In this document: positions 1 through 18,608 of the stretch, piece by piece
Layout of the letters: each line of letters begins with the position of its first letter
Numbering within the stretch: position 1 is the first letter of the stretch
IMG/VR virus record: IMGVR_UViG_3300014911_000516
Location: 1-18,608 of that record
DNA length: 18,608 bases
Direction: 5' to 3' (one strand)
Program-made: the position numbers and the translations under genes
The notes under the pieces: generated by a model
Databases searched by the model: none
What the model saw: only the letters and a program-made list of their open reading frames with translations
What the model was told of the DNA's origin: nothing

Positions 1-2
1 TC

Positions 3-80
3 GAGGAGGCAATCGACAAGGTGGCAAAGTGGATGACTGAACATCCATCGAGATGGCGTATTGGTTGGGAAAAAATCTAA
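3..80 (+). CDS. 3' end of a gene truncated by the window edge (..EEAIDKVAKWMTEHPSRWRIGWEKI*)
   Basis: Open frame from 3 to TAA at 78-80, followed immediately by a long T-tract. Confidence 0.6.
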   Translation, partial: EEAIDKVAKWMTEHPSRWRIGWEKI

Positions 81-81
81 A

Positions 82-101
82 TTTTTTTCTTTTTCTTTTT
101 T
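82..101 (+). terminator. Archaeal oligo(T) terminator
   Basis: tttttttctttttctttttt directly after the stop at 80. Confidence 0.6.
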
Positions 102-109
102 CGTTAGTT

Positions 110-217
110 TTAGTGTAAGCGCTCCACTTTCAGAAAGACCACCTTTAAACAATTAGGACATTGATATACACTATAAAATCCTTTCATATTCTTAAACAAT
201 ATGTTAGTACCGCCCAT
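110..217 (-). CDS. 35-aa microprotein with a single CxxC (MGGTNILFKNMKGFYSVYQCPNCLKVVFLKVERLH)
   Basis: Not in the ORF track; translated by hand. AGGTGA SD 4 nt upstream of the ATG, AT-rich TATA-like sequence further upstream, YQCPNC Zn-knuckle motif. Confidence 0.55.
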   Translation of the reverse strand: MGGTNILFKNMKGFYSVYQCPNCLKVVFLKVERLH

Positions 218-364
218 GTTATCACCTAAAATAAAAAACGATAACACATTAATAAATATAAACAATATTTTTATTATTCCCTACTATCACTTTTTCTTAA
301 GGTGCAAAAACTAAGAGATAGCTAAATATCTAATATTCCCGCCAATTGAAAATAGGGTAGTCTA

Positions 365-1090
365 ATGAGTTTCCAGAAATACGTTTACTACATTGATAAG
401 GAATTATTGCCGCCATTACCATCTGATAAGCAACTAATCATAGACTTAGAGACTACAGGATTAGATCCTGAGATCGATATTATTATTTGTGGAGGCTTTT
501 TCGATTGCAAAAAACGAAAAATAATAATCTATTTCCTGCCAGATCCCGATGATTCTGAAAAATTTAGAAGGTTTCTCCGAAACACTATATTATGGTATAG
601 ATTGAAAAAATACACCATCTGGAGCTATAACTCCGAATTCGAGGAGAAATTCTTAGGGATACGAAACACAATACAAGACCTAATGGTTTATCGAATCACC
701 TTTAAAACCCACAGAGAATCAGACGATGACTACTACGAAATACCCTCCTTAGTAAGAACTAAAATGATATCCGCCTCAAATTATATAATACAAAACATTT
801 TAAAAGATAATGAACTTAAAAAACAAATTGACGAACTAGACACATCCTATATCAGCTCTTCACTAATACCTAACTTATATCTGAAAAGGTGGCTTTTGAG
901 AAAAGATAAAGAAGCGATTGAATACATAATAAAACATAACTACGCCGACCTAATACGGGAATATTGCATATTGTGGTACTACTACTATACACTAGAAAAA
1001 CTCAGAAACCACATCTTAAAAGAATACCTGATATTTCCTAAAATAATCATAAAAAACTTAAAACTACAAGTACACTATTATTTACTATGA
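365..1090 (+). CDS. DEDD/DnaQ-superfamily 3'-5' exonuclease (RNase_H_2/YprB-like)
   Basis: ExoI IIDLETTGL, ExoII-like YNSEFE (E in place of the usual D), ExoIII HNYADL. Confidence 0.85.
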   Translation: MSFQKYVYYIDKELLPPLPSDKQLIIDLETTGLDPEIDIIICGGFFDCKKRKIIIYFLPDPDDSEKFRRFLRNTILWYRLKKYTIWSYNSEFEEKFLGIRNTIQDLMVYRITFKTHRESDDDYYEIPSLVRTKMISASNYIIQNILKDNELKKQIDELDTSYISSSLIPNLYLKRWLLRKDKEAIEYIIKHNYADLIREYCILWYYYYTLEKLRNHILKEYLIFPKIIIKNLKLQVHYYLL

Positions 1091-1096
1091 TGTAAT

Positions 1097-1423
1097 ATGA
1101 AAAAGACAGCTATAGCTTTAACAATATGGTTAACTAGTATATTCCTCTTAGTACTACTCCGCTCCTATTTCAAAGCGACAGCTCCCGTACTTTATCTCGA
1201 ATGGGAAAAACCCACCGTAAGAATTGAAGGAAAAGTAAAGCCCGTAACCGTAGAACTAATCGGAGATAAATTGTTAATCCTCCTCGATAATGGCGATATA
1301 ATTACAATACATATACCAAAAACACAGCTGCTATCCCGCGGTTATGACATTACTACTTGCGTACTGGTTGCAGATTGCTTGATCGGGTGGATAATTGTAC
1401 TACTACTCAGCGATATAGACTAA
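1097..1423 (+). CDS. Membrane protein, N- and C-terminal hydrophobic helices flanking a small beta-rich domain
   Basis: MKKTAIALTIWLTSIFLLVLL and CVLVADCLIGWIIVLLL; starts 6 nt after the exonuclease stop. Confidence 0.7.
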   Translation: MKKTAIALTIWLTSIFLLVLLRSYFKATAPVLYLEWEKPTVRIEGKVKPVTVELIGDKLLILLDNGDIITIHIPKTQLLSRGYDITTCVLVADCLIGWIIVLLLSDID

Positions 1424-1527
1424 CAAAACTGAAACAAAACCTCTTCATTATTTTTTCCTTCTTTCATCAATTGTTTTAATATCACCTAAAGGAAAGAAAT
1501 ATAGGTTTAAATTTAAAGAGATTAAAC

Positions 1528-2247
1528 GTGATAAGTATGATTCCAGTAGTAGATTATAGATTCGGCGATAAATACTACGTAACAGAATTCGTAAGGCCTT
1601 ACACATTTATGGTGAAAACAGTAGCAAAAACACTAAAAGGAAAGAACGATGTAGAAACGGTAATTAAGGTAGCCAGATTCATTCGAGATGAGTTTTACTA
1701 TCCACTTGATATCTTCAAAAATCCATCCTGCGATGCAATGTTCCTAAAGTCTCGTAAATTCTGTTATTCGTGGCACTTCAAGAAGTACGTTAATTACATG
1801 TGGCTATTTCCTTCTGAATGCTTACTAATGAAATTCGGAATCTGCATCGACACTTCACTATTGTGTACATCCATACTGAGAAGTTTAGGGCTCTTTTCCT
1901 ACGTAGGCCTAGGAGCTGTGTATTATAAAGATAGATTGTTAGGTTATCATGCATGGACCGAAGTGTACATTCCAAGTAAAGTAGATTGGTATATCATTGA
2001 GACTACAATACATGAAAAGAACGTTTCAAATATACTGAGGCGGGAGGAGGCTTACAAAGGATCTTACGATATACGATATGAAATTTTCGCACGGTTTAAC
2101 GAGAAAGAGTACGAGGAAGTAAAGCCAATTCTAACGTGGATACAATTTTATGGTAAGAAATGGAAAAAAGTGAGAGCTAAGGAGCGAAATAAACAAATAG
2201 TGATATGGAGTACATTTAAACAGATATCACCGTTAATAGGTGTTTAG
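1528..2247 (+). CDS. Transglutaminase-like (papain-fold) cysteine protease/transferase; start may be ATG 1537
   Basis: GICIDTSLLCTSILRSLG (catalytic Cys helix), YHAWTEV (His), WYIIETT (acidic third residue). Confidence 0.85.
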   Translation: MISMIPVVDYRFGDKYYVTEFVRPYTFMVKTVAKTLKGKNDVETVIKVARFIRDEFYYPLDIFKNPSCDAMFLKSRKFCYSWHFKKYVNYMWLFPSECLLMKFGICIDTSLLCTSILRSLGLFSYVGLGAVYYKDRLLGYHAWTEVYIPSKVDWYIIETTIHEKNVSNILRREEAYKGSYDIRYEIFARFNEKEYEEVKPILTWIQFYGKKWKKVRAKERNKQIVIWSTFKQISPLIGV

Positions 2248-2249
2248 AA

Positions 2250-2393
2250 GTGAAAGGGAGGGTAAAAGTCCTATTACTACGTTTCAGAACTACTGAAAGT
2301 AAAACGAAGTATCGAATACTTGTAGAATCCTTTAAAAAAATAAATAATACGAATAATGCAAGATTATTATTAGGGGAAAAGGATGATAAATAG
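2250..2393 (+). CDS. 47-aa basic hypothetical protein (MKGRVKVLLLRFRTTESKTKYRILVESFKKINNTNNARLLLGEKDDK)
   Basis: Not in the ORF track. GTG 2 nt after the upstream stop with AGGTG upstream; fills the intergenic gap and overlaps the start of the next gene. Confidence 0.45.
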   Translation: MKGRVKVLLLRFRTTESKTKYRILVESFKKINNTNNARLLLGEKDDK

Positions 2394-2763
2394 AGAAGAT
2401 GTAATATCCATTATCATAATTACTACCGCTTTTATACTGACATATAAAGGAATTCTAACTCCCGACCATTACCTTACGATTATCTCAGCCATATTAGCAT
2501 ACTATTTAGGTCAGACCATAAAGATGCATCAGGTTAATAAAGCACTAGCATATCGTGAAGGGATAACCAGATCATATCAGAGGATGATAAGGCGTTTTGG
2601 GGCATTCCTAATGATAAGCGGTATTACTCTGATAATTGAGAAATGGATAATCTCAGGAGCTACCTACACATTCCCACCGCATTTCCTTGATCATGGATTA
2701 ATTGGTTTAATACTGGAGATCATAGGATTCGTATTATTAATACGTAGAGAAAAGAAAAAGTAG
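2383..2763 (+). CDS. Four-TM membrane protein
   Basis: Two hydrophobic hairpins separated by a basic linker; basic C-terminus RREKKK. Confidence 0.75.
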   Translation: MINREDVISIIIITTAFILTYKGILTPDHYLTIISAILAYYLGQTIKMHQVNKALAYREGITRSYQRMIRRFGAFLMISGITLIIEKWIISGATYTFPPHFLDHGLIGLILEIIGFVLLIRREKKK

Positions 2764-3000
2764 GTGCTAGAAATGAATAAAAGGACAATAGCATACGTAA
2801 TTGCAATTATAATACATCTACTAATCGCTATGAAGGTATTTAGTATCATAACCTCTACGTTACAAATTGAGAATCCATACACTCTTGAAAATACATCTAA
2901 AATCGTATCAGCATTAGGAAGTGTAGCTGTATACCTTATAGTACTAGCAATCATAACAGGAGTAGCCTTAGCTTTTGCATTTCGTCTATTTCGCACGTAA
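2764..3000 (+). CDS. Small two-TM membrane protein (true start probably ATG 2773)
   Basis: IAYVIAIIIHLLIAM and VAVYLIVLAIITGVALAFAF; AGGTG lies upstream of ATG 2773. Confidence 0.7.
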   Translation: MLEMNKRTIAYVIAIIIHLLIAMKVFSIITSTLQIENPYTLENTSKIVSALGSVAVYLIVLAIITGVALAFAFRLFRT

Positions 3001-3042
3001 CAGATTTATTTTATTCTTTCATAATTCCCTCGGTGAATATAG

Positions 3043-3228
3043 ATGCCCAAGATTATCGAAGTTGAACTGAATGGTGAAAAGAAAAAAGGCATTCTGATAG
3101 AGAAAGTAAGACGTAGAAAACGAAAGAAAGAATATAAAGGACGTACATACGAATGGGAACAAAGGGAGATTATCGTTTACATTCCTAAAGAAATAGATTC
3201 AGAAAAATTCATTCTGATCCCATTATGA
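3043..3228 (+). CDS. Small basic beta-rich protein, possible nucleic-acid binding
   Basis: GGTGA SD; KVRRRKRKK basic patch; ATGA overlap with hjc. Confidence 0.7.
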   Translation: MPKIIEVELNGEKKKGILIEKVRRRKRKKEYKGRTYEWEQREIIVYIPKEIDSEKFILIPL

Positions 3229-3638
3229 CAAAACCTTACGATGTCGGGAGACGGTTCGAACAATACCTCGTACACCGTTTTAAGAGACTTGGATGGTTTA
3301 GTATAAGGACTCCTGCATCAGGACGTGGATGGCGTACTGGGTATACTCCTGATATTATCTGCATAAAAAACCGTAATATTCTCCTGATAGAATGTAAGGT
3401 TTTATCAGGTCCTCGAGCCTTGTATATTGAAAAGCCTAAAGTTCAGTCTTTAATAAAATTAGCTAAGCTTACTGGGGGACATGCCTATATTTGCGTCTAC
3501 TATCGTAAAGATAAGCTATACCGATTTATCGATCCTAGAGATCCCGAATACAATACGAATAAATACTATGGATGGAGTAAAACCTACGTCCTAGCTCAAG
3601 GAAAAACACTATACCAAATCATAAACCAATATTCTTAA
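3225..3638 (+). CDS. hjc: Archaeal-type Holliday junction resolvase (PD-(D/E)xK)
   Basis: GRRFE, RTPASG, PDII and LIECK match the Hjc/Hje signature; rudiviruses encode such a resolvase. Confidence 0.9.
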   Translation: MTKPYDVGRRFEQYLVHRFKRLGWFSIRTPASGRGWRTGYTPDIICIKNRNILLIECKVLSGPRALYIEKPKVQSLIKLAKLTGGHAYICVYYRKDKLYRFIDPRDPEYNTNKYYGWSKTYVLAQGKTLYQIINQYS

Positions 3639-3673
3639 ATATTCTTTAATAAATTATAAAGATAAGTGAAAAC

Positions 3674-4132
3674 ATGCCTAAACCAGCACGTTTAGGGCCT
3701 TATCGTATAGTAGCTTTTGCTATTGAAATTGATAAGTATAACATATTACGCGAGTTAGCATTCCATAAAGGAGTTACCCTTTCTGAGCTCCTTAGAGACA
3801 TCATCGATGATTATCTAAAGAAAAACGGTTTACTAAACGCTGAAATAGTCGCTGCAAATGGTGGCCTAAAGACACTTTCATTAATCGAGCAAAAACTCCT
3901 ATCTTCTGAATTAAATACGATTATGCAGGACTTAGAACGTCTATCAAAATACATTCTATCATGCCGTAGGGGGACTATAGAGTGGCATGATACGCTCGAA
4001 AAGATACGTTACAAAATACGTAAGGCCTTAACAATCATCCAGAAAATAGGCATCCCATCTGATAACACATTACGTAAGCTAAAACAGTATTCTGAATTCG
4101 TAGAAAAGCTAAGTGGTGGAAAAGAACAATAG
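3674..4132 (+). CDS. N-terminal RHH DNA-binding domain plus helical C-terminal domain
   Basis: RIVAFAIE-IDKYNILRELAFHKGVTLSELLRDIIDDYL is a CopG-like RHH pattern. Confidence 0.8.
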   Translation: MPKPARLGPYRIVAFAIEIDKYNILRELAFHKGVTLSELLRDIIDDYLKKNGLLNAEIVAANGGLKTLSLIEQKLLSSELNTIMQDLERLSKYILSCRRGTIEWHDTLEKIRYKIRKALTIIQKIGIPSDNTLRKLKQYSEFVEKLSGGKEQ

Positions 4133-4133
4133 C

Positions 4134-4883
4134 TTACGTCCTCTTTTTATATCCTATAAGCAGATATGAATGTGTAACCATCGCACGGCGATAACCTTTA
4201 TTCATAAGGCCTCGTCCTATTCGCGTCCTTATTAGAGGGACTGCCGTATGGAAAAATCTATAGACATGTACGGCTACTATTTTAAAGTATTTTCGGAGCA
4301 TTTCGAGATCTATTATATCGTGCAACCATAGGAAAAGATTATCAGATATTGGTGGGTAATAAAAGTCTTGACCGCGTAATATTACTCCTTGGCGACAGAC
4401 CCTGTGGAACTCTTTTATTACGTCTTCGGAGTAGAACTTCTTAATGTATAAAGGAGAGTGTGTTTCTGAAGTACCATAATCATCTCCACGTTTATCGGTA
4501 CGGGCTATTGGTGTAAATGGCGGATCGTAAACGATAAGATCGAAAACTTCATCCCTGAAAGGATAAGGAGGCTTTAAGAGATCGACTAGCATTTTCGTCC
4601 ATTTTGTCCTACGTACATCAGTAGGAAGGTAGAATATTTTACCATGATAATACCAATCGCCGTTTATCTCCACTAGGTAGTCGTGGAATTGGTAGTTTTC
4701 AGTACCGCATGTACAATCCCATATTGATTTACATTTTGGAAAATAATATCTGATTAAACAGTCTATGACTTCGTGTATCTTAACCTTTATCCCCGATATT
4801 ACCGAAAGTGGTGGCAATATAACGCCCGAAAGCGTCGTATAGCTTAAATCGTATATTACTTCAGACTCACTTTTACTACTCAT
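4134..4883 (-). CDS. Orphan SAM-dependent amino (N6-A/N4-C type) methyltransferase, probably acting on DNA
   Basis: Motif I-like IWDCTCG, motif IV FDLIVYDPPF, then GVILRGQD; no adjacent restriction endonuclease. Confidence 0.75.
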   Translation of the reverse strand: MSSKSESEVIYDLSYTTLSGVILPPLSVISGIKVKIHEVIDCLIRYYFPKCKSIWDCTCGTENYQFHDYLVEINGDWYYHGKIFYLPTDVRRTKWTKMLVDLLKPPYPFRDEVFDLIVYDPPFTPIARTDKRGDDYGTSETHSPLYIKKFYSEDVIKEFHRVCRQGVILRGQDFYYPPISDNLFLWLHDIIDLEMLRKYFKIVAVHVYRFFHTAVPLIRTRIGRGLMNKGYRRAMVTHSYLLIGYKKRT

Positions 4884-4909
4884 CGTAATATAAAAAACGT
4901 TATTCTTAC

Positions 4910-4917
4910 TATTTAAG
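4910..4917 (-). promoter_or_regulatory. TATA box CTTAAATA for a probably leaderless methyltransferase transcript
   Basis: Lies 26 nt upstream of ATG 4883; no SD visible. Confidence 0.55.
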
Positions 4918-4961
4918 ATTATCCCTGAGGGGAGAAAGAATATTATGAAAAAAGGAATGGT

Positions 4962-5150
4962 TTATGCAATCATCCGTTTATGTCTTGGTTTTATGTAACA
5001 TAAATACCTTCTTATGAGGATGCTTACTGCTCTTCTTATTGCCTCACTTCTAGATTCGTAGCGATTTTGTTTTACTAGGTAATCTATGTCTTCTACGTAT
5101 TTTTCGGGAAGACGTAATGTGATCTTCTTATACTTCACTCTTCTCTTCAT
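4962..5150 (-). CDS. RHH (CopG/Arc/MetJ) transcriptional regulator, 62 aa
   Basis: KITLRLPEKYVEDIDYLV..YESRSEAIRRAV; TATGGTGAA SD. Confidence 0.9.
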   Translation of the reverse strand: MKRRVKYKKITLRLPEKYVEDIDYLVKQNRYESRSEAIRRAVSILIRRYLCYIKPRHKRMIA

Positions 5151-5189
5151 ATTCTGTTCACCATAGAAAAATGTAGAAAAAGAGTTAGC

Positions 5190-5378
5190 TTATGCTATCA
5201 TTTTTTCATATCCATTTCTTTGTCGCCATAACTCCCTATTAATAAGATCACGTACGGCAACCCTTATTGCTTCACTTCTTGATGGGTAAAGTTTCATTTC
5301 GACTAATTTCTCTAAGTATTCTACGTACTTTTCGGGAAGATGTACACTTACTAATCTGAGATTCGATTTCTTACTCAT
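5190..5378 (-). CDS. RHH (CopG/Arc/MetJ) transcriptional regulator, 62 aa (start corrected from 5591 to 5378)
   Basis: MSKKSNLRLVSVHLPEKYVEYLEKLVEMKLYPSRSEAIRVAVRDLI; SD TATGGTGAA before ATG 5378 and a TATA box at 5414-5421. Confidence 0.9.
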   Translation of the reverse strand: MSKKSNLRLVSVHLPEKYVEYLEKLVEMKLYPSRSEAIRVAVRDLINRELWRQRNGYEKMIA

Positions 5379-5413
5379 ATTCCTTTCACCATAGGAGAAT
5401 ATTACCCGCGTTA

Positions 5414-5426
5414 TATTTAAGCTTTT
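5414..5426 (-). promoter_or_regulatory. BRE/TATA promoter AAAAGCTTAAATA of the tandem RHH genes
   Basis: Purine-rich BRE plus TTAAATA 35 nt upstream of ATG 5378; identical 13-mer at 6175-6187. Confidence 0.7.
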
Positions 5427-5439
5427 CTCCCTAGGAAAC

Positions 5440-5455
5440 TCCCGTATATACGGGA
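5440..5455. promoter_or_regulatory. Perfect 16-bp palindrome TCCCGTATATACGGGA, candidate operator
   Basis: Self-complementary; lies in the divergent intergenic region between the RHH pair and the wHTH gene. Confidence 0.6.
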
Positions 5456-5536
5456 TGAATAGTCGATATCTTCTTTGTATTATCCTCCAAAGGAGAACAC
5501 CATAAACATATATTAAGGAAGCATTCAAAATAAAGT

Positions 5537-5833
5537 ATGATGTCAGCAGACATAAAGTATTCTGATATAGAAAGACTTGTAGACTATGCAATTAAACAGA
5601 TGATACGTGAAGCACGTGGAACCTGTATAATGGTATATCCAAAAAAGATAGCAAAACGAGCTGGATTAAGTACAAAACCAGTAATACTATCCCTTATAGA
5701 CTACCGTTTACAAATGCTTAAAGAGAAAGGATTAATCAAGTTCTGGAAGCGTTCTGGTCATGCAAAGAAGTATATTATCCCAAATACGAGTCCATTATGG
5801 AAAGAAGCTAAAGGTGAAGGTGGTAAAACATGA
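5537..5833 (+). CDS. Winged helix-turn-helix DNA-binding protein
   Basis: YPKKIAKRAGLS...LQMLKEKGLIKFWKRSGHAKKYII fits HTH plus beta-wing; as recalled, resembles a small Thermoprotei family ending in SPLW. Confidence 0.7.
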   Translation: MMSADIKYSDIERLVDYAIKQMIREARGTCIMVYPKKIAKRAGLSTKPVILSLIDYRLQMLKEKGLIKFWKRSGHAKKYIIPNTSPLWKEAKGEGGKT

Positions 5834-6111
5834 TTAGAGAACTACTCTCTACTATAGACTTCGAGATAAGAACATTTGTACAAGTAAGTAGACTAACATC
5901 CTATAGAAACCACTTAAAGTACATGTTCAAAAAATGGAAAAAAGGCTTTCTCATCTTAATCTTTACCAAAGATAACAGAGTAAAAGTACTTAGAATAAAG
6001 AGGTACTTCATGACAATACCATTAGTAATACTACTACGAATAATCTATCATCGATCTTGGAAAGGATATTTCGTTTTTAACTTAGATCTTCTTCCTAAAT
6101 CCTACTCCTAA
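5830..6111 (+). CDS. Basic hypothetical protein
   Basis: ATGA overlap with the wHTH gene, GGTGG upstream, followed by a T-tract. Confidence 0.6.
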   Translation: MIRELLSTIDFEIRTFVQVSRLTSYRNHLKYMFKKWKKGFLILIFTKDNRVKVLRIKRYFMTIPLVILLRIIYHRSWKGYFVFNLDLLPKSYS

Positions 6112-6112
6112 C

Positions 6113-6125
6113 TCTTTTTTTCTTT
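6113..6125 (+). terminator. Oligo(T) terminator
   Basis: tctttttttcttt just after the stop at 6111. Confidence 0.55.
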
Positions 6126-6174
6126 CAGAGGTCCATAGCGTATATACGTTTTGGATCTCCCTTACTTTTCGCCA

Positions 6175-6208
6175 AAAAGCTTAAATAGGAGGTATACCTA
6201 AGGTATAC
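6175..6208 (+). promoter_or_regulatory. BRE/TATA (6175-6187) followed by the inverted repeat GTATACCT-A-AGGTATAC (6192-6208)
   Basis: Read directly; the repeat lies between the TATA box and the GGTGA SD of 6222. Confidence 0.65.
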
Positions 6209-6221
6209 TCGGTGAATACCT

Positions 6222-6680
6222 ATGCAGAAGAAAATTAAATGGACGACCATAAAAGTCCCGACAGAGGTAAGGAATATCGTTAAGAAATTAATGGAAGAAG
6301 AAAAGAAACCTGCATGGAAGATAATAGTTGAGTCAGTTTTATGGTATAACAGGATAAAACGTAGGCCTTATGAGAAAGCAGAGTTACCCGTGACTGAAAA
6401 GATATCATGGTATATAGCAAAATTATGCATGTCAGTAGGGGCATTCAAAGAAAATCCTACAAAAGAAAACTTAGAGCGTTTACAAAAAACATTAACACAG
6501 ATCAAAGAAAGGTTAAAGATTGATACGGATATTGTATACAGAACTGCAGTAGCTTATCAACGTAAACCTGAAACTGAAAACAGAATTGAATTAAACATGG
6601 CTACAAAATCGGTAGTTTTCGATATCATTTATACATATATCTACAAATACGAAATGAAAGAAATGACCACTAGCTCCTAA
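6222..6680 (+). CDS. Protein with N-terminal RHH-like domain and helical C-terminal domain
   Basis: WTTIKVPTEVRNIVKKLMEEEKKPAWKIIVESV is a strand-helix-helix pattern; GGTGA SD. Confidence 0.7.
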   Translation: MQKKIKWTTIKVPTEVRNIVKKLMEEEKKPAWKIIVESVLWYNRIKRRPYEKAELPVTEKISWYIAKLCMSVGAFKENPTKENLERLQKTLTQIKERLKIDTDIVYRTAVAYQRKPETENRIELNMATKSVVFDIIYTYIYKYEMKEMTTSS

Positions 6681-6730
6681 GGAATAAATTTTAATACTTT
6701 TTCACCAATTCTTTTTAGCGGGATATTGCT

Positions 6731-7462
6731 ATGTGTATGTCTATGTTGTCTCAAAGTCTTAAAATTGAAGAGGTAGACTACACCGAAGACTACGACTGGC
6801 TAATTATCCTCGATGCTTGTCGCTATGACTATTTTGTAAAGTTATGGAAAATAGGGAAAATCGAACCGCGATTATCGCTAGGATCATGCACCTTGGAAGT
6901 ATTATCTAAAATATCCAGAATACCTCATAGCGTATGCCTAACTGGGCATCCATTCGTATTGTCATTCAGAGAAAAATTCGATAAGGTGATAGATGCGGGA
7001 TTTGATTATACGCTAGGCACTTGTCCACCTTGGTATATGCTGACGGCGTTTAATCTTTTCTATAATAAAATGAAACCGTATAAACGGAAGATCCTATGGT
7101 TTCTGCAACCGCATCATCCTCTCTTATCTAATCCTACATTACTGATTAAAATATTCGAGGATGAGGAAGGGAAACGAATGACGCCACAGGAAAAGGTAAC
7201 GAAAGCCTATCAGGAAGCATATAGAAAAGGGATATTATCGAAGGCCTACCGAAGCAATCTAGCGTTAGTGCTTGATTATGTATCAGAGATAATAAAGAAA
7301 GTAGATGGAATTGTCGTGATTACATCCGATCATGGAGAAGGATTAGGAGAGCCATTACGCCCAGAGGATAAACCAGTATTCAGTCATCCATGTGGGCGTG
7401 AAGAGTGGGAGCTACGTTTAATTCCTTGGTGTGTTATAGATACTAGTGAATTATGGTGGTGA
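6731..7462 (+). CDS. Alkaline phosphatase/sulfatase-superfamily hydrolase or transferase
   Basis: LIILDACRYD, SLGSCT (Thr nucleophile position), QPHHP, VITSDHGE, SHP, IPW. Confidence 0.85.
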   Translation: MCMSMLSQSLKIEEVDYTEDYDWLIILDACRYDYFVKLWKIGKIEPRLSLGSCTLEVLSKISRIPHSVCLTGHPFVLSFREKFDKVIDAGFDYTLGTCPPWYMLTAFNLFYNKMKPYKRKILWFLQPHHPLLSNPTLLIKIFEDEEGKRMTPQEKVTKAYQEAYRKGILSKAYRSNLALVLDYVSEIIKKVDGIVVITSDHGEGLGEPLRPEDKPVFSHPCGREEWELRLIPWCVIDTSELWW

Positions 7463-8352
7463 ACGTGGGAGAGATATTAACATCCTATGATGGTTTTAAG
7501 TTTTATGTAGAAAAGGAATATCATAAAGATCCGTTACGTTATGATGAACGCACAGTTCTTACAGTACTTGTAATGTTAGGAAAAAGAGATCGTATATTCG
7601 TAGATGTAGGGGCAGGAGTAGGAAGATACACAGTAAGAATGTCAAAGTGGTATGAGCTCGTATATGCAATTGAGCCCTTACCAGAACATGTAAGAATCCT
7701 TAAGAAAAATCTAGAGCTAAATAATGTAGATAATGTCATAGTAATACCCTATGCAGCCTACGATAAAAGCACTACACTACCGATATACTTAGGAGGCTTG
7801 TCATCATCTACCGTTAGGAGACATGATATGAAAGACTATATTATAGTAAAAGCAGAAAGATTAGATAAGCTAGTACATAAAGCAGATGTTATAAAAATCG
7901 ATGTAGAGGGAGCTGAATTCGAGGTAGTTAAAGGAGCTGAAAAACTACTAAAGTCAGATAAACCATTCTTAGTAATAGAACATCACGATTTTAGACCCGA
8001 CTGGAAAGAGAAACTTAAGGGAACATTCCAGAAAGTCTTTAACTACCTATCTTCACTAGGTTATGTCCCACTATTTACTACATACGTACATCGATGCTGG
8101 ATACATAAAGATAGGCTAAATGATTTATCAGATGAAGCTTTACATTATCTTCTCTGGAGACATTGGGCTAACGTATGTTACTTTAACTTAAAGCTTGGAC
8201 GTGATTGGTACTATGGTTTACCTCTCACTTGGTGGTGGGGCTATGACTTTATAGAGTTTCTCGAAGAGTTACCTATACATATACTTGAGGAAAAAGAATG
8301 GAGCGATCCACAACATATATTAAGGATCTCAAAGGAAGTAATGGTGATATAA
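7453..8352 (+). CDS. FkbM-family SAM-dependent methyltransferase with a Trp-rich C-terminal extension
   Basis: FVDVGAGVG, YAIEP, RLD, IKIDVEGAEFEVVKGA, PFLVIEHH. Confidence 0.9.
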   Translation: MVVNVGEILTSYDGFKFYVEKEYHKDPLRYDERTVLTVLVMLGKRDRIFVDVGAGVGRYTVRMSKWYELVYAIEPLPEHVRILKKNLELNNVDNVIVIPYAAYDKSTTLPIYLGGLSSSTVRRHDMKDYIIVKAERLDKLVHKADVIKIDVEGAEFEVVKGAEKLLKSDKPFLVIEHHDFRPDWKEKLKGTFQKVFNYLSSLGYVPLFTTYVHRCWIHKDRLNDLSDEALHYLLWRHWANVCYFNLKLGRDWYYGLPLTWWWGYDFIEFLEELPIHILEEKEWSDPQHILRISKEVMVI

Positions 8353-8649
8353 ATGAGTACGGAGAATGAAGTAGAGGAGAAGGTAGATGAAATAGTTGAA
8401 ATATGCTCTAAACTTTTCATGAAGGTGAAAAAGGAGATAGATAAAATATCAGAATGCATCGATGAGATAGAAGATAACGAGATAAAAGTATCGTTTCTAG
8501 GACACATCGTTTACATATTAATGTCACGATCGAAACTCTCACTTCATAACTTACTTGGATTACTAGAAACATTAAAAATTGTAATAGTGTCAAAAGTTGA
8601 GGAAAGCATAAGTACATCCAAAAAATACAGTACTAGCTACTTCGCTTAA
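8353..8649 (+). CDS. Hypothetical helical protein, acidic N-terminus
   Basis: Abuts the FkbM stop; GGTGA SD. Confidence 0.7.
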   Translation: MSTENEVEEKVDEIVEICSKLFMKVKKEIDKISECIDEIEDNEIKVSFLGHIVYILMSRSKLSLHNLLGLLETLKIVIVSKVEESISTSKKYSTSYFA

Positions 8650-8674
8650 AAGAAAATAAAATTTCTAACGTTTT

Positions 8675-9028
8675 TTAGAAGAATTCCGTACTTTCTTCTC
8701 CCCTTCTCCTCCTCCTTCTCCTTAGCCTAGAGTATTCTTCACGAATAGCTGATAACTGGAACATCTCTACTTCAGTTTTAATTGCACTTTCTAGATCCTT
8801 CATTAACTGTGTCACATTAGTGGATAACCCAGCAAGCTGTCTATGTATTGCTATTGAATTTGCAATCTTCTTTAATAATTCACTAAATTCTTCGAAGGAA
8901 ATCTCACCACGTGCAATACTTCGAGCTGCATCACGTAGTATTCCGAACAGCTCAGCTTTTTGTGATGCAAAGTAAGATCCTGAAAGGTATTTATTCAATA
9001 CGTTTAAAATTGGTGAAGGAGTACTCAT
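8675..9028 (-). CDS. Helical protein with a C-terminal poly-Arg tract
   Basis: SRLRRRRRRRGEE; GGAGGTGG/AGGAG upstream; ATGA overlap with 9025..9171. Confidence 0.8.
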   Translation of the reverse strand: MSTPSPILNVLNKYLSGSYFASQKAELFGILRDAARSIARGEISFEEFSELLKKIANSIAIHRQLAGLSTNVTQLMKDLESAIKTEVEMFQLSAIREEYSRLRRRRRRRGEESTEFF

Positions 9029-9171
9029 CTCCTACCCACCTCCACTTTTTCCATCCACTCTGCTATTATCCTCAGCATTACATCTTGAACTTCCATGTTC
9101 ATCTCCTTCGCTACCTGCATCAGCCTCTGATATACTTTGTCTGGAAGTATTATTTCTATCTTTACTGCCAT
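9025..9171 (-). CDS. 48-aa RHH-like protein (MAVKIEIILPDKVYQRLMQVAKEMNMEVQDVMLRIIAEWMEKVEVGRR)
   Basis: Not in the ORF track. GAGGAG SD upstream, CopG-type pattern IEIILPDxxYxRLxxxAxxxxMxVxDVxxxII, and its TGA overlaps the ATG of 8675..9028. Confidence 0.8.
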   Translation of the reverse strand: MAVKIEIILPDKVYQRLMQVAKEMNMEVQDVMLRIIAEWMEKVEVGRR

Positions 9172-9529
9172 CCAAGATCTCCTCAATTAATATAACATCA
9201 TTTGATTTTAATATCTTTCTATCGATTTGCCTGAAGTGATGATATGCACCATCGTGATCGTATGCTGATCTGTATAACTGTTTTCTAAATCTTTCTGCTA
9301 GGTGCTTATCGATCGCAGTAACTGAAAATTCAATAGTTATTCTATATCCTGTAGGTAGTGGATTTATAGATGATGATACTGTAGTGTGAATTCCAGATCT
9401 GATTAATTGTCTAGCAACATAGTAAGCATAGGATACGATAGAAGTCATTCGCTTCTGGATGAGTGCTTGTAACAACTTTATCATTCTCAGATCTGGAAAC
9501 TCTACATCTTGATGAATGTGGATAGGCAT
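9032..9529 (-). CDS. Hypothetical alpha/beta protein; last ~46 codons overlap the 48-aa RHH gene
   Basis: GAGGGG SD; divergent from the MCP operon. Confidence 0.75.
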   Translation of the reverse strand: MPIHIHQDVEFPDLRMIKLLQALIQKRMTSIVSYAYYVARQLIRSGIHTTVSSSINPLPTGYRITIEFSVTAIDKHLAERFRKQLYRSAYDHDGAYHHFRQIDRKILKSNDVILIEEILDGSKDRNNTSRQSISEADAGSEGDEHGSSRCNAEDNSRVDGKSGGG

Positions 9530-9684
9530 CTTCTACCCCCTCATATTTAGTTAGAGTTTACATCACATTATAATAGACTGTTATAGGAGTATATATACAC
9601 TATTCAATATTTTTTTGTATTAATATTTTTACACCATTTCTTAAAACTTGATTTCTTTCTTTCGTTACTCGAGGCGATGGGGAT

Positions 9685-10056
9685 ATGCCTGGTGTTAAAG
9701 ACTTAAGAGAGCGAGTAGATAAGTACATAGCTAAGACACCAGCCGATCAAACTGGTACAAGATACGGGGCTGTTAAGGACTTGGCTGTAGGAAGGTTTAC
9801 AGCGTATGCTTCAAGCATAGTAGAATTCAGAGAACTAGTAAGGAATGTACTAAATAAAGAAGGCGTTCCAGCCGGACAACAGGGAGTTTACTTTGCATTT
9901 GCTATGAGGCTTCGTAGTAAGGCCTTCAGCCACTCTGGTACTACTCTCAAGGATTACGTGAATGGTATGATACAGGACTTCACCACAGGTAAGGGAGCTG
10001 ATCCCACCATACTGAAGAAAATAGCATCCATGATATTAGGAGAGGTGATAAGCTAA
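9685..10056 (+). CDS. Major capsid protein 1, SIRV2 fold
   Basis: VRNVLNKEGVPAGQQGVYFAFA..SGTTL..NG..ADPTILKKI aligns with recalled SIRV2 P134 (VSAVLTQYGITGPNRAIYQGFG..SGPAL..NG..ANPQVLDAV); basic N-terminal helix. Confidence 0.9.
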   Translation: MPGVKDLRERVDKYIAKTPADQTGTRYGAVKDLAVGRFTAYASSIVEFRELVRNVLNKEGVPAGQQGVYFAFAMRLRSKAFSHSGTTLKDYVNGMIQDFTTGKGADPTILKKIASMILGEVIS

Positions 10057-10072
10057 AGGAGGTGAGTGAGAG

Positions 10073-10447
10073 ATGCCCGGAGTTAAAAGATTTGGTGATA
10101 TGAGAGAGAAATACGAGCTAAAATACGATGGTGCAAACGTAACTGCTAGGTTAACGGCCGTAGAGGAGATAAAGAACAGAAGGTATGAAGCATTCTCTTC
10201 ACCAATCGTCAACATAATCGAAACTGTTAGGACGATACTCGAGAGTAATGGCGTCCCAGCTGGTCAGCATGGTATCTACTATGCCTTTGCTGAAGTGATT
10301 CAAAAATACACCTTCAGCCACTCTGGTGCTACCTTAGACTTACTAATATCTGGAAAGAAGAGTGAATGGGTAACTGCCCACAAGGCCGATCCAGCAATCC
10401 TCGACAAGATTGTATTAGCTATAATAGGAGCATTACCACCTTATTAG
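10073..10447 (+). CDS. Major capsid protein 2, SIRV2 fold
   Basis: Gapless paralog of MCP1 (49/123 identities, hand count); SGATLDLLISGKKSEWVTAHKADPAILDKIV matches the rudiviral MCP C-terminus; GGAGGTGA SD. Confidence 0.92.
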   Translation: MPGVKRFGDMREKYELKYDGANVTARLTAVEEIKNRRYEAFSSPIVNIIETVRTILESNGVPAGQHGIYYAFAEVIQKYTFSHSGATLDLLISGKKSEWVTAHKADPAILDKIVLAIIGALPPY

Positions 10448-10499
10448 AGTCCTTAGCTTCACAATATACAGTACTGTAAGCGTACTTAATCACATTCAC

Positions 10500-10531
10500 T
10501 TTTTTTACTTTTTTCTTTTCTTTCTTTTTTT
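10500..10531 (+). terminator. Long oligo(T) terminator of the MCP operon
   Basis: About 30 nt of almost pure T, ~50 nt after the MCP2 stop. Confidence 0.7.
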
Positions 10532-10581
10532 ACACGTAACATATTCTAGTAGGGAGAACTTCTTTTCACTAGGGAGAATAT

Positions 10582-11628
10582 ATGAGTACTGTAATTGTTA
10601 CATCTCATCGATCTACATCTTTGCAAAAAGTGAGTAATGACATTAAAACGGCATTAGAGAGTAATGGAAGAGAAGTAAAGAATATTCTAGGATTTCCAAG
10701 TGTAAGAAGTTCTGATTATGCAAATTGCAGAAACGTGCTCTTCGTAATGACGTTCGATACTATCTGGGCTAGGCCTTACTTCTGTGCTTACTACTTACTA
10801 AAATCAGATGGATGGAACACAATATTCTACACTACTATCGAGGGAAAACCACTAAGATTCCTAGGAGATGAATGGATATATCGTGAATGTGAGTTCATAG
10901 CTAATTCGAATTATACTAAAAAGAAAATCGCTAAAGAAGGTGGTAGGGTTTTAGACGTAATTCATCATGGAATAGATACCCGTAAATACAGGAATTTAAA
11001 GTTTATGGGTAGAATAATGCGAAGTGAACTAGGTGCTTCAGAAAAGGAATTCATCGTTCTTTATATTGCTGGGGGGTATCGAAGAAAAGGACATGATTTA
11101 TTCAGATCTGTCATCCAGTACGTAGGAAAGAAGGATAATACAATTAAATTTGTAGTAGTGACACAGCCTAATGCAATTCAATATTATGCAGATCTAGAGA
11201 ATTGCATTGTTTCAGATGAATTTGGAAATTTACCAGAAGAAAAGATAATAGGATTATTCCATGCATGTGATCTCTATGCTCAGCCCTCTCTAAGCGAGGG
11301 ATTTGGATTACCAGTCTTGGAAGCACTAGCTTGTGGAAAGGTAGTAGTACATCCAGATTATGAGCCTCTCTCAGAGATAACTACAAAGTCTACAAGCTAT
11401 CGATGTAAGGTAGCTACTGTTTCAGAATGGAGTGGTGAGCGAGAAGAACATACTGGAATCATATATGAATTACACCTTTACGATCCAAATGAGTTTGGTG
11501 ATCTCATCATACAAGCTAAAGATGAATTAATGAAAGAGAGAAAAGAAAAGGAGAGATTATGTCTAAATCGTGCTAAACAATTCGATATGCATAAAACATA
11601 TAAGAAGTTCTTAAAGTATATCCAGTAG
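10582..11628 (+). CDS. GT4 (GT-B fold) glycosyltransferase, like SIRV ORF335
   Basis: RKG, PSLSEGFGLPVLEA (EX7E), FYTTxxGxP, NS, HGI, EFG; directly follows the MCP as in rudiviruses. Confidence 0.93.
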   Translation: MSTVIVTSHRSTSLQKVSNDIKTALESNGREVKNILGFPSVRSSDYANCRNVLFVMTFDTIWARPYFCAYYLLKSDGWNTIFYTTIEGKPLRFLGDEWIYRECEFIANSNYTKKKIAKEGGRVLDVIHHGIDTRKYRNLKFMGRIMRSELGASEKEFIVLYIAGGYRRKGHDLFRSVIQYVGKKDNTIKFVVVTQPNAIQYYADLENCIVSDEFGNLPEEKIIGLFHACDLYAQPSLSEGFGLPVLEALACGKVVVHPDYEPLSEITTKSTSYRCKVATVSEWSGEREEHTGIIYELHLYDPNEFGDLIIQAKDELMKERKEKERLCLNRAKQFDMHKTYKKFLKYIQ

Positions 11629-11640
11629 GAGGTAGGTATT

Positions 11641-12045
11641 ATGGATGAGACTATACAAAAAGAAGAGAAAAAGGAAACTACTACTCCTTCCACCACCCCC
11701 CAAAATGTAACACAGCCTACGCCACCAGCCACACCTACATCAATCTATAGAAAACCCGAATATCAACTTCAGCCACCTACACAGCTTACACCACCTACTC
11801 CTCCACAGCCTGTTAGGAGAGAACTTACGGAAGAAGAGAAAGCATTCTTAGATGCATTAGGATCTGTAGTTTCTTCGGCACAGGAACTATCATACGTACT
11901 GGCCTCAATTGATCCCGATTTGCTTCAGAAATATTCTGATCTACGGGAATTGTTCGAGAGCGCTAGGAATGTTGTACGCTCTGTATATCGATTTCATAAA
12001 CTAATTAAGGAGAGATCCAGGGGGAGTACCAGGGGGAGTAGCTGA
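11641..12045 (+). CDS. Protein with P/T/Q-rich disordered N-terminus and helical hairpin C-terminus
   Basis: GGAGGT SD; low-complexity residues ~13-57. Confidence 0.8.
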   Translation: MDETIQKEEKKETTTPSTTPQNVTQPTPPATPTSIYRKPEYQLQPPTQLTPPTPPQPVRRELTEEEKAFLDALGSVVSSAQELSYVLASIDPDLLQKYSDLRELFESARNVVRSVYRFHKLIKERSRGSTRGSS

Positions 12046-12320
12046 TGGAAAATAGGGTAGTTATTTACATAACTCCATATACTTTTTATTATAAAGGATG
12101 TAAGGTAACCATTTGGGGAGCTAAACGTTTTGATCTCCCTACTGGTGAGAGAAGTTATCTTCTCTCACTTGAAGTAGAATGGAGAGGGTATAGATCTAGA
12201 CAATTTATACTAGAGGTTTCTGATAACCAAGACTTCAAGAACAAACTTGATCTGGAAATCGCTAGGATGAAGTTAGCAATTCTTACGGGAAATCTTTCTC
12301 CCTTTGTGAAAGTGCGTTAG
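12045..12320 (+). CDS. Hypothetical beta-sheet plus helix protein
   Basis: TGATG overlap with the upstream gene; GGGGAG SD. Confidence 0.75.
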   Translation: MENRVVIYITPYTFYYKGCKVTIWGAKRFDLPTGERSYLLSLEVEWRGYRSRQFILEVSDNQDFKNKLDLEIARMKLAILTGNLSPFVKVR

Positions 12321-12360
12321 GCGAATATAATATATATCGGTTTTATACTATATCAAATAG

Positions 12361-15300
12361 GTGAATATGGATTATCGGGAGAAATTAGAGTTTGAGAATG
12401 TAGATATAGCAGATGTAGAATACTTAATGAAAATGCTTTCAGTAGTTAGTGATAACTCTCTTGACTACCCTATTATGGATGAGATTGATATTACAAAACT
12501 GGATCTAGACGCTCTAGTAGTGTCGGAGTTTGGTATTACGGATATCATAGGACAAATATCCTCATGGTTATATGAAAAGCTTCAAGCATTCTCATCGTGG
12601 ATAACATCAGGAATTGAAACGATAGTTAACGCATTATGGGAGAACTTCATAAAACCAGCTATTAACGTTATAGATGCTGGTGTAGGATGGATTAAAGATC
12701 AGGTATATTCAATATGGGATAGACTACAGAATATTGGTGATATATTAAGTTCCATAGGAGGTACTATAGTTGATATCTTCAATACAGTAAAGGAAGGATT
12801 CATAAATCTAATAAAGGAAATACCATCTGCTGTAGGAAGATTCATAAATAGTGTGAAGGATCTTATAATATCAAAGATTGAAGCGATTCCAGATCTAATC
12901 ATTAATGGAGTGCGATCGTTTATTGATGCTATTTCTTCGGGGATTGACTTTTTGAAGGAAGGATTGCAGAATGTTACAAACTTCCTAGGAAACATAGGAA
13001 TGGCACTATCCAACATATTCTCATCGATAAAAGAAGGTTTTAGTGTACTTAAGGGATATATTGAAGGAGCATTAGCAACATTCAGTAGTAAGATTGCTGG
13101 TGCTATTGATACTGTAAGAACAGCATTTATGGAATCTATGCAAACTGTAGCTACATGGATACAACAGGCATCAGGAGCGATACAAGGCTTCGTAAATGGA
13201 ATATTAAAACTTCCAGAATGGTTTAGGGAGCATTTAGTAGCACCATTAACTGAGGCTATGTCGAAATTCGCCTCATGGATATGGGAGCATCTACCAGAGG
13301 GTATAAGGTCATTCTTTGAGAAGGTAAGAGATGCTATAATAGGATTTTATGAAGGATTTAAGTCATTTATTGCTGATCCTAAGGGATGGTTTATCAGAAA
13401 TGTATGGGAGCCTCTGAAAGAGCGATTAAGGGATATTGGAGAATGGATTTGGGAAAGACTTCCTGAAGGAGTAAAAACATTCTTCGAAAGAGCGAAGGAA
13501 TTCTTTACAGTTGATTTGGTAAACTTCTTTACCAAAACATTACCTGAAAAGATACGCGATCTAGTGGACACTATTAAAACAATTCCTGAAAAGATTAAAG
13601 AGATTCCAGATAAAATAAAGGAGATGGCCGATAATGTAGCAAATCTTCCTGAAATGATAAAGAGTGCTTTTGAAAAGATAGGTGAATGGATTTGGGAAAA
13701 ATTACCAGAAAATATACGTAATTTCATAGATAAAGCTAGAGACTTCATCACAGATGTCTATGATCAGTTTAAGGAGTTCATCAAAGATCCAAAGGGAAAG
13801 TTTTACGATGTACTGAAAGGCGTAGGTGAAAAGATATTAGCAGGTTTGGGTTGGATTTGGGATAAAGTCTTGGATATAGTAACATTCATTAAAGCTAAAG
13901 TAATCGAGGCCTGTAAGACAATATCAACATGGATCTATAGTATTGCAAAAACAATAAGTGAGACGTTTAAGAAGATGTTTATTGAAACATTTATAGTTCC
14001 AATCAAAAACGTAAAATCTACATTCGTAGAACTACTTAAAACAGCTTTTGACGAGGCATTCGCACAAGAGGAAGGCGGTGAATTATGGTTATTATCATCA
14101 TTAATCCCAGAGATCTATAACGTAATGTATCCTATAATAATTATTCCAGTACTCGCTAAAGGCGTGGCTGAAGCTACGGGAGAGCAAGAAGTTTCGGGTA
14201 AGATAGCCGGTCTTGGTGGGGCGATTAAAGTTAAGCTAGGTAAACTGATTGGCGAAGTAGCTGATACGTTAAAAGACTTGGTTTCAAGGACTATAGATGA
14301 GATTGCATTAGGACTTTCATTTAATCTATTCGAGCCTTTACGGTACGCTGTAAGGCCTTTATCGAAACGTCTACTTACACCTATATTTATGAAACAATAC
14401 GGTATAGATGCCTTCTTTGAGGTGCCTTCGTTTAGTGAACTTAGGAAGTTGCTACAAAGGTACTATCCAACTACTAAGGATGAAAAGGAAGATTTTGAAA
14501 AAATGCGGAAATACTTTAGGACAATGCTAGAAATAAGAGGATTACCACAGTCATATATAAATGAAGTAATGAAGACGCTCGAGGAATGGTCTATTGAAAT
14601 CGAAGATCGCTTTACCGAATATACCAAAGTAAAGCGTAAAATCCCGCTTTCGCCACTTTACGAAATGCCTTCGATATCTGAAGTATGTACATTTATGGTA
14701 CGTGATATAATTAAAAAGCCTGAAGATTTCATAAAATGGTTAAATAAGCTTGGCGTCAGTCGTGATATAGCACTATTCAATTATCTATTACACTATCGCT
14801 ATCCTTCTCCTGAGAAAATAGCCGATTTCGTATGGCGAGGTATAGCAGGAGTATTATGGAATCCTGATGCGTCCATGGATACCGAGGTAATGAGCGCTTT
14901 CGAACTTAAGCCTGAAAAGATGAAAGCAGTTGCTCCCAGACAACTCAATTTCGAAGGAAAGACATTATTCGAGATGCTTAAACATTATATGAAGTGGCAT
15001 GATTATGCAAGATTTCCTTGGGCGGCCGGTTGGCCTACCGATAACGCTATCATCACAGATCTCCTAGCTGACATACCCGGCAAAATCGATTTGAGATGGA
15101 TGACCCGATGGGGTATATTCGAATATTGGAGTGCTAAGAAAATTGGATTAGAAACTTCTTTAGAAGAGATTATGCAAAAGTTGCTTCCACCACAAGGTGA
15201 GACTAAAGCCGATGATGTAATACAGTATTTGTATAAACAGCTTACAGAGCCTACTCCACTCTTCGATATCCGGCAATTCTGTAGGACATTACAGGCTACA

Positions 15301-16689
15301 GGATTGCATCCATACTGGATTCCTTGGGTAGGAATTGCAGAATCGATAAATGCTCTTACAGAAGAGAGGACGTTACTAAGAACTGGATTTATGAATCTCT
15401 TTGAAAAAGGCCTATTCAGTTTGAATACATTAAATCAACTATTGGCAGGATTCTTCACAATTAAATTTAAGGTAGGATATTATGACGTGAAGGATTATAA
15501 ATGGAAGTATTCAGATGTAGAAGTACCAGTTGCGTTCCTACCAGCAGAGAGCAAATTACTTGAGCTACGATCGATATTTGATAGGATGTTAGAATTATAC
15601 GCAGAGATATATTCTGAGATCAGGAAATCAATACGTTATGGAATATATGATGTAAAAAGCGCTAAGAAGATATTGCAGAAGATGATCACAGATCTAGCTA
15701 CTTATGGTAGTGGGTTAATAAAAAGCGTTACTGGAAGAAAGTTAACTCCAGAAATCGATGCGGGATACATAGATATATGGACAAACATTGAATCACAAAT
15801 ACAGGATATCGAAAAGAAGATAGCAATACGTAGTGTAGCACAAGGTGTATTAGGGTGGTTATTATACAGGTTAGCTTATGGGTGGGTAACTGAGGAAGAT
15901 TTCAGATCTGTAGTAAACATACTTACAAGCAAATTCTACGTATACAAAGAGTTAGGAGATGCCGTAGTAGAACTAGGTAAGAAGTTAGCCGAAATAATGA
16001 GGAAGCAAGAGCGTGAAGTTTATGTACCTACGCCTTCACAGATTGCGACATTTTCAGAATACATGGATATTCCTGATAATGTGATTAAGGAAGCTTTCAA
16101 GGAGAGGAATATTGTAGAGCCTTGGGCCTCATTCTGGTATAAATACATAACTACTAGAGCTATATCCAGCGAGACCAATACATTAGTGTCTACATTTAGG
16201 AGAATCGTAGAATACTTCGCCGTTCCTAAGGACTTAGTAGATAGTGTAAAGGATCTAATGGTTAAAGGTGGCTGGACCTCCAAAGAAATGCCTATATTCG
16301 ATCTAGATCTCCAGTTACGTAGATTCTACAGGATAATGAGGACGTTTGTGCCTACCATACGTGGTTTCGTAACTGATGCGATGTATATGGATGATTGGGA
16401 GAGCAAGTTGCAAGATTGGCTCACGATACGAGGAATTGACCCAAAGAAATACGAGAAACAGGTGAACTACTATAAGCACTTGATAAAAGCTAGGAAGGCG
16501 TATCGTAGATTCAGCTGGTATCTGACTAGGCTACTAAACGCTTACTGTGCTGGAGTAATTAATGAAACACAAGTAAGACAAAAATTACAAAGATTCAAAC
16601 CTTATGGATTGTCAGATGAAGAGATTGAAATAATAATTGATGGATTCAGAATGGAGAAAGCATATCGTGAAGCAATATATGGATCTTAA
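12361..16689 (+). CDS. Large minor virion/terminal-fibre protein, like SIRV2 ORF1070
   Basis: Long amphipathic helical N-terminal region, then EQEVSGKIAGLGGAIKVKLGKL (recalled ORF1070 EVEIDLAPVGLGGKIPIKFGEI), EP, PSF and RGLP; repeated P[ST] helix-start motifs. Start uncertain (GTG 12361 or ATG 12367). Confidence 0.8.
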   Translation: MNMDYREKLEFENVDIADVEYLMKMLSVVSDNSLDYPIMDEIDITKLDLDALVVSEFGITDIIGQISSWLYEKLQAFSSWITSGIETIVNALWENFIKPAINVIDAGVGWIKDQVYSIWDRLQNIGDILSSIGGTIVDIFNTVKEGFINLIKEIPSAVGRFINSVKDLIISKIEAIPDLIINGVRSFIDAISSGIDFLKEGLQNVTNFLGNIGMALSNIFSSIKEGFSVLKGYIEGALATFSSKIAGAIDTVRTAFMESMQTVATWIQQASGAIQGFVNGILKLPEWFREHLVAPLTEAMSKFASWIWEHLPEGIRSFFEKVRDAIIGFYEGFKSFIADPKGWFIRNVWEPLKERLRDIGEWIWERLPEGVKTFFERAKEFFTVDLVNFFTKTLPEKIRDLVDTIKTIPEKIKEIPDKIKEMADNVANLPEMIKSAFEKIGEWIWEKLPENIRNFIDKARDFITDVYDQFKEFIKDPKGKFYDVLKGVGEKILAGLGWIWDKVLDIVTFIKAKVIEACKTISTWIYSIAKTISETFKKMFIETFIVPIKNVKSTFVELLKTAFDEAFAQEEGGELWLLSSLIPEIYNVMYPIIIIPVLAKGVAEATGEQEVSGKIAGLGGAIKVKLGKLIGEVADTLKDLVSRTIDEIALGLSFNLFEPLRYAVRPLSKRLLTPIFMKQYGIDAFFEVPSFSELRKLLQRYYPTTKDEKEDFEKMRKYFRTMLEIRGLPQSYINEVMKTLEEWSIEIEDRFTEYTKVKRKIPLSPLYEMPSISEVCTFMVRDIIKKPEDFIKWLNKLGVSRDIALFNYLLHYRYPSPEKIADFVWRGIAGVLWNPDASMDTEVMSAFELKPEKMKAVAPRQLNFEGKTLFEMLKHYMKWHDYARFPWAAGWPTDNAIITDLLADIPGKIDLRWMTRWGIFEYWSAKKIGLETSLEEIMQKLLPPQGETKADDVIQYLYKQLTEPTPLFDIRQFCRTLQATGLHPYWIPWVGIAESINALTEERTLLRTGFMNLFEKGLFSLNTLNQLLAGFFTIKFKVGYYDVKDYKWKYSDVEVPVAFLPAESKLLELRSIFDRMLELYAEIYSEIRKSIRYGIYDVKSAKKILQKMITDLATYGSGLIKSVTGRKLTPEIDAGYIDIWTNIESQIQDIEKKIAIRSVAQGVLGWLLYRLAYGWVTEEDFRSVVNILTSKFYVYKELGDAVVELGKKLAEIMRKQEREVYVPTPSQIATFSEYMDIPDNVIKEAFKERNIVEPWASFWYKYITTRAISSETNTLVSTFRRIVEYFAVPKDLVDSVKDLMVKGGWTSKEMPIFDLDLQLRRFYRIMRTFVPTIRGFVTDAMYMDDWESKLQDWLTIRGIDPKKYEKQVNYYKHLIKARKAYRRFSWYLTRLLNAYCAGVINETQVRQKLQRFKPYGLSDEEIEIIIDGFRMEKAYREAIYGS

Positions 16690-16714
16690 TAGTATAATTT
16701 ATTGAGGTGATTAG

Positions 16715-16921
16715 ATGTCTACTAGAAGAAGAAGGGGAAGAGTAAGTAAAACGGAAAGTAAATCGAAAGATCCGTTAGAAGAGGCAATAAAGAAGATTGA
16801 CGCAGATCTAACCAAAGCGATTGATGATCTTAAGAAGGCTGTTGAAAGCCTCCAGAAGATTACTTCGGGGCTTTCAAGTCCTACTAGGACTTCTACTAGA
16901 AGGAGTACTAGGGGGAGGTGA
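16715..16921 (+). CDS. 68-aa basic coiled-coil protein with R/S/T-rich tails
   Basis: GAGGTGA SD; MSTRRRRGR, central heptads, TRTSTRRSTRGR. Confidence 0.8.
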   Translation: MSTRRRRGRVSKTESKSKDPLEEAIKKIDADLTKAIDDLKKAVESLQKITSGLSSPTRTSTRRSTRGR

Positions 16922-16924
16922 TAA

Positions 16925-18271
16925 ATGGTGGGGATGGCACAGAGGGAGGCTCAAAAGCTTCTGGAAGCTAAGCGTAAGTATTTCGAAAAGGCACTTTCAG
17001 ATACGGCCATAGGTATCAACTTCCTTAAATCACTACGAAATATCGATGAGACAAGATTTAGATCAGATATAACGTTATCAGATACACTTTTTTCATCTCT
17101 AATGTCTGTGTATTTTTATGGAATACCATTAAGTGAGACTACACCATGGATTCAAACATTTACACCTGTGCTTCCTGATTTTGAAGAATTGTTACGTGGA
17201 ATTCTAGTTAAGTTTGAAAAATTCGATATTACAATACCGTTTCCTGAATTAACCGACGTAGATGAAACATTACGATTCTTCTTGATAGATGAGGTGGCTA
17301 ACAATATAATCGCTACACGAGGTAAACCGCTAATCGTGGGAGTAACCAAATATGGTGAGGGTTACGTAGATCCTGAAGCTGTTAGGGAGTTCCTACGTTC
17401 TACACTATATGCTTATGCAAAGAAAGACATCTCCCTAACTGAGTTAAGGAATAGGCTTGATAAAGTAGGTAAGACACTAAATATACATCCTTCGTTAATC
17501 GAGGATGCCTTCAATAGGATGATGCTTATAGAAACAATTAAGAAAAAGGCTGCTACTTGGGATTATGCTTGGTGGGACGTAAGTGAATGGGCCGAAGAGG
17601 AAGAAGGTGTAGGAAAAGTTGAGTTCGAAACATACTCTGGAGAAAAGGTTAAGGTAGAGTACGATAATATGCTTGAAGCAGAAGCTGGTGGTTATTGGGA
17701 TTTATCATATTGGGATAATGCATACTGGATAGGAGATGAAGGGTCACAAAAATATCCATATAAATATGATGAGAAAGAACTTAAATCGAATATCGATAAA
17801 GTAAGAGATACAATACTTACAAACTTTATAAGGTGTTATATCTACACAGGTTTAGGTGTAGGAAACTATCAGAGAGCATGGGAGAGGAGAAAGTATTACA
17901 GATCGTCACGAACTGAAACTTATGCTCTACCATTCTCCCATCGGCTTAGGATTGAATCGCTAGTTAGGAACTACGTGCTCTCTAAAGAGCCTGACTGTCC
18001 TCCTTGGAAATTACGATTATACATGTCAGCCATGCTTGAAATCTATGGAAGATTATTTGGAACGCATCGATGGGGTACTGAAATGGAAGTATCGATGAGT
18101 GGAGAGGAGTTCAAGAAATACTGGCTAGATAAGTGGAGTGCTGAAGGCCTAGAGCGTTCAATTCTGGAAGGAATGTATGAGTCGTTTAAAGATGTCATAT
18201 CTGCTTTGGGAACTATTAGACAAATTTCGTATTTGAGATTTATAAGATGGAAATACAGGAGGTATGAATAA
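16925..18271 (+). CDS. Minor virion protein, like SIRV2 ORF488
   Basis: SSRTETYA, SAMLEI and MSGEEFKKYWLDKWSAEGL match recalled ORF488 SSEIENYA, SAIVEI and LSYSDFLNYWKTKWKFYGL; GGAGGTGA SD. Confidence 0.78.
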   Translation: MVGMAQREAQKLLEAKRKYFEKALSDTAIGINFLKSLRNIDETRFRSDITLSDTLFSSLMSVYFYGIPLSETTPWIQTFTPVLPDFEELLRGILVKFEKFDITIPFPELTDVDETLRFFLIDEVANNIIATRGKPLIVGVTKYGEGYVDPEAVREFLRSTLYAYAKKDISLTELRNRLDKVGKTLNIHPSLIEDAFNRMMLIETIKKKAATWDYAWWDVSEWAEEEEGVGKVEFETYSGEKVKVEYDNMLEAEAGGYWDLSYWDNAYWIGDEGSQKYPYKYDEKELKSNIDKVRDTILTNFIRCYIYTGLGVGNYQRAWERRKYYRSSRTETYALPFSHRLRIESLVRNYVLSKEPDCPPWKLRLYMSAMLEIYGRLFGTHRWGTEMEVSMSGEEFKKYWLDKWSAEGLERSILEGMYESFKDVISALGTIRQISYLRFIRWKYRRYE

Positions 18272-18272
18272 T

Positions 18273-18608
18273 ATGGTGTTTGAACATTTAAGGCCTAAGC
18301 CGAAAACGAGAATTTCCATATTGTGGGGTAATCAGTTAGTTGATGCTTTAGAATTATTGTATGGAATGACTGAGAGGAGGCTAACCTTAGCAAATCTTCG
18401 ATCAATTTCTAGCGACTTACTACCTGCTATTAACAAATATTATAATTTAGGTATATTAGGAAGAGAATGGAACGTTATTGCGGGAAATTATGGGTATTTC
18501 CAGAGTAATGTTTTCGTACAAGGAAAACCAGTCATTAAAGATGGAGACCCTATCACCGTAGCAGATCTAGGGACTGAGGCATACAATAAGCTAAGAACAC
18601 TTACTGAA
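18273..18608 (+). CDS. N-terminal 112 codons of a minor virion protein, like SIRV2 ORF564 (runs off the window)
   Basis: Hand-translated MVFEHLRPKPKTRISILWGNQLVDALELLYG...GNYGYFQSNVFVQGKPVIKDGDPITV, compared with recalled ORF564 GYFQNDVYVSGQPVLTEEDPIYI; GGAGGT SD 9 nt upstream. Confidence 0.78.
   Translation, partial: MVFEHLRPKPKTRISILWGNQLVDALELLYGMTERRLTLANLRSISSDLLPAINKYYNLGILGREWNVIAGNYGYFQSNVFVQGKPVIKDGDPITVADLGTEAYNKLRTLTE

What the first reader, a model, noticed from the sequence alone, without database searches (positions are those of the whole stretch)
6731..11628. Possible virus-encoded glycan-decoration kit: AlkP/sulfatase-like enzyme, FkbM methyltransferase and GT4
Seen: overlapping AlkP-superfamily and FkbM genes lie ~2.2 kb from a GT4, with the MCP genes between them. 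Established: rudivirus and lipothrixvirus MCPs are glycosylated and these viruses encode GTs; FkbM-type enzymes (e.g. Haloferax AglP) methylate glycan sugars; Thr-nucleophile AlkP members (LtaS/EptA-like) transfer phospho-substituents. Inference: a build, methylate and phospho/sulfo-modify pathway for the capsid or host surface glycan, or alternatively for DNA hypermodification. I do not recall an AlkP enzyme in cultured rudiviruses.
Basis: partly seen in the sequence, partly recalled or inferred. Interest (0 to 1): 0.6.

Follow-up and report, generated by a model that had tools for sequence, protein, structure and literature searches.

The report
Viral sugar-decorating enzyme pair beside capsid genes
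An uncultured rod-shaped archaeal virus carries a mobile two-gene cassette, a small alkaline-phosphatase-fold enzyme plus a methyltransferase, that most likely adds extra chemical groups to sugars on the virus coat or host surface, next to the glycosyltransferase that all such viruses share.

Summary
ORF 6731-7462 is a confident alkaline-phosphatase (AlkP)-superfamily enzyme: AF2 pLDDT 96, and the best fold matches are EptA/MCR-1 (Z 15/14), then sulfatases and LtaS. It has an intact Asp/Thr/His/Asp-His/His site, no formylglycine motif and no membrane domain. It overlaps an FkbM methyltransferase (7453-8352) by 10 nt. Two capsid-protein genes and a GT4 follow.

The three genes are not one unit.
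- The GT4 is the rudivirus core gene (homologue of SIRV2 ORF335, in the same position after the capsid gene). It is present in relatives with or without the other two.
- The AlkP-like gene and a SAM methyltransferase form the real module. In 10 independent viral contexts the AlkP-like gene is next to or fused with FkbM in 8. In the other 2 it lies next to, or within 1.7 kb of, another methyltransferase family.
- The FkbM gene occurs without a nearby AlkP-like gene in two relatives.

About 2,000 cellular homologue clusters, mostly archaeal, sit in glycan-synthesis clusters (GT4 in 46/77 loci, Wzx flippase in 40/80). By gene order one of them is Haloferax volcanii HVO_2047, beside Agl7.

The glycan-decoration reading is therefore supported by context. 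The exact chemistry (phospho- or sulfo-transfer, or hydrolysis) is not established. A DNA-modification role is unlikely.

The parts
6683..6697 (+). A/T-rich TATA-like box about 35-48 nt upstream of the AlkP-like start codon; a possible archaeal promoter for the cassette
   Evidence: Read directly from the sequence. Inference only; no transcript data were available, as no RNA runs hold the stretch.
6731..7462 (+). Minimal soluble AlkP-superfamily enzyme (243 aa, P0001) of the EptA/LtaS/sulfatase clade. Predicted catalytic set: D28, T54 (nucleophile), H128 (in QPHxP), D200-H201, H219.
   Evidence: AF2 pLDDT 96.2. Fold matches: EptA Z 15.1, MCR-1 Z 14.1, sulfatases Z 12-14. D28, R31, Q126, P127, H128, P130, D200, H201, H219 and P232 are invariant in 97 sequences, and position 54 is Thr or Ser in 96 of 97. 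There is no C/S-x-P-x-R motif and no hydrophobic segment. 2,018 representative homologues at E<=1e-3.
7453..8352 (+). FkbM-family SAM methyltransferase (299 aa, P0002) with a clade-specific Trp-rich helical C-terminal extension (about residues 222-299). Overlaps the AlkP-like ORF by 10 nt.
   Evidence: PF05050 85 bits, TIGR01444 101 bits. Model pLDDT 94; best Foldseek match is FkbM 2py6; the C-terminal helices are not covered by any match. The SAM motif and the KxDxEGxE motif are conserved. The extension is shared only by about 17 viral-clade homologues and by the fusion protein P0123.
8353..8649 (+). Small acidic ORF (98 aa) whose ATG directly follows the FkbM stop codon. Probably co-transcribed; function unknown.
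   Evidence: Sequence read. No significant Pfam or PHROG hit.
9685..10056 (+). Major capsid protein paralogue 1 (rudivirus/SIRV type). Candidate glycan carrier; context only.
   Evidence: Sulf_coat_C 37.8 bits. 55-58% identical to MCP1 of the closest relatives L203 and L204.
10073..10447 (+). Major capsid protein paralogue 2. Carries one N-x-T sequon (NVT near residue 22).
   Evidence: Sulf_coat_C 45.2 bits. Alignment A4.
10582..11628 (+). GT4 (GT-B) glycosyltransferase with an intact EX7E motif. Counterpart of the rudivirus core glycosyltransferase SIRV2 ORF335.
   Evidence: Glycos_transf_1 63.5 bits, phrog_2170 125 bits. Full-length tblastn matches at 25-28% identity in 42 rudivirus records. 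Same position after the capsid gene as in SIRV2. 49% identical to the GT4 of L203 and L204.

Best explanation
The window comes from an uncultured rudivirus-like (Ligamenvirales) virus of marine sediment and hydrothermal vents. Upstream of its conserved capsid-GT4 module it carries a mobile two-gene accessory cassette.

The first gene encodes a cytoplasmic, minimal AlkP-fold enzyme. It has the Thr-nucleophile and metal site of phosphoethanolamine/phosphoglycerol transferases (EptA, MCR-1, LtaS). The second gene is translationally coupled and encodes an FkbM-type SAM methyltransferase.

Most likely both act on the same glycan. The glycan would be built by the viral GT4 and/or host enzymes on a lipid carrier or on a virion or host-surface protein. 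The AlkP-like enzyme would add a phosphoester or sulfoester substituent through a covalent Thr intermediate, or less likely remove one. The methyltransferase would O-methylate the sugar or that substituent. The result would be a decorated, capped glycan on the virion or on the infected cell surface.

Shown here: the fold, the intact active site, the operon arrangement, the recurrent pairing and fusion with methyltransferases, and the glycan-cluster context of the cellular homologues.

Inferred: that the substrate is a glycan, the direction of the reaction (transfer or hydrolysis), the group transferred, and the final target (capsid protein or host envelope).
For: 1. Fold and active site.

2. 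Linkage to methyltransferases in 10 independent viral-clade contexts (45-57% identity to P0001):
- FkbM directly adjacent in the window, L001, L005, L010, L043, L208 and L209.
- FkbM fused in P0123, a 512-aa protein with FkbM at the N terminus and the AlkP-like domain at the C terminus, 52% identical to P0001.
- A Methyltransf_23 gene divergently adjacent in L042/L207.
- A Methyltransf_11 gene 1.7 kb upstream in L003.

3. The same pattern with other methyltransferase families at greater distance:
- L024: GT4, then AlkP-like, then MT23.
- L014, a 65-kb unrelated virus: DegT, then MT24, then AlkP-like, then FkbM.
- Cellular L007: GT4, then MT23, then AlkP-like.

4. Cellular context:
- GT4 lies within 8 kb in 46 of 77 GTDB loci, often abutting the gene.
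- Commonest neighbour families in 80 loci: GT4 44, Wzx flippase 40, true sulfatase 20, epimerase 13, UDP-glucose dehydrogenase 12, sugar nucleotidyltransferase 11.
- There are up to 6 tandem paralogues per locus, and 20 of 22 Haloferax species have 1-6 copies.

5. By gene order one member is H. volcanii HVO_2047, inside the agl5-agl15 N-glycan cluster. It sits next to Agl7 (HVO_2046). Agl7 is a more distant AlkP/sulfatase-fold paralogue (hhalign probability 97.4%) that is needed for sulfation of the dolichol-phosphate-linked hexose (PMC3892788).

6. The viral proteins form one clade: SH-aLRT 99, stem length 0.75.

7. The cassette is patchy among close relatives. In run X4 it differs from the window by 1.4-5%, while the capsid/GT4 flank differs by 12-14%. 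This fits a mobile accessory unit.

8. Rudivirus capsid proteins are reported to be glycosylated (PMC9319562).
Against: - There is no biochemical evidence for any member of this family.
- The only deletion of a family member (HVO_2047, by my gene-order mapping) gave no detectable change in the glycan (PMC3892788).
- All characterised EptA/LtaS-type transferases are membrane proteins that use lipid donors outside the cell. This protein is soluble and has no membrane domain, so the donor is unknown and hydrolysis is equally compatible with the site.
- The FkbM clade occurs without a nearby AlkP-like gene in L210 and L211.
- In L011 a related virus has a more distant, cellular-type copy (35% identical to P0001, outside the viral clade) beside a MoxR ATPase, with no methyltransferase seen.
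- Fold searches cannot assign the FkbM substrate; RNA and tRNA methyltransferases score as high as FkbM.
- The complex prediction gave no answer.
Confidence: 0.55

Rival explanations
1. The context is glycan-related, but the AlkP-like enzyme is a hydrolase: a phosphodiesterase, pyrophosphatase or sulfatase-like esterase. It would trim a phospho- or sulfo-substituent, or recycle a lipid-pyrophosphate carrier or nucleotide-sugar. That would remodel or sabotage host glycosylation rather than add a group.
For: The conserved site (metal-binding Asp, Thr, His, Asp-His, His) is shared by AlkP-superfamily hydrolases as well as transferases. The protein is soluble, unlike the known transferases. A language-model lead points to the 'STM4013/SEN3800 family hydrolase' cluster (score 0.88). 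The weak NCBIfam hit is to a phosphoric/sulfuric ester hydrolase.
Against: Recurrent pairing and fusion with methyltransferases, and placement inside biosynthetic clusters with flippases, fit a decorating step better than a degrading one. The neighbouring paralogue Agl7 is linked genetically to addition of sulfate, not its removal (PMC3892788).
Confidence: 0.2
2. The pair modifies nucleic acid, or acts in defence or counter-defence. It would be a miniature analogue of the BREX pair PglZ (AlkP fold) plus PglX (methyltransferase), or a DNA-hypermodification step.
For: PglZ is among the structural matches (9zn5, Z 10.1). Two cellular homologues give sub-threshold PglZ Pfam hits. In L003 an N6/N4 DNA methylase lies just upstream. 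P0002 also scores above the Pfam cut-off for the TRM5/TYW2 methyltransferase domain (33.9 bits against 28).
Against: PglZ ranks far below EptA and the sulfatases. The FkbM score is much higher than the TRM5 score. No BREX genes or nucleotide-metabolism genes lie near the cassette. The neighbourhoods of the cellular homologues are overwhelmingly glycan biosynthesis.
Confidence: 0.07
3. The pair remodels a lipid head group or another small molecule instead of a glycan. An example would be phosphoethanolamine-type transfer followed by methylation on archaeal membrane lipids used for the host membrane or envelope.
For: The closest solved folds all handle phospholipid-derived head groups (EptA, MCR-1, LtaS, GacH, BcsG). 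FkbM itself is a small-molecule O-methyltransferase.
Against: There is no membrane domain. Rudivirus-type virions are not enveloped (general knowledge). Cellular homologues co-locate with glycosyltransferases, flippases and nucleotide-sugar enzymes rather than lipid-synthesis genes.
Confidence: 0.1
4. The adjacency has no functional meaning: two unrelated accessory genes travel together by chance.
For: The FkbM clade can occur without the AlkP-like gene. The complex prediction gave no answer, which is not evidence either way.
Against: The pair is adjacent or fused in 8 of 10 contexts, in both gene orders and both orientations. In the other two contexts a methyltransferase of another family takes the place. 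The same pairing occurs in an unrelated 65-kb virus and in a cellular genome.
Confidence: 0.05

Closest known systems
Phosphoethanolamine/phosphoglycerol transferases of the AlkP superfamily (EptA/LptA, MCR-1, EptC, LtaS, GacH, BcsG)
   Same: These are the best structural matches (Z 15.1-11.2 over about 180-197 residues). They share the metal-binding acidic residue, the Thr nucleophile at the start of a helix, the His-x-Pro motif, the Asp-His pair and the distal His. All of them decorate glycans or glycolipids with a phospho-substituent.
   Different: The known enzymes have an N-terminal multi-pass membrane domain and act outside the cytoplasmic membrane with phospholipid donors. P0001 has 243 aa, no membrane segment and no signal peptide, and shares only 13-19% identity with them. 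The first metal ligand is Asp rather than Glu, within an NPP-like D-x-x-R-x-D motif.
Haloferax volcanii HVO_2047 and Agl7 (HVO_2046) of the agl5-agl15 'low-salt' N-glycan cluster
   Same: The 296-aa gene that I map to HVO_2047 belongs to the same family as P0001 (28% identity, E 2e-25). It abuts a GT4. The adjacent 405-aa PF00884 protein that I map to Agl7 is a more distant paralogue (hhalign 97.4%). [quoted passage not shown]
   Different: The cellular proteins have a basic N-terminal extension of about 45 aa and a C-terminal '...LGY' tail that the viral clade lacks. Deletion of HVO_2047 showed no phenotype. The assignment of locus tags rests on my gene-order mapping and on my memory of the chromosome length. 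The paper's Table S1 was not available.
Type I (formylglycine) sulfatases, Pfam PF00884
   Same: Same fold (Z 12-14). Weak or partial Pfam Sulfatase hits for P0001 and several homologues.
   Different: The defining C/S-x-P-x-R motif that is converted to formylglycine is absent. The nucleophile position is Thr or Ser. The protein is half the size and lacks the C-terminal subdomain.
Rudivirus core glycosyltransferase (SIRV2 ORF335/gp28) and glycosylated rudivirus capsid proteins
   Same: The window's GT4 aligns over its full length to it (27%, E 2e-21) and occupies the same place after the capsid gene. SIRV capsid proteins are reported to be glycosylated (PMC9319562).
   Different: Cultured rudiviruses have no AlkP-like gene. 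No rudivirus record was among the 30 FkbM tblastn matches listed. This virus has two tandem capsid-protein paralogues.
FkbM-family sugar O-methyltransferases (for example V. cholerae RfbT; Pfam PF05050)
   Same: Strong PF05050 and TIGR01444 membership. A sub-threshold hit to the RfbT family (21.8 bits against a 27.9 cut-off, E 1.3e-4). The best Foldseek match is the FkbM-family structure 2py6.
   Different: It carries a conserved Trp-rich helical C-terminal extension of about 80 aa, found only in the viral clade and in the fusion protein. The substrate has not been tested.

Membership tests
Alkaline phosphatase superfamily | Alpha/beta core fold with the nucleophile at a helix N-terminus, plus Asp and Asp-His metal ligands | tested here: met
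   Model pLDDT 96. 57 PDB representatives at Z>=8, and all 50 rows listed are AlkP-superfamily enzymes. D28, D200, H201, H128 and H219 are invariant, and T54 is Thr/Ser in 96 of 97 sequences.
Type I sulfatases (formylglycine-dependent) | C/S-x-P-x-R motif at the nucleophile position | tested here: not met
   The sequence around the nucleophile is G-S-C-T-L-E-V, and the family consensus is G-S-x-T-x-E-F. There is no Pro at +2 or Arg at +4. The Pfam Sulfatase score of 13.3 bits is below the cut-off of 25.
EptA/MCR/LtaS-type phospho-substituent transferases | Thr nucleophile with a Zn/Mn site and conserved His residues in the catalytic domain | tested here: met
   D28, T54, H128, D200-H201 and H219 correspond by position and order to the Glu/Thr/His/Asp-His/His set. 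This mapping is by sequence order and fold match, not by residue-level superposition.
EptA/MCR/LtaS-type phospho-substituent transferases | N-terminal multi-pass membrane domain with an extracytoplasmic catalytic domain | tested here: not met
   The protein has 243 aa and the catalytic core starts at about residue 20. There is no hydrophobic segment. The N-terminal extensions of the cellular homologues are basic, not hydrophobic.
PglZ (BREX) | PglZ domain (PF08665) above threshold, with BREX gene neighbours | tested here: not met
   P0001 gives no PglZ hit. Two cellular homologues score 16.6 and 21.4 bits against a cut-off of 25. The PglZ structure scores Z 10.1, against 15.1 for EptA. No BREX genes are present in the window or the related loci.
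FkbM methyltransferase family (PF05050 / TIGR01444) | Profile score above the curated cut-off, with an intact SAM motif | tested here: met
   85 bits against 22.7, and 101 bits against 37.7. D51, G53, G57, E74, K148, D150, E152 and G153 are invariant in 30 sequences.
GT4 glycosyltransferases / rudivirus core GT (SIRV2 ORF335) | Glycos_transf_1 domain with EX7E; full-length similarity to and synteny with the rudivirus gene | tested here: met
   63.5 bits against 26.4. The E-G-F-G-L-P-V-L-E motif is present. 99% query coverage in 42 records. The capsid-gene-then-GT order matches SIRV2.
Ligamenvirales (rudivirus-like) virus | SIRV-type capsid protein, the core GT and the large terminal-fibre-like protein in conserved order | tested here: met
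   Sulf_coat_C above the cut-off for both capsid proteins. The order capsid genes, GT4, small ORFs, 1,442-aa protein, 448-aa protein is shared with L203 and L204; L205 and L206 have the same genes with the 448-aa homologue ahead of the large protein. Similarity of the 1,442-aa protein to SIRV2 P1070 itself was not tested.

The most novel reading that the evidence does not exclude
The P0001 family has about 2,000 clusters, no Pfam or NCBIfam model of its own, and is abundant in archaeal glycan clusters. It may be a so far unrecognised class of soluble, Thr-nucleophile AlkP-fold glycan phospho- or sulfo-transferases that act on lipid-linked oligosaccharides on the cytoplasmic side. Under this reading Agl7-type proteins are its sulfating cousins. 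A lineage of rod-shaped archaeal viruses would then have captured one and welded it to a methyltransferase, to put a methylated phospho/sulfo cap on capsid or host-surface glycans for virion stability, or to block superinfection and host recognition.
Probability: 0.2. Interest if true: 0.75.

Novelty: new variant of a known kind. Interest (0 to 1): 0.55.

Why it matters
Virus-encoded glycosyltransferases are known in archaeal viruses, but the chemistry of their glycans is almost unexplored. This cassette points to a further decoration layer: methyl plus a phospho- or sulfo-ester. It also defines a large uncharacterised enzyme family that sits in archaeal N-glycan and polysaccharide clusters.

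The family includes a Haloferax volcanii gene, probably HVO_2047, beside the unexplained 'sulfation' gene agl7. That organism is genetically tractable, so the family's function can be tested directly. The natural FkbM-AlkP fusion and the small soluble viral proteins are convenient material for biochemistry and structure work.

If the enzymes turn out to be AlkP-fold sulfo- or phospho-transferases, that would help explain how archaea sulfate or phosphorylate their glycans.

Tried and rejected
- DNA-level search of the 6.5-kb region against deposited phage and archaeal-virus genomes: no match.
- Sequence search of P0001 against PDB chains: nothing meaningful.
- Single-sequence capsid-protein scan of IMG/VR: no relatives.
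It was wasted, because the pattern chosen was the generic GT4 motif, and it returned only one true relative (L123).
- Agl7 lead:
  - I tried to see whether Agl7 belongs to the P0001 family by looking at source names of Haloferax homologues. None is named Agl7; the names are 'hypothetical', 'sulfatase N-terminal domain', 'LTA synthase family' and 'alkaline phosphatase family'.
  - Table S1 of the Agl paper is not held.
  - Gene-order mapping then indicated that Agl7 is the neighbouring, more distant PF00884 paralogue and that the family member is HVO_2047.
- Complex prediction of P0001 with P0002: no answer, score 0.00. This is not evidence for or against binding.
- Fold searches with the FkbM model could not assign a substrate class; many RNA and small-molecule methyltransferases tie.
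- No RNA sequencing run holds the region, so expression could not be examined.
- A formylglycine-sulfatase reading was rejected because the motif is absent.
- A BREX/PglZ reading was rejected on score and context.

Full report
WHAT IS THERE. The window is part of a rudivirus-like (Ligamenvirales) genome; the database places the same protein on a 30,270-bp contig. On the + strand it encodes:
- an RNase-H-like protein (365-1090), a transglutaminase-like protein (1528-2247) and an Hjc resolvase (3225-3638);
- ribbon-helix-helix (RHH) regulators;
- the AlkP-like ORF (6731-7462) and the FkbM ORF (7453-8352);
- a 98-aa ORF (8353-8649), followed by two minus-strand ORFs;
- two tandem SIRV-type capsid proteins (9685-10056 and 10073-10447), 40% identical to each other;
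- a GT4 (10582-11628), two small ORFs, a 1,442-aa protein and a 448-aa protein.

The AlkP-like ORF ends ...E-L-W-W-stop. The FkbM ATG lies 10 nt before that stop, and the next ORF starts immediately after the FkbM stop. An A/T-rich box lies 35-48 nt upstream of the first ATG. The three ORFs therefore look like one transcription unit. This is an inference; no RNA data exist.

THE AlkP-LIKE ENZYME. Homology searches found about 45 close homologues (45-57% identity, about 230 aa) on metagenomic contigs of up to about 48 kb. A very large set of 30-38% homologues of about 300 aa also exists: 2,018 representative clusters at E<=1e-3 and 763 at E<=1e-10.

With a 97-sequence alignment, AlphaFold2 gives pLDDT 96.2 and pTM 0.92. 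An exhaustive structural comparison places the model in the AlkP superfamily, closest to these proteins:
- the phosphoethanolamine transferases EptA (Z 15.1, rmsd 3.3 Å, 197 residues) and MCR-1 (Z 14.1);
- formylglycine sulfatases (Z 12-14);
- LtaS and GacH (Z 11.5) and BcsG (Z 11.2);
- PglZ of BREX, much lower (Z 10.1).

The invariant residues are D28, R31, Q126-P127-H128, P130, D200-H201, H219 and P232. Position 54, at the N-terminus of a helix, is Thr in 78 and Ser in 18 of 97 sequences. This is the Thr-nucleophile, single/di-metal constellation of EptA/MCR-1/LtaS. The sulfatase C/S-x-P-x-R motif is absent. There is no transmembrane or signal segment. The cellular homologues carry a basic, not hydrophobic, N-terminal extension and a conserved C-terminal '...LGY' tail. 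So the protein works like an EptA/LtaS-type enzyme at the level of its catalytic site. It is not a member of that membrane-enzyme family, and it is not a formylglycine sulfatase.

THE METHYLTRANSFERASE AND THE GT4. P0002 is a clear FkbM-family member. Its model (pLDDT 94) matches the FkbM structure 2py6 best by Foldseek, but many class-I methyltransferases tie, so the fold does not tell the substrate. Residues about 222-299 form a conserved Trp-rich helical extension. It is found only in about 17 homologues on viral-sized contigs and in the fusion protein described below.

The GT4 aligns over its full length with the core glycosyltransferase of every cultured rudivirus (42 records at >=80% coverage, 25-28% identity). 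It occupies the same place after the capsid gene as SIRV2 ORF335 does after ORF134. It is therefore an ancestral core gene, not part of an accessory kit.

CO-OCCURRENCE. I examined 10 independent contexts of the viral clade of the AlkP-like protein.
- FkbM is immediately adjacent in the window, L001 (convergent, overlapping), L005, L010, L043, L208 and L209 (order reversed, with a GT4 abutting).
- FkbM is fused in P0123: FkbM at 1-285 and the AlkP-like domain at 288-511, 52% identical to P0001.
- In L042/L207 a Methyltransf_23 gene is divergently adjacent instead.
- In L003 the upstream genes are GT4, GT4, Methyltransf_11, a DNA methylase and a small ORF, and a Kelch-repeat protein follows.

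More distant family members repeat the theme with yet other methyltransferase families:
- L024: GT4, then AlkP-like, then MT23;
- L014, an unrelated 65-kb virus: sugar aminotransferase, then MT24, then AlkP-like, then FkbM;
- cellular contig L007: GT4, then MT23, then AlkP-like.

The converse does not hold. The FkbM clade with the extension occurs without an AlkP-like gene within 5 kb in L210 (FkbM overlapping a GT4) and in L211.

The closest relatives of the window by capsid protein (53-58%) and GT4 (49%) are L203 and L204. They lack the cassette between the conserved upstream ORF and the capsid genes. On the same contig as L203, L011 has only a 35%-identical, cellular-type copy elsewhere, next to a MoxR ATPase.

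The viral AlkP-like proteins form one well-supported clade with a long stem (SH-aLRT 99, quick tree only). In run X4, contigs covering 6843-8113 differ from the window by 1.4-5%, while those covering 9240-11502 differ by 12-14%. This fits recent exchange of the cassette, or much stronger constraint on it. The pieces are short, so I treat this as suggestive only.

WHAT THE CELLULAR RELATIVES SAY. 544 GTDB species carry a homologue, mostly Halobacteria, but also Hadarchaeota, Thermoproteota, Methanosarcinales, Nanohaloarchaea and scattered bacteria. In 77 cellular loci a GT4 lies within 8 kb in 46, often abutting the gene, and FkbM lies within 8 kb in 7.

Clustering all neighbours in 80 loci gives these as the commonest families:
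- GT4, 44 loci;
- Wzx-type flippase, 40;
- bona fide sulfatase-domain proteins, 20;
- NAD epimerases, 13;
- UDP-glucose dehydrogenase, 12;
- sugar nucleotidyltransferase, 11;
- Phosphodiest-type AlkP proteins, 10;
- also GFO/IDH/MocA oxidoreductases and GT61.

Tandem arrays of up to six paralogues occur, and 20 of 22 Haloferax species have 1-6 copies. These are the signatures of a glycan-tailoring enzyme family.

THE HALOFERAX LINK. One Haloferax genome (G022) has a single copy, on a contig of 2,847,757 bp. From memory this is the length of the H. volcanii DS2 chromosome. The local gene order is as follows:
- 405-aa PF00884 protein (minus strand);
- 296-aa family member;
- GT4, then GT2;
- 240-aa ORF, transposase, 589-aa ORF;
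- GT4, then a 388-aa ORF;
- Wzx flippase;
- RmlC-like epimerase, nucleotidyltransferase, RmlD, dehydratase;
- NUDIX protein, then GT2.

This matches the published agl cluster one-to-one: HVO_2053 agl5, 2055 agl15 (flippase), 2056-2059 agl13/11/14/12 (rhamnose genes), 2060 agl8 and 2061 agl6. That the cluster spans HVO_2046-2061 and which gene carries which tag come from PMC3892788. The enzymatic identities of Agl11-14 are from my knowledge of PMC4022621.

Counting back, the family member is HVO_2047. [quoted passage not shown] That protein is a more distant paralogue of the P0001 family: hhalign probability 97.4% over 202 columns, with the same D-x-x-R-x-D, H-x-P and S-D-H-G-E motifs and the same C-terminal LGY tail. 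This mapping is an inference from gene order. The paper's annotation table was not available.

MECHANISM, AND HOW SURE. The fold, the site, the operon, the pairing or fusion with methyltransferases and the glycan-cluster context of the homologues are shown. It is inferred that the viral pair acts on a glycan and that the two enzymes act on the same molecule.

The AlkP-like step may be transfer of a phospho-substituent (by analogy with EptA/LtaS), transfer of sulfate (by analogy with the genetics of Agl7), or hydrolysis. That question is open. I lean to transfer because of the biosynthetic context.

The asymmetry of co-occurrence suggests that the AlkP-like step depends on, or is completed by, methylation. 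The AlkP-like gene always has a methyltransferase nearby, while the methyltransferase is sometimes alone with a GT4. An example would be methylation of the newly added group, or of the neighbouring hydroxyl. Whether the decorated glycan ends up on the capsid proteins, which are reported to be glycosylated in SIRV (PMC9319562), or on the host surface cannot be told from sequence.

NOVELTY. No AlkP-fold gene was found in deposited archaeal virus genomes. Among predicted structures of viral proteins, only giant-virus sulfatases and phosphatases match significantly, and one haloarchaeal tailed-virus 'phosphodiesterase' matches weakly. The family has no curated model: none of the five members tested gives an above-threshold NCBIfam hit, and Pfam hits are sub-threshold for most members, with only a few just passing PF00884. 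Source annotations are generic. Virus-encoded glycan tailoring as such is a known kind of thing, so I rate this a new variant of a known kind, with a testable and fairly broad enzymological question attached.

Noticed in passing
P0123 (512-aa metagenomic protein, not in the window): Natural fusion of an FkbM methyltransferase (with the same Trp-rich extension as P0002) to an AlkP-like domain 52% identical to P0001. The domain order is the reverse of the gene order in the window.
   Followed up: partly
L122:6438-7655 (-) and L122:7838-8728 (+), presumed H. volcanii chromosome: The presumed Agl7 (405 aa, PF00884) and the presumed HVO_2047 (296 aa, P0001 family) are divergent neighbours. Both end in a conserved '...LGY' tail, as do most cellular family members. 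This may be a shared docking motif. The viral clade lacks it.
   Followed up: partly
L208:4777-5505 (-) and L007:833-1651 (-): A PAPS-reductase-family gene (PF01507) lies about 3 kb from the AlkP-FkbM pair in one related virus and about 6 kb from the homologue in a cellular glycan cluster. This is a possible hint of sulfur or sulfate chemistry.
   Followed up: no
window 6843-8113 versus 9240-11502, run X4: In another sediment metagenome, contigs match the cassette at about 95-98.6% identity but the capsid/GT4 region at only about 86-88%. Contig depth is also higher over the cassette. This suggests the cassette is shared or exchanged between co-occurring viruses.
   Followed up: partly
window 9685-10447: Two tandem SIRV-type capsid-protein paralogues, 40% identical to each other. 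The closest relatives L203 and L204 also have two, while L010, L024 and L003 show one in the fetched part. Whether both are built into virions is unknown.
   Followed up: partly
L207:3943-4251 (-): A 102-aa Cas Csx3-family protein (PF09620) is encoded by the closest relative of the window, between the RHH and RNase-H-like genes. It may be a viral ring nuclease acting as an anti-CRISPR.
   Followed up: no
L003:10695-11585 (+): In one related virus the gene overlapping the end of the AlkP-like gene is a Kelch-repeat (beta-propeller) protein instead of FkbM.
   Followed up: no
L011:7154-8347 (-) and L011:9908-10690 (+): The closest IMG/VR relative carries a cellular-type AlkP-like gene (35% identical to P0001), separated by a 379-aa ORF from a MoxR-type AAA ATPase (bpMoxR, 187 bits). 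No methyltransferase is seen there.
   Followed up: no
L210:10048-10701 (-): A LAGLIDADG homing-endonuclease gene in a related viral contig.
   Followed up: no
window 365-1090, 1528-2247, 3225-3638: An RNase-H-superfamily protein, a transglutaminase-like (cysteine protease fold) protein and an Hjc Holliday-junction resolvase lie upstream. The first two are 54-55% identical to proteins of L042 and L043.
   Followed up: partly

What the first reader, a model, noticed from the sequence alone, without database searches (positions are those of the whole stretch)
9025..9171. Hidden 48-aa RHH gene overlapping the tail of the 165-aa ORF in another frame
Seen: the low-complexity-looking C-terminus of 9032..9529 encodes, in a different minus-strand frame, a clean CopG-like RHH. 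It has its own GAGGAG SD and an ATGA junction with the next gene, giving 140 nt of same-strand overlap that the ORF track misses. Inference: either true dual coding or loss of the upstream gene's stop. It makes a three-gene operon divergent from the MCP promoter and is a candidate regulator of capsid expression.
Basis: partly seen in the sequence, partly recalled or inferred. Interest (0 to 1): 0.6.

Follow-up and report, generated by a model that had tools for sequence, protein, structure and literature searches.

The report
Hidden regulator gene inside another gene
A small DNA-binding regulator gene that gene finders miss lies in a second reading frame inside the tail of a neighbouring gene of an uncultured filamentous archaeal virus, and nine related viruses keep the same two-frames-in-one-stretch arrangement.

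Summary
Window 9171..9025 (-) is a real 48-codon ribbon-helix-helix (RHH) gene. GAGGAG lies 7 nt upstream, and an ATGA junction joins it to the 117-aa gene. It sits in the +1 frame over the last 140 nt of the 165-aa ORF, here called X.

- **RHH identity:** a profile of the ORF and its orthologues hits the solved RHH protein ORF56 of plasmid pRN1 (E 3e-5). An AlphaFold model (pLDDT 90) matches almost only RHH structures (TM mostly 0.75-0.9).
- **Not an artefact:** three independent assemblies give identical sequence, and no contig shows an indel.
- **Conservation:** nine lineages (GC 36-61%) share MCPs <-> X-RHH-117 synteny. The RHH is always +1 to X and overlaps it by 35-143 nt.
- **Selection:** the RHH frame is under purifying selection (pN/pS 0.3-0.7). 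The X tail is not conserved in sequence (0.7-3.3). Its frame nevertheless stays open against a chance of about 0.01, and an acidic Gly/Ser-rich tail is found across the family.

This looks like genuine dual coding rather than a recent stop loss. A role in regulating capsid or operon promoters is plausible from position but untested. X and the 117-aa protein have no known relatives.

The parts
9025..9171 (-). Hidden 48-codon ribbon-helix-helix gene (ATG 9171, TGA 9027-9025). It lies in the +1 frame relative to X.
   Evidence: ORF and junctions. Profile hits to PDB ORF56 of pRN1: E 3e-5 and 6.6e-4. AF2 model pLDDT 90 with helices 11-23 and 28-47. Foldseek top hits are nearly all RHH proteins. 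Purifying selection in this frame. Orthologues in 8 other lineages.
9179..9184 (-). Shine-Dalgarno-like GAGGAG, 7 nt upstream of the RHH start codon.
   Evidence: Read directly. The same or similar purine-rich motif precedes the RHH start in most of the other lineages and is weak in L023.
9032..9529 (-). Gene X (165 aa). It has a conserved N-terminal domain of unknown fold (about residues 1-119) and a disordered Asp/Glu/Gly/Ser-rich tail.
   Evidence: Strong purifying selection on the N part, pN 0.10 against pS 0.76. 22 distant homologues. No Pfam or PDB relatives. AF2 model is poor (pLDDT 46) and the tail is unstructured.
9032..9171 (-). Dual-coding stretch of 140 nt: X tail (residues 120-165 plus stop) in frame 0 and RHH codons 1-47 in frame +1.
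   Evidence: Both frames are open in window, L005, L013 and L015. Chance of an open X frame is 0.005-0.015. No T-ending RHH codon stands before an AA/AG/GA codon until the X stop.
8675..9028 (-). Third gene of the unit (117 aa, Arg-rich C-terminus, no known family). Its ATG overlaps the RHH stop (ATGA) and follows the X stop by 3 nt.
   Evidence: Homologues of 50-75% identity, always directly downstream of the RHH.
9530..9684 (.). Divergent intergenic region between X and the first capsid gene. It holds two conserved blocks that are candidate TATA/BRE elements: 9589-9606 for the X-RHH-117 unit and 9636-9647 for the capsid genes. An imperfect palindrome lies at 9616-9633 between them.
   Evidence: Alignment of six lineages. 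Palindromes. The promoter and operator roles are inferred, not tested.
9685..10447 (+). Two tandem major capsid protein genes (123 and 124 aa), divergent from the unit.
   Evidence: Pfam Sulf_coat_C, E 2.5e-9 and 1.3e-11. 22-25% identity to rudivirus coat proteins.

Best explanation
Window 9171..9025 (-) encodes a genuine 48-residue ribbon-helix-helix DNA-binding protein. Translation starts on its own at ATG 9171 behind a GAGGAG ribosome-binding site. The gene is overprinted, in the +1 frame, on the last 140 nt of gene X. X continues through it as a disordered acidic Gly/Ser-rich tail and stops 3 nt before the next gene. X, RHH and the 117-aa gene form one transcription unit that diverges from the two capsid genes. 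The layout is ancestral to this group of uncultured filamentous archaeal viruses. Selection acts on the amino-acid sequence of the RHH. On X it acts only to keep the frame open and the tail present, not on the tail's sequence.

Shown here: the gene, its fold class, its conservation, the frame-specific selection and the avoidance of stops.

Inferred: the RHH acts as a dimeric transcription regulator, most likely on the shared divergent promoter region (its own unit and/or the capsid genes). Ribosomes reading X pass over the RHH start, which would tie the output of the two proteins together.
For: - **Sequence anatomy:**
- **RHH identity:** the profile of orthologues hits PDB 2k9i/3ft7 (ORF56 of pRN1) at E 3e-5. 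The 8-sequence profile hits it at 6.6e-4, followed by an RHH-type antitoxin (7e4j) and, more weakly, AvtR (4hv0). Pfam RHH_1 scores 20.3 bits against a 20.5 cutoff for the L005 orthologue. PHROG 582, Arc-like repressor, scores E 0.0014. The AF2 model has pLDDT 90.3, and the listed Foldseek matches are nearly all RHH proteins (ORF56, CopG, Arc, PutA, MazE, TacA, ParG, AmrZ; one row not identified) at TM 0.6-0.9, mostly 0.75 or more.
- **Not an error:** the DNA is identical in three assemblies, and four runs show no indels.
- **Conservation:** nine lineages have RHH in +1 to X with overlaps of 35-143 nt.
- **Selection:** pN/pS for the RHH frame is 0.33-0.74, against 0.72-2.6 for the tail frame, in six pairs. 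An independent pair gives 0.30 against 3.3.
- **Stop avoidance:** the chance of an open X frame is 0.005-0.015 in the AT-rich clade and 0.008 in L023. Keeping it open under the observed divergence has a chance of 0.2-0.4 per lineage.
- **Tail is family-wide:** X runs 29-62 residues past the last conserved residue in all nine lineages. Most of the 21 distant homologues have D/E/G/S-rich tails.
- **Independent initiation:** a stop codon stands directly before the RHH start in 6 of 9 lineages.
Against: - No expression data exist: none of the five listed runs that hold the sequence is on record as RNA, and there is no proteomics.
- The window's own 48-mer alone scores below the Pfam thresholds (RHH_5, E 0.039).
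- The homodimer prediction gave no verdict.
- The tail frame shows no sequence constraint. Its function rests only on stop avoidance, presence and composition, and the composition is partly forced by the Lys/Glu/Arg-rich RHH codons.
- In GC-rich relatives the open X frame is not surprising by itself (P 0.16-0.8).
- No operator has been identified. The intergenic palindrome is not conserved in the L005 lineage.
Confidence: 0.75

Rival explanations
1. Only the RHH frame matters. The X extension is neutral read-through: ribosomes make the tail, but it has no function, and the open frame is an accident of a stop lost long ago.
For: Tail-frame pN/pS is about 1 or higher. The tail is predicted to be disordered. 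Its length and stop position vary among lineages, with overlaps of 35-143 nt. Its composition follows partly from RHH codons read one base out of register.
Against: The X frame is open at P of about 0.01 in two separate clades and is kept in four diverged lineages of the AT-rich clade. None of nine lineages has X ending before the RHH start. A tail of 29-62 residues is always present, also where most of it lies outside the overlap. Most distant homologues have acidic tails.
Confidence: 0.25
2. A programmed +1 ribosomal frameshift fuses the X N-domain to the RHH, so the RHH is a C-terminal domain of an X-RHH fusion and not a separate protein.
For: The +1 frame relation is constant in all nine lineages. 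The RHH starts right after the conserved X domain.
Against: A stop codon in the RHH frame stands immediately before the ATG/GTG in 6 of 9 lineages, and 5 codons before it in the window. Every lineage has a start codon, and most have a purine-rich ribosome-binding motif. No slippery or conserved shift site is seen, and Rfam finds nothing.
Confidence: 0.04
3. The RHH frame is a chance ORF, or the overlap is an assembly or indel artefact, and the 165-aa protein is the only product.
For: Gene callers did not call the 48-mer on this contig. The window's 48-mer alone is below the Pfam cutoffs.
Against: The sequence is identical in three independent assemblies and no run shows an indel. The ORF is conserved in nine lineages down to about 25% identity, with purifying selection. 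There are profile hits to solved RHH proteins and a confident RHH model. Gene callers did call the orthologue where the overlap is short (47 aa in L021, 39 aa in L024).
Confidence: 0.02

Closest known systems
ORF56 of Sulfolobus plasmid pRN1 (CopG-like copy-control protein; PDB 2K9I, 3FT7)
   Same: It is the best sequence and structure match: E 3e-5 over residues 4-42, and TM 0.81 at 28-31% identity. It has the same size and the same strand-helix-helix layout.
   Different: ORF56 is a plasmid gene upstream of a replication gene (own knowledge). I know of no overprinting on another gene for it. The match to the NCBIfam ORF56 model is far below its cutoff (16 against 50 bits).
SvtR of rudivirus SIRV1 and AvtR of lipothrixvirus AFV6 (RHH transcription regulators of filamentous archaeal viruses)
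   Same: They are small RHH proteins of filamentous archaeal viruses that control viral promoters, including structural genes (own knowledge; review PMC5569661 turned up but not read). AvtR (4hv0) appears as a weak profile hit at E 0.06.
   Different: There is no significant sequence relation. To my knowledge those genes stand alone and are not embedded in another reading frame. The targets here are unknown.
Rz/Rz1 of phage lambda and the nested genes of phiX174 (overprinted genes)
   Same: One gene lies in the +1 frame inside another on the same strand, and both are translated (own knowledge). It is the same kind of genome economy.
   Different: The proteins are unrelated (spanins, lysis and scaffold proteins). 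Here the embedded gene is a DNA-binding regulator, and the host frame is a low-complexity tail that is conserved only as an open frame.
CopG/Arc/MetJ superfamily (Pfam RHH_1, RHH_5)
   Same: The fold is the same, and so is the pattern of alternating hydrophobic and polar residues in the N-terminal strand followed by Pro (KIEIILP).
   Different: Scores sit at or below the Pfam gathering cutoffs. The usual Gly-x-Ser/Thr/Asn turn is replaced by Asn/Lys-x-Glu/Thr/Ser in most members.

Membership tests
Ribbon-helix-helix (CopG/Arc/MetJ) superfamily | A domain of about 45 residues with an N-terminal strand followed by two helices | tested here: met
   AF2 model at pLDDT 90.3: residues 1-10 extended, helices 11-23 and 28-47. 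The listed Foldseek matches are nearly all RHH proteins, at TM 0.6-0.9 (mostly 0.75 or more) and probability 0.57-1.0 (most 0.85 or more). E-values are weak (0.08 or more) because the domain is so short.
Ribbon-helix-helix (CopG/Arc/MetJ) superfamily | Significant sequence-profile similarity to known RHH proteins | tested here: met
   Profile against PDB: ORF56 of pRN1 at E 3e-5. With the 8-sequence profile: ORF56 at 6.6e-4 and an RHH-type antitoxin (7e4j) at 1.7e-3.
Pfam RHH_1 (PF01402) / RHH_5 (PF07878) | Score at or above the curated gathering cutoff | tested here: not met
   Window 48-mer: RHH_5 at 14.1 bits against a cutoff of 26. L005 orthologue: RHH_1 at 20.3 against 20.5. L019 orthologue: FitA-like RHH at 18.8 against 27. 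Membership of the superfamily is supported, but not membership of a curated Pfam family.
Ribbon-helix-helix (CopG/Arc/MetJ) superfamily | Obligate homodimer that forms the two-stranded DNA-reading ribbon | tested here: inconclusive
   The complex-prediction run with two copies scored 0.33 against a mark of 0.42, against 0.00 for the controls. The tool's verdict was 'no answer'.
Ribbon-helix-helix (CopG/Arc/MetJ) superfamily | Gly-x-Ser/Thr/Asn turn at the start of helix 2 | tested here: inconclusive
   The alignment shows the classical G-M-S only in L018. The window has N-M-E, and the others have N-x-T or K-x-S/T. Asn/Lys stand in place of Gly, as in ORF56 (K-N-L-T).
Ribbon-helix-helix (CopG/Arc/MetJ) superfamily | Sequence-specific binding to repeated operator half-sites | not testable with these tools
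   There is only a candidate: an imperfect palindrome at 9616-9633 between the two conserved promoter blocks. It is not conserved in the L005 lineage.
Overprinted (dual-coding) gene pair | Both frames stay open across diverged relatives beyond chance, with selection detectable in at least one frame | tested here: met
   Nine lineages were compared. The chance of an open X frame is 0.005-0.015 (AT-rich clade) and 0.008 (L023). The RHH frame has pN/pS of 0.3-0.7.
Overprinted (dual-coding) gene pair | Both products are actually made | not testable with these tools
   None of the five listed runs that hold the stretch is on record as RNA, and no proteomic data are available.

The most novel reading that the evidence does not exclude
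The X tail / RHH overlap is an ancient translational switch conserved across the family. Ribosomes reading X to the end of its acidic tail run over the RHH ribosome-binding site and start codon, and in the AT-rich clade and L023 they terminate at the start of the 117-aa gene. This would set a fixed ratio of X, regulator and downstream protein. The acidic tail itself might act on the basic DNA-binding RHH encoded by the same nucleotides. The replacement of ATG by ATT at the X start in some lineages would then tune this balance.
Probability: 0.15. Interest if true: 0.7.

Novelty: new variant of a known kind. Interest (0 to 1): 0.5.

Why it matters
Small RHH proteins are the main transcription regulators of archaeal viruses. 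Here one is invisible to standard gene calling in most members of a virus group, because it lies inside another ORF. This shows that regulator inventories of metagenomic archaeal viruses are incomplete.

It also gives a clean natural example in a double-stranded DNA archaeal virus of long (up to 143 nt) same-strand dual coding, conserved over deep divergence. One frame keeps its sequence and the other keeps only its openness. Such cases are useful for calibrating overlapping-gene detectors.

Finally, it points to the X-RHH-117 unit next to the capsid genes as a conserved module that is wholly uncharacterised and worth expressing.

Tried and rejected
- **Searches with no result.**
  - Phage/virus collection with DNA of the region, with X and with P0012.
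  - Four IMG/VR scans with X, the 117-aa protein and their alignments: no true relatives. L002-L004 are 32-residue chance matches.
  - Word-based protein search with the 48-mer. That is expected if callers miss the gene.
  - ESM Atlas feature search for X and for the 117-aa protein: no usable hit.
  - Pfam, PHROG, NCBIfam and PDB profile searches for X and for the 117-aa protein: nothing meaningful.
  - Rfam on the whole window.
- **Truncated contigs:** the metagenome scan gave L011 and L012, which end inside the X N-domain and say nothing on the overlap.
- **Poor model:** the AF2 model of X has pLDDT 46, so no fold search was run on it.
- **No verdict:** Complex prediction on the RHH homodimer scored 0.33 against a mark of 0.42. 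This is neither support nor evidence against.
- **No paralogy:** hhalign of the RHH profile against the window's other RHH_1 protein (5190-5378) gave probability 1.5%, so the 48-mer is not a recent paralogue.
- **Rejected start:** the TTG at 9186 (the 53-aa ORF) is rejected as the start, because L005 and L013 have an in-frame TAG right before their GTG.
- **Rejected coupling idea:** the idea that X must stop at the 117-aa start for coupling cannot be general. In L019, L020, L021, L024 and L026 X stops 37-109 nt earlier.
- **Virus family not assigned:** two papers describe two-MCP filamentous families from vents (Ahmunviridae, 'Samediviridae'), but no sequence comparison with them was possible.

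Full report
**1. What is in the sequence**

On the minus strand an ATG at 9171 opens a 48-codon frame, MAVKIEIILPDKVYQRLMQVAKEMNMEVQDVMLRIIAEWMEKVEVGRR, which ends in TGA at 9027-9025.

- GAGGAG lies at 9184-9179, 7 nt upstream of the ATG.
- The TGA shares the tetranucleotide ATGA with the start of the 117-aa gene (9028..8675).
- The 165-aa ORF 9529..9032, here called X, reads the same DNA one base earlier. The 48-codon frame is therefore +1 to X, and the two overlap by 140 nt.
- X stops at TAG 9034-9032, 3 nt before the 117-aa start.
- Other same-strand overlaps in the window are 10 nt or less.

**2. Context**

The window is an 18.6-kb IMG/VR contig from a JGI metagenome. A 30.3-kb ENA contig (L007) and a Logan contig (L009) carry the identical region.

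The two genes divergent from X (9685-10056 and 10073-10447) are paralogous capsid proteins of the filamentous archaeal virus type. Pfam Sulf_coat_C gives E 2.5e-9 and 1.3e-11, and identity to rudivirus coat proteins is 22-25%. Runs that hold the DNA are labelled sediment, seawater and hydrothermal vent metagenomes. Two-MCP filamentous families from such sites have been described. I could not test whether this virus belongs to one of them.

**3. Not an artefact**

Three assemblies from different pipelines agree base for base over 9600-8660. Contigs of four public runs laid on 8600-9700 show no insertion or deletion. A minor variant contig over 9043-9193 has 18 substitutions and no gaps.

**4. 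Is the 48-mer an RHH?**

| Test | Result |
|---|---|
| Window 48-mer alone, Pfam RHH_5 | E 0.039, below cutoff |
| Window 48-mer alone, PHROG 582 (Arc-like repressor) | E 0.0014 |
| Window 48-mer alone, NCBIfam ORF56 | E 0.009 |
| L005 orthologue, Pfam RHH_1 | 20.3 bits against a 20.5 cutoff |
| Two-sequence profile against PDB | ORF56 of pRN1 (2k9i/3ft7), E 3e-5, residues 4-42 |
| Eight-sequence profile against PDB | ORF56 6.6e-4; RHH-type antitoxin 7e4j 1.7e-3; AvtR 0.06 |
| AlphaFold2 on the eight-sequence alignment | pLDDT 90.3; extended 1-10, helices 11-23 and 28-47 |
| Foldseek against PDB | listed matches nearly all RHH proteins (ORF56, CopG, Arc, PutA, MazE, TacA, ParG, AmrZ); TM 0.6-0.9, mostly 0.75 or more |

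The Foldseek E-values are weak, as expected for 48 residues. The homodimer prediction gave no verdict. I accept membership of the RHH superfamily. Membership of a curated Pfam family is not met at threshold.

**5. Relatives**

The word search found X homologues and 117-aa homologues, and their contigs were fetched. The exhaustive profile search with X found 22 proteins down to about 20% identity, and contigs of six of them were fetched.

Nine lineages cover the junction. Their contig GC ranges from 0.36 to 0.61.

| Locus | Overlap of RHH with X (nt) |
|---|---|
| L013 | 143 |
| window | 140 |
| L005 | 140 |
| L023 | about 132 (135 as counted from the GTA); RHH lies wholly inside X |
| L019 | 113 |
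| L020 | 86 |
| L026 | 86 |
| L024 | 74 |
| L021 | 35 |

- In every lineage the order is X, then a 43-49-codon RHH ORF, then a 117-like gene. Wherever the contig reaches that far, the capsid genes lie divergently upstream.
- The RHH is always +1 to X.
- Gene callers found the RHH only where the overlap is short: 47 aa in L021 and 39 aa in L024.
- A tenth, partial lineage (L016-L018) shows the RHH C-terminus directly upstream of its 116-aa gene. A tail-like frame there closes 37 nt before that gene's start.

**6. Which frame is selected?**

Between window, L005, L013 and L015, the RHH frame has pN/pS of 0.33-0.74 in all six pairs. The X-tail frame has 0.72-2.6. An independent pair, L020 against L024, gives 0.30 against 3.3. 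For L023 against L026 the two frames do not separate within the overlap (0.76 against 0.79), and pN/pS over the whole RHH is 0.49. The X N-domain is strongly constrained, with pN 0.10 against pS 0.76. So the amino-acid sequence of the RHH is under selection and that of the tail is not.

**7. Is the tail still meaningful?**

Four points argue that it is.

- **Stop avoidance.** With the RHH protein held fixed and codons drawn from the virus's own usage, the X frame stays open in 0.5-1.5% of trials for the three AT-rich lineages and in 0.8% for L023. In the GC-richer lineages the figure is 16-80%. None of 4096 46-codon windows in the window's genes is open in that offset. The mechanism is visible in the sequence: no RHH codon that precedes an AA-, AG- or GA-starting codon ends in T until the GGT-AGG pair that forms the X stop.
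- **Retention.** Random substitution at the observed level, with the RHH frame kept open, preserves the X frame in only 19-42% of trials per pair. Yet all four AT-rich lineages kept it.
- **Presence.** In all nine lineages X extends 29-62 residues beyond its last conserved residue (R104 in the window). The RHH start lies 7-24 codons after that residue, so X never ends before the RHH begins.
- **Composition.** Most of the 21 distant homologues carry a tail rich in Asp, Glu, Gly and Ser. D+E+G+S is 0.48-0.68 in the last 25 residues, against about 0.25 in the body.

One caveat applies. Lys/Glu/Arg-rich RHH codons read one base early give Gly, Glu and Arg, so part of the composition is forced by the overlap.

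**8. How the RHH is made**

A stop codon in the RHH frame stands directly before the ATG or GTG in six of the nine lineages. In the window it stands five codons before. An X-RHH fusion by frameshifting upstream of the start is therefore excluded in those lineages. Most lineages also have a purine-rich motif 5-10 nt upstream. Independent initiation is the simplest reading. The conserved X motif (Ile/Leu/Val)-Asp-Val/Gly is the same DNA as stop-Met-Ser/Ala of the RHH, a small piece of true dual constraint.

**9. Likely function (inferred)**

By analogy with SvtR, AvtR and CopG-type repressors (own knowledge), the RHH should bind as a dimer to repeats in promoter DNA. The 155-bp divergent region has two blocks conserved in six lineages. 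They are TGAATAGTGTATATATA(C) at 9589-9606 and GTTTTAAGAAAT at 9636-9647, placed as TATA/BRE elements for the X unit and for the capsid genes. An imperfect palindrome lies between them at 9616-9633. It is not conserved in the L005 lineage, whose RHH strand residues also differ. No target is shown. X and the 117-aa protein match no known family.

**10. Verdict**

The hidden gene is real and the overlap is genuine and ancient.

RHH regulators of archaeal viruses and overprinted viral genes are both known kinds. The combination appears to be undescribed: the regulator is conserved inside the open but sequence-free tail of a neighbouring gene across a whole group of uncultured viruses. Two full-text searches turned up nothing that reports it. 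Only two of the papers were opened, by term look-up.

Noticed in passing
L005:2297-2299; also L011 and L012 at the aligned position (window equivalent 9529-9527): In two lineages the X start codon ATG is replaced by ATT. No other in-frame start follows the upstream stop. The 27 codons that follow are conserved with mostly synonymous changes, so X seems to start at ATT there, or to be made at a much lower level.
   Followed up: partly
window 4962-5150 (-) and 5190-5378 (-): Two further tandem 62-aa RHH_1 genes (Pfam E 5e-8 and 9e-10). They are not close paralogues of the hidden 48-mer (hhalign probability 1.5%). The virus therefore carries at least three RHH proteins.
   Followed up: partly
L024:1-1992 (-) and L025:1-1992 (-): The glycosyltransferase next to the capsid genes is 786 aa or more in this relative, against 348 aa in the window (10582-11628). 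It carries intein-splicing and LAGLIDADG hits, so it looks like an intein inserted in a viral glycosyltransferase.
   Followed up: no
L005:2921-2975; L006 3' end; loose ends: Several public contigs of relatives end in the Nextera adapter sequence. The adapter was translated into the ends of database proteins, for example the last six residues of P0003 and the end of the 55-aa ORF in L005.
   Followed up: no
window 8675-8730 (-): The 117-aa protein ends in a run of seven Arg followed by GEESTEFF. The Arg-rich C-terminus is conserved in homologues of 50-75% identity. The protein matches no family.
   Followed up: partly
window 8648-8662: A T-rich tract (on the minus strand) lies right after the 117-aa gene, where that gene converges with the plus-strand 98-aa gene. 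It is a candidate oligo-T terminator of the unit.
   Followed up: no
L007 (ENA contig of 30,270 bp): A longer contig carries the whole window region, with identical sequence around the finding. The genome is therefore at least 30 kb, and the window is a fragment of it.
   Followed up: no

What the first reader, a model, noticed from the sequence alone, without database searches (positions are those of the whole stretch)
9685..18608. Rudivirus-like virion module with two capsid genes: candidate undescribed Adnaviria lineage
Seen: MCP1-MCP2-GT4-two small genes-1442 aa-68 aa-448 aa-partial ORF, all on one strand. Established: SIRV-type rudiviruses have one MCP (homodimer, rigid non-enveloped rod, A-form DNA) plus three minor proteins, while two-MCP heterodimers typify Lipothrixviridae, Ungulaviridae and Tristromaviridae. 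Inference: this virus combines the rudivirus minor-protein and GT set with a heterodimeric capsid. Its E/K/R-rich proteins and strong SD use suggest a thermophilic host outside Sulfolobales. It might instead belong to a recently described metagenomic family such as Chiyouviridae; I cannot exclude that.
Basis: partly seen in the sequence, partly recalled or inferred. Interest (0 to 1): 0.85.

Follow-up and report, generated by a model that had tools for sequence, protein, structure and literature searches.

The report
Rod-shaped archaeal virus, twin capsid genes
This is about half the genome of an uncultivated rod-shaped archaeal virus from Guaymas Basin hot sediment; it belongs to an apparently unnamed group related to rudiviruses that always keeps two side-by-side capsid genes, which is a useful addition to a fast-growing catalogue and not a new kind of virus.

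Summary
All nine ORFs lie where stated on the + strand; the cut-off last ORF starts at 18273. Both small proteins are SIRV2-fold capsid proteins. They are followed by the core rudiviral GT4 glycosyltransferase and by homologues of rudiviral P1070 (terminal fibre) and P488.

The window is the whole of IMG/VR contig IMGVR_UViG_3300014911_000516, cut inside a gene at both ends. Relatives reach 35-41 kb.

At least 18 distinct metagenomic viruses share the MCP1-MCP2-GT order. Their MCPs form one clade (97/98 support), separate from Rudiviridae and from a single-MCP group that includes the proposed 'Demeterviridae'. The duplication arose once inside this clade. Both copies are full length, always retained and under purifying selection.

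A two-subunit capsomer is therefore plausible but not shown.

MRV1, Chiyouvirus, PBV300 and Caldarchaeales viruses already pair two MCP genes with rudivirus-like virion genes.

No P564 homologue was found. Chiyouvirus, PBV300 and 'Gaiaviridae' sequences could not be fetched for direct comparison.

Verdict: new member of a known kind, moderate interest.

The parts
6222..6680 (+). 152-aa protein of unknown function, conserved across the tandem-MCP clade and the single-MCP sister group
   Evidence: tblastn gives 30-39% identity in most related loci. The local PSI-BLAST family has 15 members. No Pfam hit.
7453..8352 (+). FkbM-type SAM methyltransferase, a context gene upstream of the capsid genes
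   Evidence: PF05050 at 8.7e-24. 45% identical in L003, and 33-42% in the Demeterviridae-like loci L040 and L042. Chiyouvirus also has an FkbM methyltransferase upstream of its MCP (supplement of PMC10848311).
8675..9028 (-). 117-aa clade-conserved protein, transcribed divergently from the capsid genes
   Evidence: 16-member family in related loci; not MCP-like by hhalign; no Pfam hit.
9032..9529 (-). 165-aa clade-conserved protein, transcribed divergently from the capsid genes
   Evidence: 16-member family in related loci; not MCP-like by hhalign; no Pfam hit.
9570..9684 (+). AT-rich upstream region of MCP1 with a TATATATA stretch and a GAGG Shine-Dalgarno core; putative promoter and 5' leader (inferred)
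   Evidence: Read directly from the sequence. The bacterial-type promoter scan is uninformative.
9685..10056 (+). MCP1, a SIRV2-fold major capsid protein paralog (123 aa); the more derived copy, which has lost the C-terminal tyrosine
   Evidence: PF12193 at 37.8 bits. An MCP1-only profile hits 6wq0 at 2e-12 and 3j9x at 4.4e-10. 41% identical to MCP2. dN/dS 0.04 against L028. Forms its own orthologue subclade (97/97).
10057..10072 (+). 16-nt spacer between MCP1 and MCP2 carrying the strong Shine-Dalgarno AGGAGGTGA
   Evidence: Read directly from the sequence.
10073..10447 (+). MCP2, a SIRV2-fold major capsid protein paralog (124 aa); the more conservative copy, which keeps the C-terminal ...PPY
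   Evidence: PF12193 at 45.2 bits. AF2 model with pLDDT 83.5. Foldseek top hits are 3j9x and 6wq0, and the C-terminal bundle fits 3f2e at rmsd 1.2 A. dN/dS 0.096 against L028.
10490..10532 (+). Oligo-T-rich tract right after MCP2; putative archaeal transcription terminator or attenuator (inferred)
   Evidence: Read directly from the sequence; also reported by TRF and as repeat D1/D4.
10582..11628 (+). GT4-family glycosyltransferase, homologue of the core rudiviral GT (SIRV2 ORF335)
   Evidence: PF00534 at 2.3e-17 and phrog_2170 at 7.5e-36. Full-length tblastn hits at 24-28% identity in 46 records, nearly all Rudiviridae.
11641..12045 (+). 134-aa clade-specific protein with a Thr/Pro/Gln-rich N-terminal half and a helical C-terminal half; function unknown
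   Evidence: 14-member family. No match to SIRV2 ORF110 or ORF84c. Sequence shown.
12045..12320 (+). 91-aa clade-specific protein; function unknown
   Evidence: 16-member family. No match to SIRV2 ORF110 or ORF84c.
12361..16689 (+). 1442-aa homologue of rudiviral P1070 (terminal-fibre / host-recognition minor structural protein) with an extra, repetitive helical N-terminal region of about 460 residues
   Evidence: hhalign of clade profile against rudivirus profile: 99.7% probability, E 6e-27, residues 462-1435 against 61-1070. BLASTP to SMRV1 orf17 matches at the N-region and the extreme C-terminus. Best PHROG hit phrog_7334. Length varies from 1442 to about 2270 aa among relatives.
16715..16921 (+). 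68-aa protein with Arg-rich termini and a central helix; a gene of similar size sits at this position in relatives
   Evidence: Sequence. Relatives have 67-76 aa genes here. No BLAST-level homology.
16925..18271 (+). 448-aa homologue of rudiviral minor structural protein P488 (SIRV2 ORF488, SMRV1 orf20, MRV1 ORF19)
   Evidence: hhalign: 95.2% probability, E 2.5e-8, 285 columns. Reciprocal PSI-BLAST. AF2 model poor overall (pLDDT 60) but with a confident C-terminal helical bundle. MCP-like domain inconclusive.
18273..18608 (+). 5' part (112 codons) of a gene that is 530-563 aa in relatives; its N-terminal domain is shared with SIRV2 ORF269 and MRV1 ORF13-314; cut by the contig end
   Evidence: Translation. 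BLASTP to syntenic genes in L008, L017, L013, L011 and L024, and to SIRV2 ORF269 (8e-5). Reciprocal PSI-BLAST. No Pfam hit.

Best explanation
The region is the virion-morphogenesis module of an uncultivated rod-shaped archaeal virus of the realm Adnaviria (class Tokiviricetes, Ligamenvirales-like).

Shown:
- Two adjacent SIRV2-fold capsid genes, the core rudiviral GT4 glycosyltransferase, a P1070-type terminal-fibre protein and a P488-type minor structural protein are encoded on one strand.
- The same order is kept in at least 18 related metagenomic viruses.
- The two capsid genes come from a single duplication at the base of this clade. That event is independent of the MRV1 duplication and of the MCP1/MCP2 pair of the enveloped filamentous viruses.
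- Both copies are full length and keep the basic N-terminal arm. Both are retained in every clade member and are under purifying selection.

Inferred:
- The two genes form one highly expressed bicistronic unit: a promoter-like AT-rich region, a 16-nt spacer with a strong SD, and an oligo-T tract after MCP2.
- Both products are made in similar amounts and co-assemble, most likely as a heterodimeric capsomer that wraps linear dsDNA into an A-form helical rod as in SIRV2/SSRV1.
- The GT glycosylates virion proteins.
- The P1070 and P488 homologues build the terminal structures used for host recognition.
- The host is probably a hyperthermophilic member of Thermoprotei, not Sulfolobales.
For: Fold and family:
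- PF12193 above the gathering score for both proteins.
- Family profile against PDB: 6wq0 at 1.5e-17 and 3j9x at 4.5e-16 over full length. MCP1-only profile: 2e-12 and 4.4e-10.
- MCP2 AF2 model has pLDDT 83.5, with top Foldseek hits 3j9x and 6wq0.

Other module genes:
- GT homologous to all rudiviral core GTs.
- P1070 and P488 homology by profile-profile comparison.

Conservation and phylogeny:
- Synteny in the relatives.
- MCP tree: the tandem clade has 97/98 support, with mirrored MCP1-type and MCP2-type subtrees.

Both copies functional:
- dN/dS of 0.04-0.27 in both paralogs.
- 27 conserved sites are shared, including K13, K17, R26, K31 and R37 in the N-arm. MRV1's non-canonical paralog lacks that arm.

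Expression signals.

Host and habitat.
Against: No virion proteomics or structure exists for this clade.

[quoted passage not shown] The authors of bioRxiv 10.1101/2025.08.23.671958 suggest that only one of two adjacent copies next to the GT may be structural.

Only four sites are fixed differently between the two paralog lineages, so they could be partly redundant.

Multimer modelling could not be run.

The host inference rests on MAG binning and composition, not on CRISPR spacers. One related contig is binned in a Thermotogae MAG and one in a Methanotrichaceae MAG.

The contig is a fragment, so linearity, terminal repeats and the rest of the gene set are unknown.
Confidence: 0.6

Rival explanations
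1. Only one of the two capsid paralogs builds the virion, as a rudivirus-type homodimer. The other has a non-structural or accessory role, for example DNA binding during replication, chaperoning assembly or acting as a decoy, as is proposed for the second paralog of Hoswirudivirus.
For: PMC10848311 states that the second rudiviral MCP paralog is not incorporated into virions. bioRxiv 10.1101/2025.08.23.671958 raises the same possibility for adjacent MCP copies next to a GT. MCP2 is the more conservative copy: it has the higher Pfam score, keeps the C-terminal Tyr seen in outgroups, and sits on the shorter stem. MCP1 could therefore be the accessory one.
Against: MRV1 ORF09 lacks the N-terminal arm of about 43 residues. 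MCP1 here is full length and keeps the conserved basic arm residues. MCP1 is under purifying selection at least as strong as MCP2 (omega 0.04 against 0.096). It is kept in all 18 clade members. The two genes look co-transcribed with strong ribosome-binding sites.
Confidence: 0.3
2. The contig belongs to an already named or proposed family (Chiyouviridae, Ahmunviridae or 'Gaiaviridae') and is therefore not an undescribed lineage.
For: Shared features with Chiyouvirus: an FkbM methyltransferase upstream of the MCP, MCP followed by GT, and P488-like and P1070-like proteins. The Caldarchaeales preprint reports rod-shaped viruses with two adjacent MCP copies next to a GT. The sequences of Chiyouvirus, PBV300 and 'Gaiaviridae' could not be fetched, so there was no direct comparison.
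Against: Published Chiyouvirus layout: one canonical 125-aa MCP, then GT, P488-like, Acr and the fibre protein, plus a distant 250-aa MCP-like gene. That differs from this window. The Chiyouvirus MCP is 36.8% identical to the SIRV1 coat protein, against 22-25% for the window's MCPs. The 'Demeterviridae' representative L041 has that same Chiyouvirus-like layout, is only 28-30% identical in MCP, and falls in a different clade. Two MCP-profile scans of IMG/VR retrieved other contigs from the same samples but none of the Chiyouvirus or 'Gaiaviridae' contigs. None of the clade's IMG/VR ids occur in the stored tables of the preprint or in any paper text.
Confidence: 0.15
3. Both paralogs are structural but do not form a heterodimer. 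Each makes homodimers used in different parts of the rod (body versus ends) or under different conditions.
For: The paralogs are 41% identical, with 27 shared conserved sites and only 4 lineage-specific fixed differences. Their dimer interfaces may therefore still be compatible with self-association.
Against: There is no precedent among solved adnaviral virions, which are homodimeric or heterodimeric throughout (PMC12282232). The tight bicistronic arrangement suggests equal dosage.
Confidence: 0.08

Closest known systems
Metallosphaera rod-shaped virus 1 (Rudiviridae, Hoswirudivirus; NC_074633)
   Same: Two adjacent PF12193 genes followed closely by the core GT, plus P1070-, P488- and ORF269/ORF13-type proteins and Hjc.
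   Different: MRV1's extra copy (ORF09, 108 aa) lacks the N-terminal DNA-wrapping arm and sits on a very long branch, whereas both window copies are full length. The duplications are independent. MCP identity to the window is only about 22-25%. MRV1 has a P564 homologue, which was not found in this clade. Its host is Sulfolobales.
SIRV2 / SSRV1 (Rudiviridae; PDB 3j9x, 6wq0)
   Same: Best sequence-profile and structural matches for both capsid proteins over full length. Shared GT, P1070, P488 and Hjc.
   Different: A single MCP forming a homodimer. MCP identity is 21-26% and GT identity 24-28%. The methyltransferase family and the gene order differ. Acidophilic Sulfolobales hosts.
Chiyouviridae (Wargodvirus xiongnu, PP467602; Bathyarchaeia, hot spring)
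   Same: A metagenomic Ligamenvirales-type virus with an FkbM methyltransferase, MCP followed by GT4, P488-like and terminal-fibre proteins, and two genes annotated as MCP (PMC10848311).
   Different: Its two MCP genes are not adjacent. One is a 250-aa MCP-like protein, and the P488-like gene precedes the fibre gene. It also carries Cas2 and mini-CRISPR arrays, which are not seen in the window. No direct sequence comparison was possible.
'Demeterviridae' vOTU_0037 (IMGVR_UViG_3300005573_000154; proposed in bioRxiv 10.1101/2025.08.23.671958)
   Same: A rod-shaped virus with a SIRV2-like MCP and P488-like and P1070-like proteins. Relatives L040 and L042 share the FkbM methyltransferase and carry extra MCP-like ORFs.
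   Different: A single canonical 125-aa MCP only 28-30% identical to the window's, placed in a different MCP clade. Its host is assigned to Caldarchaeales by CRISPR spacers in that preprint.
Lipothrixviridae / Ungulaviridae / Tristromaviridae MCP1-MCP2 heterodimers (e.g. AFV1, PDB 5w7g)
   Same: Two paralogous capsid proteins of the same fold, usually adjacent, proposed here to form one capsomer.
   Different: The window's pair is a young, lineage-specific duplication (41% identity). The family profile matches the AFV1 proteins far more weakly (5.7e-7 and 1.3e-4) than the rudiviral MCPs. The virion module has no predicted membrane proteins, and the rest of the module is rudivirus-like.

Membership tests
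Adnaviria / Tokiviricetes | Major capsid protein with the SIRV2-type alpha-helical fold | tested here: met
   PF12193 above the gathering score for both proteins. Profiles hit 6wq0 and 3j9x. The AF2 model's top Foldseek hits are 3j9x and 6wq0, and 3f2e fits at rmsd 1.2 A.
Adnaviria / Tokiviricetes | Linear dsDNA genome with inverted terminal repeats | tested here: inconclusive
   The contig is cut within genes at both ends and has no terminal inverted repeat. The 35.5 kb relative's contig ends also show no ITR. No longer contig of the same virus was found.
Adnaviria / Tokiviricetes | Filamentous virion with A-form DNA wrapped by MCP dimers | not testable with these tools
   Needs electron microscopy or cryo-EM of virions.
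Rudiviridae | Single MCP forming a homodimeric capsomer (PMC12282232) | tested here: not met
   Two full-length MCP genes, both conserved and under purifying selection. Capsomer composition itself was not tested.
Rudiviridae | MCP falls inside the rudiviral clade | tested here: not met
   Rudiviral MCPs form a separate clade (100/99), and the window's MCPs lie in a distinct clade (97/98). Identity is 21-26%.
Rudiviridae | Conserved virion gene set: GT (ORF335), P1070, P488, P564 | tested here: inconclusive
   GT, P1070 and P488 homologues are present. No P564 homologue was found in the window or in the loci held for relatives, but the window is truncated.
Rudiviridae | Hosts in Sulfolobales | not testable with these tools
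   Only indirect evidence is available: a marine hydrothermal sediment sample, and relatives binned in Thermofilaceae, Desulfurococcales and Thermoprotei MAGs.
Chiyouviridae | Genome layout and gene content of Chiyouvirus: one canonical MCP, GT, P488-like, fibre protein, a separate 250-aa MCP-like gene, Cas2 and mini-CRISPR arrays | tested here: not met
   Compared with the published annotation table. The window has tandem MCPs, its fibre gene precedes the P488-like gene, and it shows no Cas2 or arrays. The window is partial.
Chiyouviridae | Genome-wide protein similarity to PP467602 | not tested
   The record is not in the phage collection, and the contig was not retrieved from IMG/VR.
'Demeterviridae' (proposed) | MCP clade and gene sharing with vOTU_0037 | tested here: not met
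   The L041 MCP is 28-30% identical and falls in a different clade. Only the P488-like, P1070-like and RHH genes are shared, at 27-40%.
Lipothrixviridae / Ungulaviridae / Tristromaviridae | Orthology of the two MCPs to the ancient MCP1/MCP2 pair; enveloped virion | tested here: not met
   The paralogs are each other's closest relatives (41% identity), and the duplication node lies inside the clade. Matches to the AFV1 MCPs are weaker. The envelope is not testable; the virion module has no TM segments.
Ahmunviridae / 'Gaiaviridae' | Sequence relatedness to PBV300 or to IMGVR_UViG_3300020567_000363 | not tested
   The sequences were not obtainable. These contigs were not retrieved by two MCP-profile scans that did find other contigs of the same samples.

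The most novel reading that the evidence does not exclude
A rudivirus-like lineage infecting neutrophilic hyperthermophilic Thermoprotei (Thermofilaceae or Desulfurococcales) evolved a two-subunit (heterodimeric) capsomer on its own, by a recent tandem duplication of a rudivirus-type MCP. That would make it a second, convergent origin of heterodimeric capsids in Adnaviria and a natural intermediate between homodimeric naked rods and heterodimeric filaments. The clade would merit its own family.
Probability: 0.4. Interest if true: 0.6.

Novelty: new member of a known kind. Interest (0 to 1): 0.45.

Why it matters
Adnaviria are known mostly from a few cultured viruses of acidophilic Sulfolobales. 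Each new lineage widens the picture of their hosts and capsid evolution.

This contig belongs to a sizeable clade that is unnamed in the literature I could search. It has at least 18 viruses, spans 35-59% GC, and occurs in marine vents and terrestrial hot springs. The MCP gene was duplicated once in this clade and both full-length copies have been kept ever since.

If both are virion subunits, the clade gives a young and tractable example of how a homodimeric capsomer becomes heterodimeric. That is a step inferred for the older enveloped filamentous viruses but no longer visible in them.

The finding also flags that many 'Thermofilaceae' and 'Desulfurococcales' MAGs in GenBank contain 35-41 kb contigs of these viruses. 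That is a host lead and also a curation issue.

It does not reveal a new kind of virus or a new mechanism.

Tried and rejected
Close matches:
- Megablast of the whole window against deposited phage and archaeal-virus genomes found nothing.
- tblastn of the 448-aa protein against that collection found nothing.
- The 1442-aa tblastn and PHROG hits to bacterial tape-measure proteins cover only the repetitive helical N-region. I judged them compositional and rejected a tape-measure function.

Small and flanking genes:
- The 134-aa and 91-aa proteins are not homologues of SIRV2 ORF110 or ORF84c.
- The 165-aa and 117-aa minus-strand genes are not MCP-like, unlike the extra MCP-like ORFs in L040 and L042.
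- No P564 homologue was found. The truncated last ORF relates to SIRV2 ORF269, not to P564.

448-aa protein:
- Its AF2 model was too poor overall (pLDDT 60), and Foldseek gave no match.
- A published MCP-like domain in this family got only weak support here (E 0.004, probability 9%).

Genome features: ITR search, tRNA search, Rfam and tandem-repeat or mini-CRISPR search were all negative.

Reference sequences I could not get:
- Fetching Chiyouvirus failed by accession, by MCP-profile scans and by using a 'Demeterviridae' MCP as bait.
- The metagenome scan found no longer contig of the same virus.

My own error: I first used the wrong frame (18274) for the last ORF. That gave a false 'no homologues' result and an error, corrected.

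Weak comparison: the composition figures for reference loci include unfiltered ORFs, so I use only the window's own value.

Full report
**What is there**

On the + strand lie 9685-10056 (123 aa), 10073-10447 (124 aa), 10582-11628 (348 aa), 11641-12045 (134 aa), 12045-12320 (91 aa), 12361-16689 (1442 aa), 16715-16921 (68 aa) and 16925-18271 (448 aa). A truncated ORF follows, starting at 18273.

The window is the whole of IMG/VR contig IMGVR_UViG_3300014911_000516, also known as Ga0180301_10001477. According to the sample table of bioRxiv 10.1101/2025.08.23.671958, the sample is Guaymas Basin subseafloor sediment, Guay16.

The contig is cut inside a gene at both ends: a C-terminal ORF fragment ends at position 80. 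It has no terminal inverted repeat, tRNA, Rfam match or repeat array. Relatives have 35-41 kb contigs, so this is roughly half a genome.

**The capsid genes**

- Both small proteins pass Pfam's gathering score for PF12193.
- A profile of the family matches the cryo-EM capsid proteins of SSRV1 (6wq0, 1.5e-17) and SIRV2 (3j9x, 4.5e-16) over nearly full length. It matches the AFV1 pair much more weakly.
- A profile made only of MCP1 orthologues gives 2e-12 and 4.4e-10 against the same two structures.
- The AF2 model of MCP2 is confident (pLDDT 83.5). Its best structural matches are 3j9x and 6wq0, and the C-terminal bundle fits 3f2e at 1.2 A.

**The rest of the module**

- The 348-aa protein is a full-length homologue (24-28% identity) of the core GT of every cultured rudivirus.
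- Profile-profile comparison of clade-only against rudivirus-only alignments shows that the 1442-aa protein is a P1070 homologue (99.7%, E 6e-27, residues 462-1435 against 61-1070). It has an extra repetitive N-terminal region of about 460 residues.
- The same comparison shows that the 448-aa protein is a P488 homologue (95.2%, E 2.5e-8).
- The truncated last ORF is syntenic in relatives, where it is 530-563 aa. It shares an N-terminal domain with SIRV2 ORF269 and MRV1 ORF13.
- No P564 homologue was found.
- The 134-, 91- and 68-aa proteins remain clade-specific unknowns.
- Upstream context genes are an Hjc resolvase, an FkbM methyltransferase, RHH regulators, an RNase H-like nuclease, a transglutaminase-like protein and a cluster of small membrane proteins.

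**Relatives and phylogeny**

Protein and contig searches found dozens of metagenomic relatives and no named virus. At least 18 distinct viruses carry MCP1-MCP2-GT in the same order, with separate orthologue groups for each paralog.

In a 48-sequence MCP tree:
- rudiviral MCPs form one clade (100/99);
- a single-canonical-MCP group, which includes L041, forms a second (83/86);
- the tandem clade forms a third (97/98, long stem), and inside it the MCP1-type and MCP2-type subtrees mirror each other.

L041 is vOTU_0037 of the proposed 'Demeterviridae'.

The duplication therefore happened once, at the base of this clade. It is independent of MRV1's and of the ancient MCP1/MCP2 pair of the enveloped filamentous viruses.

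The closest relative with a long contig (L003) shares 72-73% MCP identity. It shares only about 45-56% identity in the other common genes, and most of the window's left half is not shared.

**Are both copies functional?**

- They are 41% identical.
- Both are under purifying selection: omega is 0.04 and 0.096 against the closest relative, and 0.035-0.27 in other pairs.
- Both are full length and share 27 conserved positions, including the basic residues of the N-terminal arm. MRV1's extra paralog ORF09 lacks that arm entirely.
- Four positions are fixed differently. Three lie in the arm, and the fourth is the C-terminal Tyr, which MCP1 has lost.
- The genes are 16 nt apart with a strong AGGAGGTGA before MCP2. 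An AT-rich region lies upstream of MCP1, and a long oligo-T tract lies after MCP2.

I infer a co-expressed pair that co-assembles. This is not shown, and the literature offers the opposite reading for adjacent MCP copies in rudivirus-like viruses (PMC10848311; bioRxiv 10.1101/2025.08.23.671958).

**Comparison with the known**

The ICTV profile lists six Adnaviria families, with one MCP in Rudiviridae and two in the others (PMC12282232). However:
- MRV1, a classified rudivirus, has two adjacent PF12193 genes next to its GT.
- Chiyouvirus and PBV300 combine two MCP genes with rudiviral minor proteins.
- Caldarchaeales viruses and an Asgard hot-spring virus do likewise.

The combination itself is therefore not new.

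The published Chiyouvirus layout differs from this window, and 'Demeterviridae' is excluded by direct comparison. Chiyouvirus, PBV300 and 'Gaiaviridae' sequences could not be obtained.

**Host**

- The proteome composition is hyperthermophile-like (IVYWREL fraction 0.467), and SD-like cores precede 8 of the 9 module genes.
- High-GC relatives are repeatedly binned in Thermofilaceae or Thermofilum MAGs, and sometimes in Thermosphaera or Desulfurococcaceae MAGs.
- GTDB representatives carrying relatives are labelled Desulfurococcales and Thermoprotei. The Thermoprotei MAG comes from the same Guay16 sample as the window.

This supports a host in Thermoprotei outside Sulfolobales, but only indirectly.

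**Verdict**

This is a real and correctly read virion module of an uncultivated rod-shaped archaeal virus. It belongs to an apparently unnamed clade defined by a conserved tandem pair of full-length capsid genes. It is a new member of a known kind, with moderate interest (0.45). The heterodimer idea is plausible and testable but unproven.

Noticed in passing
window 9652-9671 and 10517-10536: A similar T-rich motif (TTTCTTTCTTTCGTTACTCG and TTTCTTTCTTTTTTTACACG) lies shortly upstream of both the MCP1 and the GT start codons (repeat D4). It may be a shared promoter or leader element of the late genes.
   Followed up: no
window 1097-3000: A cluster of three small predicted membrane proteins: 108 aa with 2 TM-like segments, 126 aa with 3, and 78 aa with 2. 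It is not shared with relatives at BLAST level. It could relate to egress or to an envelope.
   Followed up: partly
window 365-1090 and 1528-2247: An RNase H-like (PF13482) protein and a transglutaminase-like (DUF553 / Transglut_core) protein. The latter is 53% identical in L003. Neither is a typical rudiviral core gene.
   Followed up: no
window 12361-13740 (N-terminal ~460 residues of the 1442-aa protein): This N-terminal helical region aligns repeatedly with itself and with the N-terminus of SMRV1 orf17. It varies greatly in length among relatives, whose proteins span 1442 to about 2270 aa. It attracts spurious tape-measure hits.
   Followed up: partly
window 16715-16921 and 11641-12045: The 68-aa protein has Arg-rich ends (RRRRGR... 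and ...RRSTRGR) around a central helix. The 134-aa protein has a Thr/Pro/Gln-rich N-terminal half that looks like a disordered or glycosylated linker.
   Followed up: no
L003, L007-L010, L034-L036 and the clusters of P0009 and P0036: Contigs of 35-41 kb from these viruses sit in many GenBank MAGs labelled Thermofilaceae, Thermofilum, Thermosphaera, Desulfurococcales and Thermoprotei. One sits in a Thermotogae MAG and one in a Methanotrichaceae MAG. This is a host lead for some and probable misbinning for others.
   Followed up: partly
all related loci: Clade members range from 35% to 59% GC while keeping 50-73% identical capsid proteins. This suggests spread across hosts of very different base composition.
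   Followed up: no
L040 6620-7204 (-) and L042 8229-8741 (-): The 'Demeterviridae'-like contigs carry an additional longer MCP-like ORF (194 and 170 aa) on the opposite strand just upstream of the canonical 125-aa MCP. This is a different way of having several MCP genes.
   Followed up: partly
L092 1-3000 and L091 1-3000 (both ends of JAVYKL010000016.1, 35,497 bp): The longest relative's contig shows no inverted terminal repeat, and a gene runs off its left end. Even the 35 kb contigs may therefore lack the true termini.
   Followed up: yes
L095 (Ga0180298_1005934) and L096 (Ga0180301_10082762): Two short contigs, one from a sister Guaymas sample and one from the same sample, encode P488-like proteins 90% and 82% identical to the window's. 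Several closely related strains or species therefore co-occur there.
   Followed up: no

What the first reader, a model, noticed from the sequence alone, without database searches (positions are those of the whole stretch)
9685..10447. Unusually similar MCP paralogs: possible snapshot of the homodimer-to-heterodimer transition
Seen: the two MCPs align without gaps at 49/123 identities (~40%, hand count). Both start MPGVK, share GVPAGQxGxYxAFA, FSHSGxTL and ADPxILxKI, and share an identical 17-nt stretch (9923-9939 and 10311-10327). Established: the MCP pairs of AFV1, SIFV and PFV are highly divergent in sequence. Inference: a relatively recent, independent duplication of a rudivirus-type MCP, or gene conversion between the copies.
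Basis: partly seen in the sequence, partly recalled or inferred. Interest (0 to 1): 0.75.

Follow-up and report, generated by a model that had tools for sequence, protein, structure and literature searches.

The report
Conserved tandem rudivirus-type capsid gene pair
A rod-shaped archaeal virus from Guaymas Basin hydrothermal sediment carries two adjacent, 41%-identical copies of the rudivirus-type capsid gene; the pair is old and conserved across a whole group of uncultured viruses, not a fresh duplication, and similar pairs are already in the literature.

Summary
ORFs 9685-10056 (MCP-A, 123 aa) and 10073-10447 (MCP-B, 124 aa) align without gaps at 49/119 identities (E 1e-30) and share an in-register 17-nt run. 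Both are full-length SIRV2/SSRV1-type capsid proteins by Pfam PF12193, AlphaFold2 and Foldseek.

The "recent duplication or gene conversion" reading fails. The same A-then-B operon occurs in at least 12 distinct metagenomic lineages from Guaymas, Pescadero, Yellowstone and Great Boiling Spring, with GC from 36 to 62%. A and B fall into separate orthologous clades, and sisterhood of the window's copies is rejected (AU p 4e-56). A-B identity within a genome (39.0%) equals that between genomes (38.5%). Both copies evolve under strong purifying selection (dN/dS 0.04-0.10) and co-diverge (r 0.94).

The duplication does look independent of the AFV1 one: the two AFV1 MCPs are sisters of each other and belong to a different Pfam family. 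"Unusually similar" is overstated, since the AFV1 pair is 39% identical over 92 residues.

The most likely function is a co-expressed A/B heterodimer coating A-form DNA. This is inferred, not shown. The main rival is that only MCP-B builds the virion, as in SSRV1. Tandem SIRV2-like MCP pairs next to a glycosyltransferase were already reported in 2023-2026 papers, so this is a new member of a known kind.

The parts
9530..9684 (+). AT-rich intergenic region upstream of MCP-A. It probably holds the archaeal promoter of the MCP operon, since the genes on its left are divergently oriented.
   Evidence: Read directly from the sequence and the ORF map. The promoter is an inference. The bacterial-type scan is not informative for archaea.
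9685..10056 (+). MCP-A, the upstream paralogue (123 aa). It is a full-length SIRV2-type capsid protein with a basic N-terminal arm and no C-terminal ..PPY tail.
   Evidence: PF12193 37.8 bits against a cut-off of 25.2. AF2 pLDDT 83.8 with helices 7-17, 20-59, 63-82, 85-103 and 107-118. Foldseek to SIRV2 3j9x gives E 1e-4, TM 0.65. It belongs to the upstream (U) clade of 29 rows. dN/dS is 0.04-0.10.
10057..10072 (+). 16-nt spacer carrying a GGAGGTGA Shine-Dalgarno-like motif, which implies a bicistronic operon.
   Evidence: A 12-16-nt spacer with a GGTGA-type motif is conserved in 10 of 12 related loci; the other two have a 1-nt spacer.
10073..10447 (+). MCP-B, the downstream paralogue (124 aa). 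It is a full-length SIRV2-type capsid protein with a conserved C-terminal ..PPY tail and lies next to the glycosyltransferase gene, like the single MCP of rudiviruses.
   Evidence: PF12193 45.2 bits. AF2 pLDDT 81.1 with the same helix pattern as MCP-A. Foldseek to 3j9x gives E 5.5e-5, TM 0.70. It belongs to the downstream (D) clade of 39 rows, support 99/92. dN/dS is 0.035-0.10.
9923..9939 (+). First copy of the identical 17-nt run (xFSHSG codons).
10311..10327 (+). Second copy of the identical 17-nt run.
10497..10535 (+). T-rich tract after MCP-B, which looks like an archaeal terminator.
   Evidence: Read directly from the sequence. Its function is an inference.
10582..11628 (+). GT1-family glycosyltransferase, syntenic with the glycosyltransferase that follows the MCP gene in rudiviruses.
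   Evidence: PF00534 E 2e-17; phrog_2170 E 7.5e-36. Synteny is seen in SSRV1, ARV1, SBRV1 and SIRV3 and in the related loci.
12361..16689 (+). Large (1442 aa) coiled-coil-rich protein, a putative minor structural or terminal-fibre protein.
   Evidence: phrog_7334 E 7e-28 plus many coiled-coil hits to tape-measure families. Large proteins occupy the same position in L002, L022 and L023. The role is inferred.

Best explanation
The window is part of the linear dsDNA genome of an uncultured rod-shaped archaeal virus (realm Adnaviria, Ligamenvirales-like gene set) from Guaymas Basin hydrothermal sediment.

Its two capsid genes are old paralogues made by one tandem duplication of a rudivirus-type MCP. 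The duplication happened at or before the base of a widespread metagenomic clade. Since then the two copies have been kept as distinct orthologous lineages. MCP-A, the upstream copy, lost the C-terminal aromatic tail. MCP-B, the downstream copy next to the glycosyltransferase, keeps the ancestral tail.

The two genes are transcribed as one operon and translated from adjacent ribosome-binding sites. Both proteins keep the basic N-terminal arm and the helical C-terminal domain.

The most likely mechanism (inferred, not shown) is that one A and one B subunit form a pseudo-symmetric heterodimer. It would wrap A-form DNA in the same way as the SIRV2 homodimer or the AFV1 heterodimer. On this reading, heterodimeric capsomers arose here independently of those in Ungulaviridae and Lipothrixviridae.
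For: Shown:
- Paralogy: 41% identity, E 1e-30.
- Both copies are PF12193. Both have the same five-helix AF2 model, and the best fold matches are SIRV2 and SSRV1 over the full length.
- The A-then-B order, followed directly by a glycosyltransferase gene wherever the contig extends far enough (L023 and L024 are exceptions), occurs in 12 distinct loci from several hydrothermal and hot-spring sites, with GC from 0.36 to 0.62.
- The two clades are separate: D 99/92 and U 83/96. Their internal branching mirrors each other, and U-U versus D-D distances correlate at r = 0.94.
- Sisterhood of the window's two copies is rejected (AU p 3.7e-56).
- Within-genome A-B identity is 39.0%, against 38.5% between genomes.
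- dN/dS is 0.04-0.10 for both copies in pairs where dS is below about 2.5.
- Nineteen positions, including basic K13, K17, R37 and R53 in the N-terminal arm, are conserved in both paralogues. There are 10-11 K/R in the first 58 residues of each.
- A conserved 12-16-nt spacer carries a GGTGA-type motif.
- The AFV1 MCPs are sisters of each other and belong to PF21660.

Inferred: incorporation of both copies into the virion and a 1:1 heterodimer.
Against: - No tool here could model or measure A:B against A:A or B:B complexes.
- There is a direct precedent for a second, upstream MCP paralogue that PMC10541130 says is not incorporated into rudivirus virions. SSRV1 gp10 and ARV2 gp14 are such upstream paralogues. 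The SSRV1 virion structure 6wq0 is listed in the search outputs with one MCP chain.
- Only two positions are strictly conserved-but-different between A and B, so specialisation at the sequence level is modest.
- The root of the MCP tree is not resolved. With AFV1 as outgroup the root falls inside the B clade. I regard that as a long-branch artefact, but it means 'duplication after the split from Rudiviridae' rests on parsimony, not on a supported root.
Confidence: 0.6

Rival explanations
1. Only MCP-B, the copy next to the glycosyltransferase that keeps the ancestral C-terminal tail, builds the virion as a homodimer, as in rudiviruses. MCP-A would be a conserved non-virion paralogue, for example an intracellular DNA-coating, assembly-chaperone or regulatory protein.
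For: SSRV1 and ARV2 carry a PF12193 paralogue directly upstream of the MCP. PMC10541130 states that in rudiviruses the second paralogue is not incorporated into virions. The preprint 10.1101/2025.08.23.671958 proposes the same for tandem copies in Demeterviridae. MCP-B shares the C-terminal aromatic tail and the glycosyltransferase adjacency with single-copy MCPs; MCP-A does not.
Against: Unlike SSRV1 gp10, which lacks the first ~43 profile positions, MCP-A is full length. It keeps the basic N-terminal arm and the conserved K13/K17/R37/R53. It evolves as slowly as MCP-B (mean p-distance 0.47 against 0.44; dN/dS 0.04-0.10). It is the first cistron of a tightly coupled operon.
Confidence: 0.27
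2. One reading: a relatively recent duplication in this genome, or gene conversion keeping the copies similar.
For: 41% identity over the full length and a 17-nt identical run. One relative, L022, has a more similar pair: 52.9% aa, 62% nt, and a 28-nt identical run.
Against: AU p is 3.7e-56 against sisterhood. Orthologous A and B clades are seen in 12 loci. There is no within-genome excess of similarity. Synonymous sites are scrambled: 21 of 49 identical-residue codons are identical. The codons of the FSHSG motif are conserved across the whole clade.
Confidence: 0.02
3. The pair descends from the same ancient duplication that gave MCP1 and MCP2 of Ungulaviridae, Lipothrixviridae and Tristromaviridae. 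Single-MCP rudiviruses would then be secondary losses.
For: With AFV1 as outgroup, Rudiviridae and the single-copy lineages group with the A clade, away from most B copies (98/92). Foldseek shows a weak reciprocal preference: A matches ORF132 better (E 0.07 against 0.33) and B matches ORF140 better (0.019 against 0.3).
Against: AFV1 ORF132 and ORF140 are sisters (95/91) and 39% identical to each other. Both belong to PF21660, whereas A and B both belong to PF12193. At sequence level both A and B hit ORF132 and neither hits ORF140. Gene order is opposite: in AFV1, ORF140 is upstream. A root inside the B crown contradicts the mirrored A and B subtrees.
Confidence: 0.08

Closest known systems
Rudiviridae major capsid protein (SIRV2 P134, PDB 3j9x; SSRV1 gp11, PDB 6wq0)
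   Same: Same Pfam family, PF12193. Same five-helix fold with full-length structural alignment, TM 0.62-0.70. The MCP gene is followed by a GT1 glycosyltransferase. The accompanying Hjc resolvase, SAM methyltransferase and large structural protein match.
   Different: Sequence identity is only 21-25%. There are two full-length copies instead of one. The proteins are 10 residues shorter. The source is marine hydrothermal sediment rather than acidic hot springs with Sulfolobales.
Hoswirudivirus second coat paralogue (SSRV1 gp10, ARV2 gp14)
   Same: A PF12193 paralogue directly upstream of the MCP, on the same strand.
   Different: gp10 is N-terminally truncated (108 aa, profile positions 44-129). 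It is only 22% identical to gp11 over 74 residues. It nests within Rudiviridae in the tree, so it is a separate duplication. It is reported as not incorporated into virions (PMC10541130).
AFV1 (Captovirus, Ungulaviridae) MCP1/MCP2, ORF132 and ORF140 (PDB 5w7g)
   Same: Adjacent paralogous MCP genes of similar size and of comparable mutual similarity (39% over 92 aa). Glycosyltransferase nearby. Known from cryo-EM (5w7g) to form a heterodimer on A-form DNA; this last point is my own knowledge plus the PDB titles.
   Different: Different Pfam family, PF21660. Independent duplication. The AFV1 virion is enveloped; envelope status here is unknown.
[quoted passage not shown]
   Same: Metagenomic rod-shaped viruses from the same kinds of sites (Yellowstone, Great Boiling Spring, Guaymas) with two adjacent SIRV2-like MCP copies next to a glycosyltransferase.
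   Different: I could not obtain their sequences. The window's UViG id is not in the stored parts of their supplement. Whether the window's clade is one of these families is therefore open. Their listed genomes have GC 46-51%, against 36% here.
Chiyouvirus ('Chiyouviridae', Bathyarchaeia host; PMC10541130) and PBV300 (Ahmunviridae; PMC9894754)
   Same: Sediment or hydrothermal adnaviruses with two MCP homologues and a P1070-like large protein.
   Different: The two Chiyouvirus MCP genes are not adjacent (genes 14 and 23). The PBV300 MCPs are described as divergent. Neither genome was available in the collections.

Membership tests
SIRV2-type MCP (Pfam PF12193 Sulf_coat_C; Adnaviria capsid fold) | Profile match above the curated threshold | tested here: met
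   MCP-A scores 37.8 bits and MCP-B 45.2 bits against a cut-off of 25.2.
SIRV2-type MCP (Pfam PF12193 Sulf_coat_C; Adnaviria capsid fold) | Fold: N-terminal extended helices plus a C-terminal helical bundle | tested here: met
   AF2 pLDDT is 83.8 and 81.1, with five helices in each model. The top Foldseek hits are 3j9x and 6wq0, probability 1.00, 123-127 aligned columns.
SIRV2-type MCP (Pfam PF12193 Sulf_coat_C; Adnaviria capsid fold) | Dimers wrap dsDNA and hold it in A-form | not testable with these tools
   Only indirect evidence: basic N-terminal arms with conserved K13, K17, R37 and R53 in both copies.
Rudiviridae (family) | A single MCP forming homodimers | tested here: not met
   Two full-length MCP genes, both under purifying selection. 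Stoichiometry in the virion is untested.
Rudiviridae (family) | MCP groups within the rudivirus clade, with close sequence relationship | tested here: not met
   The six rudivirus MCPs form their own clade (96/99), separate from all 84 metagenomic rows. The best tblastn identity is 22-25%.
Rudiviridae (family) | Core gene set (Hjc resolvase, SAM methyltransferase, GT1 next to MCP, large terminal protein) | tested here: met
   The window is only 18.6 kb of a genome of about 35 kb.
Ungulaviridae/Lipothrixviridae MCP1-MCP2 pair | Membership of PF21660 (MCP_C) or PF25654 (MCP1_SIFV) | tested here: not met
   PF21660 scores 18.1 and 17.4 bits against a cut-off of 27. The AFV1 and SIFV proteins score 153-421 bits.
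Ungulaviridae/Lipothrixviridae MCP1-MCP2 pair | One copy orthologous to MCP1 and the other to MCP2 | tested here: not met
   AFV1 ORF132 and ORF140 are sisters (95/91). Searches give no consistent reciprocal matching.
Ungulaviridae/Lipothrixviridae MCP1-MCP2 pair | Heterodimer in the virion; lipid envelope | not testable with these tools
   No multimer modelling or virion data were available.
Hoswirudivirus-type accessory coat paralogue | N-terminally truncated upstream paralogue lacking the DNA-wrapping arm | tested here: not met
   MCP-A covers profile positions 20-127 and aligns from residue 1 with MCP-B. SSRV1 gp10 covers positions 44-129 only.

The most novel reading that the evidence does not exclude
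This clade records a second, independent origin of a heterodimeric capsomer within Adnaviria, starting from a rudivirus-type homodimer. Both subunits are still full length, near-symmetric and 39-53% identical. The least diverged pair is in L022 (Guaymas Southern Trench). If so, it would be the best natural series for reconstructing how a homodimeric DNA-wrapping capsid protein becomes an obligate heterodimer, and recombinant proteins would make this testable.
Probability: 0.45. Interest if true: 0.6.

Novelty: new member of a known kind. Interest (0 to 1): 0.4.

Why it matters
Filamentous archaeal viruses fall into homodimer (rudivirus) and heterodimer (lipothrixvirus, ungulavirus, tristromavirus) capsid types. 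How one became the other is inferred only from very divergent end points.

A clade in which two full-length rudivirus-type paralogues have been co-inherited and kept under equal constraint across hosts spanning 36-62% GC is a good candidate for an intermediate. It also argues against the published suggestion that one tandem copy is inactive.

The practical gain is modest. The arrangement is already described in metagenomic surveys, no member is cultured, and the key question (are both copies in the virion?) remains open.

Tried and rejected
- The search for related loci with the mixed alignments A1 and A3 failed because no stretch was conserved enough. I used a degenerate DNA pattern for GVPAGQxGxYxAF instead. 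That pattern biases sampling towards copies that keep the motif.
- Megablast and tblastn against INPHARED found no close relative.
- PFV1 (KU307456) and PBV300 (OP413840) are not in the collections. Tristromavirus and ahmunvirus MCPs are therefore missing from the trees.
- The bacterial promoter and terminator scan is not meaningful for an archaeal virus and was ignored.
- Rooting with AFV1 put the root inside the MCP-B crown. I rejected this as long-branch attraction, because the AFV1 branches exceed 3.5 substitutions per site and the result conflicts with the mirrored A and B subtrees.
- The polyubiquitin hits are a short chance resemblance to the GVPAGQQ segment.
- I tried to tie the window or its relatives to Demeterviridae or Gaiaviridae through IMG/VR ids in the preprint's supplement. 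No id matched.
- The genome-contig scan returned only a viral contig misbinned in a Thermotogae MAG, so it gave no host information.

Full report
**Origin of the window.** The window is IMG/VR contig IMGVR_UViG_3300014911_000516, also Ga0180301_10001477. Metagenome 3300014911 is Guaymas Basin subseafloor hydrothermal sediment, core 4569-2, 12-15 cm (PMC6478937; supplement of bioRxiv 10.1101/2025.08.23.671958). GC is 33-40%. The gene set is that of a Ligamenvirales-like rod-shaped archaeal virus:
- an RNase-H-like nuclease (365-1090);
- a transglutaminase-like protein (1528-2247);
- an Hjc resolvase (3225-3638);
- RHH regulators;
- an FkbM-type methyltransferase (7453-8352);
- a GT1 glycosyltransferase (10582-11628);
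- a 1442-aa coiled-coil protein matching phrog_7334.

No close relative exists in the INPHARED phage and archaeal-virus collection.

**The observation.** ORFs 9685-10056 and 10073-10447 encode proteins of 123 and 124 aa. They align without gaps at 49/119 identities, E 1e-30. The 17-nt identical run is at the stated coordinates.

**What the proteins are.**
- Both pass the Pfam threshold for PF12193, the rudivirus coat family. Both fall below threshold for PF21660, the AFV1/SIFV-type coat family.
- By sequence they hit SSRV1 (6wq0), SIRV2 (3j9x) and, more weakly, AFV1 ORF132.
- AlphaFold2 models built on clade-specific alignments (A2, A3) have pLDDT 83.8 and 81.1. Both show the same helices: 7-17, 20-59, 63-82, 85-103 and 107-118.
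- Foldseek ranks SIRV2 and SSRV1 first for both, over 123-127 columns with TM 0.62-0.70. The AFV1 ORF132 and ORF140 crystal structures follow.
- Both copies have 10-11 Lys/Arg in the first 58 residues.

**Is the duplication recent?** No.
- Searches of 5.8 and 1.8 billion proteins found about 70 homologues.
- Wherever context could be fetched for members of the two main clades, an upstream copy (U, like MCP-A) of 118-123 aa is followed by a downstream copy (D, like MCP-B) of 122-126 aa. This holds for the window, L002/3/4, L006/9, L007, L011, L012, L015, L017, L022, L023, L024 and L038-41.
- The sources include several Guaymas cores, Pescadero Basin (L043), Washburn Spring in Yellowstone, and a site at the coordinates of Great Boiling Spring. 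Contig GC ranges from 0.36 to 0.62.
- In an IQ-TREE analysis of 90 sequences, the D copies form a clade of 39 rows (99/92) and the U copies a clade of 29 rows (83/96). winA and winB each sit deep inside their own clade.
- Forcing winA and winB together costs 219 log-likelihood units (AU p 3.7e-56).
- The U and D subtrees have the same internal groupings. U-U and D-D distances over 55 genome pairs correlate at r = 0.94.

**Gene conversion?** Not in the window.
- U-D amino-acid identity within a genome averages 39.0%, against 38.5% between genomes. For the window it is 39.8%, against 33-47%.
- Of the 49 codons that encode identical residues in A and B, only 21 are identical codons.
- The 17-nt run has a resampling probability of about 0.012. 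It lies on the FSHSG motif, where TTC-AGC-CAC is used by nearly all U and D copies in all genomes.
- L002 and L011 show 16-nt runs at other motifs.
- Only L022 stands out, with 52.9% aa identity, 62% nt identity and a 28-nt run. Both L022 copies are also closer to all other copies, which suggests slow evolution rather than conversion.

**Are both copies functional?**
- Pairwise Nei-Gojobori dN/dS is 0.040-0.100 for U and 0.035-0.093 for D (win-L015, L002-L012, L002-L017, L012-L017).
- Mean p-distances are similar: 0.47 for U and 0.44 for D.
- Nineteen positions are conserved in both paralogues, including K13, K17, R37 and R53 in the N-terminal arm.
- Each paralogue also has its own signature. 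U has FTAKTxPDxxGxRY and ends at ..LIxG. D has KYxLKYDGANVTARLTAV and ends ..G..VPPY.
- The C-terminal aromatic tail is shared by D copies, single-copy metagenomic MCPs and rudivirus MCPs (..TGYVS), but not by U copies. D therefore looks like the conservative copy and U the derived one.
- The U stop and D start are 12-16 nt apart with a GGTGA-type ribosome-binding motif in 10 of 12 loci, and 1 nt apart in the other two. In the window an AT-rich region precedes A and a T-rich tract follows B. I read this as a bicistronic operon. That is an inference.

**Relation to known two-MCP viruses.**
- AFV1 ORF132 and ORF140 are 39% identical over 92 residues (E 8e-21). The premise that known pairs are highly divergent therefore fails for AFV1.
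- The SIFV pair shows no BLASTP similarity.
- Both AFV1 proteins belong to PF21660. The two SIFV proteins belong to PF21660 and PF25654.
- In a 49-sequence tree the two AFV1 proteins are sisters (95/91). The AFV1 and window duplications are therefore separate events, unless AFV1 underwent conversion.
- Unrooted, the tree has three groups: U, D, and Rudiviridae plus single-copy metagenomic lineages (L025, L026, L034). Single-copy status is firm for L026 and L034. L025 is a 1.2-kb contig whose downstream ORF is cut.
- Rooted on Rudiviridae, U and D lie together in the metagenomic clade, but the backbone between them and the single-copy lineages is unresolved. Rooted on the very long AFV1 branch, the root falls inside D. 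That contradicts the mirrored subtrees, and I treat it as an artefact.
- The statement 'one duplication after the split from rudiviruses' therefore rests on parsimony, not on a supported root.

**Precedents.**
- SSRV1 and ARV2 (Hoswirudivirus) carry a 107-108-aa PF12193 paralogue just upstream of the MCP. It lacks the N-terminal arm and nests within Rudiviridae.
- PMC10541130 states that in rudiviruses the second paralogue is not incorporated into virions. It leaves open whether both Chiyouvirus MCPs are structural.
- bioRxiv 10.1101/2025.08.23.671958 reports tandem SIRV2-like copies next to a glycosyltransferase in Caldarchaeales-associated rod viruses. It suggests that one copy may be inactive.
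- PMC13700489 reports a hot-spring rod-like virus with two MCP homologues and infers a heterodimer.

The kind of feature is therefore known. What this analysis adds is the following: in the window's clade both copies are full length, equally constrained and co-diverging, and the duplication is old.

**Verdict.** The most likely mechanism is a co-expressed A/B heterodimer on A-form DNA (about 0.6). The main rival is a B-only homodimeric virion with A as a non-virion paralogue (about 0.27). Novelty: a new member of a known kind. Interest is moderate.

Noticed in passing
L022:5278-7638: The glycosyltransferase next to the MCP pair in this Guaymas relative is 786 aa and carries intein and LAGLIDADG homing-endonuclease Pfam hits. 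This would be an intein inside a viral GT1 gene.
   Followed up: no
L020:50-772 and L021:118-840 (protein P0055): A 240-aa protein has an MCP-B-like N-terminal half (PF12193) and a C-terminal extension of about 120 aa. It is followed by a Laminin_G_3 protein. It resembles the 'MCP plus jelly-roll' minor proteins mentioned in PMC13700489.
   Followed up: partly
L022:4415-5164: This is the least diverged pair of the clade: 52.9% aa, 62% nt, a 28-nt identical run, and 42 of 63 identical-residue codons identical. It reflects either slow evolution or some concerted evolution.
   Followed up: partly
L006 (IMGVR_UViG_3300028891_000026) vs L009 (Ga0180300_10049268): A contig from a metagenome labelled Yap Trench seawater is 99.9% identical over 1785 nt to a contig of the Ga01803xx series that includes the window's Guaymas metagenome. 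This suggests cross-sample carry-over or mislabelling.
   Followed up: partly
L037 (QNAP01000147.1) = L013: A 4.8-kb contig carrying the MCP pair is deposited inside a 'Thermotogae bacterium' MAG from Guaymas. It is 100% identical to the metagenome contig, so a viral contig was misbinned.
   Followed up: yes
L028:2075-2401 (SSRV1 gp10), L029:2063-2386 (ARV2 gp14): Hoswirudiviruses have an N-terminally truncated PF12193 paralogue directly upstream of the MCP. It is 22% identical to the MCP over 74 residues.
   Followed up: yes
L023:9620-10369 and 10846-13107: In this relative the MCP operon is inverted relative to the glycosyltransferase and large-protein block. A 753-aa primase-polymerase (LigD_Prim-Pol) gene lies next to it.
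   Followed up: no
L026:4001-4375, L034:4001-4372: Related metagenomic rod viruses have a single MCP that keeps the C-terminal aromatic tail. L026 is followed directly by a glycosyltransferase, as in rudiviruses. P0062 (L026) is about 40% identical to rudivirus MCPs.
   Followed up: partly
window 12361-16689: The 1442-aa ORF has strong positive GC skew and many coiled-coil matches to phage tape-measure families, plus phrog_7334 (E 7e-28). Size varies widely among relatives (1442 aa here, 1671 to 2077 aa in the three relatives with a complete gene).
   Followed up: partly
window 4962-5150 and 5190-5591 (- strand): Two RHH (CopG-type) regulators lie on the minus strand in the block left of the MCP operon.
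   Followed up: no

What the first reader, a model, noticed from the sequence alone, without database searches (positions are those of the whole stretch)
17909..18199. Apparent third capsid-fold domain at the C-terminus of the 448-aa minor virion protein
Seen by eye: residues ~329-425 (..ESLVRNYVLSKEPDCPPWKLRLYMSAMLEIYGRLFGTH..SGEEFKKY..EGLERSILEGM) align in order with MCP1 (..RELVRNVLNKEGVPAGQQGVYFAFAMRLRSKAFSHSGTTLKDY..KGADPTILKKI). Shared elements are LVRN-VL-KE, P, Y, F..H, SGxxxKxY and G....IL. Inference: the ORF488-like protein carries an MCP-derived four-helix bundle that could join the helical lattice to nucleate or cap the filament and anchor the terminal structure.
Basis: inference. 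Interest (0 to 1): 0.75.

Follow-up and report, generated by a model that had tools for sequence, protein, structure and literature searches.

The report
Capsid-like domain in minor virion protein
The last third of a conserved minor virion protein of an uncultured rod-shaped archaeal virus is a diverged copy of the virus's own major capsid protein, which suggests (untested) that it caps the filament and links it to the end fibres.

Summary
The 448-aa ORF (16925-18271, +) is a distant homologue of rudiviral ORF488/SIRV2 gp33 (hhalign prob 97.5%, E 8e-12). Its C-terminal module, residues ~329-432, is homologous to the SIRV2-fold major capsid proteins (MCPs) encoded 7 kb upstream.

Four independent routes nevertheless give the same register (E344=R49, Y366=Y69, G408=G104, L414=L110):
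- **Direct profile comparison:** P 2e-5, prob 76%; reversed control P 0.47.
- **Bridging subfamily of ~380-aa proteins:** it aligns end to end with the 448 family (E 2e-19). Its C-terminus matches MCPs at E 1e-7 to 3e-11, and by plain BLASTP at 2e-8 against the MCP of the same virus.
- **AlphaFold model:** the domain model (pLDDT 88) has an AFV1 MCP, 3fbz, as its top PDB hit by Foldseek (TM 0.50, prob 0.84).
- **Sequence search of the PDB:** that same MCP is the only hit below E 0.01 for the bridging profile.

The homologous region may extend upstream to residue ~284, the MCP arm, but this is tentative. That the module joins or caps the capsid lattice is plausible but untested. I found no published description of the link.

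The parts
16925..18271 (+). Gene for the 448-aa ORF488-like minor virion protein
   Evidence: ORF list and translation. 49 homologues at 90% clustering and 191 representatives at 50% clustering. Homology to rudiviral ORF488, annotated 'virion protein' or 'structural protein' in SIRV3, SRV and SMRV1. AF2 model pLDDT 89.3.
17909..18220 (+). MCP-like four-helix bundle, residues 329-432. Predicted helices are 328-354, 360-378, 393-406 and 411-445, with a 14-residue insertion (379-392, includes H381, W383, G384) between helices 2 and 3
   Evidence: hhalign register to MCP1 42-123. Bridging subfamily A4. AF2 secondary structure. Foldseek top hit 3fbz, AFV1 ORF140. Residue-to-nucleotide mapping.
17774..17908 (+). 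Possible counterpart of the MCP N-terminal DNA-wrapping arm, residues 284-328: helix 289-312, invariant N314-Y315-Q316, basic stretch 321-329. Tentative
   Evidence: A4 against the MCP profile aligns the whole MCP (MCP1 residues 3-118) but with low per-column confidence in the arm. BLASTP fragment 284-292 against MCP1 5-13, E 1.7. Greedy hhalign extension. The two routes disagree by about 10 residues in the arm. Invariant columns.
18221..18268 (+). Basic amphipathic C-terminal tail (residues 433-448) that extends the last helix about 20 residues beyond the end of a normal MCP
   Evidence: AF2 helix 411-445. A conserved R/L-rich tail is present in the 448 family but absent from the ~380-aa subfamily.
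9685..10056 (+). MCP1 (123 aa), SIRV2-fold major capsid protein
   Evidence: Pfam PF12193, 37.8 bits against a cut-off of 25.2. The A2 profile hits solved rudiviral MCPs 6wq0 and 3j9x at E 1e-13 and 4e-12.
10073..10447 (+). MCP2 (124 aa), paralogue of MCP1
   Evidence: 41% identity to MCP1, E 1e-30. PF12193, 45.2 bits.
10582..11628 (+). Glycosyltransferase (GT1) of the conserved structural gene module
   Evidence: Pfam PF00534, E 2e-17. The same MCP-GT neighbourhood occurs in rudiviruses and related loci.
12361..16689 (+). 1442-aa coiled-coil protein, homologue of SIRV2 ORF1070 (terminal-fibre protein)
   Evidence: BLASTP to SIRV2 ORF1070: C-terminus E 1e-9, N-terminal region E 1e-7. phrog_7334, E 7e-28.

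Best explanation
Shown: the 448-aa protein belongs to the ORF488 family of minor virion proteins of rod-shaped archaeal viruses (realm Adnaviria). Its C-terminal ~100-150 residues are a diverged copy of the SIRV2-fold major capsid protein. The four-helix bundle is well supported; an equivalent of the N-terminal arm is possible. Inferred: MCPs of this fold work as dimers that wrap A-form DNA and stack into a helix (ICTV Adnaviria profile, PMC12282232). The MCP-like module therefore most likely occupies an MCP-type position next to genuine MCP1/MCP2 subunits at the end of the nucleoprotein helix. The insertion between helices 2 and 3, the extended basic last helix and the bulky ~280-residue N-terminal part would block further subunit addition. 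That would cap the filament and give a platform for the ORF1070-like fibre protein encoded next to it.
For: Homology, by independent routes in one register:
- Direct profile-profile comparison: P 0.0016 rising to 2.2e-5, prob 76%, against reversed and shuffled controls.
- The ~380-aa subfamily A4 (30 clusters) aligns end to end with the 448 family (prob 99.2%, E 1.6e-19).
- C-termini alone, A4 against A1: prob 94.6%, P 6.6e-8.
- A4 C-terminus against MCP profiles: prob 94-97%, E 1.3e-7 to 3e-11.
- L011 381-aa protein against the MCP of its own genome: BLASTP E 2e-8, 29% identity over 98 aa.
- 37 of 143 family representatives are hit at their C-terminus by the MCP HMM.
- An HMM of the A4 C-terminus finds every MCP among 639 local ORFs, including window MCP1 (3e-5) and MCP2 (1e-4).
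- The A4 profile against all PDB sequences gives AFV1 ORF140 as the only hit with E below 0.01.
- Foldseek of the window's own C-terminal model puts the same MCP (3fbz) first of 350,542 chains: TM 0.50, prob 0.84, all other hits at or below 0.18.

Virion role:
- Rudiviral homologues are annotated as virion or structural proteins.
- The gene sits in a conserved MCP-GT-ORF488-like-ORF1070-like module in both subfamilies.

Adaptor principle:
- Related viruses fuse MCP-like domains to other parts, including a NosD/beta-helix protein.
Against: - Nothing here tests lattice insertion, capping, stoichiometry or location in the virion.
- The window protein does not reach any Pfam MCP model.
- The Foldseek E-value is 0.94, and rudiviral MCP structures are not among the 50 hits shown.
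- The full-length model finds no MCP.
- Bona fide rudiviral ORF488 profiles show no detectable similarity to MCPs (P 0.2-0.4), so for them the link is only transitive.
- Arm correspondence in the window protein is low-confidence and differs between routes.
Confidence: 0.6

Rival explanations
1. The homology is real but the role is not in the lattice. The MCP-derived module could act as an assembly factor, for example by binding a free MCP monomer as a pseudo-partner, nucleating the first turn on the DNA terminus, or binding DNA ends. Alternatively it could be only a structural core of the minor protein and never occupy a capsomer position.
For: Sequence divergence from MCPs is extreme (about 17% identity). 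There is a family-specific insertion and a basic tail. MCP-invariant arm residues K5, K13 and K17 are not visibly retained. The full-length AF2 model is one compact high-pTM object (pTM 0.86), so the bundle may be packed against other domains.
Against: The residues most conserved in both families (Y, G, L of helices 2 and 4 and the helix 3-4 loop) are retained, which suggests the fold and perhaps its contacts are under shared constraint. Homologues are annotated as virion components.
Confidence: 0.27
2. The protein is incorporated sporadically along the filament body in place of an MCP, as a decoration or anchoring point for other proteins, not specifically at the ends.
For: An MCP-like module could in principle replace a subunit anywhere. 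Related viruses carry other MCP-domain fusions, such as beta-helix proteins.
Against: The large N-terminal part and the extended last helix would disturb a tightly packed helix. Published helical reconstructions describe capsids built only of MCP dimers (PMC12282232). The gene lies beside the terminal-fibre gene.
Confidence: 0.08
3. Chance or convergent resemblance between two alpha-helical bundles, with no common ancestry.
For: Pairwise similarity is marginal. Foldseek E is 0.94. There is no Pfam hit.
Against: The bridging subfamily reaches E 1e-7 to 3e-11, and BLASTP reaches 2e-8. Four routes give the same register. Reversed and shuffled controls are flat. The same AFV1 MCP is the top hit in unbiased sequence and structure searches of the PDB.
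Confidence: 0.05

Closest known systems
Rudiviral ORF488 family (SIRV2 gp33/ORF488, SRV ORF464, SIRV3 gp25 'virion protein')
   Same: Homologous over about 240 columns, including the C-terminal module (A1 141-412 against ORF488 200-450; prob 97.5%, E 7.8e-12). Similar length, 464-495 aa against 448. It lies in the same gene set as MCP, GT, Hjc and ORF1070.
   Different: Identity is too low for tblastn or PHROGs to detect. The gene is on the same strand, directly after the ORF1070-like gene, not divergently upstream of it. The rudiviral proteins themselves show no detectable MCP similarity.
SIRV2-fold major capsid proteins of Adnaviria (Pfam PF12193 Sulf_coat_C; PDB 3j9x, 6wq0, 3f2e; AFV1 ORF140 3fbz/5w7g)
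   Same: Four helices in the same order with matching loop positions. Shared conserved Y, G and L columns. An insertion between helices 2 and 3, as in AFV1 ORF140.
   Different: It is a domain at the end of a 448-aa multidomain protein, not a free ~125-aa subunit. It scores below every Pfam threshold. The last helix is about 20 residues longer and has a basic tail. The N-terminal arm is not securely recognisable.
Second, non-virion MCP paralogue of some rudiviruses (SSRV1 ORF108, MRV1 ORF108, 'putative coat protein')
   Same: Another diverged extra copy of the MCP fold in the same virus group. It is also hit by the A4 C-terminal HMM (E 6e-5 and 1e-4).
   Different: Those are free-standing small proteins, reported not to be incorporated into virions (bioRxiv 10.1101/2023.08.24.554615). 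This one is a domain of a protein whose relatives are virion components.

Membership tests
ORF488 family of rudivirus-type minor virion proteins | Sequence homology to SIRV2 gp33/ORF488 and its orthologues | tested here: met
   hhalign of A1 against a profile of 9 rudiviral ORF488 proteins: prob 97.5%, E 7.8e-12, 243 columns. Against SIRV3 gp25 alone: prob 95.1%, E 3e-8. The HMM of the window family's C-terminus hits rudiviral ORF488 C-termini at E 2e-5 to 7e-4. Controls with ORF564 and the 649-aa neighbour are negative.
ORF488 family of rudivirus-type minor virion proteins | Encoded within the structural gene set (MCP, glycosyltransferase, ORF1070-type fibre protein) | tested here: met
   Window order is MCP1, MCP2, GT, two small ORFs, ORF1070-like, small ORF, 448-aa. 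The same set occurs in related loci and in rudiviruses.
ORF488 family of rudivirus-type minor virion proteins | Physical presence in purified virions | not testable with these tools
   Only the depositors' annotations of homologues are available: 'virion protein' or 'structural protein'.
SIRV2-fold MCP (Pfam PF12193 Sulf_coat_C / PF21660 MCP_C) | Scores above the Pfam gathering threshold | tested here: not met
   No Pfam hit for the 448-aa protein or its residues 320-448 even at E 10. The bridging L011 C-terminus hits only PF12193, at 14 bits against a cut-off of 25.2.
SIRV2-fold MCP (Pfam PF12193 Sulf_coat_C / PF21660 MCP_C) | Detectable common ancestry with MCPs by profile comparison | tested here: met
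   Direct: P 2.2e-5, prob 76%. Through subfamily A4: A4-A1 E 1.6e-19, A4-MCP E 1.3e-7 to 3e-11, BLASTP 2e-8. 37 of 143 representatives are hit by the MCP HMM.
SIRV2-fold MCP (Pfam PF12193 Sulf_coat_C / PF21660 MCP_C) | C-terminal four-helix bundle with MCP topology | tested here: inconclusive
   AF2 predicts four helices in the aligned positions (pLDDT 88-96 there). The Foldseek top PDB hit is AFV1 ORF140: TM 0.50 (normalised to target), rmsd 4.7 A over 104 columns, prob 0.84, but E 0.94, and no other MCP entry appears in the 50 hits shown. No coordinates were available for an explicit superposition.
SIRV2-fold MCP (Pfam PF12193 Sulf_coat_C / PF21660 MCP_C) | N-terminal arm that becomes helical around A-form DNA | tested here: inconclusive
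   The A4-MCP alignment spans MCP1 residues 3-118 but with low confidence in the arm. In the window protein a helix (289-312) and a basic stretch precede the bundle, but two alignment routes disagree by about 10 residues.
SIRV2-fold MCP (Pfam PF12193 Sulf_coat_C / PF21660 MCP_C) | Forms dimers that polymerise on DNA into the helical capsid | not testable with these tools
   No multimer prediction or experiment was available.

The most novel reading that the evidence does not exclude
ORF488-type proteins are conserved in all Rudiviridae examined and in at least 191 50%-identity clusters of uncultured relatives. On this reading they are MCP-derived 'capsomer mimics' that terminate the A-DNA nucleoprotein helix and dock the terminal fibres. 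That would make them a second ancient structural gene of these viruses beside the MCP. A weak second MCP-like helical hairpin at residues ~141-208 could even make the protein a pseudo-dimer that imitates a whole capsomer.
Probability: 0.2. Interest if true: 0.8.

Novelty: new variant of a known kind. Interest (0 to 1): 0.62.

Why it matters
The ICTV profile of Adnaviria (PMC12282232) says these viruses share no core gene other than the MCP, and that the structures capping the filaments are made of genus-specific minor proteins. How the helix is started, ended and joined to its fibres is not described in the papers I could read. A minor virion protein that is conserved across Rudiviridae and a large uncultured clade, and that carries a capsid-derived domain, offers a concrete and testable candidate for the cap or adaptor. 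It also shows that the SIRV2 fold has been reused as a building block in larger proteins, including fusions to a beta-helix domain in related viruses. I found no paper describing this link, but my literature access was limited.

Tried and rejected
- **BLASTP** of the 448-aa protein against MCP1 and MCP2: only short fragments with E above 0.2.
- **Pfam, PHROGs and tblastn** against 50,697 phage and archaeal-virus records with the 448-aa protein: nothing.
- **A1 profile against PDB sequences:** nothing.
- **Foldseek of the full-length model** against PDB and BFVD: no hit with E below 0.9. The N-terminal ~280 residues therefore have no recognisable structural relative.
- **Rudiviral ORF488 profile against MCP profiles:** not significant.
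- **Mixed C-terminal alignment A5 against the PDB:** only spurious ribosomal-protein hits. Used against 1.84 billion representatives, its 150 listed hits were all family members, so free MCPs, if retrieved at all, were not shown.
- **Search for a second MCP-like module in the N-terminal half:** P 0.008-0.17 with conflicting registers, so not established.
- **Literature searches** for ORF488, P488 or an MCP-like minor protein returned nothing relevant. Two key papers (PMC8274609, PMC7443925) are not held.
- **Domain-swap idea rejected:** I considered that only the ~380-aa subfamily acquired an MCP domain by a swap. This fails because the isolated C-terminus of that subfamily still matches the 448 family at the right place (P 8.7e-6 and 6.6e-8) and shares its family-specific PHR...DE insertion.

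Full report
**What the window is.** The 18.6-kb window is IMG/VR contig IMGVR_UViG_3300014911_000516, with about 36% G+C. It carries a rudivirus-like gene set:
- an RNase-H-fold nuclease, a transglutaminase-like protein, an Hjc resolvase and an FkbM methyltransferase;
- two tandem capsid genes, MCP1 (9685-10056) and MCP2 (10073-10447), 41% identical to each other and both above the Pfam PF12193 threshold;
- a GT1 glycosyltransferase;
- a 1442-aa coiled-coil protein that matches SIRV2 ORF1070 at both ends;
- the 448-aa ORF at 16925-18271.

The MCP profile hits the solved rudiviral capsid proteins 6wq0 and 3j9x at E 1e-13 and 4e-12, and the AFV1 MCPs more weakly. The closest cultured viruses share only 22-25% MCP identity.

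**Checking the observation.** The finding's coordinates are residues 329-425, and the quoted motifs are there. As a pairwise match it is marginal:
- BLASTP does not report the alignment.
- The Smith-Waterman score against MCP1 is reached by 50 of 1000 shuffles, and against MCP2 by 178 of 1000.

I then collected 49 homologues of the 448-aa protein (alignment A1) and 27 MCP homologues (alignment A2). Reversed profiles score 10.9 and 14.4, and none of 200 shuffled MCP profiles exceeds 22.6. With only the C-terminal 169 residues and a 58-sequence MCP profile, the result is P 2.2e-5, prob 76%, with a reversed control at P 0.47.

**The bridge.** A scan of IMG/VR for relatives found locus L011. Its 381-aa protein is a distant member of the same family (prob 97.9%, E 3e-13 against A1). 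Its C-terminus matches the MCP of its own genome by plain BLASTP: E 2e-8, 29% identity over 98 residues, MCP residues 24-117. This protein has about 30 relatives (alignment A4).
- A4 aligns with A1 end to end (347 columns, prob 99.2%, E 1.6e-19).
- A4 aligns with the MCP profile over 107 columns, corresponding to MCP1 residues 3-118 (prob 94.1%, E 1.3e-7).
- C-termini alone: A4 against A1 P 6.6e-8; A4 against the broad MCP profile P 3e-11.
- The isolated 87 C-terminal residues of L011 still find the right place in A1 (P 8.7e-6). This argues against a domain swap confined to that subfamily.
- An HMM of the A4 C-terminus picks out every MCP among 639 local ORFs, including window MCP1 (E 3e-5) and MCP2 (E 1e-4). 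The HMM of the window family's C-terminus has MCPs as its first non-family hits at E about 0.02.
- A profile of the module finds 191 representatives among 1.84 billion proteins. Of the 143 new ones listed, 37 are hit at their C-terminus by the MCP HMM, two of them over nearly the whole MCP.

All routes agree on the register: E344=R49, P359=P62, Y366=Y69, G408=G104, L414=L110. The Y, G and L columns are invariant or nearly so in both families.

**Structure.**
- AlphaFold2 with the family alignment gives a confident full-length model (pLDDT 89.3, pTM 0.86) and a confident model of residues 280-448 (pLDDT 88.4).
- Predicted helices 328-354, 360-378, 393-406 and 411-445 coincide with the four MCP helices in the alignment. 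There is a 14-residue insertion between helices 2 and 3, and the last helix runs about 20 residues past the MCP end.
- The full-length model has no meaningful neighbour in the PDB or BFVD.
- The domain model's best PDB neighbour, out of 350,542 chains, is AFV1 ORF140, a lipothrixviral MCP (3fbz). TM is 0.50 normalised to the target, rmsd 4.7 A over 104 columns, and prob 0.72-0.84 for three chains, while every other hit is at or below 0.18. The E-value is only 0.94, and no rudiviral MCP entry appears among the 50 hits shown.
- Independently, the A4 sequence profile searched against all PDB sequences returns that same protein as its only hit below E 0.01 (E 0.0074, bundle residues 53-131). ORF140 also has an insertion between helices 2 and 3.
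- I could not obtain coordinates, so there is no explicit superposition and no check of which surfaces of the bundle are exposed.

**Identity of the whole protein.** The A1 profile matches rudiviral ORF488 proteins (SIRV2 gp33 and orthologues from SIRV3, SIRV8, SBRV1, SRV, ARV1, SSRV1, MRV1 and SMRV1) at prob 97.5%, E 7.8e-12 over A1 141-412. Neighbouring rudiviral proteins ORF564 and the 649-aa protein do not match. Depositors annotate several of the ORF488 homologues as virion or structural proteins. The rudiviral ORF488 profile itself shows no similarity to MCPs, so for the classical rudiviruses the capsid link is only transitive.

**How it probably works (inference).** MCPs of this fold act as dimers that wrap A-form DNA and stack helically, and the ends are closed by minor proteins (PMC12282232).
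- A minor virion protein with one MCP-like module could sit in an MCP position beside genuine subunits at the last turn.
- Its insertion, long basic last helix and large N-terminal part would prevent further growth. It would therefore cap the filament and offer a platform for the ORF1070-type fibre protein encoded next to it.
- The conserved structural gene module in both subfamilies fits a virion role.
- Other MCP-domain fusions in related viruses show the fold being reused as an attachment module. One is a protein with Pfam NosD/beta-helix hits; another is a 386-aa protein above the PF12193 threshold.
- None of this was tested. A role as assembly nucleator, DNA-end binder or purely internal scaffold remains open.

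**Novelty.** I found no paper describing an MCP-like domain in ORF488-type proteins. The papers I could read describe only free MCPs and their paralogues (PMC12282232; bioRxiv 10.1101/2023.08.24.554615). I rate it a new variant of a known kind: a known fold and a known protein family, newly connected.

Noticed in passing
L011:12373-13530 (+); L025:13764-14390 (+); L023:17057-17611 (+, gene runs off the locus): Relatives with a single MCP encode further proteins with an N-terminal MCP-like domain. One is a 386-aa protein above the PF12193 threshold (32 bits). Another is a 206-aa protein. A third is a 451-aa protein whose recorded Pfam hits are NosD/Beta_helix, typical of fibre or depolymerase proteins. 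The capsid fold seems to be reused as an attachment module.
   Followed up: partly
window 17345-17548 (residues 141-208 of the 448-aa protein): Weak resemblance of a second helical hairpin to MCP. Smith-Waterman aligns residues 141-182 with MCP1 25-60 (29 of 1000 shuffles reach the score). hhalign gives P 0.17 for A1 and P 0.008 for A4, but in a different register. It is not significant. If real, the protein would hold two MCP-like units.
   Followed up: partly
window 17570-17590 and 17693-17713 (residues 216-222 and 257-263): A duplicated tryptophan-rich motif, WWDVSEW and YWDLSYW, lies in a beta-rich segment (residues ~210-270). The segment is conserved across the family and aligned to rudiviral ORF488. 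No structural relative was found and the function is unknown.
   Followed up: no
window 9685-10447; loci L003-L007, L009 versus L008, L010, L011, L021, L023-L025: The window's clade has two tandem MCP paralogues, both closer to the rudiviral Pfam model than to the lipothrixviral one. The ~380-aa subfamily viruses have one free MCP. Gene order also differs: the ORF488-like gene comes after the ORF1070-like gene in the window and before it in the other subfamily.
   Followed up: partly
L021 and L022 (IMGVR_UViG_3300013099_000018, 104 kb): The same 21-kb structural region occurs twice, in opposite orientation, on one 104-kb contig. This is far longer than known adnaviral genomes, so it may be an assembly artefact or a concatemer.
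   Followed up: no
window 18221-18268 (residues 433-448): A conserved arginine-rich amphipathic tail (family consensus R..RLRF.R.RLR) extends the last helix. It is present in the 448 family and absent from the ~380-aa subfamily. It may be a DNA or membrane contact.
   Followed up: no
P0084, member of the ~380-aa subfamily: One member comes from a bin labelled 'Methanosarcinales archaeon'. Members of the 448 family come from Thermoprotei, Thermofilaceae and Desulfurococcaceae bins. The two subfamilies may therefore infect very different archaea.
   Followed up: no
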